From a plasmid, in sequence record NZ_CP024587.1: a DNA stretch of 64,000 nucleotides. One strand, 5' to 3'. The notes under the pieces are model-generated. The model saw only the letters and a list, made by a program, of their open reading frames with translations. It was not told the DNA's origin and searched no databases. How positions within the stretch are numbered: position 1 is the stretch's first letter; each line of letters begins with the position of its first letter. Positions 1 through 64,000 of the stretch are shown piece by piece. The position numbers were made by a program, and so were the translations under genes.

Positions 1-5
1 ATGAG

Positions 6-1113
6 GTGCTATGGGTGGTGCGGGAGTGCTTCTCGGGCGAGGTCGTGCTGGCGCGCAGCCTGTTGTCGGGTACGGCTGAGGATCTGGCACCGCTGCTACA
101 CGAGGCGGCTAGGGCGATCGGGGTGCCGGTCGAGGGGGTGATCAGCGATGGGCAGACCTCGATCCGTCGCGCCATCGCCCAGGTGCTGCCCGGCGTGCCG
201 CATCAGCTCTGCCAGTTCCACTTGCCTCGCGCGAGGCGGCGAACCTGGTCTACGAGGCCGACCGGCACGCCAAGAAGGAACTCAAGAAGCAGGTCCGCGG
301 CGTGCGCCCGATCGAACGCGCGGTGGAGGGGCGCGACGATGCCGGCTCGGAGGTGGTGCGCGGCTACTGCGCGGCGGTGCGCAGTGCCATCACCGACGAC
401 GGACGCACGCCGCTCTCGGCCCCCGGGCTCAAGCTCAAGGGGCGGCTGGAGGCGGTGGCGGAAAGCCTGGACCGGGTACAGCAAAAGGGGGCGGTGCCCC
501 CCCGGCGCCGCTCGCGCGGCTGCGCCGGTTGATCGGCCGCGGCCTGGAAGGCACGGCCGCGCTCTGGCCTGATGTGGAACGCGCCTACACCTGGGTGCAC
601 GCCGCGGCACGGCTGTTGGGCAATGCTCGTGGCGAGGGATCCGCATCCGTCCGCCGGCGGTTCGATGGCCTGGTCGCGGCCATGCGCCGGCACCGCGATG
701 GCGCCGGCCGTCTGTCCCCTGCCATTGAGCACTTCGCCAAGGTGTTCCGCAGCTACCGGCCCGGACTGTTCCACTGCTACGGCGTGCCTGGCCTGCCGCG
801 GACCAACAACGACCTCGAGCAGTTGTTCGGCTCGCAGCGCTACCACGAGCGACGCGCCACCGGCCGCAAGGCCGCCTCGCCGGCCGCCGTGCTCCGCGGC
901 GAGGTTCGCCTGATCGCGGCCACGGCCACCCGCCTGCGTCCGCCCGATGCCCGAGAGCTGGGATGCGTCAACCGACAGCGATGGGCCGAACTCCGTCAGC
1001 GCCTCGAACGACGACGTCACGCCAGGACCCTGCGAACCCGGTTCCGTCGCGATCCCGACGCCTACCTCGCCGCCCTCGAACATCAAGCCTGCCAGCCAAT
1101 TTTGCCAACCTAG
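6..1113 (+). pseudogene. DDE transposase pseudogene, at least two frameshifts
   Basis: Three overlapping frames (6-572, 302-532, 148-1113) jointly encode one transposase-like protein. N-part 'ISDGQTSIRRAIAQVLPGVPHQLCQFHL' is IS256/ISL3-like; C-part 'LPRTNNDLEQLFGSQRYHERRATGRK' fits the DDE third-E plus K/R region. Family uncertain. Confidence 0.5.
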
Positions 1114-1462
1114 CTTTTTTGACCGTCATGTCGTGGCGGTCGAGCAAGCGCCAGACGGTGCTGGGAGCCACCGCCAAACCGTGATCCCGCCGGAGCATCT
1201 CGGCCAACTCAACCAGTGTGATGTCGACCTTGGCGTCTACCGCGGCGAGGACGATGTCCTTGTAGGCTTCGGCCCGTTGCGACCGCCGGTCGCCACCCTG
1301 ACGTTGCGCCTTGTCCCGGCCGCTCTCCCGCCAATCCTGCACCCAGCGGATCGCGCTGGACACTGAGACGCCGAACCGGGCTGCTGCGGCGCGGCGGGAC
1401 GACCCTGCCTCCACGGCGGCAATGACGCGCGACCTGAGGTCAGAAGACAGCGCTCTGCTCAT
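1099..1462 (-). pseudogene. IS630-family transposase, N-terminal HTH fragment (3' truncated)
   Basis: 'MSRALSSDLRSRVIAAVEAGSSRRAAAARFGVSVSSAIRWV' is a typical IS630/Tc1 N-terminus. The ORF degenerates after about 120 aa and no DDE domain follows. Confidence 0.55.
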
Positions 1463-1882
1463 CCCCACCGGCCTCCTCCCGGCTAACAGGGTGAAGCAGA
1501 TTTCGAGCTGTCCGGGAATCCCTCCCCGACTCAATCAGGTCAGATCATGCTCTAAATCAGACCTTGCGATCTGATGGCGGCGTGCGTCCGTGGAAGCCAG
1601 ATGTGCTGCCATGGCAGTCTTGTTCTGATTGACAGAGACGCGAGTCGGTAGGATTTCGCCCTTCTTTCCACTGTCACACGGGCTGCCCTGCGTGTGGACG
1701 GCCGGCGTGTCATCCGCAACCGCCTGGGCTGGCGCGACTCGCCGACTGAGTACGGCCCGCATGAGACGCTCTACAACCGCTGAGTGGGAAGGGTGTGCTC
1801 AACCGGATCTTCGCGGGCCTGGCAGACCGCCGACGCCAGCCCGCTCGGCTGATGGTCATGCGATCCACCTCCAGGCGCATCG

Positions 1883-2899
1883 TCAGCGAGGCTGCGAGGC
1901 TCTTGGCACTGTGAGGTGCGGGTCAGCCCGCGTCGGGAGAGCGAGCAGCTTGTCGAGGGCCTTGCGCCGACTCAGCCGGCGCCACGGATAGACCCAGGTC
2001 TGGCGCTGCCGGAAGCGTCGCCGGTGGCTCACGCCGGCATCGGTCTGAGCCACCGGTGCCTTCGGCAGAAGCACGTCGAATTCGGCGCAGAGCGCCTCAG
2101 CCTGCCGATAGAAACGGTTGAAATAGTCGTCCCAGGGCCAGCCCGGCGCGATCCAGGGTTTGGGCCCGCCCGTGAAGTGAAAGATCTTGACCCGCTGCCC
2201 GGTGGTCCGTGGATCCCGGATCATCATATGCTCGGTCTGGTAGTTGAAGGTCTGGGACAGCATCACCGTCCTGCCCCTTGCCGCATGGTTCAGTGCGCTT
2301 TGATCGGAGGAGCGGCAGCGCTCCGGATGCTCCTTGAAGAATCGGATAGCCTCCGGGACGATCTCCTTCCAGGGGCGGACTGAGGTGTAGACAACACCGG
2401 CATTGAAGTATTCGTTACAGGGAACTCCGATGCCATCCAGATACTGCTGTTCCCGCTCGATGGACTTGCCTACCTCACCGGTGAAAACCTGCAGGTTATC
2501 AGGCGCGACGGCGATCTTGCCATGCTCCGGTGGCTGGCTCAGGAGCGTGTCAAGGTTGTCATCGACCATCACGTCCCCATCGATATAGAGAAAACGATCG
2601 GTGCCTTCAGGCAGGAAGCGGTCGATCCAGAAACGCGCGAGCGTGATCGGCGGTAGATAGCGATCGCGATGGAAGCGGGCGAGATCCTGGTACTCCGGGA
2701 TGTCGACCCATTGCAGATGCAAGCCTGCCTTCGCCAGGCAGGCAACACCTTGCTCCTTCCAGCTTGGGCGCCGGTCGAGCACATAGATGATGACATCGGC
2801 CGCGTCGCGAGCGGTGTTCGCCCGCGCCGAAAGCGCGGAGGCAACGGTCGGAATCAGGTAGTTATTGTCGCAAATCAGGACGATTGCTGCTTTGCTCAT
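1883..2899 (-). CDS. Glycosyltransferase family 8 (LPS/EPS galactosyl- or glucosyltransferase-like)
   Basis: N-terminal 'AIVLICDNNYLIPTVASALS', DxD motif 'LYIDGDVMV', 'NAGVVY' and 'HFTGGPKPW' are GT8 signatures. Confidence 0.75.
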   Translation of the reverse strand: MSKAAIVLICDNNYLIPTVASALSARANTARDAADVIIYVLDRRPSWKEQGVACLAKAGLHLQWVDIPEYQDLARFHRDRYLPPITLARFWIDRFLPEGTDRFLYIDGDVMVDDNLDTLLSQPPEHGKIAVAPDNLQVFTGEVGKSIEREQQYLDGIGVPCNEYFNAGVVYTSVRPWKEIVPEAIRFFKEHPERCRSSDQSALNHAARGRTVMLSQTFNYQTEHMMIRDPRTTGQRVKIFHFTGGPKPWIAPGWPWDDYFNRFYRQAEALCAEFDVLLPKAPVAQTDAGVSHRRRFRQRQTWVYPWRRLSRRKALDKLLALPTRADPHLTVPRASQPR

Positions 2900-3018
2900 T
2901 CAACACTCCCCAATCGTCGCCATGGGCCGCGCTGTGACCCGACACTCAACCTCGCGCGCCTGTGCGCCCGGCGAAGCGGTCGAGATGATCTCGCGGCGTG
3001 AATCGGTCCGGCATGTGC

Positions 3019-3609
3019 TCACCATGAGAAAATCTCGTGGTGTGTCCGGAGCATGAGCTCCGCCGGCAGGCGGCACCCATGCAGTATCAGTACCAGCGTG
3101 CTGGCCACGACCATCAAAGCAGGCAGGCGTTCTACAGAAGGATTGAAGCCGAAAGGCTGTAGACGGCTGACCATCATAACCGTTCCAGCAATGCCGATGG
3201 CGGCACCCACCAGGACATCTGCCGGACTGTGAAAACCAAGTAGCAACCTTGAACTCCCGAAAGCCGTCGCGAAGGCCAGGCTGACAAGGAAGCTTGCCCT
3301 CAGGGTCTGCAACCGGGCGCCGCCGCAGAGCAGCAGGAGACCTGCATAGGTGACTGTCCCCGCCGCGGTATGGCCACTGGGGCTCTTCAGGCCAACCCAG
3401 GCCAGTGGCCCGGCATAGGAGAAAGTGGCGAGTTTCAGGAGCAGCATGACGCCCAGTGTCCCGAGGACTGCAGCGAGCCAGATGGTCGCGATGCGGATAT
3501 CCGCGAAGATCAGAAGCCAGATCGCGACGAGCAAGGATAGCGGAAGAACGATAGCGAGATCCGCGAAATCGGTCAGAAACAGGATCAAATCTCTCATCGA
3601 TCTTTGCAA
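3019..3609 (-). CDS. PAP2-family membrane phosphatase
   Basis: Polytopic membrane protein with 'KSPSGHTA' (PSGH) and 'SRLLLGFHSPADVLVGAAIG' (SRx5Hx3D) acid-phosphatase motifs. Confidence 0.7.
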   Translation of the reverse strand: MQRSMRDLILFLTDFADLAIVLPLSLLVAIWLLIFADIRIATIWLAAVLGTLGVMLLLKLATFSYAGPLAWVGLKSPSGHTAAGTVTYAGLLLLCGGARLQTLRASFLVSLAFATAFGSSRLLLGFHSPADVLVGAAIGIAGTVMMVSRLQPFGFNPSVERLPALMVVASTLVLILHGCRLPAELMLRTHHEIFSW

Positions 3610-3759
3610 CTTCGGAACTGCGATTGCTGACTGGCGATGGAACGATATCGCCCTTGGATGAGGAGTACACGAAAGGCCGCCGAGTGACCCTGGTTTTCGG
3701 CGTGCCCAGTTGAAGAGGCAAGTCGTGGAAGCGGTCCGGCCGCCACCGCTTCCATCAGA

Positions 3760-4527
3760 TCAGACGGCGCCGGAACCGCGGAGCACGACCTTCACCGTCT
3801 TGACGAGGATCTTCATGTCGGTGCGCATGGACGGCCTGAGCACATACTGGGTGTCGAGCGTGATACGGTAGGCATAGCTGGTGTCGCTGCGGCCGCTCAC
3901 CTGCCACAAGCCAGTCAGGCCGGGACGGACAGAGAGATAGACGCTCTTGCCGTCGGAATAACGCTCGACGAGTTCCTTCTGGGTGACCGGGCGAGGACCG
4001 ACAAGGCTCATATCGCCGCGCAGAACGTTGAAGAGCTGCGGCACCTCGTCCAGGCTGGTCGCGCGCAGCACGCGGCCGATCCAGGTCACGCGAGGATCAC
4101 GGCGGAGCTTCTGCTGAGTCTCCCACTCGTGGCGGATTTCAGGATCGCTGGCCAGCAAGTTCTGCAGGCGCTTCTCGGCGTCGGGCACCATGGACCGGAA
4201 CTTCAGGCAGCCAAACGTCCGACCGTTCCGCGCGATGCGCGGGTGGGCATAGAAGATGGGTCCACGATCCAGGCTTACCAGAAGGGCGATGAAAGCCATG
4301 ATCGGCAAGGCCAGGACGAGCATCACCAGAGAGAGCCCGATGTCCGTGGACCGCTTCAGGAACGGGCGTCCAAGATTGACATAGAAACCGTTTTGAAGCC
4401 GAGGCAGGCGCATCGCGGGATAAGCGATGGAATGGCTGCCGCTCGTAGTGGCAATAGCCGGATCCTGCATCGAGCGGTGCAAAAAGACATCCGCTCTACT
4501 TTCCGTCTGGTTAGCATTAGCAATCAT
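3760..4527 (-). CDS. Polyprenyl-phosphate hexose-1-phosphate transferase (bacterial sugar transferase, WbaP/ExoY-like C-domain)
   Basis: '[22 protein letters not shown]' and '[13 protein letters not shown]' are bacterial sugar-transferase signatures; one N-terminal TM helix; exact start uncertain. Confidence 0.8.
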
Positions 4528-4960
4528 CGAAGAAAATCAACCTCCGTTCCAAGGGACAAGATCCGAGACAAAGTCTCCGCAACGAAATTTGTTCTTCCTT
4601 CGAGCCTGCCTCCGACTGACCGCGACGCTATGTGACCGTCTGTGTCACGAGAGATGAGTAAGCTTCTTCGTTCGCACGAGCAACAAGGAAATCGTGAGAA
4701 AAATCTAATTATAGAGATTACGCACGTCAAAAGGAGAGGAAGCCCGAAAAAAAATAAAACACCCCGTCTTCCCTCTCAGGGAATCGTACTGTTTTTGCTC
4801 ACAAATGCATCAAAAAGCATGCTTGTCGAATTTTAGTACACCCTGGGGTTAAGTACATCACGCGCGCCGGCTGAGTAACAAAACACAACTCCACAAAAAG
4901 CAACCATGGGTTGCTTTGAAAATGCTATACGCTCATAGGACGTATTAATATTGGAATAAC

Positions 4961-6367
4961 ATGCCTAGGGTTGCTGCTGCGCGCGCTGAAGACCTGCTCG
5001 ACACTTTTGGGGTGGTGACGCACCTAGCCTACACGGATGGCGGATACCGCGACCTGAATGCAACCATGGACGCGCTGGCCTATCTGGGCATCGACTATGT
5101 CCGGGACGGAGCGCCGAATCCGAACTACGATCGCTATGGCCAGGAGCATTACGCACAGGCAGCGGCCCTGGGCGTGCATTTCACCTTCGCGGCGGATGGG
5201 GGCGTGGATCCGTTCGTGGAGGTGGCGCGAATCCATGCCATCGAGGCCACCCATCCCGGCACGGTCACAGCGATAGAAGGACCCAATGAGGTCAACAACT
5301 GGCAGGTGGCCTACCAGGGACTTACGGGCACCGCCGGAGCGCAGGCCTATATGAAGGCCCTCTATGACGCGGTACAGGCCGATCCACTCGTGAAGGACAT
5401 CGACGTGTCCGGCTTCACGGACTGGCCCTTCCACGCTTCGGTCTCGGATACGAGTTCCATCCATCCTTACGCAAAGGAGGGGGACCAACCGCTCGCGACG
5501 ATTCAGCAGAACATGGCAGGCCAGAGTGCCGTCGATCCGAACAAGGCCTTCTATATCACCGAGACGGGCTATCACACCCAGATCAACCCGTCGGGCGGTT
5601 GGGAGGGGGTGGATGAGGCCACCCAGGCCAAGCTCCTGCTGAACACCTATATGGACGGCGCCAGGCTGGGGGCGAAGGAAACCTACGTGTACCAGCTGCT
5701 GGACGCCTACTCAGGCTCCTCGCAGGAGGAGCATTTCGGTCTCATGCGCCTGGACAACTCACCGAAGCCCGCGGCGACCGCCATCCATAACCTGACCACG
5801 ATCCTCGCGGATCATGGGGATAAGAATCTGAGCTTTACGCCGCAGAGCCTGTCCTACACGGTCAAAGGCAACGACCAAGCATACACCTATCTGACGCAGA
5901 AATCCGATGGATCCTTCCAGCTGATTGTCTGGTCCGAGCCCGACATCTGGAACCAGGATACCAATCAGCCGATAGCAGTGGCCGCCACGAAGACGGCGAT
6001 CACCTTCGGCACCGCCGCGAAAAGCATCCAGGTCTTCGATCCGCTGACCGGCACCGCCGCCGTGCAGGCCCTGAATCATGCCAGCAGCGTGACACTGAAT
6101 GTCACGGATCATCCGCTGGTTGTGCAGTTTCAGCCGGAGCAGAACCACCACCTGCGAGGCACGGCAGGTGCCGATATGCAGGCCGGGCGCGCGGTCAGCG
6201 ACACGATCCAGCTTCACCATTCTGCCGTCTCCAGTGGCGACCGGGCTCATTCCCTGATGAGCCACTCGGGAGATGACGTGACCCCGAAGATCGGGCTTGA
6301 AACAACCGAGTTCAGCAATTTTTTCCTGCACGGTCTCAAGGCAGCGGATTTCGACCTGTTTTCCTGA
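4961..6367 (+). CDS. Glycoside hydrolase, clan GH-A-like (TIM barrel)
   Basis: 'EGPNEVNNW' (acid/base NE) and 'FYITETGYHT' (nucleophile ETG) motifs. Lies divergent from the sugar transferase across a low-GC promoter region (4530-4960). Confidence 0.55.
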   Translation: MPRVAAARAEDLLDTFGVVTHLAYTDGGYRDLNATMDALAYLGIDYVRDGAPNPNYDRYGQEHYAQAAALGVHFTFAADGGVDPFVEVARIHAIEATHPGTVTAIEGPNEVNNWQVAYQGLTGTAGAQAYMKALYDAVQADPLVKDIDVSGFTDWPFHASVSDTSSIHPYAKEGDQPLATIQQNMAGQSAVDPNKAFYITETGYHTQINPSGGWEGVDEATQAKLLLNTYMDGARLGAKETYVYQLLDAYSGSSQEEHFGLMRLDNSPKPAATAIHNLTTILADHGDKNLSFTPQSLSYTVKGNDQAYTYLTQKSDGSFQLIVWSEPDIWNQDTNQPIAVAATKTAITFGTAAKSIQVFDPLTGTAAVQALNHASSVTLNVTDHPLVVQFQPEQNHHLRGTAGADMQAGRAVSDTIQLHHSAVSSGDRAHSLMSHSGDDVTPKIGLETTEFSNFFLHGLKAADFDLFS

Positions 6368-6471
6368 AGTGAACTGAAGCAGCTGGATCACGGCGTTTCC
6401 AACGACCTGCATGGTCGCCTACCGAGTCGGCCACACTACACGACGGTGATGGCTGGGAGGCCAGGGATCAG

Positions 6472-7476
6472 TTGAAATGGAGGATTCATCCCTCGCGAAG
6501 AAGGATCCTGGCCATGACTGCTCTTCCCGGCTCTCTCATGTCGACGCTATCGTCGCATCTGGCCCTGAGCAGCCGCCGCCTGGAAACGATGGTGGTGATC
6601 ATCCTGGGGCTGGTGAACGGCCGTACCGTGAACCTGAGCCACATCGCCAGCCAGTTTTCCGGGCCGGCGCGCCTTTCCTCCAATTACCGTCGTCTGCAGC
6701 GTTTCTTCCAGTTCGTGCGGCTCGACGAAGCATGGCTTGCCCGCACCCTGATCCGACTTTTGAACCTGCGCGCGCCGTTCACGCTGTGTCTGGACCGGAC
6801 CAGCTGGAAGGTGGGTGCGAAGGACATCAACCTTCTGGTGCTGGCGATTGCCGCGCGTCGGGTGCGCATCCCCATCCTGTGGAGCGTGCTTGCGGCGGGC
6901 TGCAGCAGCACCACTGGCCGCAAGGACCTGATGACGCGCTACCTGGCCATATTCGGCGCGGGCTCGATCGATACTCTGCTTGCCGACCGCGAGTTCGTCG
7001 GCAATCACTGGTTCGAGTTCCTGCTGGGCAACGACATCCCTTTCGCGATCAGGGTCAAGGAGAACCTTGACGTCGTTCTGGATGACGGCCGCAAAGCCGC
7101 GCTTGCCTCCCTGACCAGGCGCAAGAGGACGCGCCTTCAACTGGCCGGCCACAGAGGACACTTCGCGGGAATGAGTGCGGCCTACGCCAGAACGATGGCA
7201 TTCGTCGCCAGGCGACGCGAAGACGGCACCATGATCGTCATCGCCACCAATCGCGAGCCGAAAGCTGCCTTGTCCGTCTACAGGAAGCGTTGGCAGATCG
7301 AATGCCTCTTCTCCGATACCAAGACCCGCGGCTTCAACATGGAGGACACCAGGATCACCCGTCCTGCCAAGTTGCACCTGCTTGTCGCCATGGTCACGCT
7401 GGCTCTGGCCTGTCAATCGGCTTCGAAAAGGGACCCTGATCGGCGTGCAATCGGGGTTCTGACTCAATTTTGCTGA
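6472..7476 (+). CDS. IS4-family DDE transposase, C-terminally truncated by ISL3 insertion
   Basis: 'YRKRWQIECLFSDTKTRGFNMEDTRI' is the IS4 Y-2-R-3-E-6-K signature. The last 23 nt of the ORF coincide with the ISL3 left inverted repeat. Confidence 0.7.
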   Translation: MKWRIHPSRRRILAMTALPGSLMSTLSSHLALSSRRLETMVVIILGLVNGRTVNLSHIASQFSGPARLSSNYRRLQRFFQFVRLDEAWLARTLIRLLNLRAPFTLCLDRTSWKVGAKDINLLVLAIAARRVRIPILWSVLAAGCSSTTGRKDLMTRYLAIFGAGSIDTLLADREFVGNHWFEFLLGNDIPFAIRVKENLDVVLDDGRKAALASLTRRKRTRLQLAGHRGHFAGMSAAYARTMAFVARRREDGTMIVIATNREPKAALSVYRKRWQIECLFSDTKTRGFNMEDTRITRPAKLHLLVAMVTLALACQSASKRDPDRRAIGVLTQFC

Positions 7477-9099
7477 AGTTGACGTGCTGGGTTCCCTGGT
7501 CAGTCAGGGATCAGCAGGATGGCGAGGAACCTCAGTCCGGCAGCTTTAATCCCGCCAGGATTCGTCCTGGAGAGCGTGGACGAGACCGGCACAGCGGTGG
7601 TGATGACGGTGCGACCATCAACGGTGGCAGGGATCTGTCCCGGCTGTGGTGGCGTCAGCCATCGAGTGCACAGCCGCTACACTCGGAACTTGGCCGATCT
7701 CCCGCTGAGCGGGCGTCCTGTGGAATTGAAGCTCCTCGTCCGGCGGTTCCGCTGCGACCGTGCCCTGTGCCCCCGCCGCATCTTCTCCGAACGGTTCGTG
7801 GCTGCGACGCTATGGGCTCGGCGCACGGCCCGGCTGGACGAGATCGTCCACCACCTCGGCCTGGCGCTTGGCGGCCGTCCGGCCGCGAGCTTCGCCCAGC
7901 GGCTGCGATTGCCGGTCAGCAACGACACCTTGCTGCGGGTCGTCCGGCGCCGTGGAAGCCCAGCGTTCACGCCACCGCAGGCGGTCGGGATCGATGATTG
8001 GGCGTGGAAGCGCAACCACCGTTACGGCACGCTGATCTGCGACCTGGAGCGACGACGCACTATCGCCCTCTTGCCCGACCGCGAGCCCGCAACGGCGCAG
8101 GCCTGGTTGTCCGGCCAGCCGCAGATCGAGATCGTGACCCGCGACCGCGGTGGCGCCTACGCCCTGGCCGCGGCACGGGCGCTACCTGATGCGATGCAGG
8201 TAGCCGATCGTTGGCACCTGATGGAGAACGCCAGCCAGGCTTTTCTGGCCGCGACCCGAGCCTGCATGCGCCAGGTGCGCACGGCTATCGGCGCCACCAC
8301 GGTCGACCCCCGGCTGCTGACCGCGGCGGAGAAGCTCCAGTACGAGGGTTATCTCCGACGTGAGGACGCCAACGCCGCGGTCTTGGCGCTGCACAAGGCG
8401 GGCAAGGCGATCAAGGAGATCGTCCGGTGCACCGGTCATAGCCGCGGAACGGTGCGGCGCATCCTGCGCGGCCAGCGCGCGGATGTGTTCCGCACGCGGG
8501 AAAGCTCGCTCGACGCACACCTCCCCTGGCTGGACGCGCGCTGGGCGGCTGGAGTCCGCAACGGCGCCGCGCTGTGGCGCGAGCTTCGCGATCTCGGCTT
8601 CCACGGCTCGCTGCGGGTGGTCGCAGAGTGGGCGACGCGTCGCCGCCGGTCAGAGCAGGTCAACGTCGAGGGGCTGAGCCGTGTTCCGTCGGCCCGCACC
8701 GTGGCACGCCTGATGACCATGGCGCGTGACAGCCTGTCCAAGACGCAGACTGTGACGGTGGCTGCTATCGAAGCAGCGGTGCCTACCCTGGTCCAGGCGC
8801 GGGAGATCGTCGAAGCCTTTCACACCTTGATCCGCCGAAAACATGAGGCCGCGTTGGATGGCTGGCTCGACAGGGCGGCAGCCAGCCTCCTGGCCCCGTT
8901 CGTGCGCGGGCTCGCCCGGGATCATGTCGCCGTCCGAGCCGCAATTTCCTCCGCTTGGTCCAACGCCCAAGCCGAGGGGCAGATCAACAAGCTGAAGGTG
9001 GTCAAACGCCAGATGTATGGCAGAGGGAATCTCGACCTGCTCCAGGCCCGCGTCATAGCAGCAGGCCGATGACCGCCATCGAAATTGCGTCAGAGCCCC
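7454..9099 (+). mobile_element. Complete ISL3-family insertion sequence (about 1.65 kb)
   Basis: Imperfect terminal IRs GGGGTTCTGACTCAATTTTGCTGAAG (about 7454-7479) and the reverse complement of GGGGCTCTGACGCAATTTCGATGG (about 9076-9099) bracket an intact transposase. No target duplication; the flanks are IS4 on the left and IS21 on the right. Confidence 0.6.
7519..9072 (+). CDS. ISL3-family transposase
   Basis: 517 aa; N-terminal zinc ribbon '[23 protein letters not shown]...RRFRC', '[15 protein letters not shown]', C-terminal '[24 protein letters not shown]'. Confidence 0.85.
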
Positions 9100-9109
9100 T
9101 ATTCCACGC

Positions 9110-9678
9110 CGGTCAACAGTCCACACCGCCTCGGCATAGGTGTAGCTCGACGCCCCCAGCACCGCCACGAACACCTGCGCCGTGCGCACCTCGCCGGTGG
9201 CAGGCTCGATCACCTCCACCGTCTGCCCGGCGAAGTCGACGAACAGCCGCTCGCCAGCCGGATGGACCTGTCGCATCACCGGCGACAGACGGCCCTCCCA
9301 GCCTTGGTAGAACTCGCACTAACGGCTGTACTGGTAGCCACCCGGGGTGCTGGCCCGGTACTCTTCCCACAACAGCATCAGCGTCACGCCGGGCCGGCGT
9401 AGTTCCCGGTGCACCACGGCCCAGTCGGGCTCGGCCTTGCGCCGTTGCCCGGCAACCGCCCCGCCGCCCGCAAACAGCAGCGCCTCCAGCGCACCGTCCG
9501 TCAGCGTCGCCGGCAGCGGCCAGGTCAGGCCGGCCGCCGCTGCCCGGTCCAGGCACAGCCGCGCCGTACTGCGCGCCACGCCCACCGCAAGGCCGATCGC
9601 CCGGTCGGAGGCGCACGCCTCGTACTTCAGCCGCAGGATCTCTCGCACTCGTCGCATCGACACTCTCTCGGCTGGCAT
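9110..9678 (-). pseudogene. IS21-family IstA transposase fragment (frameshifted, 3' truncated by ISL3)
   Basis: 'MPAERVSMRRVREILRLKYEACASDRAIG...LLWEEYRASTPGGYQYSR' followed in another frame by '[49 protein letters not shown]', matching the IstA HTH and DDE core. Ends at the ISL3 right IR. Confidence 0.65.
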
Positions 9679-9839
9679 CCGGGCTCCCCCTCGCGTCCAG
9701 CGAGACAGGAGGCCCGGGCCCAGCCCAGCGGTCGAGCAACCACCCACCCCACAGGGGTGCCGACTTCCGATCGGAATGGCCGACTTCATCCCGGAATCAA
9801 CGGCCGACTTCAAATCGGAATCAGGTGCCGACTTGCTCC

Positions 9840-10236
9840 GGAATACGCAGGCCAGACGCTCGATCAGGCGCGCGCCGGCCTTGTCCCCGAGCGCCAGGCC
9901 TACACAGCGCTGCAGATCGCCCAGTCGCCGGGTCCGCCGTGCCCCGGCGGCCGCAACCTCCGGGAGCCGCTCGGCGAAGGTCTGCCGGGTACAGGTCGGG
10001 TCGAGGCAGCGGAACCGCCGTGCCTGGAGACGCAGCGTCACAGGGCGGCCCTGCCATGGCAAATCAGCGAGGCGGCGTTGGTAGTGGCTGTGAACGCGCC
10101 GTGACGACGTGCCGCAAGCTGGGCAGGTGGCGGCCTCGGAAGGTAGCGTGGCGGCGATGATGATGTCATCGGAAGCGGGCAGGACCTGCTGAACCAGCAG
10201 CCCCGCTGGAAGCAGAAGCAGGAGACGCTTGGACAA
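9840..10236 (-). pseudogene. Second ISL3-family transposase, N-terminal fragment (interrupted by the IS21 fragment)
   Basis: 'CPACGTSSRRVHSHYQRRLADLPWQGRPVTLRLQARRFRC...' is an ISL3 zinc-ribbon N-terminus, distinct in sequence from the 7519 copy. The reading frame runs into the IS21 left end. Confidence 0.55.
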
Positions 10237-10245
10237 TCCCAGCTT

Positions 10246-11097
10246 TCAGAGAGAGGAACGATGCCCCTCCAATGTGATCATCCCACCCTGGAACGACGAG
10301 CCACAGCACGGAAAGTGCGGGAGAACCAACTCACGAGTGGCATTGACAAGGGCAACGCCCAGAGCCGAGGGCGGCTCCAGGCTGAGGTGAAAACCCGTCA
10401 CCACGCGGGTAGCGACGTCAATGGCCAGGGTGAGCCAGGGACGGTCCAGCGGACGACGGTCGATGGCGGACACCACCATGATGTCGGCCAGGGTGTGATC
10501 GACCTGCACCAGTCCGAGTGGCCGCTCCTCGGTGAGATGGCCGGCAATCCGACCGAGCTTGCGGCGTGCGTGCCGGGCGCCCCTGCGACGGCGAAGCAAC
10601 TCACGAGGATCCAGGGCTGCCACACGCTGTGTAACAGCCTTCCGCGACGGCAGTGCCAGATCCTGTGCGACGCAACGGCGTCCAATCTCACGCATCAGGT
10701 CAGCCAGCGTCGGGCAATTGGGGCGAAGGTAGAACTCGTCGATGGCCTTCTCGATGGTGGTTTCCACGGCCTTGTTGAGCAGGCGGACGCCGGCGCGGCG
10801 TCCGCTTGGGCCTGGGAGCAGCGCCGTGACAGTTCGGTCCGCGCGCAAACGGCGTAGCAGGCGATAGCACTGAGCACGTTCGATGCCGAGCTCTCGGGCC
10901 GCGGCATCCACTTCACCGGCCGTACTCCGGTCGGTGCGTGCGAGAGGTGTAAGCACCCGGAGCCGGTGCTCGCCTGTGGCCCAGACTACGTCGTTGGGTC
11001 CATGGATATCGATCCTGGGCACAAACAACGATCCAATATCGATACAATTATCATTTTCAGGAAACGGATTATCATGGTCAAGGGAAATCAGAGGCAC
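10246..11097 (-). pseudogene. Mu/TniA-like (Tn5053/Tn7 TnsB-type) transposase, C-terminally truncated
   Basis: N-terminal HTH region, then integrase core 'GLVQVDHTLADIMVV...RPWLTLAIDVATRVVTGFHLSLEPPSA'. Only about 280 aa remain before the ISL3 fragment. Confidence 0.55.
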
Positions 11098-11150
11098 TAA
11101 CCATCTGATTTATCCAAATTTCTGATTATCTTGGTTAAAGAACCCTGACA
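11040..11150. repeat. Low-GC transposon terminus with repeated CTGATTATC-like transposase-binding repeats, ending TGTCA (Tn402/Tn5053-like end)
   Basis: Three to four direct copies of (C)TGATTATC(A/T)TGG spaced about 19-25 bp apart. The terminus reads ...CCCTGACA (reverse complement TGTCAGGG...) and abuts the truncated tetR. Confidence 0.4.
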
Positions 11151-11679
11151 GCAGCGGTTCACCACGGCACGCGTCGCGGAAAGGGCGGGCGTGAGTGTCG
11201 GGTCTCTGTACCAGTACTTCCCGAACAAGGCGGCCATCCTGTTCCGGATACAGCGCGATGAATGGCGCCAGACGACTGACCTGCTACGCACGATCCTTGA
11301 GGACGCCTCAAAGCCACCGCTGGACAGGCTGCGGGCCTTGGTTCACGCCTTCATCTGCTCGGAATGCGAGGAGGCGGCCGTCCGGGCCGCACTCGACGAC
11401 GCGGCGCCCCTTTACCGCGACGCTCCGGAAGCAGAAGAAGCGCGGGCGGCAGGAGACCGCGTCATCGAGGCTTTCATGCGTGACGTTCTGCCCGATGCCT
11501 CGGACGCTACACGCGAGCTGGCTGGCGACCTCGTCATGACCACGATGAGCACCGTTGGGAAGGAGTTCTCCGAGGAGTCGCTCTCGGCGGCGGACATCAG
11601 CGCTTATGCGGATGCCATGGCCGACATGTTCTGCGCCTATCTCGGAAACCATGGTCTCGGGCGCCGCCCCGGCAGGTAG
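11149..11679 (+). pseudogene. TetR-family regulator, N-terminally truncated by transposon insertion
   Basis: The frame opens directly after a stop at the transposon end and reads 'QQRFTTARVAERAGVSVGSLYQYFPNKAAILF', which is the HTH helix 2-3 of TetR. About 20-25 N-terminal residues are missing. Confidence 0.6.
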
Positions 11680-11779
11680 TTGCCTCCACGGTGACCACCG
11701 CGCGGGGCCTTGGGTCTATCTCCCGTGCCCATCGCCTCCGGCACAAGTGGAGCTAGCCGCGGCTGAACTCGTGCGGCTC

Positions 11780-11989
11780 CCCGTCACGCCGGAAGCATTG
11801 TTGCGCGCACAAGGCTGGAACCAGCGCTGGGGCCGGTGGTCGCTGCTGTTCAGCTGGCTGCCGGTGATCGGCGCTCCGCTGACGGTCGTGGCTGGGGTGA
11901 TGCGCGAGCCGTTCCCGCTGTTCCTGGCGCTGGTCACCCTGGCCAAGGTCGGGCGCTATCTGGTCCTGGCCGCGGTCACCTTGGACTGA
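11780..11989 (+). CDS. Possible DedA/YqaA-family membrane protein fragment
   Basis: 'LLFSWLPVIGAPLTVVAGVMREPFPLFLALVTLAKVGRYLVLAAV' resembles the YqaA C-terminal region. No clear start. Confidence 0.3.
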   Translation, partial: PVTPEALLRAQGWNQRWGRWSLLFSWLPVIGAPLTVVAGVMREPFPLFLALVTLAKVGRYLVLAAVTLD

Positions 11990-12297
11990 AGCGGATGATG
12001 CGGGTTACGGAGGCCGTCCCGGTCAGCCGGCTGCGAGGTGTTCGATGAGGATGCCGAGGCCGATCCCCATCAGGCACAGGCCGCCCAGTCCCTCGGCCCA
12101 ACGCCCGAGGCGACCGCCGACAAGCCGCCCCACCATCATGCCCGCGGTTGCCAGAGCGAAAGCCGCCTCACATCGCCATGGCTGCACGGAATTTGCGGGA
12201 GAAAGAACCTGTGTCGTCCCGGCACCTACAGGTGTGGCACCAGATCGCGCTGCTTCCGGCTTGGCTCTGGGCCATCTTCTGGCTATGGATCGTTCCC

Positions 12298-12612
12298 ATG
12301 TCAAAGAAGTTCATCGCTGACGTGATTCAGCAATCCTCCGATCTGACCGGCCTGGCCTCGGTGCGGCTGGCGGGTGCGGTGATCGAGGCCATCAAGGCCG
12401 AGATCGTCGAGACCGGTCGCTTCTCGCTGCCGGAGTTCGGCTCCTTCTCGGTGCGAGAAACCCCGAAGCGGACCAAGATGAACCCGCGCACCGGCGAGAA
12501 GGTCCAGGTCAAGGCCGGCGCGACGGTGAGGTTCAAGCCGTCGCCGAACCTGAAGGAGGCGGTGTTCGCCGGCGTGAAGAAGGCCCGCCGCAAGGCCGCC
12601 AAGGCCGGCTGA
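12298..12612 (+). CDS. hup: HU/IHF-family DNA-binding protein
   Basis: 104 aa; 'MSKKFIADVIQQ...GRFSLPEFGSFSVRETPKRTKMNPRTGEKVQVKAGATVRFKPSPNLKEAV' shows the HU arm and fold. Confidence 0.8.
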   Translation: MSKKFIADVIQQSSDLTGLASVRLAGAVIEAIKAEIVETGRFSLPEFGSFSVRETPKRTKMNPRTGEKVQVKAGATVRFKPSPNLKEAVFAGVKKARRKAAKAG

Positions 12613-12846
12613 CAGGACGCGCCGCGATCACCGGCGCGCCCTGTCGGCTCTTCTCCATCACCGCCTGAGCGAGGACTTTCTTCGTCACATTGTTTCACTA
12701 CAGATCCGTCAGCCTGAGGGAGCCGAGAGCGTCCCAGGCGGAACGATGTAAGCGGGGCCACGAGGCCCTTGGCACTTTGATCTGTGGTAGAGCCGCTGCT
12801 CTTCCTGACATTGAGCACAGCGGCATAGCGCAGGAACTGGGTCGGG

Positions 12847-13455
12847 CTATTCGATCAGGAACGCCTCGCGGCGCCCTCCCGCCGCTTCGTGCGTGACGAT
12901 CCAGCTGGGCGGGCGGCCACGGCCGCTCCACTCCTGGCCGTTCGGCCCACGATACCTGACGGGGACCCGGGCGCCGGCGCGCCGGCTCCGTCCACCCGGC
13001 CCGTGGCCAGGGGCGGGCATGCGGTCATGCACCAATCCCGCCGCCGACAGACCGAGAGCCGCGGCCTTGCTTTCGAACTCGGCGACCAGATCGGCTCTCG
13101 CCTGTTCCAGGCTGGCACGAGCATCCACCTCCCCGCCATCTGTCACGAGTTCAGGGTCCTGCGGTGCGGCGGGTCGACTGGGGTCCACGGCGCTCCCAGC
13201 CTCGGGTGCGTTCCCGGCATCCATCACCAGATCCCGCGCCTGCGCATGCTGCTCCAGCATCGCCGCCAGCGTCGCGTGGGTCTCCAGGAACCCGTCCGCG
13301 CGCCGCACCACCACACTGCCGCCACATGCAGCGAACACGCGCCGCTGCTGCGTCAAGCGCTGCAATTGCTCGGGCGTAGCCACAAGAACCTGGTAGCCAC
13401 AGGCCTGCAGCGTCGCCTTATGCTCAGGTGTCAGGTGCAATGACGTGGCTTCCAC
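12847..13455 (-). CDS. H-NS-family DNA-binding domain protein (C-terminal H-NS motif)
   Basis: C-terminus 'VRYRGPNGQEWSGRGRPPSWI' matches the H-NS/MvaT/Lsr2-type DNA-binding loop (RGxxGxTWSGRGRxPxW). The N-terminal part is atypical. Confidence 0.6.
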   Translation of the reverse strand: MEATSLHLTPEHKATLQACGYQVLVATPEQLQRLTQQRRVFAACGGSVVVRRADGFLETHATLAAMLEQHAQARDLVMDAGNAPEAGSAVDPSRPAAPQDPELVTDGGEVDARASLEQARADLVAEFESKAAALGLSAAGLVHDRMPAPGHGPGGRSRRAGARVPVRYRGPNGQEWSGRGRPPSWIVTHEAAGGRREAFLIE

Positions 13456-13654
13456 GTTTGGGGGTCATTGGGCGCCATAGTCTTCTCTTTATCGTTGGCT
13501 CTTGCGGAATGCGCAGGTGGACCGCTCCTGAAAGTCCGGATTGGTTGGTTATCGGTTGCGCGCTCCGCCCTGTCCGAGGTGGGACGTCCGGCGGGCGATG
13601 TCACCCCTCTTTCGGGTGCACAGCAACGCTTCGGCCACCTGCCGGCATCCACCG

Positions 13655-14506
13655 CTATGGCACCGCCTGGACCCGGATGCCCCCGAATGCGCTATCCTGC
13701 CGCAGGGTCACCACGCGTTGCCGGGCGAGTTCCAGCCCGGCCAGGAAGGTGTTCGCCACGGCGGATCGCTGCCGCAGCGGTGTTGCCGGGGCGGGCGTCC
13801 GCCCGGCTCCGACGCCGAGCAGGTCCACCTCGCCTAGCTGCTCCTCCAGCGCCTGGCGCAGCCATGCCAGGGCGTCCGGCAGGGTCCAGACATCCGGCGC
13901 CACGGGACGGTAGACCCGCGCGATGTCCCCAGGCGCCGAGCCCTGGCCCTGCCCCTCCAGCATGAGCAGCGTCGCCTCCAGGAAGGCCACCACCATCGCC
14001 GCCCGCGGCGGCAGATCCCTCTCCGCCTCCCCTGCCCCGCTGCCCCGGCCCAGCACGTCGATGCCCCGCTGTGGCCGCGCCGTGAGCCACGCCGCCGCCG
14101 CCCGGATCGCCGCCTGCTCCTCCCAGCGCCGCAGCTGCCGCGCCGCCTCCTCCCCGGCCTCACCCGGGGCTTCGCCCGCGACCTCCGGCACCGGCGGCAG
14201 CAGCGCCTGTGCCTTCAGCCGCACCAACTCGCTCGCCATCACCAGCCAGTCCGCCTGCCGCTCCAGCGGCACCTGGCCGCGGCTTGCCTCCAGTGCGGCC
14301 ACGAACTGCTCGGCGAGGGGCACGATCGACAGCTGCCCCAGCCGCAGCTTCTGCTGGCGCACCATCTCCAGGAGGAAGTCGAGCGGTCCCTCGAAGTCCT
14401 CCAGGCTGAGCACCGGCGGGCCACCGGGATGTGGCGCGGCCTCCCTGCCCTGCCCCGCCGGATACTCCCAGGCCACCGCTACCTCAGCCATCCTCCGGCC
14501 CCGCAT
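13655..14506 (-). CDS. scpA: ScpA-like (segregation and condensation protein A / kleisin) protein
   Basis: 'LSLEDFEGPLDFLLEMVRQQKLRLGQLSIVPLAEQFVAALE' matches the ScpA N-terminus. No scpB is recognised next to it. Confidence 0.6.
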   Translation of the reverse strand: MRGRRMAEVAVAWEYPAGQGREAAPHPGGPPVLSLEDFEGPLDFLLEMVRQQKLRLGQLSIVPLAEQFVAALEASRGQVPLERQADWLVMASELVRLKAQALLPPVPEVAGEAPGEAGEEAARQLRRWEEQAAIRAAAAWLTARPQRGIDVLGRGSGAGEAERDLPPRAAMVVAFLEATLLMLEGQGQGSAPGDIARVYRPVAPDVWTLPDALAWLRQALEEQLGEVDLLGVGAGRTPAPATPLRQRSAVANTFLAGLELARQRVVTLRQDSAFGGIRVQAVP

Positions 14507-15119
14507 AATCCGGCCGCAGCTCCAGCGTCAGCTCCGGCCAGGCCCGGCGCAGCCGCCGCAGCGCCTGCCAGGGCGACCAGTCCGCCGACCAGAACTCCAC
14601 CGCCAGTGCGTCCATCCGCCGCTGCCGCCCGTCGCGCCCGGCCGGCACCTCCCGCACGTGCCGCAGCGCCCGGGTCGTGCCCCAGTGCGCCCAGAGCCAG
14701 GCCCGGGCCTGCGGGTCGTCGGGGCCCAGCGCCAGCAGCCGCTCCGGCACCGGCAGCAGCCGCTGCAGGTCGAAGGGACAGCTGAGCTCGCCGGTCCTCC
14801 GCGCCACCGCCCGCTGCTGCAGCACCGCCACCGCATCGTGCAGCCGCTGCGACAGGATCCGTGCCCCGGCCAGGCTGATCGCCCGCTCCCCGTCCGGTGG
14901 CCCCGCCAGCTGCAGGAACCAGTCCTCGCGCAGCCGCTCCAGGTCGTGCTGCCAGGGGATCACCCCGGGGCCCGCCGCCGCCGCCCGGAAATCCGCCATC
15001 CGCGCCGCCGGACCGCTGATCCGCAGCCTGTTGCGCAGCCAGTCGGTGTGCGCCGGCGCCAGCGGGGCCTCGTCCCCGGCCGGGGCAGCAATGGCATCCG
15101 GCACGGAGGCGGACGGCAC
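14484..15119 (-). CDS. Hypothetical protein, co-oriented between the integrase and scpA
   Basis: 211-aa ORF overlapping the scpA start by 23 nt; no family recognised. Confidence 0.4.
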   Translation of the reverse strand: MPSASVPDAIAAPAGDEAPLAPAHTDWLRNRLRISGPAARMADFRAAAAGPGVIPWQHDLERLREDWFLQLAGPPDGERAISLAGARILSQRLHDAVAVLQQRAVARRTGELSCPFDLQRLLPVPERLLALGPDDPQARAWLWAHWGTTRALRHVREVPAGRDGRQRRMDALAVEFWSADWSPWQALRRLRRAWPELTLELRPDYAGPEDG

Positions 15120-15134
15120 GGCCAGACCCCTCGC

Positions 15135-16166
15135 CTACAGGTCGAGCAGCCGGGCCGGGCTGTCGCGGGTGATGCGGACCCGGCGGCGATACCCCTGCGT
15201 GGTGGCGATGCTCTTCTGCCGGGCGTGGTGCATCACCTGCTCGTCCAGCGCCCCCTTCAGATAGGCCTCGGTGATGAAGCCCGCCCGCAGCCCGTGCGGG
15301 CTCAGCCGCTCGGCCGTGTCCACCGTGATCCGGGCCAGCTCCGCCCGCCGGCGCAGGATGCGCCAGACGCCATGGTCGGTGAGCCGGCCCTCGATCTGGC
15401 CACCGGCCGAGAGGCGGCGGAACACCGGTCCATAGGCGATGCGCGCCCGGCGCAGCCATTCCTCCATCGCCCGCACCGGGCAGGACAGCACGTTCCGCCC
15501 GCGCGGGATGCCGATGCTCGCCCCCTCCCGCTCCTGGTCGCGCTTGGAATGGGGGATGAACAGTACCATCCCCTCCGTCGTGAAGCGCAGGTGCTCGTGG
15601 TCGATCGCCACCAGCTCGGAGCGCCGCAACGCCCCGGCGAAGCCGATCAGGAACAGCGCCCGGTCGCGCAGGCCACGGAGGTCGCTGCCGCAGGCGCCCA
15701 GCAACGCCTTGACCTCGGTGGAGGTCAGCGCCGCGGCCGGGCGAGCGGGAGCGCCGTGCTGGCCGAGGATACCGCGCAGCGTGGCGTTGATCACCGGGTC
15801 CCGGCTCTGCCAGGGATGGCCCAGGCGGCGATGCTCATGGGCGATCGCCGCCAGGCGGCGGCGCAACCCGCTGCGGCCGAGCTTGCGGGCCAGGCTCGCC
15901 AGATAGGCCGCGACGACCACCGGCTGGGCCGGCAGCGCGGCCACGCCGCCGGCGGCGCACCAGGCGGCGAAGTCGGCCCAGTCGGCGGCATAGGCGCGCC
16001 TCGTGTTGTCGGCCAGCGCCCGGCCGGCGTAGCGCGCCGCCTCCGCCACCGCCTCGCCAACCGGACCGGTGAGCACGGCCAGCGCCTCCGGCGGCAGCGG
16101 CTCCCGCACCAGGCGCTGCACCGACCGGGGAAGATCGGAGGGCCAGTCGGCAGGCTGATCCGTCAT
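15135..16166 (-). CDS. Tyrosine site-specific recombinase (XerD/phage-integrase family)
   Basis: N-terminal SAM-like domain plus C-terminal catalytic 'HSKRDQ...', 'HGLRAGFITEA' and 'ATTQGYRRRV' (R..H-x-x-R..Y). The ATG overlaps the vapC stop (ATGA). Confidence 0.85.
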   Translation of the reverse strand: MTDQPADWPSDLPRSVQRLVREPLPPEALAVLTGPVGEAVAEAARYAGRALADNTRRAYAADWADFAAWCAAGGVAALPAQPVVVAAYLASLARKLGRSGLRRRLAAIAHEHRRLGHPWQSRDPVINATLRGILGQHGAPARPAAALTSTEVKALLGACGSDLRGLRDRALFLIGFAGALRRSELVAIDHEHLRFTTEGMVLFIPHSKRDQEREGASIGIPRGRNVLSCPVRAMEEWLRRARIAYGPVFRRLSAGGQIEGRLTDHGVWRILRRRAELARITVDTAERLSPHGLRAGFITEAYLKGALDEQVMHHARQKSIATTQGYRRRVRITRDSPARLLDL

Positions 16167-16585
16167 GCGGCCTCCCACGGGTTCACCAGCGTGGCACCCA
16201 GCCCTTCGAAATCGGTCGTGTTCCGGGTAGCGAGGGTCGCGCCATGGGCCAATGCCATCCCCCCGATCAGCGCATCGGCCAGAGCAATGGGCCGGCCCGC
16301 GGCCTCTCGCGCCGCGCGGGCCCGCGCATAACGGGCGACACAGCTCGCATCGAGAACCAGGATCCGGTCCGCGAACCCCTCGGCGAGGAAACGTTCGAAG
16401 AGGCTCTCGAGACCGGCCCGGCGCTGCCCCTCCGGCAATCGCGCAAGCCCATAGCGGATTTCGGCCACGACCAGACTGGGCAGGAACAGGGTTTCCAGGC
16501 GCTGGGCGGCGAGGAAGCGCCGCACCGCCGCATCCGGGCTGGCCCGCATGAGTTCCGAGACGACGTTGGTATCGAGCAGGATCAC
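16163..16585 (-). CDS. vapC: VapC PIN-domain toxin
   Basis: 'MILLDTNVVSEL...' with the conserved PIN acidic residues and 'TLATRNTTDFEGLGATLVNPW' C-terminus. Confidence 0.85.
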   Translation of the reverse strand: MILLDTNVVSELMRASPDAAVRRFLAAQRLETLFLPSLVVAEIRYGLARLPEGQRRAGLESLFERFLAEGFADRILVLDASCVARYARARAAREAAGRPIALADALIGGMALAHGATLATRNTTDFEGLGATLVNPWEAA

Positions 16586-16842
16586 CCTTCGTCCTCACCG
16601 AAGAGTGGCGGGCGGTCCCGCTCCGTGCCGCGGGGCGGCAGAACAAGGTCAAAGCCCCGCTCGGCACCGAACAAGCGCTCGGCGATGGCAGGCAGGGTCT
16701 CGCTGCCCACGGTGTCCCGGGCCATGGCAGCGCGGAGAAGCTCGCGGGCCTCTTCCTCGACAGAACGCCGGTGCCGGCGGGCGCGGGCCTTGAGCTGCTC
16801 CCGCAACGCCTCGTCGACGTTCCGGATCAACAGGCTTGCCAT
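16582..16842 (-). CDS. vapB: VapB/FitA-type antitoxin (RHH or Arc-like)
   Basis: 'MASLLIRNVDEALREQLKARARRHRRSVEEEARELLRAAM', 86 aa. Its stop overlaps the vapC ATG. Confidence 0.7.
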   Translation of the reverse strand: MASLLIRNVDEALREQLKARARRHRRSVEEEARELLRAAMARDTVGSETLPAIAERLFGAERGFDLVLPPRGTERDRPPLFGEDEG

Positions 16843-16875
16843 GTCGTGCTTCTGCCCAATCCAGCCACGGACACT

Positions 16876-16895
16876 ATGCTATCAAATGCTATCAA
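16876..16895. promoter_or_regulatory. Tandem direct repeat ATGCTATCAA x2 upstream of vapB (candidate VapB operator)
   Basis: Perfect 10-bp tandem repeat 34-53 bp upstream of the vapB start, in a low-GC stretch. Confidence 0.4.
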
Positions 16896-17154
16896 GCTGC
16901 ACCAAACCCTTATGAGATCCGGCCGCCCTTCAGCCTTGTGGTCCCGGGCAGTTGCCATGCCCCAGAACCTCCTCGCAGCCTGCTGGCGTTGGTATGCTCG
17001 CCAAGGCTTCATCGGGGGCAGGAAACGAAAGCGCTCTCAGTGCCCGGCTTATGAGCACGCCGAGGAAATAGCGCTCAGGCGTCGATAGGCTTCCAGCCAT
17101 GGCGGGCCCGGCTGCGTCGTAGAATCGAAAGAGAAATGGTCGCCGCGTGCTGGG

Positions 17155-17514
17155 TCATGGAGCGCCCTCTCTGGCGACCGTTGGCTGACCGAAGCCGAAC
17201 ACCCCGAAGAACAGCAGGGCCTGCTCCGCCAGCCAGTCCGCTGGTGCCTCGCCCAGCTTGCCGGCGATGACCGAGCGATCCAGCGTTGCCAGCTTATCGA
17301 AGCGCACCACGGACAGGATCTTTAAGCCGGTCCCCGGACTGGCCGCGAGCGCTGCCATATCGGGGCCGGTGCGGGGCACGGAGGTGATGAAGCAGACCAC
17401 GAGGTCGGTCCGCCGGTCATTGTCGCGTGAGACCACCAGCGCCGGGCGCCGCTTGTCGCCGGACAGGTCGGTGAAAGGAAAGCGGGTGAGAACGATGCTG
17501 CCGAAAGCGAACAC
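17155..17514 (-). CDS. MazF/PemK-family type II toxin (endoribonuclease fold)
   Basis: 'GSIVLTRFPFTDLSGDKRRPALVVSRD' and 'VVCFITS' are PemK/MazF hallmarks. Confidence 0.65.
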   Translation of the reverse strand: MFAFGSIVLTRFPFTDLSGDKRRPALVVSRDNDRRTDLVVCFITSVPRTGPDMAALAASPGTGLKILSVVRFDKLATLDRSVIAGKLGEAPADWLAEQALLFFGVFGFGQPTVAREGAP

Positions 17515-17751
17515 CTAGCGCCGCGTCTCCACCAGGTCGTCATCCGAATATAGGTCGGGCTCATCCCGCAGCCAGTCGAACGCCTTGCCGTCCTGAGCCA
17601 TCCTGCCCATGGGAAGGGTCTCGTTCTCGGTGAACTCGACCACGACATGCACACGGACACCCCCAGGGATGCCACGCCGGGCGAGTTCCGCCGAGACGTC
17701 CCCAGCCGTGGCATCGAGAATGATCTGCGGCATCGATTGGCTCTCCTGCAA
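17515..17751 (-). CDS. Putative cognate antitoxin (family not recognised)
   Basis: 78-aa ORF immediately upstream of the toxin and abutting it (stop/start adjacent), acidic C-terminus 'DWLRDEPDLYSDDDLVE'. Confidence 0.4.
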   Translation of the reverse strand: MQESQSMPQIILDATAGDVSAELARRGIPGGVRVHVVVEFTENETLPMGRMAQDGKAFDWLRDEPDLYSDDDLVETRR

Positions 17752-18311
17752 GCCCCGGGATTCTAGCGGTTCCGGCCCGGGTCGTCTTGCCTGATGAGCG
17801 ACGACGATCTCCGGAGAAGACCATGCTGGAGCTGTTTAGCCTTCCACTCGAAATAGGGCAACTGCCAGTTCCTCAATCATCAGGCACGATAATAGATGCT
17901 TATCGTGCCTGATAATCGGATAACACATTGTTGTCGCGAGATAGATGGCGCCATCCACCGGCAGCAGTCCTCGCACCCAGCATCCCATCACGAAGACAGA
18001 AGCAGCCATCCCGGCAGAGGCAGGATCGTGGCACATCCTTCTGCCTTCCGCCGGTGGGAATGGCGGCGCGGCCCCCGATTTTTCCTGTTCCCGTTCGCAT
18101 CGCGCGGTTCCAGAGCTTGGAGCCGTCGCCGCGAGAGCACAGCACAATGGGTGGATCGGCCGCAGCGAGGTACGACGAGGTTCCTGGCCCTTCCTGGCTG
18201 GCTCGGGCATGCTTCCAGGTGCCAGCACCAACCCCGTATGCCCCCCGCCCCGGGGCAGGAGCCCCTTGGAACACCAGGATGGTCCGTCCCCTGACCGACA
18301 GAACCGCAAGC

Positions 18312-18665
18312 ATGGGAAAGCTCGATACCCCTCTGCCGGCAAACTACCTGAGCGCCATCCAGCAGCTGGTCGACAAGCGCAACGCCCAGGCCATGCAGGA
18401 ACAGAAGCGTTTCTTCGCACGCGATCTGCACGAGGAAGCGCTCGCGGAGCTGATCCAGCGTGCCGAGGCGGGCGAGCCAATCATCTTCATGGCCACCCCC
18501 GCCTCCAGGGCCTCCCGCAGAACTTTGTGGGTCGATGAGAAGCTCAAGGCCGGAGTGGATCACCTGGCCATGCTGCATGGCGTCACCCGCTCGGCAGTGG
18601 TCTGGACCGCCTTGCACGGTTATCTGGAACGCCGGGACGCCCTGCGAGGGGCAATCGCCGCCTAG
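18312..18665 (+). CDS. Small ribbon-helix-helix (CopG-like) protein
   Basis: 'RRTLWVDEKLKAGVDHLAMLHGVTRSAVVWTAL' shows a beta-strand/helix/helix pattern. Start chosen at the internal Met of ORF 17928-18665. Confidence 0.4.
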   Translation: MGKLDTPLPANYLSAIQQLVDKRNAQAMQEQKRFFARDLHEEALAELIQRAEAGEPIIFMATPASRASRRTLWVDEKLKAGVDHLAMLHGVTRSAVVWTALHGYLERRDALRGAIAA

Positions 18666-18937
18666 AATACTATTTTGCGGAGTTTTACGGCTGGACTTTG
18701 GCCAGCATATGCCCGCAATGTCCACCGTCCGGACTCGTCACCCGACGTTTGCGGACATTCCTTCCACCGTCCTGTGAGGACCCAACCCATAGCGCGCTGA
18801 AAAGCAAAACGGCCGGTGCCTGCAAGCACCAGCCGTATCGCACTGAAAACTCTGGATTGGGCCAAAAATGTCTGACCCCAATCTAGAAACGGGCTCACCC
18901 TTCGTCAAGCGACACTTCGCCTGACAACGGGAGAGCC

Positions 18938-20305
18938 TTGTCGACGGTGCGGCTGCGCGCTCGCGAGGAGCGAGCCATGTCGAGTTCGGATTCCGACCCC
19001 CCGGCCCCACCCCGGCCCACCGGCCGGCGCCGCGTCACCCCGGCGCAGATCCGCAACACCGCGGACCTCACCGGCCGCATCGAGGCGGTCAGCCATGTGC
19101 GGGTGCTGGCGGTGTTCAAGCGGGTCTTCCCGCTGCTGGGCCTGGACGAGCGCCTGCGCACGCTGATCGACGTGCTGTTCCGCTACACCACGGCACAGGA
19201 CTGGAACGGCGAGGGACTGCCGATCGTCTGGCCCGGCCGCTGGCAGCTGATGCGCGACCTCGGCCTCGGCCTGCGGGCGGTGCAGTACCACCTCGCTTTG
19301 GCGCTGGAGGCCGGGCTGATCGTCTCGCACGAGCAGGGCGGCGGGCAGCACTGGGGCATGCGGGATGCGGAGGGACGCATCATCCGGGCCTCGGGCTTCA
19401 GCCTGGCGCCGCTGGCCGAGCGGCTGCCCGCCTGGGAGCGGCTGCTGGAGGTGCAGCGGCAGGAAGCGGCCGAGGCGGCGCGGCTGCGGCGCGAATGCGG
19501 CTTCCTGCGGCGGCGGACGCTGGAGCTGACGGCGCTGGGCCAGGCGCGCGAGCTGCCCGGTTCCGACTGGCTGGCGGTGGAACGGGAGGCCGAGGCCCTC
19601 ACCCTCCAGAGCCGCCGCCTGGACGATCCGCGTCCCCTGGCCCCCATCGCCGGTCGGCTGCGCCTGTTGCTGGACGAGACCGAGCGCCTGATCCGGGCGG
19701 CCATCCCTGCGGATCACGGGGAGGATTCACCCCACGGTGCAACCTTGGTTCACCCCATTACAACTACAAACCACCCCTCTATCGCTAAAGCGATTGCACC
19801 CGTCGCCTGCGGCCATGCTCAGGAGGCAGGAGCAGGCGGAACCGGATCGCAGGAGCGGTCGGCCACGGAAGCGGTGGCAAAGGGAGCAGGAGGCGAGTCA
19901 GGACAGCCGGCGGTGCTGCGCGGCTTCCCGATGACGCCGGAGGTGCTGCTCCACCTCGTCCCGGGCCTGCGGGACCGGAGCCGCCGCGTGCCGGCCTCAT
20001 GGCGCGATACCTGGGTGCTGGCCAGCGATGCCGGCGCCGAGATCGGCATCTCGAAACACGCCCGGCTGCACGCATTGAACCTGCTGGGCCAGCAGGGCGG
20101 CGCTGTGGCGCTGGGCACCGTGCTGGCCAAGCACGAGGCTGGCCTGATCCGTAATCCTGGCGGCTACCTGCGGCGGATGCTGGAGAAACACCAGGAGGGC
20201 GACCTGCATCTGGATCGGACTCTGCACGGGCTGGCCGATACTGTGGGCCGGACCGGTACGCCGACTCGGGCATCGGGCGCGGCGGGATCCGTCATGCGAC
20301 CGTGA
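18938..20305 (+). CDS. repC: RepC-like replication initiator protein
   Basis: N-domain 'VLAVFKRVFPLLGLDERLRTLIDVLFRYTTAQDWNGEGLPIVWPGRWQLMRDLGLGLRAVQYHLALALEAGLIV' and C-domain 'GISKHARLHALNLLGQQGGAVALGTVLAKHEAGLIRNPGGYLRRM' match the RepC N- and C-terminal domains. Confidence 0.7.
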   Translation: MSTVRLRAREERAMSSSDSDPPAPPRPTGRRRVTPAQIRNTADLTGRIEAVSHVRVLAVFKRVFPLLGLDERLRTLIDVLFRYTTAQDWNGEGLPIVWPGRWQLMRDLGLGLRAVQYHLALALEAGLIVSHEQGGGQHWGMRDAEGRIIRASGFSLAPLAERLPAWERLLEVQRQEAAEAARLRRECGFLRRRTLELTALGQARELPGSDWLAVEREAEALTLQSRRLDDPRPLAPIAGRLRLLLDETERLIRAAIPADHGEDSPHGATLVHPITTTNHPSIAKAIAPVACGHAQEAGAGGTGSQERSATEAVAKGAGGESGQPAVLRGFPMTPEVLLHLVPGLRDRSRRVPASWRDTWVLASDAGAEIGISKHARLHALNLLGQQGGAVALGTVLAKHEAGLIRNPGGYLRRMLEKHQEGDLHLDRTLHGLADTVGRTGTPTRASGAAGSVMRP

Positions 20306-20414
20306 TCGGCTGAGGGTGAGGATTCACCGCGCCCCGCAACGTCCTGACGCACGGGCTTTGAACAGGTCGTGTAGCCGCCCGACCAGGCCGTGCTGTCACG
20401 AAACCGGGCACAAG

Positions 20415-20429
20415 GTTCTTGTTATGTTC
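20415..20429. promoter_or_regulatory. Alphaproteobacterial LexA (SOS) box GTTC-N7-GTTC
   Basis: GTTCTTGTTATGTTC lies 26 bp upstream of the first ORF of the imuB-dnaE2 operon. Confidence 0.6.
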
Positions 20430-20454
20430 TGGATTCGCCAGATAGCTTGCCGGC

Positions 20455-20688
20455 ATGTCCGACGAGCGTCCCAACGAATCCAGCGGCAATCCGCTGACCC
20501 CCGCGCGGCCGGAGGAGGTGGCCGAGGCCCTGTCCTACGCTCTGCGCTACGACGAGCGCGGCCGGCCGCGACCGCATGGCGGCGAGATGATCGCGGATCT
20601 GGCGGCCCAGCACCTGGCCCGCCATCTGGAGCGGGCCGGCTTCGTGCTGATGAAGCGCCCGCCCGGTCGGCCGCACCATGTCGGCTGA
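20455..20688 (+). CDS. Small ORF (77 aa) translationally coupled to imuB, in the position usually held by imuA
   Basis: 'MSDERPNESSGNPLTPARPEEVAEALSYALRYDERGRPRP...'. The stop overlaps the imuB start by 11 nt. Not RecA-like. Confidence 0.4.
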   Translation: MSDERPNESSGNPLTPARPEEVAEALSYALRYDERGRPRPHGGEMIADLAAQHLARHLERAGFVLMKRPPGRPHHVG

Positions 20689-22195
20689 CCTGGAGCACGC
20701 CCGTCGCGTCGTCGCGCTGCGGCTGCCCTGGCTGGCCGTGGATGCGCTGCGGCGGCGAGCGCCGGATCTCGCTGGCCAGCCGGTCGCGACCTGGCAGGCC
20801 GTGGGCAACCGGCGGGTGCTGGTCTGCGCCGATGCCCCGCCCCTGCGGGCCGGGCAGTCGCTGGCCGATGCCCGGGCCATGCTGCCCGACCTCGTGCTGC
20901 GCCCCGCCGATACCGCCGGCGAGGCCGATCTGCTGCGCCGCCTCGCGACCTGTGCGCTGCGCTTCACGCCGGCCGTGGCGCTGGATGCTCCGGATGGGCT
21001 GATCCTCGACGTTACCGGCGCCACCAGCCTGTTCGGCGGCGAGACCGCCCTGCTGGCGACGCTGGAGGAGGGCTTCCGGCGAGCGGGCTACCGGGTGCGG
21101 GTCGCGATGGCCGGCAATGCCGATGCCGCCGCCGCCCTCGTCCAGGCCGGGTACCACGGCACCGTGGTGGCACCGGGCGAGGATGCCACGGCGCTGGACC
21201 CGCTACCGGTCGCGGCCCTCCGCTTGCCCGCCGGCGTCGCGGGCGGCCTGGCCCGGCTCGGGCTGCGGAGCGTGGGCGCGGTGCTGCGTCAGCCTCGGGC
21301 GCCGCTGGCCCGGCGCTTCGGGCGGCCGCTGCTCGATGCGCTGGACTTCGCCACCGGCGCCAGGGTCCGGCCTCTGCAGCTGATCCAGCCGCCGCCGGAC
21401 TTCTCCGCCGCTCAGACCTTCCTGGAGCCCATCGTCACCCGCCCGGCGATCGACCGCGCCGTGGACACGCTGCTGGAGGAGTTGTGCGGCGCGCTGACTG
21501 AGGCAGGCCGCGGCGCCCGCCGCCTGAGCCTGCTGACCTTCCGCGTCGACGGCGACGTGCAGGAGGTGGCGGTCGGCGTGGGCCAGGCCAGCCGCGCCCC
21601 GGCCCATCTGCGCCGGCTCTTCGTCGAGCCGCTGGGGCGGCTGGAGCCCGATTTGGGCTTCGACCGCTTCGTGCTGCGCGCCACGGAGACCAACCCGCTC
21701 GCGGGAAGGCAGATGGCGACCGTCCTGGGCGGCGCGGAGGCGAATGGTGACCAGGAGACAGTGCTGTCGGAGCTGCTCGACCGGCTGAGCCAGCGCGTGA
21801 TGCTGTGGCGTCCCAGCCCGACCGGTAGCCACTGGCCGGAGCGGGCGGTGGTCCCGGCCAATCCCTTCGTGCCGGCCATGGCGGCGCCCGAGGGCTGGGG
21901 CGAGCGGCGGCGGCCGGTGCGGCTGCTCGACCGGCCGCGCGAGCTGACGGTGATCGCCGAGGTTCCGGACGGCCCGCCGGCGCAGTTGCGCCTGGACGGG
22001 CGCGTGCACCGGGTGCGGCACGCGGCCGGCCCGGAGCGGCTGGAGCCGGAATGGTGGGGCGAGACACACGACCGTCCCCGCCGGGACTACTTCCGGGTGC
22101 TGACCGGGACGGGGGAGCGGCTCTGGCTCTGCCGCCTCGGGGTGGACGGGCCCACGGCACCCGCGCGCTGGTTCCTGCACGGCTACCTGGCGTGA
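20678..22195 (+). CDS. imuB: ImuB (Y-family polymerase-like mutasome subunit)
   Basis: 505 aa; Y-family fold N-terminus and the typical ImuB C-terminus 'RLEPEWWGETHDRPRRDYFRVLTGTGERLWLCR'. Confidence 0.85.
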   Translation: MSADLEHARRVVALRLPWLAVDALRRRAPDLAGQPVATWQAVGNRRVLVCADAPPLRAGQSLADARAMLPDLVLRPADTAGEADLLRRLATCALRFTPAVALDAPDGLILDVTGATSLFGGETALLATLEEGFRRAGYRVRVAMAGNADAAAALVQAGYHGTVVAPGEDATALDPLPVAALRLPAGVAGGLARLGLRSVGAVLRQPRAPLARRFGRPLLDALDFATGARVRPLQLIQPPPDFSAAQTFLEPIVTRPAIDRAVDTLLEELCGALTEAGRGARRLSLLTFRVDGDVQEVAVGVGQASRAPAHLRRLFVEPLGRLEPDLGFDRFVLRATETNPLAGRQMATVLGGAEANGDQETVLSELLDRLSQRVMLWRPSPTGSHWPERAVVPANPFVPAMAAPEGWGERRRPVRLLDRPRELTVIAEVPDGPPAQLRLDGRVHRVRHAAGPERLEPEWWGETHDRPRRDYFRVLTGTGERLWLCRLGVDGPTAPARWFLHGYLA

Positions 22196-22202
22196 GGCTC
22201 CG

Positions 22203-25200
22203 ATGTCCCCCGCCTATGCCGAGCTCGGGTGCCGCTCGAACTTCACGCTGCTCGACGGCGCCTCGCACCCGCAGGAGCTGGTGGCCACGGCCGCGGCCCT
22301 TGGCCATGCCGGGCTGGGGCTCTGCGACACCAACTCCCTGGCCGGGGTGGTGCGCGGGCATGTCGCGGCGCGCGAGTTCGACCTGCCTTATGTCGTGGGC
22401 TGCCGGCTGCGGCTGGACGACGGCGCCGAGTACCTGGCCTGGCCCACCGACCGGACGTCCTACGGCCGTCTGACGCGGCTGCTCTCGCTCGGCCGGATGC
22501 GCTCACCCAAGGGCGAATGCGCCATCACCCGCGAGGAGATGCTGGCCCACGCACCGGGCTGGTGCCTCGCCGCCGTGTCGCCCCTCCGCCCCGACCTCGC
22601 CTTCGCCGATCGGCTGCAGGCCGATGCCCGGGCGCTGCGCGGCGTGCTGGCCCTGCCGCTGCTCTGCACCGCCACGGTGCGCTTCGACGACATCGACGAG
22701 GACCGGCTGGAGGCGCTGGCCGAGATGACGGCGGTGACCGGCACCGGCCTGCTCGCCACCAACGACGTGCGCTACCACGCTCCCGGGCGCCGTCCCCTCG
22801 CCGACGTGCTGACGGCGATTCGCCTCGGCCGCCCCGTCGACCGCCTCGGACAGGCCGCCGAGCCCAACGCCGAGCGGCACCTCAAGCCGCCCGCCGAGAT
22901 GGCGCGGCTGTTCCGCGATCATCCGGACGCCCTGCGCAGCACCCTGCGCGTGCTCGACGCGTGCCAGGGCTTCTCCCTCTCCCAACTCCGGCACGAGTAC
23001 CCCGACGAGATCCTGGAGCCCGGCCGCACGCCGCAGCAGACGCTGGCCGTGCGGGTGGCCGAGGCCGCGACGGCGCGCTTTCCGCGCGGCGTGTCATCCG
23101 ACATCCAGGCGCGCCTTGACCACGAGCTCGCCCTGATCGGGCAGCTGGACTACGCGCCCTACTTCCTGACCGTGGACGAGGTGGTGCGCTTCGCGCGGGG
23201 ACGCGGCATTCTCTGCCAGGGGCGCGGCTCGGCCGCCAACTCCTCGGTCTGCTACGTGCTGGGCATCACCGCGGTCGATCCCTCCAAACACGACCTGCTG
23301 TTCGAACGCTTCCTCTCGGCCGAGCGGGCCGAGCCGCCCGACATCGACGTCGACTTCGAGCATGAGCGCCGCGAGGAGGTGATCCAGTTCCTCTACCGCC
23401 GCTATGGGCGCGACCGCGCGGCCATCGTCGGCACGGTGATCCGCTTTCGCGGCCGCTCCGCCGTGCGCGAGGTCGGCAAGGTGCTCGGGCTGTCGGAGGA
23501 CGTCACCGGCCGGCTGGCCAAGGCCAGCTGGGGGCCAGGGCGGGACGACAGCCTGGTCGAGATCGCCGCGGCCGAGGGGCTGGACCTCGCCGACCGCCGA
23601 CTGCGCCTCGCCCTGGAGCTGGCGGAGGAGATCCAGGACTTCCCCCGGCATCTGGCCACCCATGTCGGCGGCTTCGTCATCTCGCGCGGGCCGCTGATCG
23701 AGATGGCCGTCATTGGCAACGCCGCCATGGACGGGCGCACGGTGCTGGAGTGGGACAAGAACGACGTCGAGGCGCTTGGCCTGCTCAAGGTCGACATCCT
23801 GGCGCTGGGCATGTTGTCCTGCCTGCGGCGTGGCTTCGAGCTGCTGCGCCGGCACCGCCTCGCCGATCTCGACCTGGCCGCCGTGCCGCGCGACTGCGAT
23901 GAAACCTACGCCATGCTGCGCCGGGCGGACTCCCTGGGCGTGTTCCAGGTCGAGAGTCGGGCGCAGATGAACATGCTGCCGCGGCTGCGGCCGAGCCGCT
24001 TCTACGACCTGGTGGTGCAGGTCGCGTTGGTCCGGCCCGGGCCGATCCAGGGCGACATGGTGCATCCCTACCTGCGCCGGCGCTGGGGGGACGAGGCACC
24101 GGTCTACCCCTCCCCCGCGCCGGAGCATGGGCCGCCCGACGAGCTGGAGAAGGTGCTCGGCCGCACTCTGGGCGTGCCACTGTTCCAGGAGCAGGCGATG
24201 CGGGTCGCCATCGTGGCGGCCGGCTTCTCCCCCGGTGAAGCCGACCAGCTCCGCCGTGCCATGGCGACCTTCAAATACACCCAGGGTGTTGCGGTGTATC
24301 GCGACAGGCTGGTCGGCGGCATGGTCCGTCGCGGCTACGACCCCGAGCTCGCCGAACGGGTGTTCAAGCAGATCGAGGGCTTCGGCAGCTACGGCTTTCC
24401 CGAGAGCCATGCCGCCTCCTTCGCCCACCTGGCCTACGCCTCGGCCTGGCTGAAATGCCACCACCCGGCGGTGTTCGCCGCAGCACTGCTGAACAGCCAG
24501 CCGATGGGCTTCTACGCCCCGGCGCAGATCGTGCGCGACGCGCAACAGCACCGGGTGGTGGTGCGGCGACTGGACGTGAACGAGAGCCAATGGGACTGCA
24601 CTCTGGAGCCAGAAGCTCGCAGCGCCGAGGGCCTGGCGCTGCGGCTGGGCCTGCGGCTGGCCGAGGGACTGGCGGCCGAGGACGGCAAGCGCGTGGCCGA
24701 GGCAAGGCGCGCGGGCAACGGCAGCCCCTTCGCCTCGGTCGACGAGGTGGTGCGCCGGGCGGGCGTCCCCCGGCGGGCGATCGAGGCGCTGGCCGCGGCG
24801 GATGGCTTCGCGGGCATGGGACTGGATCGCCGGACGGCCCTCTGGGACGCCAGGGGAGTCGAGAACGATACCCCTCCCCTGCTGCGCCTCGCCGGCCAGG
24901 CAGCGGCGGCCGGCGAGCCGCCGCTGCTGTCCGAACCCTCCTCTGCCCTGCCGGCCGAGGACGATGGGCAAGCGATGATGCTGGACTACGTTGCGACGGG
25001 CCTGAGCCTGCGACAGCATCCGCTCGCCCTGCTGCGGCCGAGGCTGCAAGCGCTGGGCTGCCGCACGACGCGGGACCTGGACAGCCTGCGCGGCGGCGCC
25101 CGGATCCGGCTCGCCGGCCTGGTGCTGATGCGTCAGCGGCCCGGCACGGCCAAGGGCATCGTCTTTGTCACGGTGGAGGACGAGCACGGCACCGCCAACC

Positions 25201-25445
25201 TCGTCGTCTACGCCGACATCGCTGCACGCGACCGCGCTGCCCTGATCGGGGCCCGGCTGCTGCTGGTGGAGGGACGGATCGAGCGTGAGGCCGAGCGGGC
25301 CGAGGTGCCGGTCATCCACCTGATCTGCCGCCGATTGGAGGACCGCTCCGACTTGCTCAGAGGCCTTATGGATGACGATTTCAGCGGTCAAAGGCCCCCG
25401 GCTCAATCACCCAAAGGCATGCCAGCAAGCCGGGACTTTCGGTAA
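22203..25445 (+). CDS. dnaE2: Error-prone DNA polymerase DnaE2 (ImuC)
   Basis: 1,080 aa; PHP domain 'LGCRSNFTLLDGASHPQEL', Pol IIIalpha core ('DIDVDFEHERREEVIQ', 'LLKVDILALGMLS', 'FYDLVVQVALVRPGP') and OB-fold C-terminus. Confidence 0.9.
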   Translation: MSPAYAELGCRSNFTLLDGASHPQELVATAAALGHAGLGLCDTNSLAGVVRGHVAAREFDLPYVVGCRLRLDDGAEYLAWPTDRTSYGRLTRLLSLGRMRSPKGECAITREEMLAHAPGWCLAAVSPLRPDLAFADRLQADARALRGVLALPLLCTATVRFDDIDEDRLEALAEMTAVTGTGLLATNDVRYHAPGRRPLADVLTAIRLGRPVDRLGQAAEPNAERHLKPPAEMARLFRDHPDALRSTLRVLDACQGFSLSQLRHEYPDEILEPGRTPQQTLAVRVAEAATARFPRGVSSDIQARLDHELALIGQLDYAPYFLTVDEVVRFARGRGILCQGRGSAANSSVCYVLGITAVDPSKHDLLFERFLSAERAEPPDIDVDFEHERREEVIQFLYRRYGRDRAAIVGTVIRFRGRSAVREVGKVLGLSEDVTGRLAKASWGPGRDDSLVEIAAAEGLDLADRRLRLALELAEEIQDFPRHLATHVGGFVISRGPLIEMAVIGNAAMDGRTVLEWDKNDVEALGLLKVDILALGMLSCLRRGFELLRRHRLADLDLAAVPRDCDETYAMLRRADSLGVFQVESRAQMNMLPRLRPSRFYDLVVQVALVRPGPIQGDMVHPYLRRRWGDEAPVYPSPAPEHGPPDELEKVLGRTLGVPLFQEQAMRVAIVAAGFSPGEADQLRRAMATFKYTQGVAVYRDRLVGGMVRRGYDPELAERVFKQIEGFGSYGFPESHAASFAHLAYASAWLKCHHPAVFAAALLNSQPMGFYAPAQIVRDAQQHRVVVRRLDVNESQWDCTLEPEARSAEGLALRLGLRLAEGLAAEDGKRVAEARRAGNGSPFASVDEVVRRAGVPRRAIEALAAADGFAGMGLDRRTALWDARGVENDTPPLLRLAGQAAAAGEPPLLSEPSSALPAEDDGQAMMLDYVATGLSLRQHPLALLRPRLQALGCRTTRDLDSLRGGARIRLAGLVLMRQRPGTAKGIVFVTVEDEHGTANLVVYADIAARDRAALIGARLLLVEGRIEREAERAEVPVIHLICRRLEDRSDLLRGLMDDDFSGQRPPAQSPKGMPASRDFR

Positions 25446-25748
25446 AGTCTGCTTTCCCGCTTTCGGGAAATCAGTAGAAACCGATGGCACGTTCGGTCTG
25501 CCCTACTTGTGGTTTGAGGGACGGTACGTTTCTCCCGGCAGATCATCAGCGGCATCTTAGTCAGTACAAGCGCCTGATTTCTCTTACTAGTTCACCCGAT
25601 ACCGAGATGTACCAAAGGGCTGTTTCCGGCTTTCCCGAAATAGGGAAATAGCTCTTTAGGGCTATCGGGTTTCCGTGAAAGCGGGTTACAACGAAGAAGG
25701 TGAGCGGGAAAGCCCGGTTTCACGAAACCGGTGTTTCGGGAGAGTTCC
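25446..25748. promoter_or_regulatory. Iteron/operator-like region with repeated TTTCCCG...CGGGAAA palindromes upstream of parA
   Basis: Short palindromes: TTTCCCGCTTTCGGGAAA (about 25453-25470), TTCCCGAAATAGGGAA, CGGGAAAGCCCG and CGGTTTCACGAAACCG. GC content is lower than the genes. Confidence 0.45.
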
Positions 25749-26426
25749 ATGGCCATTGTGACGTTTGCCCAGGTCAAAGGAGGCTCGGGCAAGACCACCG
25801 CCGCGATGTGTACCGTCGCCGAGCTGGTCGCCCGCGGGGAGACGGTGGCTGCCCTGGACCTCGATCCGAACCGCCCCCTGAAGGCATTTTTTGCGAAGGT
25901 GCCAGAGCTGACGCGTGTCGAGGTGGCTGTTCCGGATGGGGAGCGCCGGGTCACTGCGCTAGTGCGAGATCTGGCATCCAAGCACAATCATGTCGTGATC
26001 GACTTGATGGGCGCTGCCACCAACGACACCCAGGTGGCAATGGCGCTGGCGGACCTCGTCATCGTTCCGTCCCAGATGAGCGAAACCGACCTGCGCTGTG
26101 GGGTAGAGACCTGGCGGCAGGCCGAGGAGGCCCAGGAGATCAGCGGTCGCCGAATTGCGCGCGGCATACTTCTGACGAGGACGGCGGCCGGCGCCGCCAG
26201 GCCAAGAGTGGAAGCCTTTCTGCGCGAGCAGTACCAGCGGGTAGGCGCACATGTTCTCACGGCTGCCTTCGGTGATCGGGCCGCGTGGAAGGAAATGACT
26301 TACACCGCACATATTCCTCACCTCCATGACAGAGGAAGCAATGCCGCCGCTAACTTCGTCGGGGTCTTTGATGAGATGATGGCCCTGATAGCAGGCGATC
26401 CCTCCACCCTGGCCAGCGCCGCCTGA
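25749..26426 (+). CDS. parA: ParA-family partition ATPase
   Basis: Deviant Walker A 'VKGGSGKTTAA'. Start taken at the internal ATG of ORF 25731-26426. Confidence 0.85.
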   Translation: MAIVTFAQVKGGSGKTTAAMCTVAELVARGETVAALDLDPNRPLKAFFAKVPELTRVEVAVPDGERRVTALVRDLASKHNHVVIDLMGAATNDTQVAMALADLVIVPSQMSETDLRCGVETWRQAEEAQEISGRRIARGILLTRTAAGAARPRVEAFLREQYQRVGAHVLTAAFGDRAAWKEMTYTAHIPHLHDRGSNAAANFVGVFDEMMALIAGDPSTLASAA

Positions 26427-26437
26427 AGGATCGACCG

Positions 26438-26842
26438 ATGGCCACCAAACCCCTTCGCCCGGTCCTGCAAGCCCCGGATCTGGGATCTCGCCCCACGCCG
26501 GTTCCCACCTCGGCCCACGATCCACGCTTCAGTGCCGCCGAGGTGCTGGAGACCCCAGAAGCCCTTGAAAGAGGCTTGAGAAGCGGCGCAGTGCGGGTGG
26601 TCAACCCGGAGACAGCACCGGCAGCGAAGCGAGCCGAACCAGGACTTGTGACGTCAGGCCGATCGCCCGAAATTTCACTGTCTACCAAGGCGCCGGAATA
26701 CGTCCTGCAGCAGCTTCGGCGACGCTATGCCGAAACTGGGGTGACCATTCGCAACCAGCTCCTCCTTGCTCTGCGCAAGGACGGGATCGAAGTCTTGGAG
26801 GCAGACCTGCACGACGAACGGAAGCGCCAACGCAACCCGTAG
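26438..26842 (+). CDS. Small partition partner, probably an RHH centromere-binding protein (ParG-like)
   Basis: 134 aa immediately after parA. C-terminal 'ISLSTKAPEYVLQQLRRRYAETGVTIRNQLLLALRK' has an RHH-like beta-alpha-alpha pattern. Confidence 0.45.
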   Translation: MATKPLRPVLQAPDLGSRPTPVPTSAHDPRFSAAEVLETPEALERGLRSGAVRVVNPETAPAAKRAEPGLVTSGRSPEISLSTKAPEYVLQQLRRRYAETGVTIRNQLLLALRKDGIEVLEADLHDERKRQRNP

Positions 26843-26859
26843 GTCTCGGGTTTTCGAGG

Positions 26860-26906
26860 TTTCCGGAAAACCGGAAAGACCGATATAGATCAATCGGTCT
26901 TTCCGG
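26860..26906. repeat. Long perfect palindromes after the par operon (bidirectional terminator or centromere-like site)
   Basis: TTTCCGGAAAACCGGAAA overlaps CCGGAAAGACCGAT-ATAGATCA-ATCGGTCTTTCCGG (14-bp arms). Confidence 0.5.
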
Positions 26907-26928
26907 TTTTCATGATTGTCTCTCCATA

Positions 26929-28308
26929 TCAAATGCCGGCAACAGCCAGGCGTACCGCCCGCCAGCACAGGTCGTCGCGTTCGTCCTGGGATTGCCGTGC
27001 AGGGCCGCTGAAGGTGTGAGGAACCAGGGGAACAGGCCCCTGTAGGCCGAGACCTTCGGCCGTCTCGGCGTGGATGCGTCGCTTCCGTTCGCGATAGACC
27101 AGCTCCTCGCTACCCATGGTGGCGACCACCACGAGAGGATGCCCTCGGCGCGCAAACTGGTCCGAACGAAGGATCCAATCCGGGATGCACGGCTCGCGTG
27201 CCTCGTCTCTATCCGGACAAAGGTCGTGCAGAGGCCTTTCGATTTCGATCGAAAGTTCGACCTTGAGGGCGAGCCAACGTTGCAGGCGGCGCAACTGGTT
27301 CAGCGTGCAACGTTCCGCGGCGCCATTGACCAGCATGAGGTGGGTCTTTGAAATGCAGGGATGCAGGTAGGCGCGCAGCGCCTCAGCAGGCTCCTCCGGT
27401 CCAGGCCGACCGATAAGACAGATCGCGAGGTAAGGCGCCCGCGCCATCCCAGATTCGATCCCAGGGACCGCAGGCCCGATCCATTCTTCCCACACGGAGA
27501 TGCGGCCTCGAACCTCCAGTGGTTCCCCTTGGGCCATCTGCAGCACGCCGGACTTAAACCCGGTCACAACCGACAGCAGGACACCGTAGGTCCTGCCGCG
27601 CATGAAGGCATCCCCGGAGGCCGCGTCGATCCGCCTCAACAGGAGCGGTAAATCAGGCCGCCAGGTGCAAAGCCACTCGGCCAGTGGCACGCCGCGATCC
27701 AGATCCACCTCCTGTGCCGCGCGACGCAGAGCCCTGAACTGCTCTCCAATCGGCGGCGGAAAACCGGGGCCCAGCCGTTGCAGGCCGGCCTCGGCCGCGA
27801 GATGGGTGAGCAGGCAGGCAAGGCTTTCGCGCCTGCGCTCGTAGCTCCGGCGATGCAGCCCCGGCGCCTCGGCCGGCGCCGCCCGGTCCTCGGCGAAGCG
27901 GCGAAGCAGCCGCAGCCCGGACACGCCGTGCCGCCGGTCGTAGCTGCGGACCAGATCGGCCTGCTCGGCCGCGTCGAGGAAGAAATCGCATTCCGCCACA
28001 TGCTCGGCCCAAGGCTCTTCGCTATGGCGCCGGACGTGGCTTTCGGCCACCGGCACCAGCGCGGGCGGGCGGACCCGATCCGGTCTGCAGTCGCAGAAGA
28101 ACCACCGTGCCTGTTGCTGGTGCCGGCGCACCACCTCGGCGCCGCGGCTGCGCGCCCGCTCGCTCCCGAAGCGGCCAAAGGCCGCGCGTAGCACCGCGTC
28201 CTCCTCCGCATCGAGCGGGCGCATGCCGGCTCCGTCTCCACGCCTTCCCACCGCCAGCATGCCGATCTCCCTCGTCTCCAGTCGCCTTTCCCGAGGCTCG
28301 CTCGTCAC
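26929..28308 (-). CDS. Hypothetical protein (about 430 aa), conserved-looking, unknown function
   Basis: Long ORF on the minus strand between the par module and the leading region. Cys/His-rich segments 'WFFCDCRPDRV' and 'AVPGIESGMARAPYLAICLIG'. Confidence 0.45.
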   Translation of the reverse strand: MTSEPRERRLETREIGMLAVGRRGDGAGMRPLDAEEDAVLRAAFGRFGSERARSRGAEVVRRHQQQARWFFCDCRPDRVRPPALVPVAESHVRRHSEEPWAEHVAECDFFLDAAEQADLVRSYDRRHGVSGLRLLRRFAEDRAAPAEAPGLHRRSYERRRESLACLLTHLAAEAGLQRLGPGFPPPIGEQFRALRRAAQEVDLDRGVPLAEWLCTWRPDLPLLLRRIDAASGDAFMRGRTYGVLLSVVTGFKSGVLQMAQGEPLEVRGRISVWEEWIGPAVPGIESGMARAPYLAICLIGRPGPEEPAEALRAYLHPCISKTHLMLVNGAAERCTLNQLRRLQRWLALKVELSIEIERPLHDLCPDRDEAREPCIPDWILRSDQFARRGHPLVVVATMGSEELVYRERKRRIHAETAEGLGLQGPVPLVPHTFSGPARQSQDERDDLCWRAVRLAVAGI

Positions 28309-28456
28309 GGTGCGAACGAGCAGCGAAGGCTGCGTGGCAATCCTCTTTCCGTTCGCATCACGGCCCGCGAGCCTGAACCCGATTGGTGCGGAGAGAGGCG
28401 AGGCATGGAGGGCAGGAGGGGAGGAGCGGGGCCGCTACCGCGAGCACCGGACACGC

Positions 28457-28516
28457 GACAAGGGTGCGTCGGCTGGCGCCTCCCGCGCCGGGGCAGGCCC
28501 CGGCTGCGCCCTTGTC
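28457..28516. repeat. Leading-region stem-loop element, copy 1 (variant GACAAGGG...CCCTTGTC)
   Basis: Inverted repeat about 55 bp upstream of the toprim gene, followed by an SD hairpin ATTCCGAGGAAT. Confidence 0.55.
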
Positions 28517-28568
28517 CCGCGTCCGTCTCGCGGTTGGCGGGTGGAATCACGGTGAAGGATTCCGAGGA

Positions 28569-29522
28569 ATGAGTGGCCCCGATGAGGAGTTGGATAGACT
28601 GAGGGAGGGCGTGAACTGTGCCGCCCTGCTGGAGCGCCTGCCGCCCCCCTGGAAGCTGGACAAGGCGGAAAGCACCCGGGACTGCCTGAAGTACCGGCGC
28701 GGCAAGGGTGAGATCATCATCGTCAACCATGGCGGCCAGGGCTGGTGGGACGCCGGGAGCACCGCCAAGGGCGATGTGTTCCGGCTGGTGCAGCACCTCC
28801 GGCCCGATCTGAACTTCGGCCATGTCCGCAAGCTGCTCCGCGAGATGGTCGGGTTGCAGCCGAGCTTTCCCGAGCACGAGCGGGTGCGTCCGCAAGGGGA
28901 GGGGAGCGTCCCACCCGCCATGCGCTGGGCTGCGGCGAAGTCTCTCCGTCCGGGATCGCGGGCCTGGGGCTACCTGGCCGAGGTCCGGCATCTGCCCTCT
29001 CCGGTGCTTCGGGCAGCGGCGGCGGCGGGCGCCCTCCGGGAGGGGGCCTACGGCACCGCCTGGTTCGCCCATCGCGACGAGAGCGGCACGCTGACAGGCT
29101 TCGACATGCGCGGGCCGGTGTTTCGCGGCTTCGCCAAGGGGGGCGAGAAGACCCTGTTCCGCCTGCCCGGCTGGATCCGCTCGCGGGAGGTGCTGCCGCA
29201 CCGCCTGGCCGTGGCCGAGGCGCCGATCGACGCCCTGAGCCTCGCGGCGGTCGAACGACTGCGGGGCGACACCCTCTATGTCGCGACCAGCGGCGGCATG
29301 GGGCCTGGAACCGTCCGTGCCCTGGACCTTCTGCTGGCCGCCATGGCCGCCCTCCCGGATGCCTGCCTGGCCGTCGCCACCGACAGTGACCCACCCGGCG
29401 AACGCTACGCCGCCTTCCTGGGGGAGCGGGCCGCGGCGGCGGGCGTGCCCAGCGAGCGCTGCCTGCCACCGCACGGGCTGAACGACTGGAACGACGCCTT
29501 GCGACAGGGGAGGGGGGCATGA
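28569..29522 (+). CDS. DUF3991-Toprim domain protein (conjugative-element primase/topoisomerase-like)
   Basis: 'EIIIVNHGGQGWWDAGSTAKGDVFRLVQHL' is DUF3991-like. C-terminal Toprim has 'AEAPIDALSLAAVE...LYVATSGG' and 'LAVATDSDPPGERYA'. Confidence 0.7.
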   Translation: MSGPDEELDRLREGVNCAALLERLPPPWKLDKAESTRDCLKYRRGKGEIIIVNHGGQGWWDAGSTAKGDVFRLVQHLRPDLNFGHVRKLLREMVGLQPSFPEHERVRPQGEGSVPPAMRWAAAKSLRPGSRAWGYLAEVRHLPSPVLRAAAAAGALREGAYGTAWFAHRDESGTLTGFDMRGPVFRGFAKGGEKTLFRLPGWIRSREVLPHRLAVAEAPIDALSLAAVERLRGDTLYVATSGGMGPGTVRALDLLLAAMAALPDACLAVATDSDPPGERYAAFLGERAAAAGVPSERCLPPHGLNDWNDALRQGRGA

Positions 29523-29854
29523 GCACCACCGAACGCGCGGCTCCGGCCCCGAGCCACGAAGCGTGGACCCTTGCACGGGCCCTGCACACCGCCTTTCTCC
29601 GGCTGCCCGACCGGCTGAGAGCCCGCTGCACGGTGCCGCCGACCGGGGATGCCGCGATCGACCGGCCGGTGCTGGTCGAGGCCTGCGACGGCTCCGACCA
29701 CTACCGGGGCGTGGTGGTCGCGGGACAGCGCGACGAGAGCGGCCTCTGGTTGCTGGACGACGCCTTCACCCTGCTGACCCTCGACCACGACGACGGCCCC
29801 GAGGCCGCGCTTGTCGTCTGCCATGGATGGAACTGCCATGCCGACCGCATCTGA
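29519..29854 (+). CDS. Hypothetical small protein
   Basis: 111-aa ORF whose start overlaps the toprim stop (ATGA). It overlaps the helicase 5' end, so one of the two starts is likely shorter. Confidence 0.3.
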   Translation: MSTTERAAPAPSHEAWTLARALHTAFLRLPDRLRARCTVPPTGDAAIDRPVLVEACDGSDHYRGVVVAGQRDESGLWLLDDAFTLLTLDHDDGPEAALVVCHGWNCHADRI

Positions 29855-31877
29855 CACCACAGACCACGACCACCTGGTGGCCGGGCTGACCCCTGCCCAG
29901 GGAGAGGCGGCCGGGATGCACGGGCCGGTGCTGGTGCTGGCGGGAGCCGGAACCGGCAAGACCAAGACGTTGACCGCCGGCGTCGTGCTGCGGATCGCCG
30001 AGCGCGGCATCCCCGCCTCTCGCATCCTGGCCGTGACCTTCACCAACAAGGCCGCCAGTGAAATGCGCGCCCGCATCGTCGCCCTGCTTGACGGCCAGGC
30101 GGCGCCATCCTGGATCGGCACCTTCCATGGTCTTGGCGCCCGCCAGCTTCGCCTGGAGCCGGAGATGGCCGGGCTGCGCGAGGGTTTCGACGTGCTCGAC
30201 GCCGACGACAGCCGGCGCCTGCTCAAGCGGATCATGAAGGCCCGAGGTGAGGATGCCGACAACGAGGGCATGGGCAGGGACCCGGTCAAGACCATCGCCG
30301 GACACATCGGACGCTTCAAGGACAACCTCATCACCCCGGGTGAGGCAGCGATCCGCGCCGAGGCGATGATTGCTGGAGACCGGATGGCCGACGCCTCCGG
30401 CCTGCGCGCCGCGGCGCGTGTCTACCCCGAGTATCAGCGGCGGCTGGTGGAGGCCAACGCCGCCGATTTCGGAGACCTGCTGCTCTGGCCGAGCGTGTGC
30501 ATGGGACACGACGAGGAACGCCGGCAGCGCTTCGCCAGCCGCTTCTCCTGCATCCTGGCCGACGAGTACCAGGACGTGAATGCCGTGCAGTACCGATGGC
30601 TCCGGCTGATGGCCAGGGACCATGGCGAGATCTTCGCGGTCGGCGACGATGACCAGGCGGTGTTCGGCTGGCGCGGCGCGGACATCGAATACATCCGCCG
30701 CTTCACGCGCGACTTCCGGGATGCAGCCGTGGTGAAGCTGGAGGACAACTTCCGCTCCACCGGCCACATCCTCGCCGCGGCCAACGCGGTCATCGCGCGC
30801 GAGGACGGCCGCCTCGGCAAGACGCTGCGCCCTACCCGCGAGCAGGGCCAGCCCATCGAGGTGGTCAGGTTCCGCAACGACGAGGCCGAGGCTACCGGCA
30901 TCGTGGCCGAGATCCGCAAGCGCGGCTCGGAGGGCGTGCTCTGGCACGACATGGCCATCCTGTACCGAGCCAACCACCTGTCGCGCAACATCGAGGAGGA
31001 GCTGCTCCGCGCAAGGGTGCCCTATGTGCTGGTGGGCGATGTCGGCTTCTACCAGCGCGCCGAGATCAAGGATGCCCTGGCACTGCTTCGCCTCGCCGCA
31101 AGCCCTGACGATGGCCAGTCCGACGAGGCCTTCCGGCGCGCCTGCAACACCCCACCCCGCGGCATCGGCCCCAAGGCGCTCGATCTGCTGGAGCGCGACG
31201 CCGAATGGCGCGGCTCCTCGCTGCTCGCCGCCTGCCACACCGCGGATCTGCCGGCCAGGGTGCGGGGGGCGGCCGGAGCCTTCGCGGACGCCGTGCGTTC
31301 GGTCGCGGCCGACACCGGCGCCACGGTGGCCGACCGCCTGTCCATGCTGCTCGACCGGACCGGCTACCGACAATGGCTGCGCGACAGCCGCGCCGAGACG
31401 GTTGAGGGGCGCCTGGAGAACCTGGCCGAGCTGGTGCTGCTGGCCGGAGGCTTCCATTCGGCGACCGACTTGCTGGAGCATGCCGCACTGGCCAGCGCCG
31501 CGCCGGGCGAGGAGGCCGGGGGGCGCGTCCAGCTGCTCACCCTGCATCGTGCCAAGGGGCTGGAGTTCGCTCATGTCTTCCTGCCGGCCTGGAACACGAC
31601 GATCTTTCCGAGCCAGTACGGCGACGCGGCTGAGGAACGGCGCCTGGCCTATGTGGCGCTCACCCGCGGCAAGGAGCGGGTGGCGGTCAGTTATGCCGAG
31701 TTCCGCCGCGGCTACGTCGATCCGTCGCCCTTCCTCGACGACATCCCCGAAGCCAACCGGCATGAGGGATGGCTGCGCCCCCTGGAGCGGCGGCCGGCGC
31801 GACCCTCGCCCCGCCAGGCCGGCATGGACGCCCTCAACGAGATGCTCGCCGGCCTCCGTACCCGGCCAAGGGCATGA
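29811..31877 (+). CDS. UvrD/Rep/PcrA-family DNA helicase
   Basis: Walker A 'LAGAGTGKTKTL', 'VTFTNKAASEMRAR', 'ILADEYQDVN', 'LEDNFRST', 'LLTLHRAKGLEF', 'YVALTRGKERV'. Confidence 0.85.
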   Translation: MSSAMDGTAMPTASDTTDHDHLVAGLTPAQGEAAGMHGPVLVLAGAGTGKTKTLTAGVVLRIAERGIPASRILAVTFTNKAASEMRARIVALLDGQAAPSWIGTFHGLGARQLRLEPEMAGLREGFDVLDADDSRRLLKRIMKARGEDADNEGMGRDPVKTIAGHIGRFKDNLITPGEAAIRAEAMIAGDRMADASGLRAAARVYPEYQRRLVEANAADFGDLLLWPSVCMGHDEERRQRFASRFSCILADEYQDVNAVQYRWLRLMARDHGEIFAVGDDDQAVFGWRGADIEYIRRFTRDFRDAAVVKLEDNFRSTGHILAAANAVIAREDGRLGKTLRPTREQGQPIEVVRFRNDEAEATGIVAEIRKRGSEGVLWHDMAILYRANHLSRNIEEELLRARVPYVLVGDVGFYQRAEIKDALALLRLAASPDDGQSDEAFRRACNTPPRGIGPKALDLLERDAEWRGSSLLAACHTADLPARVRGAAGAFADAVRSVAADTGATVADRLSMLLDRTGYRQWLRDSRAETVEGRLENLAELVLLAGGFHSATDLLEHAALASAAPGEEAGGRVQLLTLHRAKGLEFAHVFLPAWNTTIFPSQYGDAAEERRLAYVALTRGKERVAVSYAEFRRGYVDPSPFLDDIPEANRHEGWLRPLERRPARPSPRQAGMDALNEMLAGLRTRPRA

Positions 31878-31953
31878 GGGAGCATAAAAGGTAAGGGAGG
31901 ACGCGACGGCAGGGGAAGGAGATGGACTCTGTGCCACCCTCGGCCGGATCGCC

Positions 31954-32001
31954 GCAAGGGTGCGTCGGCTCACGCCTCCCGCCGCTGCGCGGCGCCCTTG
32001 C
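31954..32001. repeat. Leading-region stem-loop element, copy 2 (GCAAGGG-N34-CCCTTGC)
   Basis: Upstream of the GHKL gene. The extended about 150-nt unit (31930-32060) is shared with copy 3, including TGCCACCCTCGGCC and the GGTCTTCGAGAAGAAGA hairpin. Confidence 0.6.
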
Positions 32002-32088
32002 CCCGCTCCGCCCGGGGCGGCTGCGCGTGGGGGTCTTCGAGAAGAAGATCAGCAGGAGAGGCTACCCGTGACCCACGCCACCACCATC

Positions 32089-33840
32089 ATGCCCGCGCCG
32101 TCCATTCCGATCGCCCGCATCCGCGGCGCCCTGGGCGAGAAGGTGCTGCGCAAGAGCCCGGAGCTGTTCAACCAGTCGCTGCCCACCGTGCTGGCCGAGG
32201 TGCTGCAGAACGCCCGCCGTGCCGGCGCCAGCCGGGTCGAGATCGAGCACTTCGGCGAGGAGGGCCGGGCCACCCTTGTCGTGCGCGACAACGGGCACGG
32301 CATTGCCGACATGGGCAAGCTGGTGACCTTCGGCGCCTCCGCCTGGGACGAGCGGACGGATCTGGCGGAGAACGCCGCCGGCATGGGGGTGTTCTCGCTC
32401 GCCTCGCGCGGCGTGACCGTGCGTTCCCTCGGCCGGCGGGTGACGCTGAGCCGGGCGGTGTTCTGCGGCGAGGCCGACGCCGCGGTGCTGCCTGACCCCG
32501 GGATGGACGCTGGCACCGAGCTGACCTTTCCGGTCACGGAGGCTGGTGTCGCACGGCTCGTGGAGCGGGCGTGCCGCTTCTACCCATTGCCGGTGACCCT
32601 GAACGGCCAGCCCCTGGGGCAGCGCGACTTCCTGGCCGCCGCCGAGCATGTGGTGGAATGGCAGGGGCTGCGCCTGGGTGTGTTCCGGGAGCCCGGACCT
32701 CAGGTGCTGGATCTGTTCGACCGCCACCGTGGCTGGAGCAGCCGTCTGTACCTGAACTTCCACGGCCACGTCGTGGAATGCGGCACGGCGGTCGCCCTTG
32801 CCGAGGTGAGGGGGCCCACCCGGAGCGTGTTCGTGGACGTGATGTCGGCCCCGGACCTGCGCCTGGTGCTGCCGGCGCGCAACGAGCCGATCGACAACGA
32901 CTTCTTCCGCGCCATGCGGGCGCGGGCGGAGCGGGCTCTGCTGGAGGCGGTTGCCCGGCAACCGAAGCATGCGCTGGCCTTCACCGACGCGGAGCGGGCC
33001 GAGCGGCTGGGGATCACCCTGCCACCCGTGGAGATCGCGCTGTCTCCCTGGCGGATGGTCACCTACGAGACGCGGAGCCGTCTGGATGGCGTGGAGGCGC
33101 CCGTGGTGCTCGGAACGGATGGAACCGAGGTGCTGCTGGCGGACGGCGTCAGGTGGAGTGAGGCCTGCGACCAGGCCAACCTGCACCGCCTGCTGCTGGG
33201 CTGGAAGGATGGTCCCCGGGTGGTGGAGTCCAATCCCCGTTTCGCCGGCTATCCCGCCTATGACGCGCTGCGCGTCGTGTGGGAGGTGTCGGCGGTCGGC
33301 GTCGGTGCGGACGGTATGACCGAGGAGCTGGCGCCGCCGGTCTCAGGCAGCCCGCCCGTGTCGTGCGAGGACGATCGCCGGGTGGTCGAGACGGTGCGTG
33401 CCCGCCTCCTGGTGCAGAACGGAGGCCATTCACCCGGCGTGCCGACCCTTCTGCACGAGGCGGAGGTTCCCTTCTTCTTTACCTCCGAGGCCTTCGGTGA
33501 TCTGTTCCCGGACTTCGTCGTGACGCGTGGCACCGCTCCCGGTGATCTGACTGATGCCCTGGTTGAGGGGTTCTTCAGCTACAGCGACGATGCTGATGCC
33601 GACAGCTACGACCGGCAGCTGGAATGCTTCACGGTGGATGCCCTGGACATGGCTCGCGGACTGCTGCTGGACAATGACGCGGCCGTGGCGGCGCGGATCG
33701 TCGACGCCCTCCGGGATTCCCGCTGGGTGCTGCGCACCCTGGGCACCGGGCGCATCGAGCTGCAGATCACCGAATCCCAGGTAGGCAGCACGATCCGCAT
33801 CGTCAACGCGGCGGGCAAGGAGGTGACGGCCACCCTGTAG
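32089..33840 (+). CDS. GHKL-superfamily ATPase domain protein (N-terminal Bergerat fold, long C-terminal region of unknown function)
   Basis: N-box 'EVLQNARRAGAS', G1 'VRDNGHGIADMGKL', G2 'GMGVFS'. An alternative GTG start is at about 32068. Confidence 0.6.
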   Translation: MPAPSIPIARIRGALGEKVLRKSPELFNQSLPTVLAEVLQNARRAGASRVEIEHFGEEGRATLVVRDNGHGIADMGKLVTFGASAWDERTDLAENAAGMGVFSLASRGVTVRSLGRRVTLSRAVFCGEADAAVLPDPGMDAGTELTFPVTEAGVARLVERACRFYPLPVTLNGQPLGQRDFLAAAEHVVEWQGLRLGVFREPGPQVLDLFDRHRGWSSRLYLNFHGHVVECGTAVALAEVRGPTRSVFVDVMSAPDLRLVLPARNEPIDNDFFRAMRARAERALLEAVARQPKHALAFTDAERAERLGITLPPVEIALSPWRMVTYETRSRLDGVEAPVVLGTDGTEVLLADGVRWSEACDQANLHRLLLGWKDGPRVVESNPRFAGYPAYDALRVVWEVSAVGVGADGMTEELAPPVSGSPPVSCEDDRRVVETVRARLLVQNGGHSPGVPTLLHEAEVPFFFTSEAFGDLFPDFVVTRGTAPGDLTDALVEGFFSYSDDADADSYDRQLECFTVDALDMARGLLLDNDAAVAARIVDALRDSRWVLRTLGTGRIELQITESQVGSTIRIVNAAGKEVTATL

Positions 33841-33916
33841 GGAGGCGGATTCGAGAGGAGGGAAGGGAGAGGAACGAGGGGGCGGGGGAGGCCCTGCCAC
33901 CCTCGGCCAGGACGCG

Positions 33917-33961
33917 GCAAGGGTGCGTCGCTCCGCTCCCGCCGCTGCGCGGCGCCCTTGC
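33917..33961. repeat. Leading-region stem-loop element, copy 3
   Basis: Upstream of the 34030 ORF; followed by the GTCTTCGGGAAGAAGAC hairpin. Confidence 0.6.
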
Positions 33962-34029
33962 CCCGCCCCGGCCGGGGCGGCCGGCGGGCTGGGTCTTCGG
34001 GAAGAAGACGCAGCAGAAGGAACGGGATC

Positions 34030-34203
34030 ATGGATCTCGCCGACCGCCTCGCCCGCCGCAAAGGACGCCGCGAGGACCTCGCCGCCATCGCCGGCCTCCT
34101 CGCCTTCCTGGCCGCGATCCTGGCCATCGTGATCCTGCCCGGGTTCCTGGTGCAGAGCGCCTCCACCAGCCGCGTGCCCGCCCAGCAGGAGGCGCGGCGA
34201 TGA
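34030..34203 (+). CDS. Small membrane protein (57 aa)
   Basis: 'LAAIAGLLAFLAAILAIVILPGFLV' forms a single TM helix; preceded by a copy of the repeat element. Confidence 0.3.
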   Translation: MDLADRLARRKGRREDLAAIAGLLAFLAAILAIVILPGFLVQSASTSRVPAQQEARR

Positions 34204-34562
34204 GCGGCACCACCCTGACCGGCGGCGCCGGCAAACTCGACGTGGCCGTGGTGGAGGACGTGGTGGAAGACGGCTACGGCCTGGTCCGCACCGCCGAGAG
34301 CCCGGCCCTGGTAGTGGCCGTGCTGCATGACGGGACCTCACGTGGCCACGCCCTGGCCCACGGCACCGCCGCCGTGCTCGCCGTGGCGCCCGCGATGCGG
34401 CGCCTGCTCGACGAGGCCCTGAACATCTTCCGCGAGCAGTTCGAGGAGGATGAGCCGGTCTCCGGCGCCGACCTCGTGGACTGGTTCGCGGGCTGGCGCC
34501 GGAAGGTCAGTGCCCTGCTGACACAGCCCGCGCCACCACCGGAAACCCGCACGGACCCCTGA
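34200..34562 (+). CDS. Hypothetical protein
   Basis: 120-aa ORF with ATGA overlap to the upstream ORF. Confidence 0.35.
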   Translation: MSGTTLTGGAGKLDVAVVEDVVEDGYGLVRTAESPALVVAVLHDGTSRGHALAHGTAAVLAVAPAMRRLLDEALNIFREQFEEDEPVSGADLVDWFAGWRRKVSALLTQPAPPPETRTDP

Positions 34563-34618
34563 CGGGCGCGCCGCACCCTCCCGGCTGCCCCCACCATCCC
34601 CACCCGAAAGGAACCGCC

Positions 34619-35209
34619 ATGCCCAACCCGGCACGGCCGCCACGGCTGCTTGTCCTGCGTCCCTACCTGTCGCACGCCGGTCGTGACGACGCCTACGCGC
34701 ATGTCGACGCCCTGGTAATGCACACGCGCGACGGCGCGATGCCACGGCGCTACGGCGATCTGCGACCGCTGCTGTGGCACGAGGACGGCGCCCGGCCGAT
34801 CCTGCACGAGGGCTTCCGCTTCACCTGCCAGATCGACGACCGGCATGCCGAGCCCTACGCACCCCGCTACGGCTATATGCCGGAGTGCGGAGAGGTGTTC
34901 ACCACCAGCGATCTCGCGCGCTTCGGCAAGCCCCTCGCGGCCCTGCAGCGCGGCATGGCTCGGCTGGTCGAGCAGGAAGGGCGCAGCGAGGATCTGGGCC
35001 AGATCCTGGCCCGTCTGGCGCGGGTGCTGCGGGTCGACGGCATCGTCCTGCTGGCGGTTCGGGAACACGGCAGCTTCTTCGCAGAGGATCATCAAATCCG
35101 CCTGACGGCCGAGGCGCCGAACTACGGCGAGGTGATCGGTGATCTCGGCTCCGTCGCCCGCGAGCTGCATCTCCACTGCGCGAAGCGCGCGGGCCGCAGC
35201 GTGGCCTGA
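34619..35209 (+). CDS. Hypothetical protein
   Basis: 196-aa ORF, co-directional; no motifs recognised. Confidence 0.4.
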   Translation: MPNPARPPRLLVLRPYLSHAGRDDAYAHVDALVMHTRDGAMPRRYGDLRPLLWHEDGARPILHEGFRFTCQIDDRHAEPYAPRYGYMPECGEVFTTSDLARFGKPLAALQRGMARLVEQEGRSEDLGQILARLARVLRVDGIVLLAVREHGSFFAEDHQIRLTAEAPNYGEVIGDLGSVARELHLHCAKRAGRSVA

Positions 35210-35212
35210 ACC

Positions 35213-36019
35213 ATGAGTCTCACCTGCGATCCCTCTGAAGGGCTCCCGGCGGCCTGCCCCTGGTGTGGCGGGCCAGCTGTGCTGGAACTGGCCGAGGCGT
35301 GGACCGACCACGCCTTCCAGCTGGAGACCTGCTGCGAGGCGGCCCATGAGGAGGTGTGTGCCGGCCTTGCCGACGATCCCGCCTGGGCGCGCGACCTGCT
35401 GCGCCAACTCGGCGCCGAGGTGCTGTTGGGAGGCACGCTTCGCCGGGTGGCCGATACCGGTTGCGGCCAGCTGCTGCTGGACTGGAAGCTCGAGATCCGG
35501 CCCGTGAGTTTCGCGGCCGCGGCCGGCTTCGTGCGGCGGCATCACGCCCACAATGCCGCCCCGGTCGCCTGGCGCTACGGCGCCGCCATCGCCAACGGGC
35601 CGACCCGGCTGCTGGGCGTGGTGATGGTCGGCAACCCTGTCGCCCGCGGCCTGATGGGCCGCGGCACGGTCGAGGTGAACCGGCTGTGCATCCGCCGCGA
35701 CGTGCCCCGCGTCCTGGCCTGGAACGCCTGCTCGCAGCTCTACGGCTGGGCGGCGCGGGAGGCCGAAGCGCGGGGCTTCGAGCGCATCGTCACCTACACC
35801 CGTGCCGATGAGGAGGGCGGTAGCCTCACCGCCTCGGGCTGGACCAGGGACGCCCGCGTGCGCGGCCGTTCCTGGAGTAGCCCGGCCCGGGCGCGCCGCG
35901 ATCAGGGCGTGCCGATCGACAAGTGCCGTTGGTCCCGCCTCCTGCGGCCTCGCCGGGCAGCGGAGCGCCCATCCGCGCCGAATCCCGTCATGCCTCTCAC
36001 CCTGGATGCTCCCGGGTGA
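35213..36019 (+). CDS. Cys-rich N-terminus plus possible Mom/XF1762-like GNAT-fold DNA-modification domain
   Basis: N-terminal 'CPWCGG...CCEAAHEEVC'. Centre 'FVRRHHAHNAAPVAWRYGAAIANGPTRLLGVVMVGNPVARGLMGRGTVEVNRLCIRRD' resembles the phage Mu Mom family pattern (FVxxxHY...hhGhhhhG...hEhxRLC). Confidence 0.35.
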   Translation: MSLTCDPSEGLPAACPWCGGPAVLELAEAWTDHAFQLETCCEAAHEEVCAGLADDPAWARDLLRQLGAEVLLGGTLRRVADTGCGQLLLDWKLEIRPVSFAAAAGFVRRHHAHNAAPVAWRYGAAIANGPTRLLGVVMVGNPVARGLMGRGTVEVNRLCIRRDVPRVLAWNACSQLYGWAAREAEARGFERIVTYTRADEEGGSLTASGWTRDARVRGRSWSSPARARRDQGVPIDKCRWSRLLRPRRAAERPSAPNPVMPLTLDAPG

Positions 36020-36059
36020 GCCGGCCCGTCCGACAACACCAGCAAGGAGGAGCCACGCC

Positions 36060-36440
36060 GTGGCCACCATCAACATCGTCCTGTCCGCCTATCCCGGCCG
36101 TCGCGTGCGCGAGGTGGGCTGCAGCTGGACCTCCATCGGCATCGGCATCGGCGGCGGCACGCCGACGCGCCGCCTGGCCGTGCAGGGCCTGGGCGGCATC
36201 ACCGAGGCCGTGTCCGCCTTCGGCCGCGACGTGCTGGCCGCCAACCCGGAGGCAAGCTTCGTCATCTCCGTCACGATGGCAAGCGACCAGCGCAAGCCCC
36301 GCGGCTTCGACGACGCCGAGAGGGCCGGGACCTTCGGCCAGCACGCTCATCTGCGCGATGACGTTGGCGAAGAAGCGAATTACCGGAAGCTGGCCAGTCC
36401 GACCGTTTCCGCCCCGACACCGGCTCCAGTCCCGGCATGA
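36060..36440 (+). CDS. Hypothetical protein (GTG start)
   Basis: 'VATINIVLSAYPGRRVREVG...' ORF following the previous gene after 40 bp. Confidence 0.3.
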   Translation: MATINIVLSAYPGRRVREVGCSWTSIGIGIGGGTPTRRLAVQGLGGITEAVSAFGRDVLAANPEASFVISVTMASDQRKPRGFDDAERAGTFGQHAHLRDDVGEEANYRKLASPTVSAPTPAPVPA

Positions 36441-36494
36441 GGCAGGAGAGATGAGAGACAGGGAGGAGGGGCGTGCCGCACCCCGTCCCCCGCC

Positions 36495-36539
36495 GCAAGG
36501 GCAGGGGCCTGACGGCCCGCCGCTGCGCGGCGCCCTTGC
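36495..36539. repeat. Leading-region stem-loop element, copy 4
   Basis: Upstream of the 36594 ORF; followed by the GGTGTTCGGAAAGGAACACC hairpin (36571-36590) holding the SD in its loop. Confidence 0.6.
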
Positions 36540-36593
36540 CCCGGGGGCACGGGGCGCCGGCGACAGGGGAGGTGTTCGGAAAGGAACACCGCC

Positions 36594-36941
36594 ATGGAAA
36601 TCCGCCGCCTTGCCGCCCGTCCGGGCACGGCCCTGCTCACCCCGCTCGCGCCCGCCGCCGCGAACGACGCGATCGCCTGCTCCCGGTGCAGCACGGCCTT
36701 CGGCACCGATCCGACGCTTGCGGTTGACTGCCCGGTCTGCCGCGCTCCGCAGGGCGAGCGTTGCCGCCAGCCGGCGCAGGGCGGCTTCCACCGCTCACAC
36801 TACACCCGCGCCCGCATGGCGCTGGCCCTTGGTCGCATGGGCGCCTGCCCGGCCCTGACCTGGGACGATCTCCACGCCCTGCCAGTGCGCGTGGCGCCGG
36901 CATCCCCGACCATCGACCAGCCCGTCCCCGAGAGCCCTTGA
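36594..36941 (+). CDS. Small zinc-ribbon-like protein
   Basis: 'CSRCSTAF...CPVCRAPQGERC' pair of CxxC motifs; preceded by the repeat element and an SD-sequestering hairpin. Confidence 0.35.
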   Translation: MEIRRLAARPGTALLTPLAPAAANDAIACSRCSTAFGTDPTLAVDCPVCRAPQGERCRQPAQGGFHRSHYTRARMALALGRMGACPALTWDDLHALPVRVAPASPTIDQPVPESP

Positions 36942-36951
36942 GGAGCCCCCC

Positions 36952-37230
36952 ATGAGCGCCGTCCGCACCTTTCTCGACCTGTCCACCGCCCATCTCTCGG
37001 ATGAGGATCGGACGCTGCTCGAAGCCTGCGCCGGACACGACACCGGCGAGGTCCTCTGCGCCAGGACCCCCTACGGCTGGTTCGTCTTTGCCTGCGAGGA
37101 ACGGCCAGAGATCTCCGACACCCTCTGGGGATTGTTCCAGAGCGCCCGGGAGCAGGGCTGCGAGTACCTCCTGTTCGACCGTGACGCCCCGATGCTCGAC
37201 GACTTCGCCACCTTCGAGTGGCACGCCTGA
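36952..37230 (+). CDS. Small conserved hypothetical protein
   Basis: 92 aa, 'LDLSTAHLSDEDRTLLE...TPYGWFVFACEE...GCEYLLFDRDAPMLDDFATFEW'. Confidence 0.4.
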   Translation: MSAVRTFLDLSTAHLSDEDRTLLEACAGHDTGEVLCARTPYGWFVFACEERPEISDTLWGLFQSAREQGCEYLLFDRDAPMLDDFATFEWHA

Positions 37231-37296
37231 TCCGGTGATCCCGGAAGAAACGGGGCATCGGGAGAGCAGGGCCGTCCCGCACCGGGGACGGCCGCC

Positions 37297-37342
37297 GCAA
37301 GGGGCCGTCGGCTGGCGCCTCCCGCGCTGCGCGCGCCCTTGC
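37297..37342. repeat. Leading-region stem-loop element, copy 5
   Basis: Preceded by hairpin GCCGTCCCGCACCGGGGACGGC (37271-37292); about 100 nt nearly identical to copy 6. Confidence 0.65.
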
Positions 37343-37394
37343 CCCAGCCGCCCCGGATGCGGGTTCGGGTCGCATCGCGAAAGGAGACAGGGCG

Positions 37395-37709
37395 ATGACG
37401 ACCACGATCCACAATCTCAAGCGTGAGGCACTGCGGCCGGGCGATGTGCGGATCGACCGCCGCACCGAGTTCGGCAATCCGTTCGTGCTGGGGCGCGACG
37501 GCACCCGGGCGGAGGTGATCGCGCAGTTCGAGGCCGCCGAGCGCGCGCGGCTCGCCGACCCGAAGACCGGCGCGGCGCGGCGGGCGAAGGTGCGGGCGAT
37601 GCACGGCCGGCGGCTTTTCTGCTGGTGCGCGCCGCTGCCCTGCCACGGCAACGTTTACGCCAGGCTCGCCGCCGAGCTGGTGCAGGCCGAAGGCGAGGCG
37701 AAGCCGTAG
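37395..37709 (+). CDS. DUF4326-family protein
   Basis: 'EFGNPFVLGRDGTRAEVIAQFE...MHGRRLFCWCAPLPCHGNVYARL' matches the DUF4326 pattern (GNPF...L.C.C.P..CH). Confidence 0.55.
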   Translation: MTTTIHNLKREALRPGDVRIDRRTEFGNPFVLGRDGTRAEVIAQFEAAERARLADPKTGAARRAKVRAMHGRRLFCWCAPLPCHGNVYARLAAELVQAEGEAKP

Positions 37710-37787
37710 GGCAGGCGGAGGAGAAGGAAACCAGCGGCAGAGAGAGGGGAGGGAGAGGCGAGCCGTCCCGCACCGGGGACGGCCGCC

Positions 37788-37833
37788 GCAAGGGTTCGTC
37801 GGCTGGCGCCTCCCGCGCTGCGCGCGCCCTTGC
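37788..37833. repeat. Leading-region stem-loop element, copy 6 (upstream of ardC)
   Basis: Same upstream hairpin (37763-37784). Followed by SD hairpin GGTGTTCC-GAGAGAATGAAAG-GGAACACC (37863-37891) abutting the ardC ATG. Confidence 0.65.
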
Positions 37834-37892
37834 CCCGGCCGCCCCGGATGCGGGGGCGGGGAGGTGTTCCGAGAGAATGAAAGGGAACACCG

Positions 37893-38867
37893 ATGGCCCA
37901 TCCCCGCCGCCAGTCGTCCGAACGCCCGGCGTCCCGCGACCACTACGCCGAGATCACGGCCCAGGTGATCGCGGCACTGGAGGCGGGCACCCTGCCGTGG
38001 CGCCGTCCCTGGGACCAGGACAAGGCCGGCGCCGGTCCGCTCTCGCCGCGCAATGCCACCACCGGCCGCCGTTATCACGGGATCAACCTGCTGCTGCTCG
38101 GCATGACGGGCATGGCCTTCGCCGGCACCGACCCCCGGTGGCTGACCTACAAGCAGGCCGAGGCGAAGGGCTGGCAGGTCCGCCGCGGCGAGCGCGGCTC
38201 GCGCGTGTTCTTCTTCCGCAAGCTGACCCTGCGCGACGGCGACGCCGCGCCGGATGCCGGCGGCGAGGGGGAGGGGGCCACCCGCACCGTGCCGGTGCTG
38301 CGCGCCTACACCGTATTCCACGCGAGCCAGGTGGACGGCATCGCCCCCTTCGAGGCGCCTTCCGTCGAGGAGGCGTCCTGGCGCACGCCCGAGGCAGCCG
38401 GGACCATCATGCGCAACAGCGGCGTGGTGTTCCGCGAAGGCGGCGACCGTGCCTTCTACTGCCCCGCCACCGACCACATCCAACTGCCCCCACGCGCCGC
38501 CTTCGCGAGTCCGGAAGGCTATTGCGCGACGGCGCTGCACGAGCTGGCGCACGCCTCCGGCGCGACGCACCGGCTCGACCGCGACCTGACCGGCCGCTTC
38601 GGCAGCCAGGCCTACGCGCAGGAGGAGCTGCGCGCCGAGTTGGCCTCCTGCTTCATCGGCGCCGAGCTGGGCCTGCCCTGCGATATCCCCAACCACGCCA
38701 GCTACGTGGCGTCGTGGCTCAGGACGCTGCGCGAGGACAAGCGCGAGATCTTCCGCGCCGCGGCGGAGGCACAGAGGATCACCGACTACCTGCTGGCCTT
38801 CCACCCCGGATACGCCCGGATCGCGGCCGAGGACGCACGGCGCGACGAGGCCGGCGACGAGGCGTGA
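37893..38867 (+). CDS. ardC: ArdC-family antirestriction protein (ssDNA-binding N-domain plus zincin-like metallopeptidase C-domain)
   Basis: 'ITAQVIAALEAGTLPWRRPW', 'YHGINLLLL', 'RWLTYKQAEAKGWQVRRGERG' and C-terminal 'ALHELAHASGATHRLDRD...AQEELRAELASCFIGAELG'. Confidence 0.8.
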   Translation: MAHPRRQSSERPASRDHYAEITAQVIAALEAGTLPWRRPWDQDKAGAGPLSPRNATTGRRYHGINLLLLGMTGMAFAGTDPRWLTYKQAEAKGWQVRRGERGSRVFFFRKLTLRDGDAAPDAGGEGEGATRTVPVLRAYTVFHASQVDGIAPFEAPSVEEASWRTPEAAGTIMRNSGVVFREGGDRAFYCPATDHIQLPPRAAFASPEGYCATALHELAHASGATHRLDRDLTGRFGSQAYAQEELRAELASCFIGAELGLPCDIPNHASYVASWLRTLREDKREIFRAAAEAQRITDYLLAFHPGYARIAAEDARRDEAGDEA

Positions 38868-39874
38868 GCGCCACCCTGAGGCAAGGCCAGGCCGGGGATG
38901 CGCCCGACCTGCGCTCCTACGACCACGTCGTCCTGTTCACCTCCGGCGGCAAGGACGCCACGGCGTGCCTGCTGCACCTGCTGGAGCAGGGCGTGGACCC
39001 GGCCCGCATCGAGCTGCACCACCACGAGGTGGACGGCCACGGAGCCACCTTCATGGACTGGCCGGTGACGGGCGCCTACGTCGCCGCCCAGGCGGAGGCC
39101 TTCGGCCTGCCGCTGTTCCGCTCCTGGCGCGAAGGCGGCTTCGAGCGGGAGATGCTGCGCCAGGATGCACCGACGGCGCCGATCCTGTTCGAGACGCCTC
39201 ATGGCCTCATGAGGGCAGGAGGCGCGGGGCCACGCAACACCCGGCTGCGGTTCCCCCAGGTCTCGGCCGACCTCTCGGTGCGCTGGTGCTCGGCCGCGCT
39301 CAAGATCGGCGTCGGCGCCGCCACGATCGCCGGTCAGGACCGCTTCCTGGGCCGCCGCACCCTGGTCGTGACCGGCGAGCGGGCGCAGGAAAGCGCGGCA
39401 CGGGCACGCTACGCCACCTTCGAGCCGCACCGCACCGACACGCGCGGCGGCACACGCCGGTCGCGTCATGTCGACCATTGGCGGCCGGTCCATGGCTGGG
39501 ACGAGGCCCGGGTCTGGGAGGCGCTGCGGCGCCACGGCGTGCGGCCGCACCCGGCCTATGAGCTGGGCTGGTCGAGGCTGTCCTGCATGGCCTGCATCTT
39601 CGGCTCGGCGGCGCAGTGGGCGACGATCCGCCATATCGCGCCAGCGCTGTTCGAGCGCATCGCGGCCTACGAGGAGCGGTTCGGCCGCACCATCCAGCGC
39701 GCCCGCTCGATCCGCGCCCTGGCCGATATTGGCCGTCCCTACCCGGTTGCCCTCGCCCGTCCCGACCTCGTGGCGCTTGCCCTGGGCGAGACCTGGGATC
39801 TGCCGATCCTGGGGTCGCCCTTGGCCTGGACCCTGCCAGCAGGCGCCTTCGGCGAGGCCGCCGGGCCTTCCTGA
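38864..39874 (+). CDS. PAPS-reductase-like (PP-loop ATPase) family protein
   Basis: PP-loop 'VVLFTSGGKDATACLL'. The GTG start overlaps the ardC stop. Confidence 0.65.
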   Translation: MSATLRQGQAGDAPDLRSYDHVVLFTSGGKDATACLLHLLEQGVDPARIELHHHEVDGHGATFMDWPVTGAYVAAQAEAFGLPLFRSWREGGFEREMLRQDAPTAPILFETPHGLMRAGGAGPRNTRLRFPQVSADLSVRWCSAALKIGVGAATIAGQDRFLGRRTLVVTGERAQESAARARYATFEPHRTDTRGGTRRSRHVDHWRPVHGWDEARVWEALRRHGVRPHPAYELGWSRLSCMACIFGSAAQWATIRHIAPALFERIAAYEERFGRTIQRARSIRALADIGRPYPVALARPDLVALALGETWDLPILGSPLAWTLPAGAFGEAAGPS

Positions 39875-40104
39875 CCATACCCCTGTTTCCACCCCCGCAC
39901 ACAAGGGAGGCCCCCATGGGCTGGCTCGTTTCCGATCGCCCCCTGACCCACGAAACCCCGGCCGCCTATCTGTCCCGGGAGTTCGCCTGCGCCAACGAGA
40001 CCAACCGCACGGAGGTGCTCGCCGCGAGCCAGGTGAAGGGTGCCGTCTACCTGGCGGTGCGCCACACCTCCCTCACAGGCGAGCGGGCTGGCCGCTCCTA
40101 CGTA

Positions 40105-41611
40105 GTCGGCCTTGAACAACGTCTTCAGGCTGTCGCCCCTGCGAGCAGGGTGCGGCCTGTCGGGACGCTGGCTTGGCTGATCGGGGTGAGGATTGCCTGT
40201 CGGAGGGCGGCGAGGAGAGCGGCCAAAAGGGCCCTGAGGTGGGCGAGGATCTTGCGGATGTTGTGGCCGCAGCCGCAGAGGACGGCGTAGAGAGCATCGC
40301 CGAGCGTGCCCTTGAGGGCGCAGCGGGCGAGGCGGCCATCGGTCTTCATGTGGCCGATCTCGGGCTCGATGGCGCTGCGGCGGCGGAGCAGCCGGCGCAG
40401 GCGGGGCGTGAGGCCGCGGCTGGTGCCGCTGACGAGCACCCTGGTTGCCGTGACGCCATGGCCGCGGTAGCCGCGATCGACCACGGCGAGGCTGGGACGC
40501 TGGCCGGTGAGGGTCTCGACCTGCTGGAGGGCGTCGGCGAGGGTGTGGCCGTCGTAGGGATTGCCGGGCTGGCTGCGCATGCCGACGACGAAGCCACCGG
40601 CGAGGGTGGTGGCGATGCTGACCTTCGTGCCGAACTCGTAGCGCACCCGCGCCTTGCCCTTGGCGATGCAGTCCACCTCGGGCTCGTGCAGGGCGTAGAG
40701 CTTGCGGGACGACTTCGGTGTCTGGAGCAGCAGGCGGGTGACGAGGGCGATGCGCTGCTCGATGCGCGCCCGCAGTGGCCCGTCAGGGACGGCGCCGAGC
40801 TTGCGTTCAACATCGCGCAGGATGCGGCCGGTGTAGCCCTTGAGCGTGCGCAACGCCTTGCGCATGCGGCGGAACTGCCGGGCGTGGGCGTAGCGCCCCA
40901 CCTGGCCGGCCAGGCGCGGCGCCAGGCGATTGTAGTTCTGGCGCAGGGCGATCCCGGCCTTGTGCGCCAGCGTCACCAGCGAGTGGCGGGCCCGCTCATA
41001 GAGGCGGCTGTCGGTCGGATGGGCGATGGCCTTCTCCATCACTGTGGTGTCCACTGCGATCTCGGCCAAGCTGTTCGACGTCACAGCTCCCGAAGCCTGA
41101 GCCGCCTCGATCGTCCTGGTCAGCAACCACTCGACACCTTCCTCACCGATGCGACCGCGCCAGCGGCTGAGAGAGGAGGGATGGATGGGCGCACGGTGCT
41201 GGAAGAAGGTCTCACCCGTGAAGTGCTGGAAGTACGGGTTCTCCACCCAGCGCGCGAGCACCGCCTCGTCGGAGAGGCCATGGGCGTGCTGGAGGTACAT
41301 CAGCCCGGCGACCAGACGCGGATGCGTGGCCGGCCGTCCCTCAGCGGCGGGGAAGAAGCCGGCCCATTCCCGCTCGAACCAGGACCAGTCGATCAGCGCC
41401 GCCAGCCGCACCAGTTCGTGCCGCCCATCGATCATGTCGACCAGCCGCGGCCGCAGCAGATCGGCCTGTTCCGGCGGGCGCGGGCGGTGCTTCATGCCCA
41501 CAAGATTCGCAGGGTTTGTCGTCGAAAACAATCGAACCCTGCAAATCCAGGTCGCCGAGCCCGGAAAATCTCACAGCTAGATCAGTGCCTTACGAGTTAT
41601 TCAAGGCCGAC
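40105..41611 (-). mobile_element. IS5/IS1182-family insertion sequence (about 1.5 kb)
   Basis: Terminal IRs GTCGGCCTTGAA / TTCAAGGCCGAC flanked on both sides by TACGTA. Contains an intact transposase. Confidence 0.65.
40125..41495 (-). CDS. IS5-family transposase (DUF772 N-domain plus DDE)
   Basis: 'LVRLAALIDWSWFEREWAGFF...THPRLVAGLMYLQHAHGLSDEAVLARWVENPYFQHF' and C-terminal 'RSAIEPEIGHMKTDGRLARCALKG'. Confidence 0.8.
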   Translation of the reverse strand: MKHRPRPPEQADLLRPRLVDMIDGRHELVRLAALIDWSWFEREWAGFFPAAEGRPATHPRLVAGLMYLQHAHGLSDEAVLARWVENPYFQHFTGETFFQHRAPIHPSSLSRWRGRIGEEGVEWLLTRTIEAAQASGAVTSNSLAEIAVDTTVMEKAIAHPTDSRLYERARHSLVTLAHKAGIALRQNYNRLAPRLAGQVGRYAHARQFRRMRKALRTLKGYTGRILRDVERKLGAVPDGPLRARIEQRIALVTRLLLQTPKSSRKLYALHEPEVDCIAKGKARVRYEFGTKVSIATTLAGGFVVGMRSQPGNPYDGHTLADALQQVETLTGQRPSLAVVDRGYRGHGVTATRVLVSGTSRGLTPRLRRLLRRRSAIEPEIGHMKTDGRLARCALKGTLGDALYAVLCGCGHNIRKILAHLRALLAALLAALRQAILTPISQASVPTGRTLLAGATA

Positions 41612-42241
41612 TACGTATTCTGCGCCGTCGTGCTCGTCTTCAACAACGCCCGGCAGGGCTTTGGCCGAAAGACCATGGACGAGAGCTGCGGCCCCTGTGA
41701 GGTCGACTGCCCGGCCCGGATCATGGCGCTGCTCTCGCCGATCGAGGACATCCCCAATCCTGGCTACGCAGCGGATTGGCGCGCACGGGTCGCCGCGGCG
41801 GCGGCCTTGCGCCGCGAGGCGACCGCCAGCGGCCGGAACCTCGATCCCGGACAGCGGATCAGCCTTACCCAGCAGATCAGCTTTGACGGCGGGCGGGTCG
41901 TCACGAGCGAGTTCGAGGTCGTGCCGACGCCGCCCGGCCGGCGCGGGCCGATCTTCCGGCCCGTGGGGCACGACTTCCTTTGCCGGGTGCCCCGTCACCT
42001 CCTAGCCACGGCGATGCACGTCGCGGGCGGCGCCGCTGACACAGCATCCCGGAGCATGCCGTGATCGCCCAGGCGGAGGTCCGGGACGGCAACACCAGCG
42101 AGGCGGGCCTGCGCCGCCTACGCCAGTCGGAGAGGACCGAGGCGTACCGGCGGATGGTGCTCATCCTCACGGTCGGCAGGAGCGAGACACAACCCGACCT
42201 GCTGCTGCCGTGACAGCGGGGCCAGCGTCTAAGCCTCCTGA

Positions 42242-42310
42242 AAGCCTGCAAGCCTGCAAGCCTGAGTTCGGGAAATCCCGAAAGAGGGAAAGCAGGAAAG
42301 CAGGAACGAG
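42242..42310. repeat. Tandem 8-bp repeats (AAGCCTGC x3) followed by TTCGGGAAATCCCGAA palindrome and GGAAAGCA repeats
   Basis: Read directly from the sequence; it shares the GGAAA(G)C / TTTCCCG motif vocabulary with the regions at about 25450-25730 and 48482-48533. Confidence 0.5.
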
Positions 42311-42759
42311 AGAATCAGGGGCGAGAAGCTGCTGGCATCCCGGCCGTCCCGGCACCGCTGCGCTCCATGGCCGGCAGCGCAACCCAGCCCGTCTGGGCCG
42401 CAACCCTGCGGGCCGCGTCCTGCGCCGGCCAGGGCCGCTCCCCGGCCATGGTGCCGGCCCGCCCGCGCTGCCCGCGGCGGAGGGGTCATAGGAACAGACC
42501 CACAGGAGGCTCCATGGGAAACAGGTACGAGGCCTGCCATTCGCACAGCCAGTTCCCCGGCACCGCCGTCACCGTGACCGCCCCCTGGCCGCTGCGCCAG
42601 AGCCCGCCGTCCTGGCTGGCCTGACAGCCTGAGCGGCACCTGAACGGCCCGCTCTCCCCGAAACCTCCGCCCCTCCTCCAACCACCGCATCGCACAGGTC
42701 ACCCGGTCGCCCGCATGGGCCGCCGGGCGGCCGCGCATGCGCGCTCGGGAACCCGCGCC

Positions 42760-45700
42760 ATGGCCAAGGCCAAGTCCTCCCTCGACCAGCTCAGCCTGTT
42801 CGACACCACCGCCCTGACCTCCTTCTCGCTCGACGGCGGCGGCTTCGGTACGCTGCTGCCGCCTCTCGATGCGACGGAGGAGGAGCCGGACGACGCGCCG
42901 ATCGCGCCCGCCGTGCCGCGCGTGGTCGCCCACGACTTCCGCCTCGCCGGCGACCGTGGCCTCGCCAGCAGCTGGAAGGCCCGTGCCGCAGGCAACCTCG
43001 CCGCCATCCGGCTGATGCAGCGCATCGAGGCCGAGACGCGTCCGGCGACCGCCGAGGAGCAGGCGGTGCTGGCGCGCTTCGTGGGCTACGGCGCCTCCGA
43101 CTTGGCCAACGCGCTGTTCCGCCGCCCCGGCGAGGCATGGCGGGAGGGCTGGGCCGAGCAGGGCGACGGGCTCGAGCAGGCCGTGTCCGCCGCGGAGCTG
43201 GCCAGCCTCGCCCGCTGCACGCAGTACGCACACTTCACCCCCGAATACGTCGTGCGCGCCGTCTGGGCCGGGCTGACCCGGCTCGGCTTCCGTCAGGGCA
43301 GCATCCTGGAGCCCGGTTGCGGCACCGGCCTGTTCCTGGCCCTGCGGCCGGAGGGGATGGCGGACTGCTCCACCGTGACCGGGATTGAGATGGACACGGT
43401 CACCGCCCGTATCGCGGCGCTGCTCCATCCGAAGGCCTGGATCCGCCAGGAGGACTTCACCCGCGCCCGTATCCCCGAGACCTTCGACCTCGCCCTCGGC
43501 AACCCGCCCTTCTCGGACCGCACGGTGCGGGCCGACGACCCGGCCGGCAAGCTCGGCCTCAAGCTGCACGACTACTTCATCGCCCGTGCCGTCGAGCGCC
43601 TGAAGCCCGGCGGATTGGCCGCCTTCGTCACCAGCCACGGCACGCTGGACAAGGTGGACCCCAAGGCACGCGAGCACATCGCGGGGATGGCCGACCTGGT
43701 GGGCGCGATCCGCCTGCCCGCCGGCAGCTTCGCCGCGGCCGCCGGCACCGACGTCGTGGTGGACATCCTGTTCCTGCAGCGCCGCGAGCGCGGTGCCGAG
43801 CCGAACGGGGTGGAATGGGCCCATCTCGCGGAGGTGGTCCCGGCCGAAGCCGGCGAGGCGGCGATCCACGTCAACGCCTGGTTCGCCGCGCACCCGGAGA
43901 CGGTGCTGGGCCGCCACGGATGGACCACCGGCCCGTTCGGCCTGGCCTACGACTGTGCCCGCGACGGACGTGACCTGGACGCCGCCCTGGCCGAAGCCGT
44001 CGCCCGGCTGCCCCAAGGCATCCACCAGCCGCCGGCGGACGCCGTGGCGGCGCGCCCGGCGAGGACCGCCGCCCGGGCCGGCACCGCCGCCGAGGGTGCG
44101 ACGATCAAGGAGGGCTCCTACCTGATCGGCGAGGGTGGCGTGCTGTTGCAGGTGGTGGACGGCACCGCCGAGCCGGTCGCGGTGAAGTCCGGCAAGGGCA
44201 CGGTCGGCCTGTTCGCGAAGCACGCCCGCATCATCCGCGGCCTGATCCCGGTCCGCGAGGCGGTGCGCGGGGTGATCCGTGCCCAGGAGGCCGACCAGCC
44301 CTTCGGCGCCGCCCAGGTGCGGCTGCGGGCGGCCTATGGCAGCTTCGTGCGCGCCTTCGGGCCGATCAACCTCACCAACATCAGCACCAGCACGGATGAG
44401 GAAACGGGTGAGGTCCGCGAGACCGTGCGCCGGCCCAACCTGCAGCCCTTCCTCGATGACCCGGATTGCTGGCTGGTCTCCTCGATCGAGGAGTACGATC
44501 CCGAGACCGGCACCGCCCGCAAGGGGCCGATCTTCACCGAGCGGGTGATCCACGCCCCGGCCGAGCCGATGATCGTCTCGGCCGCCGACGCGCTGGCCGT
44601 GACGCTGGCCGAGCGTGGCGTGGTGGACCTAGCCCATGCCTGCGACCTCCTCGGCCGCGACCGCGAGACGGTGCTGGCCGAGCTGGGCGACACCGTGTTC
44701 CTCGATCCTGACCTGACCACCGAGGGCTTCGAGGCCTGGCAGACCGCCGACGAGTACCTGTCGGGGCAGGTCCGCCGCAAGCTCGCCGCGGCCCGTGCCG
44801 CCGCGACGCTGGATGCGCGCTACGCCCGCAACGTCGTGGCGCTGGAGCGGGTGCAGCCCGAGGACCTGCGCCCCTCCGACATCACCGCCCGCCTCGGCGC
44901 CCCCTGGATCCCGGCCCGGGACGTCGCGGCCTTCATCCAGGAGGTGATCGGGGTGGAGACGCCGGTCCGTCACACCGTCGAGGTGGCGCATTGGAGCATC
45001 GACGTCCACCGTTTCGTGGGGCTGGCCTCCGCCACCTCGGAGTGGGGGACGCACCGCCGCCACGCGGGCGAATTGCTGGACGATGCCCTGAATGCCTCGA
45101 TCCCGCAGATCTGGGACGTGTGGCGGGACGCCGAGGGCGAGCACCGGCAGCTCAACGCCCAGGAAACCGAGGCGGTGAAGGACAAGCTGGCGAAGATCAA
45201 GGACGCCTTCGAGCGTTGGGTCTGGACCGACAGCGACCGCGCCGAGCGACTGGTCCGCCTGTATAATGACGCCTTCAACAGCCTGGTTCCCCGGCACTTC
45301 TCGGGCGAGCACCTGCAGCTGCCGGGCGCCTCCACGGTGATCCAGCTGCGCCCGCACCAGAAGCGTGTCGTCTGGCGCATCGTCGCCTCGGGGCAGACCT
45401 ACGTCGCCCACGCGGTCGGCGCCGGCAAGACCTTCACCATCGCCGCCGCGATCATGGAGCAGAAGCGCCTCGGCCTGATCTCCAAGGCCATGCTGGCCGT
45501 GCCCGGCCACTGCCTGGCCCAGGCCTCGCGCGAGTTCCTGCAACTCTATCCGGGTGCCCGCATCCTGGTGGCCGACGAGACCAACTTCTCCAAGGACAAG
45601 CGCGCGCGCTTCCTGGCCCGGGCGGCCACCGCCAACTGGGACTGCATCATCATCACCCACTCGGCCTTCAAGTTCATCGCCGCCCCGGCCGCGTTCGAGC

Positions 45701-47832
45701 GTGGTCTCGTACAGGACCAGCTCGATGCCTACGCGGCCCTGCTGGAGAAGCTCGATGGCGACGACCGCATCGCCCGCAAGCGCATCGAGCGCATGAAGGA
45801 AGGCATGCAGGAGAAGCTCGAAGCGCTCGCCTCGGCCAAGGACGACATGCTGACCATCGCCGAGATGGGCGTCGACCAGGTGATCGCCGACGAGGCACAG
45901 GAGTTCCGGAAGCTCTCCTTCGCCACCAACATGGGCAACCTCAAGGGCATCGCCCCGGACGGCTCGCAGCGCGCCTGGGATCTGTTCGTGAAGTCACGCT
46001 TCGTGGCGACCGTGAACCCGGGCCGGGCGCTGATCCTCGCCTCCGGCACTCCCATCACCAATACCCTGGGCGAGATGTTCACCCTGCAGCGCTTCATGCA
46101 GCCGGAGATGCTGGAGGAGCGCGGCATCCAGGAGTTCGACGCCTGGGCCGCCAACTTCGGGGACACGCGCACCGAGCTGGAGCTGCAGCCCTCGGGCCTC
46201 TACAAGCCGGTGACCCGCTTCTCGGAGTTCGTCAACGTCGCCGACCTGATCGCCATGTTCCGCTCGGTCGCGGACGTCGTGCTCAAGGACGACCTGCGCC
46301 AGTACCTGAAGCTGCCCGCCATCCAGGGCGGCCGGCGCCAGATCGTCACCGCCCCCGCCAGCCCGGCCTTCCGGGACTACCAGAGCGCCCTCGCGGCGCG
46401 CATCAAGGCCATCGAGGCGCGCAAGGGCAAGCCCCAGAAGGGCGAGGACATCCTGCTCTCGGTCATCACCGATGGCCGCCATGCCGCCATCGACCTGCGT
46501 TTCGTCGTGGCGGAGGCGGAGGATGACCCCGGCAACAAGCTCAACGCGCTGATCGACAACGCCTTCCGCATCTGGTCGGAGACGCGCGGCAAGGTCTTCC
46601 GCAACCCGGACGGCACGCCGCACCCGACCCCCGGTGCCACGCAGATGATCTTCTCCGACCTCGGCACCGAAGGGGCAGCGGCGACGCGGGGCTTCTCGGC
46701 CTACCGCTGGATCCGGCAGCGCCTGATCGGCCTCGGCGTGCCGGCCGAGCGCATCGCCTTCATGCAGGACTACAAGAAGGCCGAGGCCAAGCAGGGCCTG
46801 TTCACCAAGCTGAACAACGGCCAGGTGGATTTCCTGCTCGGTTCCTCGGCCACCATGGGAACGGGGGTGAACGCCCAACGCCGGCTGGTGGCGCTGCATC
46901 ACCTCGACGTGCCCTGGCTGCCCTCCGAGATCGAGCAGCGCGAGGGCCGTATCGAGCGGCAGGGCAACCAGAACGACGAGATCGGCCTCTACGCCTACGC
47001 GACCCTGGGCTCGATGGACGCCCAGATGTGGCAGAACAACGAGCGCAAGGCGCGCTTCATCGCGGCGGCGCTGGGCGGCGACCGCTCGATCCGCCGGCTG
47101 GAGGATATCGGCTCCCAGGCGAACCAGTTCGCGATGGCCAAGGCCATCGCCTCGGGCGACCCCCGCCTGATGCAGAAGGCTGGGCTGGAGGCCGAGATCG
47201 CCCGGCTGCAGCGCCAACGGGCGGCGCATTTCGACGACCAGCACGCGGTGCGGCGGCGCGTCGCCGAGGCGCGCTCGGCCATCGGCCGTGCCACCCAGGC
47301 CATCACCGACACCGAGGCGGACCTCGCGCGCCGGGTATCGACCCGGGGCGAGGAGTTCCGCATGGAGGTGCAGGGCAGGACCTTCGCCGAACGCAAGGAG
47401 GCGGGGGCCGCACTGCTGAGGATCCTGCGCACTGTGCAGTTCGAGGGCCGCCAGGGCGATTGGGAGCTCGGCGCGGTCGGCGGCTTTCCGCTGACGCTGG
47501 AGGCCCGCCGTTACCGCCAGGGGGCCGATCTGGACATCCACCTGCTGCTGGGCCGCGCCTACGGCCAGCAGGAGATCCAGGTGGAGGACGACCTGTCCGC
47601 GCTCGGACTGGTGGCCCGGCTCGAATACGCCCTGGGACGCTTCGAGGCGGAATTGGCCGGGCACCGGCGGGACCTGGAGGAAGCCGAGCGCCGGCTGCCG
47701 GCCTACCAGGCCCGGCTGGGCGACGCCTTCGAGTTCCAGGCCGAGCTGGATGCCAAGCTGGCTGAAATGCAGGCACTGGAGGCGGATCTGGCGCAGAGTG
47801 GCAAGGAGGAGGCGGTTGCCGCGGCGGCATGA
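42760..47832 (+). CDS. Large methyltransferase-SNF2/DEAD helicase fusion (about 1,690 aa)
   Basis: N-terminal N6-adenine/N4-cytosine MTase motifs 'ILEPGCGTGLF' (motif I) and 'LGNPPF' (motif IV). Central helicase 'LRPHQKRVVWRI...AHAVGAGKTF' (motif I), 'ADEAQEFRKL' (DEAQ). C-terminal helicase 'QGLFTKLNNGQVDFLLGSSATMGTGVNAQRRLVALHHLDVPW'. Confidence 0.85.
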   Translation: MAKAKSSLDQLSLFDTTALTSFSLDGGGFGTLLPPLDATEEEPDDAPIAPAVPRVVAHDFRLAGDRGLASSWKARAAGNLAAIRLMQRIEAETRPATAEEQAVLARFVGYGASDLANALFRRPGEAWREGWAEQGDGLEQAVSAAELASLARCTQYAHFTPEYVVRAVWAGLTRLGFRQGSILEPGCGTGLFLALRPEGMADCSTVTGIEMDTVTARIAALLHPKAWIRQEDFTRARIPETFDLALGNPPFSDRTVRADDPAGKLGLKLHDYFIARAVERLKPGGLAAFVTSHGTLDKVDPKAREHIAGMADLVGAIRLPAGSFAAAAGTDVVVDILFLQRRERGAEPNGVEWAHLAEVVPAEAGEAAIHVNAWFAAHPETVLGRHGWTTGPFGLAYDCARDGRDLDAALAEAVARLPQGIHQPPADAVAARPARTAARAGTAAEGATIKEGSYLIGEGGVLLQVVDGTAEPVAVKSGKGTVGLFAKHARIIRGLIPVREAVRGVIRAQEADQPFGAAQVRLRAAYGSFVRAFGPINLTNISTSTDEETGEVRETVRRPNLQPFLDDPDCWLVSSIEEYDPETGTARKGPIFTERVIHAPAEPMIVSAADALAVTLAERGVVDLAHACDLLGRDRETVLAELGDTVFLDPDLTTEGFEAWQTADEYLSGQVRRKLAAARAAATLDARYARNVVALERVQPEDLRPSDITARLGAPWIPARDVAAFIQEVIGVETPVRHTVEVAHWSIDVHRFVGLASATSEWGTHRRHAGELLDDALNASIPQIWDVWRDAEGEHRQLNAQETEAVKDKLAKIKDAFERWVWTDSDRAERLVRLYNDAFNSLVPRHFSGEHLQLPGASTVIQLRPHQKRVVWRIVASGQTYVAHAVGAGKTFTIAAAIMEQKRLGLISKAMLAVPGHCLAQASREFLQLYPGARILVADETNFSKDKRARFLARAATANWDCIIITHSAFKFIAAPAAFERGLVQDQLDAYAALLEKLDGDDRIARKRIERMKEGMQEKLEALASAKDDMLTIAEMGVDQVIADEAQEFRKLSFATNMGNLKGIAPDGSQRAWDLFVKSRFVATVNPGRALILASGTPITNTLGEMFTLQRFMQPEMLEERGIQEFDAWAANFGDTRTELELQPSGLYKPVTRFSEFVNVADLIAMFRSVADVVLKDDLRQYLKLPAIQGGRRQIVTAPASPAFRDYQSALAARIKAIEARKGKPQKGEDILLSVITDGRHAAIDLRFVVAEAEDDPGNKLNALIDNAFRIWSETRGKVFRNPDGTPHPTPGATQMIFSDLGTEGAAATRGFSAYRWIRQRLIGLGVPAERIAFMQDYKKAEAKQGLFTKLNNGQVDFLLGSSATMGTGVNAQRRLVALHHLDVPWLPSEIEQREGRIERQGNQNDEIGLYAYATLGSMDAQMWQNNERKARFIAAALGGDRSIRRLEDIGSQANQFAMAKAIASGDPRLMQKAGLEAEIARLQRQRAAHFDDQHAVRRRVAEARSAIGRATQAITDTEADLARRVSTRGEEFRMEVQGRTFAERKEAGAALLRILRTVQFEGRQGDWELGAVGGFPLTLEARRYRQGADLDIHLLLGRAYGQQEIQVEDDLSALGLVARLEYALGRFEAELAGHRRDLEEAERRLPAYQARLGDAFEFQAELDAKLAEMQALEADLAQSGKEEAVAAAA

Positions 47833-47904
47833 CTGTCCATCCCGAATATCCATATTTTCTGGATATTCGGGATCCGGATCTCGGCCGCGAGGCGCTTGAA
47901 GCAG

Positions 47905-47991
47905 GCAGAGGAGGAGGAACGGGTACGTCTCGTCAGCGCGCGGCGGGCGACCAGGGCGGAACGGAGGGCCTACGAGGATGGCAGCGATCAG
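47905..47991 (+). pseudogene. Remnant of a BrnT (RelE-like, DUF497) toxin, only the C-terminal tail retained
   Basis: Frame upstream of brnA reads 'EEERVRLVSARRATRAERRAYEDG', matching the BrnT C-terminal consensus (xRIISARKATKxEReQY). It has no start and about 60 N-terminal residues are absent. It overlaps the brnA ATG as in intact brnTA operons. Confidence 0.45.
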
Positions 47992-48262
47992 TAAGGAGCA
48001 GCGCGAGCGCCTGGAACGGCTGGCCGCCGCGCCGGAGGATGAGATCGACACCACGGACATTCCGGAAGTCCGGGACTGGTCCGATGCGGTGCGCGGCGGC
48101 CTCCACAGGCCGCGCAAGGAAGCCATCACGATCCGGCTGGATGCGGATGTGCTGGCCTGGTTCAGGGAGCACGTCCAATCGGGCCGGGGCTATCAGACCG
48201 AGATCAACCGAGTGCTACGCAAGCATGTGCGGAATGCCGCGAAGGGGGGCAAGACCCTGTAG
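47978..48262 (+). CDS. brnA: BrnA-family antitoxin (orphan)
   Basis: 'EDEIDTTDIPEVRDWSDAVRG...RKEAITIRLDADVLAWFREHVQSGRGYQTEINRVLRKHV' matches BrnA. Confidence 0.65.
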   Translation: MAAISKEQRERLERLAAAPEDEIDTTDIPEVRDWSDAVRGGLHRPRKEAITIRLDADVLAWFREHVQSGRGYQTEINRVLRKHVRNAAKGGKTL

Positions 48263-48481
48263 CTCGGCCTTGGACCGGCCGTGCAAAAAGAAAGGCGGCG
48301 CCCGAGGGTGCCGCCCAAGTTTAGGGAGGAAACGTCCAAGTAAGGCGGCAACCCAGCGGGTGCCGTGTCGCCGCACCCCGCACCATGACCCAGGCTGCCC
48401 TTCGGGTCCAATCAAATGACGCGCCGCAGCAGAACGGGCCGAGCCGGTGTCCTCGTGCTCCGCTCTCATGCCTGGGATGTT

Positions 48482-48533
48482 GGAAAGCCGGAAAGCCGGA
48501 AAGCGGGAAATCGGGAAACACGGAAAGCGGGGG
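48482..48533. repeat. Tandem 8-bp repeat array (C/G)GGAAA(G/T)C, about 6 units, upstream of the parB-like gene
   Basis: GGAAAGCC GGAAAGCC GGAAAGCG GGAAATCG GGAAACAC GGAAAGCG. ORF 48416-48925 is merely its translation. Confidence 0.55.
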
Positions 48534-48770
48534 AGAGGAGGAGCAGGAGCGCTGGCATCCGGGCACCGCCCGGCACCGCTTCGCTCCACGGCCGCCTGCG
48601 CAGCCCTGCCCCGCTGGGCCGCAGCCCGCCCTGCCGGGCTGGGCCGCGTCCGGCGACGGGTCAGGGCCGCTCGCCCGCCGTGGTGCCGGACGGCCCCCGG
48701 CCGCCGGCGTGGGAGGGGTCAGCCCAGGAATGGGGTGACGGGAACCCCGGTCCGGAGAGCCACTCTCGCC

Positions 48771-50537
48771 ATGAAGATCGTCCACGCCAACCCGCGCAAG
48801 CTGCGCGACAACCCCGAGAACCCCCGCCGCACCAGGCCGAGCGCGGAGGCCGACGCGCAGTTGCTCGCCAATATCCAGGCGGTCGGCATCCTGCAGCCGC
48901 CCACCGCGCGCGAGATCGCGGGTGAACTGGTCCTGATCGCCGGCCACCGTCGCCGCGACGCGGCCATCAAGGCGAAGCTGAAGGAGATCGCCGTCCTCGT
49001 CCGCGAGCCCGGCGACGACGCCGCGCAGGGCGGCGACGGCGTGCGGGCGCTGGCCGAAAACATGGTCCGCACCGCGATGAGCCCGGTAGACCAGTGGCGC
49101 GCCGTCGAGGCGCTGGTCGGGGAGGACTGGACCGAGGACGCCATCGCAGCCGCGCTGAACCTGCCGGTGCGCCGCATCCGCGCCCTGCGCCACCTCTCGC
49201 GCGTGCATCCGGCGATGCTGGACCACATGGCACGCGGCGACATGCCGACCGACCAGCAGCTCCGCACCATCGGCCTCGCCTCGGCCGAGGATCAGGCCTC
49301 GGTCTGGCAGAGGAGCAAGCCGAAGCGCGGCGAGCGCGCCCACTGGCACGGTATCGCCGCCGCCCTGGAGAAGCGCCGCATCCCCTTCGCCGTCGCCAGG
49401 TTCGGCGAGGCCGAGACCGAGGCCTTCGGGATCGTCTGGCAGGACGACCTGTTCGCCCCCGCCGGAGAGGAGGGCCGCTTCACCACCCAGCTCGACGCCT
49501 TCCTGCAGGCGCAGCAGGCGTGGCTGGAGGCCAACCTGCCAGACCGCGCCGTGCTCCTGGGCCTCGACGAGTGGGGCCGCGTCATGTTCCCCAAAGGGGC
49601 GCAGGAGCTCTACTACAAGCAGCCCCGCGACGAGTTCGACCGCATCGGCCTCACCGTCGATCCGCGCTCCGGCGAAGTGCGGCAGACGCTGTTCCGGGAG
49701 GCACCGCCCCGCGAGGAGCGCGGTGGCCGGGGCCGTGAGGCATCGGCCGATGGCACGGTGCTGCCCAAGGTCACCCGCCCGCCGCTGACCCAGAAGGGCG
49801 ACGCCATGGTGGGCGACCTGCGCACCGACGCGCTGCACGAGGCTTTCGCGCAGGCCGAGATCCCGGACCAGACCCTGATCGGCCTGCTCGTGCTCGCGCT
49901 CGCCGGGCAGAACGTGCAGGTCCGCAGCGGCGCCAAGGGCGACGACCTGTACGCCGGAGCGCGCGCCGCGATCGCCGCCGGCCTCCTCGAAGGCGGCGTG
50001 CTCACCGCAGACGCGGACGCCCTGCGTGCCGCCGCCCGCGCCATGCTGCGCCAGGCGCTGTCCTGCCGGGTGGGCTTCTCCACCTCGGGCCTGGTCGCCC
50101 GCTACGCCGGGGTGGCTGTCGATGCCGACGCCTACCTTCCCACCACCGCCACCGAGGAGTTCCTGGCCCATCTGAGCAAGGACGCGATCATGGGCACGGC
50201 CAGCGCCAACAACGTGGCGCCGCGCAACACCGGCAAGGCAACCCGTGCTGCGGTGGTCGAGCGCTTCAAGGGGCAGACCTTCCTCCACCCGCTGGTGCGC
50301 TTCGCGCTGACCACGGAGGAGCAGCGCAAGTTGGCCGAGCAGCGGCAGCGGGAGGAGAGCCGCGCCGCCCTGCGCGCCAGCTGGCAGTCCTCTGGGGAGG
50401 ATGATGGGGAGGACGAGAGCTCCGGCGAGGAAGAGACCGCGGGCAACATGGATATGGATGGCGAGGAGGTGGATCTCCCTACCGATGGCCTCCATCCGCC
50501 GTCCGGCAGCCAGCCCCCGGTTGTCCATACCACCTGA
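48771..50537 (+). CDS. ParB/Srx nuclease-domain protein (leading-region ParB-like)
   Basis: N-terminal ParB box 'LVLIAGHRRRDAA', 589 aa, acidic C-terminal tail. Confidence 0.75.
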   Translation: MKIVHANPRKLRDNPENPRRTRPSAEADAQLLANIQAVGILQPPTAREIAGELVLIAGHRRRDAAIKAKLKEIAVLVREPGDDAAQGGDGVRALAENMVRTAMSPVDQWRAVEALVGEDWTEDAIAAALNLPVRRIRALRHLSRVHPAMLDHMARGDMPTDQQLRTIGLASAEDQASVWQRSKPKRGERAHWHGIAAALEKRRIPFAVARFGEAETEAFGIVWQDDLFAPAGEEGRFTTQLDAFLQAQQAWLEANLPDRAVLLGLDEWGRVMFPKGAQELYYKQPRDEFDRIGLTVDPRSGEVRQTLFREAPPREERGGRGREASADGTVLPKVTRPPLTQKGDAMVGDLRTDALHEAFAQAEIPDQTLIGLLVLALAGQNVQVRSGAKGDDLYAGARAAIAAGLLEGGVLTADADALRAAARAMLRQALSCRVGFSTSGLVARYAGVAVDADAYLPTTATEEFLAHLSKDAIMGTASANNVAPRNTGKATRAAVVERFKGQTFLHPLVRFALTTEEQRKLAEQRQREESRAALRASWQSSGEDDGEDESSGEEETAGNMDMDGEEVDLPTDGLHPPSGSQPPVVHTT

Positions 50538-50628
50538 CACCGCAAGCCTGGTCGCATGGCCGACGCCCTGGGAAGGCTGAGAAGCGGACGCAGGACACGA
50601 AGGCCCCTGCCGCATCCGTCCCCCGGCG

Positions 50629-50671
50629 GCAAGGGTGCGTCGCTGCGCTCCCTCGCTCCGCTCGCCCTTGC
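50629..50671. repeat. Leading-region stem-loop element, copy 7
   Basis: About 100 nt (50607-50705) near-identical to copy 8, with one mismatch. Confidence 0.65.
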
Positions 50672-50724
50672 CCCCGGCGGTCCGGAACGCGGCGGCTGGG
50701 GAGGGATCAAAGTAGGAGAAAGCC

Positions 50725-50922
50725 ATGCGCGCGAGCGAAACCGAACTCGACCGCCTCTGGAACAGGTGCGCGAGCCTCGCCAACGACCTGGAGGAAGGTC
50801 TGTGGTCCATGTTTCCGCGGGAATGGGAAGACATCGCCGGGAAACTGGATGAACTGCTGGGCGAGATGGAGGAACTGTCTCCGTCCAGACGCCAGACATT
50901 CGCGGAAAGCCTCGGCCGCTGA
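50725..50922 (+). CDS. Small hypothetical protein (65 aa)
   Basis: Preceded by repeat-element copy 7 and a clear SD 'AGGAGAAAGCC'. Confidence 0.35.
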   Translation: MRASETELDRLWNRCASLANDLEEGLWSMFPREWEDIAGKLDELLGEMEELSPSRRQTFAESLGR

Positions 50923-51077
50923 CACGCACCCGGCGCCCTAGGCGGCGCCGGGCCCTCCTTGCTCCCTCGCAAGCACCAATACGAGTGCGCGCCCTTGCGG
51001 CGCGCGCCGCGTGATCCACGCATGCCCGGCATCCAGCCGGGCCCCCCTTTCCACGATAATCAGAACGAGGTGGCCCA

Positions 51078-51374
51078 ATGGCCTTCATCAGCGTTGCCAC
51101 GCGAGGCTCGGAATCCGAGCCGTTCCAGCTCTCCGGCAAGAACCCGATCCAGCACACGCCGGGTGCCTGCGAGAGCCACGACCGCTTGTTCGAGTATGCC
51201 GGAGGCCACCTGGGCTTCTACGGCTTCCTGCGCGTCGCCAACGCCCGCATCTCCCGGCGCCTTGGGATCGGGCTGGCGGATCTGCCGGACCGGCTCTGGC
51301 GGGATGCCTACGACGACGAGGCGCACCCTTCCGAAGCCGCCGACGAGGCGATCGAGGAAGAAGCCGGCGAATAG
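51078..51374 (+). CDS. Small hypothetical protein (98 aa)
   Basis: Acidic C-terminus; a degenerate copy of the repeat element lies upstream. Confidence 0.35.
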   Translation: MAFISVATRGSESEPFQLSGKNPIQHTPGACESHDRLFEYAGGHLGFYGFLRVANARISRRLGIGLADLPDRLWRDAYDDEAHPSEAADEAIEEEAGE

Positions 51375-51410
51375 GAGCGGAGGGAGCGCTGCCGCATCCG
51401 TCCCCCGGCG

Positions 51411-51453
51411 GCAAGGGTGCGTCGCTGCGCTCCCTCGCTCCGCTCGCCCTTGC
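51411..51453. repeat. Leading-region stem-loop element, copy 8
   Basis: Upstream of the 51549 ORF; shares the CTGCCGCATCCGTCCCCCGGCGGCAAGGG leader with copies 7 and 9. Confidence 0.65.
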
Positions 51454-51548
51454 CCCCGGCGGCCCGGAACGCGGCGGCTGGGGAGGGTCGAGGAGAAAGC
51501 GGCCGGCAAGGCCGGGGCCACCTCGGCATCCCGAATCCCTGATGGGAG

Positions 51549-52256
51549 TTGAGCAATATGGACACCCTGGTTGAGCGCGCCCTGCGCTCGGCAGCCGAGG
51601 ATCTCGGCCTTTCGCCCGATGGATGGAGCCGGATCCGGGGCGATTCCGGCACGAGCCAGGCCTTCCGGCACACCGCCCGCCCCGCCCTGGTGGTCGAGGT
51701 GAGCATGGATGGGCCCGGATGGAGCTGGACGGCCAGCCTGGCGAAGTCGCATCGCCAGCCCGCCCTTGGTCCTGCCCAGCCCTGGGCGTGCATCGACGGC
51801 CTTGCCGTCCGGGTCAGCCCCAGCCAGCGCGGGGCGCTCCTCGATGCCCTGGCGATCGCCGGCGACAACATCGCGGAGGCCAACGCCTGCTCGACCGCGA
51901 TGCTGCAGACCCGCCTGGACGTGCTGGTCAGCCGTCGCGGTTTCGACCTGTTCGTCGCCCCCGTGCAAAACCTCGACAGGAGGCAGGCCGAGCCGGCTGC
52001 CCCGCTGCGCCTGGATTGGAGCTACCGAGGGCAGACGCCGGACGGCGACGACGTCGCGGGCGTCGTTCAGGGCGCAGACGAGGCCGAGGCCATCGAGGCG
52101 GTCGAGCGCCTCTGGGCCGGCCTCGACCTCATGGAGCTATCACCACGCCTCGCCGGGCTGGCGCCCTTGTCCTCCGCTGCCCGCCGCTTGGCCGAAGATG
52201 GATTGCGGCAGGCGGGAGCCCAGGGGCCCGCATCGGGTCTGCCCGCGCTGCACTGA
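51549..52256 (+). CDS. Hypothetical protein (235 aa)
   Basis: Preceded by repeat-element copy 8; followed by a perfect 14-bp-arm palindrome (52290-52319). Confidence 0.4.
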   Translation: MSNMDTLVERALRSAAEDLGLSPDGWSRIRGDSGTSQAFRHTARPALVVEVSMDGPGWSWTASLAKSHRQPALGPAQPWACIDGLAVRVSPSQRGALLDALAIAGDNIAEANACSTAMLQTRLDVLVSRRGFDLFVAPVQNLDRRQAEPAAPLRLDWSYRGQTPDGDDVAGVVQGADEAEAIEAVERLWAGLDLMELSPRLAGLAPLSSAARRLAEDGLRQAGAQGPASGLPALH

Positions 52257-52339
52257 TCCTCCCACCCCCCGAAACAGCCATCGGCATCGCGAACGGCAGG
52301 GCCTGGGCCCTGCCGTTCGCGTTTCAGGAGCCCCGCGCC

Positions 52340-54148
52340 ATGATTTCCGAGCACGGCCACGCCACCATTCTGCACGCCCACCTCTTCGCCGGCCTCGGCG
52401 GAGGTGCCCGCGGCTTCAACCGCGCCACCTCGCGGGTGGGCAACCTCACCGCCAGCTTCCGCTGCCTCGGCGGCATCGACGTCGACGCCGGGGCGATCCG
52501 CGACTTCGGCCGCCTCGCCGGTGTGCCCGGCACCTGCATGGACCTGTTCGACCGCGAGCAGTACCGCGACTTCCACGGCCAGGAGCCACCGATCGGCTGG
52601 CGCGAGGCCACCGTGGACGATGTGCGCGCCGCCTTCGGCCACGAACGCCCCCACGTCCTGTTCACCTCGCCACCCTGCAAGGGCTTCTCCGGCCTGCTCA
52701 GCGAGACCAAGAGCAGGACCCGGAAATACCAGGCGCTGAACCGCCTGACGCTGCGCGGCATCTGGCTGGCGCTGGAGGCCTATCGCGACGATCCGGTGGA
52801 GCTGATCCTGCTGGAGAACGTGCCGCGCATCGCGTCGCGCGGGCGTCCCCTGCTCGACCGGATCACCGGCCTGCTACGCGCCTATGGCTACGCCGTGGCC
52901 GAGACCACCCATGATTGTGGGCAGTTGGGTGGCCTGGCGCAGTCGCGCCGCAGGTTCCTGCTGGTGGCCCGCCACACCGCCAAGGTGAAGCCCTTCCTCT
53001 ACCAGCCGCCGAAGCGCCCGCTGCACGGCGTGGGGGACATTCTTTCCCGGATGTCCCTGCCGGGCGATCCGGCGGCCGGGCCGATGCACCGGGTCCCGAT
53101 GCTGCACTGGTCCACCTGGGTCCGGCTCGCCTTCGTCGAGGCCGGAAGCGACTGGCGTTCCCTCGGCAGGCTCAAAGTCGAGGACGGGATGTTGCGCGAC
53201 TACGCCCTTGCCCCCTGCGGCGAATGGCGCGGCGGCGTTCTCGGCGTGAACCGCTGGGACGAGCCGTCCGGCACCGTGGCGGGCCGTTCCGGTCCCTCCA
53301 ACGGCGCCTACAGTGTCGCCGACCCGCGCCGCGCCGAAGGCGTGGCCGCCTTCGGGCAGTACGGGGTCAAGCGCTTCGACGAGCCGTCCCAGGTGGTGAT
53401 CGGCAAGGCCGCGGTCGGGGCCGGCCATTTCGCCGTGGCCGATCCTCGCCACGCCGGGCCGCCCAAGCACAGCAACGAGTTCCGCATCGTCCCCTGGGAC
53501 GGGGCCGGACGGGCGGTCACAGGCGCCCATGGCACCGGCCAGTGCGTGGCGGATCCGCGCGGAGACGTGCGCCGCTCCGGAGCGCTGGGCGTCGTGTCGT
53601 GGGAGTCCAATGCCGGCACCGTGGCGGGTGAGAGCCTGCCATCCAACGGCACCTTCGCGGTCGCCGATCCCCGGCCGCGCCTGGAACGGGAGAAGGGTGA
53701 CGACTACTACGGCGCCGGCCATTACGGCGTGGTGCCGTGGCGGGAGCCCACGGGTGCCGTCAGCGCCGCCGCCGGCTACGACAACGGCCGCTGGAGCGTG
53801 GCGGACCCCCGCCCGATCCTGCCCAGCGCGACCGAGAAGGTCGTGGCCCGCATCCGCGCCCTCGACGGCACCTGGCACCGGCCTTTCACCACCGCCGAGC
53901 TGGCGGCGCTGCAATCGTTGTTCGACCCGGAGGAGCAGGCCGAGCTGGACGGGCTGAGCGATGCCGACTGGCGCGAGCGCATCGGCAACGCCGTCCCGCC
54001 CGACGCCGCGCAGGCCATCGCCGAGACGATGGGCCGCACGCTCCTGCTGGCCTGGTCGGGCGAGGGCTTCATGCTCTCGGCCCTGCCGATCTGGGTACGT
54101 CCGGTCGCGGTGGCCCTCTCCGTACGCCAGCCCCAGGACGAGGCCTGA
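52340..54148 (+). CDS. Orphan C5-cytosine DNA methyltransferase with C-terminal repeat region
   Basis: Motif I 'LFAGLGGGARGF', motif IV 'TSPPCKGFS', motif VI 'LLENVPR'. The C-terminal half carries five 'VADPR' repeats. Confidence 0.75.
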   Translation: MISEHGHATILHAHLFAGLGGGARGFNRATSRVGNLTASFRCLGGIDVDAGAIRDFGRLAGVPGTCMDLFDREQYRDFHGQEPPIGWREATVDDVRAAFGHERPHVLFTSPPCKGFSGLLSETKSRTRKYQALNRLTLRGIWLALEAYRDDPVELILLENVPRIASRGRPLLDRITGLLRAYGYAVAETTHDCGQLGGLAQSRRRFLLVARHTAKVKPFLYQPPKRPLHGVGDILSRMSLPGDPAAGPMHRVPMLHWSTWVRLAFVEAGSDWRSLGRLKVEDGMLRDYALAPCGEWRGGVLGVNRWDEPSGTVAGRSGPSNGAYSVADPRRAEGVAAFGQYGVKRFDEPSQVVIGKAAVGAGHFAVADPRHAGPPKHSNEFRIVPWDGAGRAVTGAHGTGQCVADPRGDVRRSGALGVVSWESNAGTVAGESLPSNGTFAVADPRPRLEREKGDDYYGAGHYGVVPWREPTGAVSAAAGYDNGRWSVADPRPILPSATEKVVARIRALDGTWHRPFTTAELAALQSLFDPEEQAELDGLSDADWRERIGNAVPPDAAQAIAETMGRTLLLAWSGEGFMLSALPIWVRPVAVALSVRQPQDEA

Positions 54149-54301
54149 GCGCCATGCACCCCACACCATCCATCCCCTGCCGCCGGACCTGGCAGCGGAT
54201 CCTGCACCGCCACAGCCATCGTGCCCCGCCGAAACTGGGGCACCGGCGTCGCAGCCAAGGGTCCGGCCGGGGCACAGCCTGCCGGCAGGACGGCGAGCGG
54301 C

Positions 54302-54853
54302 CTAGCCCGCCGCGGCGCGGATCCGGGCGAGATCGAGGACGCCCTTCGCGCCCCAGCCCTTCGTCCCGGCTGCCACCTCCGGGCGGAACTGCTCATAGAG
54401 CCGGAAGGCCACCCGGTTCAGCTCATCCGGATCCAATGTGGCCGCCAACTCCTCCATCGCCTTCCTGACCGGCGCCAGATCCTCCCCGAAGGCCCTCCGG
54501 ACATACCCGGCTGCCGCCTGCGCGGACGCCGGCTTGTCGTGATCGAGCGCGCGTAGCGACCCATCCACCTCGACCACCGGCAGGTCGCGGCCGAGCAGAT
54601 GCACCGCCTTCTGCCGATGCCTCCCCTGACCCTGCTTGCGCGCCTCGTCACGCAGGTCGCCGCTCTCATGCCCCTCCTCGGCGATGCCGATGGACTTCGC
54701 CTTCGCGCGGGCACTGAGGCCGGCGACGGCCCGGCCAAGCGTGATCGCCGTTTCGGGGTCATGCCCCAGGCGCTCGGCCACCACCGCGGCCCAGAGCGTC
54801 AACACCGGCGCCCGGTTCACCTGGACCGTCGGCCCCGCCTTCGTCCCGGTCAT
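54302..54853 (-). CDS. Hypothetical protein (183 aa), opposite orientation
   Basis: Start at the internal Met 'MTGTKAGPTVQVNRAPVLTLWAAVVAERLG' of ORF 54302-55651. The upstream part of that ORF overlaps the + strand gene and is probably spurious. Confidence 0.4.
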   Translation of the reverse strand: MTGTKAGPTVQVNRAPVLTLWAAVVAERLGHDPETAITLGRAVAGLSARAKAKSIGIAEEGHESGDLRDEARKQGQGRHRQKAVHLLGRDLPVVEVDGSLRALDHDKPASAQAAAGYVRRAFGEDLAPVRKAMEELAATLDPDELNRVAFRLYEQFRPEVAAGTKGWGAKGVLDLARIRAAAG

Positions 54854-54982
54854 GCGCGTCCATCCCATCCATCCCGCTCGCCTCAACGAGCGAGCGGCGG
54901 GACGGATGCGCCACGCCGGCTTCCACCATCCCGGCCATTGGCCGAGCCGGCGCCTCGCGGATTCCGGGGCAGAGCCAACACC

Positions 54983-55477
54983 ATGAAGATCGAACTCCGC
55001 AGTGTCAGCTACAACGCCGCCCTGAGCGAGGAGACGATGAACTTCCACGCCGACATCTGGATCGACGGGAGGAAGGCGGGCTTCGCCCATAACCACGGGA
55101 CCGGCGGCAACACCAACGTGCAGCCCAACACCCTGCGCCAGCGCCTCGACGAGTACGGCAGGACTCTCCCGCAGGTGGACATCGGGACCGCCACGGGCGG
55201 CGAGCCGCGCATGATCACCCAGGACGCCGAGTGGATCGTGGACAGCCTCCTGACGGAATGGATCGTGCGGCGTGACCTGAAGCGGGCACTGAAGAACCGC
55301 GTCCTCTACACCCACACGGAGATGCCCGGGGTCTACCAGACCAAGGTGCTGAAACCGGACGAGATGGCGAAGATCCTCGCGTCGACGGAGGTGAAAGCAA
55401 AGTGGAAGGTCAAGGCTTGGCTGAACACCATGCCGGAAGAGGAGGCCATCGCCATCTACCGGAACAACGGTCGCTGA
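54983..55477 (+). CDS. Hypothetical protein (164 aa)
   Basis: 'MKIELRSVSYNAALSEETMNFHADIWIDGRKAGFAHNHGTGG'; lower GC and a good codon pattern. Confidence 0.45.
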   Translation: MKIELRSVSYNAALSEETMNFHADIWIDGRKAGFAHNHGTGGNTNVQPNTLRQRLDEYGRTLPQVDIGTATGGEPRMITQDAEWIVDSLLTEWIVRRDLKRALKNRVLYTHTEMPGVYQTKVLKPDEMAKILASTEVKAKWKVKAWLNTMPEEEAIAIYRNNGR

Positions 55478-55528
55478 AACGCGCACGAGGGCAGGACGGA
55501 AGATGGCTGCCGCATCGTGGCGTCCGCC

Positions 55529-55574
55529 GCAAGGGAAGGCGGCTGCGCCGCCCGCGCGAAGCGCGCGCCCTTGC
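55529..55574. repeat. Leading-region stem-loop element, copy 9
   Basis: GCTGCCGCATCG...GCAAGGGAAGGCGGCTGCGCC...GCGCGCCCTTGC upstream of the 55689 ORF. Confidence 0.6.
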
Positions 55575-55688
55575 CCCGGCCGCCGCCGTCGCGGCCGGCC
55601 AGAACGGGACAGGGGAAAGAATGGCCAGGCGCGGCAGCGGGCGTCCGGCAAATCCCTGATCCATCCATGACGCTGCGGAGATCAGCCC

Positions 55689-55901
55689 ATGTCGGACCCG
55701 TTCCACGATGTTCACGCTCCGGGCCTGGAGGCCCGGACCTGCGGCGGAACCCATGATGCATGCGTGGAGATGGACCGCCTCTCGCAGCTGCTGTGCGCCT
55801 GCGACGACGGCGTGCTGACGGAGGAGGGCCTCCACGAGGCGGCCGTCCTCGCCGAGCGGCTGGGACGCACTGACGAGCTGTTCGACGCACTGATGAAGTA
55901 G
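55689..55901 (+). CDS. Small hypothetical protein (70 aa)
   Basis: Preceded by repeat-element copy 9. Confidence 0.3.
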   Translation: MSDPFHDVHAPGLEARTCGGTHDACVEMDRLSQLLCACDDGVLTEEGLHEAAVLAERLGRTDELFDALMK

Positions 55902-55936
55902 CCGATGCCGCCCGCGCCCGGCCGGGTCATGATGGG

Positions 55937-56127
55937 CTACGCTGACTGCCTCTCCAGTAGCCGCAGGATCACCACCACCTCTCCCGGAGGGCCGATCTCG
56001 GCCCATCGGCGGACGCTGCGCGCCACGTCTCGCGCAGGGTGCCCGTGGTCCGTCAGCCACCGGCCGAACGCCGCCTGGGTGAACCCCAGATCAGCGAGGG
56101 CGGCGCGGAAATCCTCAGCGGTCATCA
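55937..56127 (-). CDS. Small hypothetical protein, possible HTH (about 63 aa)
   Basis: 'MTAEDFRAALADLGFTQAAFGRWLTDHGHPARDVARSVRRW'; begins a minus-strand block. Confidence 0.3.
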
Positions 56128-56459
56128 ATGATGCTCCTCCGGAGCGCCCGCATCCGACGCCCCCATTCCCGGTGGTAGTCTGCTGTCGCCACAGCGGCGT
56201 CATAGGCTGCCTGTGCGTCCCCGGGCGGGCACATGCCCTGCCGGATCGTCATGACGCGACCCTGCACGGGCGATCCGTCCCTGAGCGGCATCACCAGATG
56301 CCACTCATCCCTGCGGGTCACCGGGTCGTGGACCTCGACCGCCAGGCATCCGCCACCCAACTGTCCGGTCAGGGCGCGGCGCATCGAGGCGGCGCTGTCC
56401 ACCTCGTGCATGGAGCGCGGCGCCGCAGCCGACGAGTGTGCGAGTATCGCGATCCGCAT
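56115..56459 (-). CDS. Hypothetical protein
   Basis: 114-aa ORF co-oriented with its neighbours. Confidence 0.3.
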   Translation of the reverse strand: MRIAILAHSSAAAPRSMHEVDSAASMRRALTGQLGGGCLAVEVHDPVTRRDEWHLVMPLRDGSPVQGRVMTIRQGMCPPGDAQAAYDAAVATADYHREWGRRMRALRRSIIDDR

Positions 56460-56468
56460 CGTCGCCTC

Positions 56469-56855
56469 TCACGCGTAGTAGGCGTAACGGACGGGCTCGC
56501 CCCACAGCGTGCCCTCGGCCTCACCAGCAAAAAAGCCGCGGCCGAAACCCGTGAACCGCAGTTCCTGCCCCGCCTCGGTGATCACCTGGGGAGCCACACT
56601 GCCGTTGTCGCGCATCAGGCGACGGGCCGTCCAGGACCGGGCGCTGGGGGCCGGGCGCGCAACCGGCGCGGCCGGGACAGCCATCGCGCCGATCGCTGCG
56701 ATGACGCGGTCGGCCTCGCGACGGTTCACGAACACCGTGACGGTCAGGCCGTCCACCGAGCTGTCACGCGCGCCGGGCGCCAGCATGGTCTGCACCAGGG
56801 CAGACACCGCGCCCTTGATGCGGGGCAGTGGCGTCGATCCGGGTCTTGGCGCCAA
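56469..56855 (-). CDS. Hypothetical protein
   Basis: 128-aa ORF; start uncertain. Confidence 0.3.
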   Translation of the reverse strand: MAPRPGSTPLPRIKGAVSALVQTMLAPGARDSSVDGLTVTVFVNRREADRVIAAIGAMAVPAAPVARPAPSARSWTARRLMRDNGSVAPQVITEAGQELRFTGFGRGFFAGEAEGTLWGEPVRYAYYA

Positions 56856-57001
56856 ACCGGCTGGTGGTGATAGAAACGCTCATCGTCTCGGTCTCTCCCG
56901 GCCGGACCTCATTGCCCTTGCCGATAACCAACATATAGGCGCATTTCACCTATCTAGTAACAGGAAAACGTACTCACCGGCCGATTTTTCGGAAACCACC
57001 G

Positions 57002-57607
57002 ATGCCCGCTGATATCCCCTGCGCCGAGGCCAACGCCACGGCCATCGCGTTCATGCGCCGAGGCGAAACCATGCCTGGCTGGTCAGGGCCAAAAGAGGAA
57101 GGGGTCCGTCTGATCTTGGACGCATCAGGGCTGACGCTGCTCAGCCTTTATGAAAGCCCCACCGCCCGGGAGATCCGTGGGGCGCGGACGGGGAAGATGC
57201 GTGTCGGCCTGCTGCCGATCGGCATGCACACACTGATGCTGCTCTACGATGTTGATCTGCTCACCAACAGCTGGTCGGATGCCCCGTTCGCGCTGGGAGC
57301 GCAGGGCCCCGGGAACCGCACGCTGATGGCGCGCGAAAGGGGGCAGGGACGCCTCCTCATGTCCATCATGGCGGACGCCACGAGCGGCATGGTGCATGCC
57401 CTGCGCGGCTTGAGCCTTACGCCGAGCTTCTGTGATGTCCTAGACGATCTGGTGGAAGCGCAGCGCGCTGCCCTGCCAACCTACACCCCGCAGGCCTATG
57501 CCGCTGAGCTGAACGCCGCCTATGCCCGATGGCCGACCTCGACGGCGATGGTGCCGCATGCCCGGATCGTCGAACGCGTCGGGTTGCCGATCGGCGAAGC
57601 GAGCTGA
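57002..57607 (+). CDS. Hypothetical protein (201 aa)
   Basis: ORF with regular codon usage; no motif recognised. Confidence 0.35.
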   Translation: MPADIPCAEANATAIAFMRRGETMPGWSGPKEEGVRLILDASGLTLLSLYESPTAREIRGARTGKMRVGLLPIGMHTLMLLYDVDLLTNSWSDAPFALGAQGPGNRTLMARERGQGRLLMSIMADATSGMVHALRGLSLTPSFCDVLDDLVEAQRAALPTYTPQAYAAELNAAYARWPTSTAMVPHARIVERVGLPIGEAS

Positions 57608-58389
57608 GTTAGTCAATCATCCTGGACGCCAGTCGGGCAACCGTTCGGACCCAAGGCTCGCACGGCGCATCTTCAACGCCTGGCGCATCGGAACCGCCAT
57701 GCCGATGCCCGACATCGCTCGCCTGCTGGACGTCTGCGGCCATGGGGCGGCTGCCAGCCGGATGCGCCAGACGGCGCTGGAGGGCGGCAGCAATCCCGGC
57801 CTGACCCTCGAAGAAGTCACCGATCTCATCTCCTGCTGGGCGGACGAAACACGGGCTGCGCGACGCAACGCCACGCCTTGAGGCGGGCTCGCGGGGTGCC
57901 CCCTTTCGCCGCCGTCGACCGCGATCCCGCGGAAAGGATGGCATTGGCGCCGCTGATGCCCGGCTCCTGACCAGTCCATAGAGGTCGGATCAGGGATAGG
58001 ATGGAGGGGGAGGAGGGGAATAGAGGAGATTGGAGACGGGCCAGGGGAGATGTCCGAAGGACGAGAGTGGGGAGACGTGTGTCGGCTACCTGCCCGTGCC
58101 GGCCGCATATCCTCGGGGTGCTGCGGTCTGAGCCACGGCGCCGGCCGCTCCTACCCCCGCTTTCCCCGAAGCCGGGGAAAGCGCCTCCGGCTCGGCACGC
58201 TCGGTCAGGGGCCGGGGCCGCGCCTTGCGCGGGGCGATGCCCCGCTGCGGCGCAACCCCAACCCCCTCCCTCACATGCCTCGGGGGTAGGACCGCCCGCC
58301 ACCGCGCCTCTGTTCGACCGCACCCGAGGATACGCGACCGGCACGGGCCGGAAGCCTCTTCGGGGAGAGAGAATGAAGAGGATCTGACG

Positions 58390-58878
<489 letters not shown>

Positions 58879-58987
58879 CGGCTCGCGCTCCGGTGCCCTT
58901 GGCGGGGCACCGGGCCGCTTCCCGCTGCTCCCGCTCCACCCCACCGGGCCGCCTGATGGCTGGCCCGGCTCACGAGGATTCCGCCCG

Positions 58988-59272
58988 ATGCCCGCAAGCC
59001 TGCTCGCGTCCATCGCCCCGCCGCGCCCGCATGCGCTCACCACCATCATCTGGGATACCATCCACGAGGAGGGTTTCCAGGGCCTCTATGGCCGCTGCCA
59101 CCTCACGAGCTCCTACCATCCCTATCGTTTCGCCTCACGCGAGGCCGCTGGCCGCTTCGCCGCCGCGATGTGCGAACGCCTCGGCTACGACGGCTTCCGC
59201 CTGGACACGCCCGGCCACCGACCGCCGCCGTTCCCTGCGGTGATGTTCGACGACTGCGAAATCCCGTTCTGA
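58988..59272 (+). CDS. Hypothetical protein (94 aa)
   Basis: Start at the internal Met of ORF 58580-59272; C-terminus 'DDCEIPF'. Confidence 0.35.
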   Translation: MPASLLASIAPPRPHALTTIIWDTIHEEGFQGLYGRCHLTSSYHPYRFASREAAGRFAAAMCERLGYDGFRLDTPGHRPPPFPAVMFDDCEIPF

Positions 59273-59282
59273 GGAGCGTGGC

Positions 59283-59534
59283 ATGGGTTTCGTACTGATC
59301 TTCGACCCCGAGCCGCTGCTGAGCGCGCCGCAGTTCTTCGGCCCCTTCGCCTCCCAGTCAGCGGCCAAGCGGTATGCCGAGGCCACGGGGATGACCCTCG
59401 GTCGCGACTTCGACCAGGCCGCCGCCGAGGCGGACAGTCCGGAGGGGCACGGAACGACCGACTTCCCCTGCGCGGTGGCCGCCCTGCGGCCCGGCAATGC
59501 TGGCCCCCGGAACACCGTGGAGGAGCGGACCTGA
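59283..59534 (+). CDS. Hypothetical protein (83 aa)
   Basis: Tightly packed with its neighbours; its stop overlaps the next ATG. Confidence 0.3.
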   Translation: MGFVLIFDPEPLLSAPQFFGPFASQSAAKRYAEATGMTLGRDFDQAAAEADSPEGHGTTDFPCAVAALRPGNAGPRNTVEERT

Positions 59535-59923
59535 TGCTGCGCCAGTATCACGCCCCGCGCCGCCAGGGCGGCGACAACCCGCTCGGCGTCGGCACCATCG
59601 CCCTCGGCTCCGTCTTCTATCTCCAGGACGACGGCCACTGGCGCGCCCGCTTCCGCGGCGGCGCCAGCTGTCGCGCACCCTGGATCGTCGAGGCCTTCCT
59701 CAACGGGCAGTACCACGCCGCCCGCCGCGATCCCGCCACGGGCCACTGGCTCAGCATCTACGCCGCCAACCGCACCGACCTGGCCCTGGTGCGCTCCCTG
59801 CGCGACGGCCGCCGCCTCACCGTCGCGATCCGCCTCCTCCAGCTGCACGAGGACGAAGGCCTGGGGCTTCCGGACAACCGCTACCCGTCCTTGCCCCGGC
59901 CGCGTCAGCGCCCGGCGCACTGA
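59534..59923 (+). CDS. Hypothetical protein (129 aa)
   Basis: 'GTIALGSVFYLQDDGHWRARFRGGASCRAPWIVEAFLNGQYHAARRDPATGHWLSIY'. Confidence 0.35.
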   Translation: MLRQYHAPRRQGGDNPLGVGTIALGSVFYLQDDGHWRARFRGGASCRAPWIVEAFLNGQYHAARRDPATGHWLSIYAANRTDLALVRSLRDGRRLTVAIRLLQLHEDEGLGLPDNRYPSLPRPRQRPAH

Positions 59924-60198
59924 GGCCGCCCGCCCGGCCGAGGGGGGGTGGCCACGCCACCTTCCCTCCCCCCGACAGAAGGCCACCACCATGCCCGCGA
60001 CCTCGTCCCACGACCGGCACGCTCATGCCCTCACCATGGCCAGCAGCCTCGCTTCCGCCCGTCGCTGGCAAAGCGAGGCCTGCGCCCTGCGCGAGCACGC
60101 TGCCCTGCCTCGCCTCACCGCCGCCCAACGTGCGCAGCTACTCCGCGAGGCCGAGGCCGCCGACCGTCAGGCCCGCTTCTGGCTCGACGGCCCGCCCG

Positions 60199-60789
60199 TC
60201 ACCCCGCCGGGCGACCGGCGCGACTGAGCGACCCACGCGGGGACGGCGGCAGCCACCACTCGTCCCCCGCCGCGTCGCGCTCGGCCGCAGGCCGCCACGT
60301 CTCGCCCCGGCGCGCCATCGACACCACCGTCGCCGCCGCCGACGCCTCCAGCGACAGACCATAGGCTTCCAGCGCCAGACGAGCCGCCTCCGTGGCCATC
60401 TCGTCCGCCCGGCGCCGCAGCACCTCCAGCCCGGCATCGCCACGGCGCTGCGACAGATCCGCCACGCGAGCCTGCGCCGTCTCCGCCGCCGCCCATGCCT
60501 CGTCGGAGACCTCCCGCGCCGCTGTCGCCCGGCTGTCGTAGTCCAGCAGCAGCGACCGCAGCGCCGCATCCCGCCGGGCGCCCCGCTCCGGCGGCACGTT
60601 CGCCTCGACGAACCCCGCTACCGCCGCTTCCGCCCGCTCCCGCAGATCCGCCGCCGGCATGTCCAGCTGGAACGCCTCCGCGATCTGCAGCACGACCCGC
60701 ACGTCTGGCACCGCCTCGTGCGCTGCGGCCTCCCGCTCGGGCAGCACCCGCAGCAGCGGGAACCGCACCACCTTGCCAACCTCCGTCAT
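60199..60789 (-). CDS. Hypothetical protein (about 197 aa; start uncertain)
   Basis: Minus-strand ORF divergent from the 60942 gene across an AT-rich promoter region (60790-60940). Confidence 0.35.
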   Translation of the reverse strand: MTEVGKVVRFPLLRVLPEREAAAHEAVPDVRVVLQIAEAFQLDMPAADLRERAEAAVAGFVEANVPPERGARRDAALRSLLLDYDSRATAAREVSDEAWAAAETAQARVADLSQRRGDAGLEVLRRRADEMATEAARLALEAYGLSLEASAAATVVSMARRGETWRPAAERDAAGDEWWLPPSPRGSLSRAGRPAG

Positions 60790-60941
60790 CGCCGCCTCCT
60801 GGCCGGATGATTCCATGGGGCGGAACATAGCCGGGATTTTGCGGAGAAGCAAGTAAGTAATTGATATCACTACAATAAATTGGGGAGCCATGCCCCTTGC
60901 TCGCCCGCTCCGACCGTTCGTGTCACAAGGAACCCACGACC

Positions 60942-61922
60942 ATGGATCATCCGCAGCCCGACATCCTCGGCGAGCTGGCCGCCGCTTACGCGAACCGTCC
61001 GGCGTTGCCCGACTGGTCCAGCGCCTGGGCGGCCCAGGGCGCCGCGGCCGCTGCCTCGCCGATCGCCGAGGCCCTCGCCCCGATGCTCAGCCAGCCCGAC
61101 ACGCCCCATGAAAGGGGCAACGCCGTCATCGCGCTGCTCCGCCGCCTGCACGGCATTCTCCCCGGTCTCCCGCCGGTCAATGCTGGCCCCATCCATGACC
61201 TTTGGCCGCCCGATCTCCGCGGTCGTTTCGTCCTCGCCGACGAGCGCATGGTCCACCCCTGGAACCGGACCTGGCCCGCGGATGACGTCCTGCTGCTGGC
61301 CGAGGCCCTGGGTCGCGCCCAGCATCACCTTGGCGGCCGCGACGCCCTGGAAGCCGAGCTGATGCGTCTCGCCACCGGCCCCTGCGCCGAGGCCAGGCGC
61401 TCCGCTGAGGCTCATCGGATCGCCGCCGACGAGGGCCGGCGCCGCATCGAAAGCGTTCGCCGCTCGGCCGACGACACCCTGCTCCGCTATCTCCTGGCCG
61501 CCCTGACCCTGAACACCCTCCATCACGTCGACCAGGAGCGCTCCGACGAAGCCCGGCAGGCAGCCAGCCTCCGCTCCGAAGCCGGCATGTGGACCCTGGG
61601 GCCGCCCGACAGGGCCTACCTGAACACATGGGTGCGGCAGCTCTCCGATCTCCTCGCCGGACAGCCAGATCCATCAGGGATGCGCTACGCCGAGGAGTTC
61701 CTCCGCTGCGAAGCCTCCTATCACAGCACCGCTCTGCCGGAGGACGCCTCCCCAGCCGAGATCGTCGCCTGGCTCGTGCCGTTCCTGTACGCCGACGAGG
61801 CCATCGAGCTCTACCACCGCCTGGGCGCCGAGCCCTTCGAGGTGGACGCGACTGACGAAGCGGACGACGCGGACGACGCGGACGGGGACGACTGCCCCGA
61901 TGCCCCGCACTTCTCCCCGTGA
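60942..61922 (+). CDS. Hypothetical protein (326 aa) with acidic C-terminal tail
   Basis: 'MDHPQPDILGELAAAYANRPALPDW...'; C-terminus 'DATDEADDADDADGDDCPD'. Confidence 0.4.
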   Translation: MDHPQPDILGELAAAYANRPALPDWSSAWAAQGAAAAASPIAEALAPMLSQPDTPHERGNAVIALLRRLHGILPGLPPVNAGPIHDLWPPDLRGRFVLADERMVHPWNRTWPADDVLLLAEALGRAQHHLGGRDALEAELMRLATGPCAEARRSAEAHRIAADEGRRRIESVRRSADDTLLRYLLAALTLNTLHHVDQERSDEARQAASLRSEAGMWTLGPPDRAYLNTWVRQLSDLLAGQPDPSGMRYAEEFLRCEASYHSTALPEDASPAEIVAWLVPFLYADEAIELYHRLGAEPFEVDATDEADDADDADGDDCPDAPHFSP

Positions 61923-61934
61923 GCCCCGCCATGG

Positions 61935-62171
61935 ATGCAGCCGACCCACCATCCAAACCGGCCCCTGTCCAGCGTCCCGGCCAGCCAGCCCGATCCCGCT
62001 CGCGCCGGCCGCATCGTCGCCACCCCTGGCCTGCCCTTCGAGCACAACCGCGGCGTCTGCGGCCGCTGGGGCGCTCTGCGCCTCGCCTACGATCCCGCCA
62101 AGGGCAGCGACGGCACCTGGTTCTGCGAGGCACACGTCCCCGCCTCCTTCCACCGCTACCGTGGCGCCTGA
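61935..62171 (+). CDS. Small Cys/His-containing hypothetical protein
   Basis: 'HNRGVCGRWGALRLAY...TWFCEAHVP'. Weak. Confidence 0.25.
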   Translation: MQPTHHPNRPLSSVPASQPDPARAGRIVATPGLPFEHNRGVCGRWGALRLAYDPAKGSDGTWFCEAHVPASFHRYRGA

Positions 62172-62409
62172 GCCGTCTCGGCAAGACCGGCAGCAGAAAC
62201 AGGGCACGTCCCCGCAAGCGGGGACCGGGCTCTACTCGGCCGCTTCGCGACCTCCCCAAGCCCCCTTCGGGGTCTTGGCCCTTCGGGTGACGATCCCTCG
62301 CGCAGGCGCCTGACCCCGGTGTAAACAGCAGCGGCCGCAGAGCAGGCTGAGCCGTCTTTCCTCGCTGGCGATGGCTTCCGCAGCGCCCGTCACCCGTTCC
62401 GGCGCCCCG

Positions 62410-62673
62410 TGTGTGGATCAGCCTTTCCCTCGCCCCTCTCTCCGGGCGGTAGCAGGACCGGGCTCCGCCCTGGCACGCCGGCTTAGGGCGACGACCCCGC
62501 GCCGCTGGCATGGCGAGTATTCGCTTGGCATTGCAAGTATAGCCGAAATATTCATGCGTCTCGATTTGCCCCCGCCATGCCATCGTCTCGGGGCAGCCGC
62601 CCACGCCCGCGCACCAGGCCGGAACCCGGTCCTACTACCTGAGAGATGCGCGAGGGAAAGGCTGATCCACACA
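62410..62673. repeat. 23-bp perfect inverted repeats flanking a 218-bp non-coding segment
   Basis: TGTGTGGATCAGCCTTTCCCTCG (62410-62432) and its exact reverse complement (62651-62673). The internal segment is lower in GC. Followed by G7/C7 hairpin GCGCGCCCTCAACCCCCCCACAAGGGGGGGGCGTCGGACGCGC (about 62705-62747). Confidence 0.5.
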
Positions 62674-62969
62674 AACCTCCCGGCGCGCCTCCACTACCGT
62701 CCGTGCGCGCCCTCAACCCCCCCACAAGGGGGGGGCGTCGGACGCGCAACCTCCGGCGGGCAAAGGGCTCCGCCCTCTGCACTCCCGGCGCTCAGGAAAG
62801 TCTGATTATCTTCCTATTACTTGGGATGCCGCAGTTGATCGTTAGACTTTTACTGTGGACACCGGGCAGGATTACTTATATTCTTCTCTTGTTCCCGAGA
62901 GAGGGAACGGCCGGAAGGGCGGGCTGGAACCCCACCCCCCCGGCCTCACCAGAGACAGGAAATCGGATC

Positions 62970-63686
62970 ATGTCCCAGGCTCAGCAGAACATCGCTTCCG
63001 GCACCGTTTCCGACAAGGGCGAGGCTGACAACGCCATGGCCCAGGCCATCAAGGGCGCTACCCCCCGCAAGCCCGCTTCCAACAAGGGCAAGGGCAAGCA
63101 GCCCCAGCCCGCCAAGGACCAGGCCCGCGCGCCCGTTCGCGGCTCCATGGGCAGCCGCCAGACCATCACCCTTGCCACCGCCGCCGCCCAGGCGCCCACC
63201 GCCGACCAGATGGCCCGCATTTGCAGGATGTTCGGCACCGAAGCCGTGGACGTGGACGGCATCCATTCCGCGACCTCCGACAGCCTCATGCAGCAGGCGG
63301 AAGCCCTCCGGCCCAACCTCAGCGACAAGGCGATGGAGATGCACTTCCAGCGGATCGTCGGCGCCTATGTCGGCAGCGCCTATGGAGCCGCGCAGTTCTA
63401 CGACGCGAAGCGCCTCGTGGCCCGCGACATGGCCAGCAAGTTGAACGAGATGCGCGACGAGGACCGCGACGGCCCGAGCGGTTTCGAGAGCCGCTTGGAG
63501 CGTGCCCAGATGTTCGCCGCCGACATGGCCGCTCAGAGCTTCGCCACCCTGGCCGCCGCGGAAGGCGCGGTTGCTGCCTATGCCGAGATCACCGGCAACG
63601 AGTGGAAGCCTTACGTCGCCAACACCCCCGACACCCAGGCCGTCAGCCGTCAGGCCGCCACCCTCCGCGCTTCCGCTTTCGACTGA
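62970..63686 (+). CDS. Hypothetical protein (238 aa), Lys/Ala-rich N-terminus
   Basis: Start at the internal Met (MSQAQQNIASG) preceded by a low-GC promoter region. Upstream ORF residues look spurious. Confidence 0.4.
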   Translation: MSQAQQNIASGTVSDKGEADNAMAQAIKGATPRKPASNKGKGKQPQPAKDQARAPVRGSMGSRQTITLATAAAQAPTADQMARICRMFGTEAVDVDGIHSATSDSLMQQAEALRPNLSDKAMEMHFQRIVGAYVGSAYGAAQFYDAKRLVARDMASKLNEMRDEDRDGPSGFESRLERAQMFAADMAAQSFATLAAAEGAVAAYAEITGNEWKPYVANTPDTQAVSRQAATLRASAFD

Positions 63687-64000
63687 TCCCGCGATGGGCG
63701 GGGGCTTCGGCCTCCGCCCTGGCGGAACCCGCGGCCAGGGGGGCGCCGCCCTCCGGGCTTCGCCCCCCTGGACCCCCCAGGTTTCCCCAGGACCCACCGT
63801 TCCACACAAGACGCCCTGGCCGCCGGATCATGCGGACGGCGCTTCGCGCCGGACCATGCCTCATGGCGTCCCCTTCGGGGCCGCGCCAGACCAGACCTCA
63901 CCGCCCGGGGCCATGCCCCCTCCGGCGTGGCGGGGCCGCCCCTGCCGCAACGCCGCTTCGCGACGCCGCGTCCGGCGCAGCCCAGCCACGCCAGGGCGCA

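Follow-up and report, generated by a model that had tools for sequence, protein, structure and literature searches.

Among the closest described systems is the type II toxin-antitoxin pair BrnT/BrnA of Brucella abortus (Heaton et al. 2012, as summarized in PMC5086665 and PMC11980606), in which the catalytic residues of the toxin are Asp6, Glu7, Lys9, and Arg41 (PMC5086665). Orphan antitoxins left behind by degrading pairs occur abundantly in bacteria, and the orphans of degraded toxin-antitoxin loci are frequent and usually read as decay products (PMC7192599). Orphan antitoxins situated in leading regions have also been proposed to serve in anti-addiction or anti-defense (PMC11541004), and a phage orphan antitoxin counters the DarTG1 defense (bioRxiv 10.1101/2024.07.11.602962). 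Here, an orphan brnA, left from what is a common toxin-antitoxin pair of plasmids, was analyzed within a 64-kb stretch of the Roseomonas plasmid NZ_CP024587.1, referred to below as the window. We consider it probable that this locus is a brnT-brnA operon caught in decay and that the orphan brnA is an ordinary step in the decay of a gene, as opposed to a dedicated counter-weapon. The features on which the comparison depends are as follows.

42715 to 47832, plus strand: fusion gene for an N6 DNA methylase and SNF2-type helicase, 1705 aa (open reading frame list, Pfam)
47839 to 47873, no strand: perfect inverted repeat of 14 bp, ATCCCGAATATCCA-N7-TGGATATTCGGGAT
47896 to 47901, plus strand: TTGAAG, the -35 hexamer left over from the native brnTA promoter (comparison with the intact alleles L010 and L024)
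47903 to 47912, no strand: deletion junction, net 244 bp missing relative to L024 4963-5207
47911 to 47994, plus strand: brnT remnant, the last 27 codons and a TAA stop (tblastn, Pfam, intact alleles)
47978 to 48262, plus strand: brnA, intact BrnA-family antitoxin gene, 94 aa (Pfam PF14384, conservation)
48278 to 48353, minus strand: convergent small-RNA gene in the suhB/mmgR family, bordering the slot on the right (Rfam RF00519)

The antitoxin gene is complete, as an earlier sequence-only reading of this DNA had suggested. Its full open reading frame encodes a product that matches Pfam BrnA_antitoxin (PF14384) over profile positions 23 to 67 of 68 with 58.3 bits (gathering score, 26.1; E value, 1e-15), and an identical protein is titled "BrnA antitoxin family protein" at NCBI. 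The protein is laid out as an N-terminal toxin-binding segment followed by a C-terminal ribbon-helix-helix region, and its residues 6 to 45 align with the antitoxin fragment of PDB entry 7vd7, chain A of which is a BrnT homologue. Comparison with 116 homologues shows that all invariant or near-invariant residues are retained (Q8, L15, A16, D27, E30, D33, W34, S35, A37, R39, T51, D55, A56, D57, W61, G71, I76, N77, L80, and R81), with the exception of position 43, where 99 homologues have Y, 6 have F, and 3 have H; the window copy has H. The C-terminal DNA-binding region is fully conserved in this comparison, and the ribbon-helix-helix residues whose absence was to count against the assignment are in place. 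An AlphaFold2 monomer was too weak to rely upon (mean pLDDT, 54), with helices at 56 to 65 and 71 to 90 that fit a ribbon-helix-helix; the low-confidence model was left out of the fold search. This fold is an obligate dimer.

The toxin gene, by contrast with the complete brnA, survives only at its 3' end. Positions 47911 to 47991 translate to EEERVRLVSARRATRAERRAYEDGSDQ, followed by the remnant's stop at 47992 to 47994, and these 27 codons are 96% identical by tblastn to residues 70 to 96 of the intact Roseomonas mucosa BrnT, P0002. The ATG of brnA at 47978 lies inside the remnant, which it overlaps by 17 nt, and it likewise lies inside brnT in intact operons, so that the expectation of some 25 to 30 C-terminal codons in the native register holds. 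The suggested comparison with the BrnT profile gave a divided result: the remnant matches the proper C-terminal end of BrnT_toxin (PF04365; positions 60 to 77 of 77 only), but the E value of 0.12 is insufficient by itself. Pfam was therefore replaced as proof by homology to intact alleles, and what we regard as decisive for the identity of the remnant is its similarity, in DNA and in protein, to the intact alleles that occupy this slot. No family start codon is present, the catalytic N-terminal two thirds are lacking, and because the segment homologous to Asp6, Glu7, Lys9, and Arg41 of Brucella BrnT is missing from the window, the toxin cannot work. No other BrnT-like sequence was detected in any frame of the 64-kb window, where matches outside the remnant had E values of 0.3 or worse, and thus no full-length copy lies in another frame. 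The only part of a BrnT domain encoded corresponds to P0002 residues 70 to 96. With the toxin truncated and both the -10 box and the operator-like palindrome gone, the locus is not a functional type II module, and the description of an antitoxin orphaned beside a nonworking toxin stands.

One claim of that reading had to be corrected, namely that the remnant begins at the stop codon of the methylase-helicase gene (TGA at 47830 to 47832). The reading frame is open from this TGA, but BrnT-derived sequence begins only at about 47911, and the intervening 78 nt (47833 to 47910) are native intergenic DNA that is also found upstream of the intact operon. The coordinate 47829, at which the feature noted in that reading begins, is the ATG of a spurious 196-aa open reading frame in another frame. 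Translational read-through from the methylase gene was considered and rejected: the remnant is in frame past the TGA, but brnT of the intact allele is in the +1 frame, and the present register follows from the arithmetic of the 244-bp loss.

A search of related elements for intact brnTA at this position, as had been advised, was successful. Sister R. mucosa plasmids have the intact operon in this slot, flanked by the methylase-helicase gene and a gene for a ParB-like protein. An intact brnT of 96 to 97 aa and brnA were found there in R. mucosa pSKB0092-2 (L010) and in the loci L024 to L029, and in both L010 and L024 the operon is preceded by the methylase-helicase gene, as in the window. Across the cassette, L024 and the window share 98.5% identity, with a single net gap of 244 bp; blastn aligns 43000 to 47909 with L024 53 to 4962 and 47911 to 50562 with L024 5208 to 7882. 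Short G-rich microhomology (GGCGG/GGCNGA) is present at both deletion end points, and the orphan junction reads CTTGAAGCAGGCAGAGGAGGAGGA. The deletion stripped brnT of its -10 box and operator-like palindrome, of its ribosome-binding site and start codon, and of about 69 codons. Since one identical junction was found in all orphan copies sampled (17 of 17 loci examined), a single deletion event is indicated. The same observation bears on the idea that the truncation is an assembly or sequencing artifact and that the true plasmid has an intact brnT. To this we assign next to no probability and regard it as effectively refuted, as the 17 loci were independently assembled and come from both isolates and metagenomes, drawn from NCBI, ENA, and Logan. 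The remnant differs from L010 by 7 synonymous and 6 nonsynonymous changes (pN/pS of about 0.29), so that most of this divergence is older than the deletion.

Loss of the promoter is also evident from the intact alleles. In L010, intact brnT is preceded by a single promoter-like site, TTGAAG-17-TACAAT, and the homologous promoter in L024 is TTGAAA-17-TACAAA; in the window allele, the deletion has removed the native -10 box as well as TTGTAC(T/A)TACAA, the operator-like palindrome. A promoter scan found no promoter-like site upstream of brnA in the window; weak look-alikes, among them ATGACT-18-TATTTT over the inverted repeat, score below the scan threshold. As the upstream translated brnT open reading frame is gone, a loss of translational coupling is also likely. 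Between the methylase stop and brnA no terminator-like site was found, making co-transcription with the upstream gene possible. That gene, with its Pfam domains N6_Mtase, ResIII, Helicase_C, and SNF2-rel_dom, forms the left border of the slot. The first terminator-like structure 3' of it is the hairpin of the convergent small-RNA gene, which ends 16 nt past the brnA stop with a fold of -39.5 kcal/mol; the covariance match to RF00519 scores 57.2 bits (gathering score, 41) and covers model positions 1 to 77 of 77 on the minus strand (48353 to 48278). In empty-slot plasmids, this small-RNA gene directly follows the methylase stop.

The inverted repeat at 47839 to 47873 is AT-rich in a plasmid of 69% GC, has one match in the window and none in shuffles, and would form an RNA hairpin of -33.8 kcal/mol (z score, -4.0). 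As it lacks a U-tract on its 3' side, it is not a canonical terminator. Since it is shared by the intact allele L024 and by two plasmids that carry Phd, L011 and L023, it is, on this comparison, backbone just past the methylase stop and no part of the brnTA deletion. Its presence in L011, where it overlaps a good promoter, had raised the idea of a chimera, in which brnA would have been joined to a Phd cassette and the palindrome would be the operator of that cassette. This idea was rejected because the intact L024 allele has the same palindrome upstream of its own promoter.

With the homology, the one deletion and its losses, the intactness of brnA, and a further-decayed scar established by observation, a course of decay can be sketched. 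The ancestor would have been an intact brnTA cassette that repressed itself, with the methylase-helicase gene on one side and the convergent small-RNA terminator on the other. Illegitimate recombination or slippage between the short G-rich repeats may then have removed the 244 bp, and this single deletion would have abolished both the toxin and BrnT-based post-segregational killing. As a deletion that kills the toxin is tolerated and loss of the antitoxin alone is lethal, decay is expected to leave an orphan antitoxin first. The persistence of brnA may simply reflect a presumed absence of counterselection and the short time elapsed. The following stage would be the loss of brnA as well, as seen in R. 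mucosa AD1 plasmid unnamed4 (L031), in which brnA is lost and about 35 bp of the brnT-end/brnA-start overlap remains after the methylase stop; in other sister plasmids, the slot is empty. Any remaining BrnA would presumably derive from read-through from the upstream gene, and its incidental neutralization of BrnT from related plasmids would be a side effect and not the reason for the gene.

Among more distant brnA loci, 7 of 9 have a full-length brnT; the other two, L005 and L009, come from unrelated genomes in which brnT was independently 5' truncated and the brnA open reading frame was kept. The exact orphan BrnA was found in 91 contigs, with 12 and 3 for two variants, compared with 18 contigs for the intact-allele BrnA, and both alleles co-circulate in the same skin-associated species. 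Orphan copies with Y43 exist alongside those with H43, and Y43H therefore arose after the deletion, within the orphan lineage. In orphan-clade brnA, 5 synonymous sites stand against 2 amino acid changes, where the neutral expectation is about 1:3 (binomial P of about 0.03), an estimate confounded by evident recombination with other alleles; because haplotypes are mosaic, recombination with intact alleles is inseparable from constraint in this selection test.

It is conceivable that BrnA serves a full-length BrnT elsewhere in the cell, on the chromosome or a different plasmid, or has been reused purely as a ribbon-helix-helix repressor acting at other promoters. The analysis covers 64 kb of one replicon, several related plasmids occur per Roseomonas strain, and the C-terminal DNA-binding region of BrnA is fully conserved, all of which would be compatible with such a role. 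We nevertheless judge it very improbable, as the window has no BrnT, only AP031464.1 among the PLSDB Roseomonas plasmids has this BrnT clade, the operator-like palindrome of BrnA itself has been deleted, and no evidence for a new BrnA target was found.

A more substantial challenge to the decay reading comes from the surroundings of brnA, which had been described as a leading region.

37893 to 38867, plus strand: ArdC (Pfam)
51623 to 54148, plus strand: C5 methylase, co-oriented with the block
58225 to 58878, plus strand: SSB, co-oriented with the block
same block, plus strand: ParB_N protein, co-oriented with ArdC, the methylases, and SSB

An SSB gene, orphan methylases, and anti-restriction genes thus form a cluster entirely on the plus strand, and on its gene content the region looks like a plasmid establishment or leading-region block. 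This part of the description is upheld. A leading-region gene in the sense of PMC11541004 would also lie close to oriT on the side transferred first; no relaxase or oriT was recognized in the 64-kb window. In the sister plasmid NZ_CP025190.1, a MobF relaxase lies 20 to 45 kb from the block, which is transcribed towards it. Transcription towards the relaxase is the expected orientation for the leading genes of the F plasmid.

It could be speculated from this context that BrnA is a working orphan antitoxin, its gene transcribed together with the methylase-helicase gene as part of a leading-region-like block, that binds the BrnT of resident or competing sister plasmids or of host BrnTA modules, so that the plasmid would establish and coexist or displace without toxin-mediated killing. 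Such a role has been proposed for leading-region orphan antitoxins (PMC11541004), with a phage precedent (bioRxiv 10.1101/2024.07.11.602962). The same-strand arrangement of ArdC, methylases, ParB_N protein, and SSB, the path from the upstream gene to brnA without a terminator-like site, and the retained toxin-binding segment with its invariant residues would all suit it. Within the species, sister plasmids with intact brnTA are in circulation, several such plasmids occur per Roseomonas cell, the orphan allele outnumbers the intact one in samples, and the orphan clade has an excess of synonymous changes. A second, unrelated antitoxin, Phd, was independently orphaned in the same slot of two sister plasmids (NZ_CP025190.1 and NZ_CP015585.1), its PemK-like toxin partner cut after 11 codons. 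We nonetheless consider this role somewhat unlikely. The native -10 box, operator, and upstream translated brnT have been lost, brnA is separated from the methylase stop by a strong hairpin, and Y43H alters the toxin-binding fragment at a position where 105 of 116 homologues have an aromatic residue. One sister plasmid has discarded brnA too, a single founding event means that abundance may just reflect a successful host or plasmid lineage, the window has neither oriT nor relaxase, and no co-residence with intact brnT was seen among the samples listed.

The points that sit least easily with decay are the invariant residues kept, the synonymous excess, the more frequent sampling of the orphan, the orphan Phd, and the lack of a terminator. 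A broader and, in our view, unlikely generalization is that antitoxin-only derivatives of unrelated families (BrnA and Phd) are preferentially kept in the methylase-helicase slot, where they would be co-transcribed and disarm addiction or defense toxins of sister plasmids; such disarming would account for orphan brnA being sampled several times more than the intact allele.

As found, the locus matters little beyond a documented case of plasmid addiction-module decay, in which toxin and promoter go first and the antitoxin later. For annotation, the remnant should be labeled a pseudogene fragment and the 196-aa open reading frame from 47829 ignored. If brnA were expressed and neutralized BrnT of sister plasmids, it would lend itself naturally to testing an idea that has been published but hardly tested, namely that orphan antitoxins of plasmid establishment regions act in plasmid-plasmid competition.

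A chromosomal ccd-type system reportedly protects against plasmid ccd as an anti-addiction module. The logic of ccd anti-addiction and of DarTG1 counter-defense, in which an antitoxin in trans disarms the toxin of another element, would be the same here; in those cases neutralization was proven experimentally, whereas the window brnA is known from its sequence. An anti-addiction or anti-defense role is put forward here as a hypothesis, one already published for leading-region orphans. Like the anti-defense islands of leading regions (Samuel et al. 2024, PMC11541004; e.g., orphan hipB), the window has a toxinless antitoxin, co-oriented among orphan methylases, SSB, and anti-restriction genes; unlike them, its brnA is a visibly fresh deletion derivative without its own promoter. 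With Brucella BrnT/BrnA, as far as that system is summarized in PMC5086665 and PMC11980606, the locus shares the toxin-then-antitoxin order, the overlapping frames, and a BrnA composed of an N-terminal toxin-binding segment and a C-terminal ribbon-helix-helix. In the intact sister alleles, a palindrome overlaps the promoter, an arrangement to be expected where an operon is under repression by its own complex, whereas the window retains only the last 27 codons of brnT, and neither poisoning nor self-regulation is possible. The locus also resembles degraded toxin-antitoxin loci of bacterial populations, such as those of Klebsiella pneumoniae (PMC7192599), in which an antitoxin open reading frame stands in its original context beside a disrupted toxin. 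Unlike those cases, a single plasmid family here supplies the ancestor-like allele, the deletion in its exact extent, and a scar of further decay, so that the decay series can be read directly.

The window (69% G+C), from a plasmid of a Roseomonas (Acetobacteraceae) family, carries a brnA antitoxin gene beside the 3' end of a brnT toxin gene, in the slot between a methylase-helicase gene and a ParB_N gene. The orphan brnA with a decayed brnT proposed by the sequence-only reading is confirmed by its Pfam match and by intact brnTA alleles in the same slot.

42715-47832, + strand: N6-methylase/helicase gene, 1705 aa, TGA at 47830-47832 (ORF list, Pfam)
47911-47994, + strand: brnT remnant, frame closed by TAA at 47992-47994; translation ends in ...EEERVRLVSARRATRAERRAYEDGSDQ*
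47978-48262, + strand: brnA ORF, 94 aa (Pfam BrnA_antitoxin, 58.3 bits, threshold 26.1)

Pfam aligns the remnant only to the final 18 positions of its BrnT profile, and weakly (E 0.12). A search of the whole 64-kb window found no further BrnT-like sequence and no full-length BrnT in another frame. A 196-aa ORF from 47829, where the earlier reading began the feature, lies in the third frame and is spurious.

Related elements hold the intact operon at this position, as that reading had suggested checking. The Roseomonas mucosa plasmid pSKB0092-2 (L010, AP031464.1) has an annotated 97-aa BrnT and 92-aa BrnA, flanked by homologous methylase-helicase and ParB_N genes. Protein search identified a closer allele, the 96-aa R. 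mucosa BrnT P0002 (C-terminus ...EEDRVRLVSARRATRAERRAYEDGSDQ), encoded at loci L024-L029 directly 3' of the methylase-helicase gene; the BrnA that comes after it there (94 aa) is identical to the window BrnA except at residue 43. By blastn, window 43000-47909 corresponds to L024 53-4962 and window 47911-50562 to L024 5208-7882, a net loss of 244 bp; a single deletion, as read from this alignment, accounts for the window arrangement. Identity to L024 is about 98.5% in the cassette region, with flanks forming a 91-99% mosaic. Short G-rich repeats at both deletion end points would fit slippage or illegitimate recombination. The remnant had been thought to start at the methylase stop, a view that does not hold, as 47833-47910 is native intergenic DNA also found 5' of the intact operon. 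After the deletion, the remnant shares the methylase-helicase frame with the TGA alone between them (47833-47994), and read-through of that TGA would append 53 residues; we judge the shared frame a coincidence of the 244-bp loss.

Within this native intergenic DNA, immediately 3' of the methylase-helicase stop, lies a perfect, AT-rich 14-bp inverted repeat with a 7-nt spacer (47839-47873), unique in the window, which as RNA folds strongly and has no U-tract. The sub-lineage that carries brnTA or phd cassettes shares it, L010, L012, L031 and L032 lack it, and homology between the cassette types stops right after it, at GGATC. Its sharing with Phd plasmids prompted the idea of a Phd-cassette operator fused to brnA, which L024 disproves; it could stabilize RNA as a hairpin, bind a protein, or mark the boundary of the cassettes.

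The deletion removed the -10 box, an operator-like palindrome (TTGTACTTACAA), the ribosome-binding site, the ATG, and brnT codons 1 to about 69. In the corresponding segment of L010, a promoter scan gives exactly one promoter-like site (TTGAAG-17-TACAAT), of which the window retains only the -35 hexamer (47896-47901); the scan gives none upstream of the window brnA. Ribonuclease activity and toxicity of Brucella BrnT require Asp6, Glu7, Lys9, Arg41, and Glu78 (PMC5086665); the part homologous to the first four is deleted here, and only Glu78 lies outside it.

The antitoxin gene itself is intact, as had been proposed: the window BrnA keeps all invariant and near-invariant positions among 116 homologues. 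Its residues 6-45 align to the antitoxin fragment (44 residues) of PDB 7vd7, in which the partner chain is closely homologous to BrnT (E 1e-26), so the toxin-binding part is present. The only odd residue is H43 (Y in 99 homologues, F in 6, H in 3); the AlphaFold monomer model was too poor for use. Relative to L010, pN/pS is about 0.24 for brnA and about 0.29 for the remnant, so most divergence arose while both genes were coding.

The exact window protein, named "BrnA antitoxin family protein" by NCBI, occurs on 91 contigs, one a Roseomonas sp. FDAARGOS_362 plasmid, and the intact-allele BrnA on 18. Ten loci with the exact BrnA match the window at 99.6% identity or more. The variants P0243 (Y43, R82; 12 contigs) and P0245 (H43, R82; 3 contigs) share its arrangement and an identical junction string, indicating one deletion event with Y43H arising later. 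The orphan allele has since diversified (97.6-99.3% identity) into mosaic haplotypes, almost invariant around the junction (47632-48103). Across the orphan clade, brnA shows 5 synonymous sites and 2 amino acid changes, a mild synonymous excess (p about 0.03, our binomial estimate) that is inseparable from recombination with intact alleles.

Further stages of loss are found elsewhere. In R. mucosa AD1 plasmid unnamed4 (L031 2031-2085, NZ_CP025192.1), just CGGAGGGCATACGAGGATGGCGGCGATCGGTAAG, the brnT-end/brnA-start overlap, is left after the methylase stop; there and in CP099475.1 (30213-30258) both genes are deleted, leaving scars of ~35-46 bp. In further sister plasmids the slot is empty, with the small-RNA terminator region directly 3' of the methylase stop. 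BrnTA modules are very common on plasmids (747 PLSDB records), and brnT is full length in 7 of 9 more distant brnA loci and independently 5'-truncated in the other two.

L005 5850-6250 and L009 5750-6150: 5'-truncated brnT with brnA ORF beside it, in a Rhodopila genome bin and another alphaproteobacterial genome bin

The most likely reading, which we favor with some confidence, is that an ordinary brnTA addiction module is seen here at an intermediate stage of decay. That brnA might instead serve an anti-addiction or anti-defense role, as could be imagined from its sequence and setting, seems to us rather unlikely. Orphan antitoxins are frequent and usually interpreted as pairs undergoing degradation (PMC7192599). 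Bearing on that role is a second, independent orphan antitoxin in the slot.

L011 (NZ_CP025190.1) 3587-3900 and L023 (NZ_CP015585.1) 17964-18330: Phd-family antitoxin

Downstream of the homologous phd in Roseibium and Methylorubrum plasmids, and overlapping it, comes a 149-183-aa gene weakly similar to PemK; the Roseomonas plasmids retain only its first ~11 codons (MVAERPETGLV), with a yunG-like gene or chrA in place of the rest. This could be a hint that antitoxin-only states are selected for, or it could simply follow from toxin-killing lesions being the tolerated ones.

Several neighboring features were also recorded. A small RNA of the alpha-proteobacterial suhB/mmgR family (48278-48353, - strand; Rfam RF00519, full-length match, 57.2 bits, threshold 41), with an UUUCCUCCCUA motif and a proper terminator, converges on brnA, ends 16 nt past its stop, and is kept in sister plasmids, including empty-slot ones; a plasmid-borne copy between methylase-helicase and ParB-like genes is unexpected. 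About six tandem copies of the octamer GGAAAGCC lie 5' of the ParB_N gene (48482-48531), with a similar array 3' of ParB in L010 (6742-6862); both arrays are possible binding sites. A UvrD-type helicase (688 aa) followed by a GHKL/HATPase_c protein (626 aa), at 29811-33840 between the Toprim and ArdC genes, may form a variable defense or anti-defense pair; NZ_CP015585.1 and NZ_CP025190.1 hold other genes there. An IS5-family transposase (DUF772 plus DDE_Tnp_1; 40125-41531, - strand) between ArdC and the methylase-helicase gene takes the position of a PAPS-reductase-family gene in sister plasmids. At 18938-25445, an imuB-like Y-family polymerase and the error-prone DnaE2 polymerase come after RepC (a replication protein of the repABC type), and the plasmid thus has a mutagenesis cassette adjoining its replication gene.

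The leading-region setting that had been suggested is borne out in part. The window contains no relaxase or oriT, and in the sister plasmid NZ_CP025190.1 a MobF relaxase lies 20-45 kb from the block, with insertion sequences and cargo genes intervening. The ArdC, methylase-helicase, ParB_N protein, C5 methylase, and SSB on the + strand, with RepC, ImuB, DnaE2, and a Toprim protein upstream, form a block that resembles the leading-region islands of PMC11541004. Orphan antitoxins are over-represented in those islands and are proposed there to counter competing elements or host toxin-antitoxin defense; an anti-addiction or anti-defense role for such genes is therefore not a new idea.
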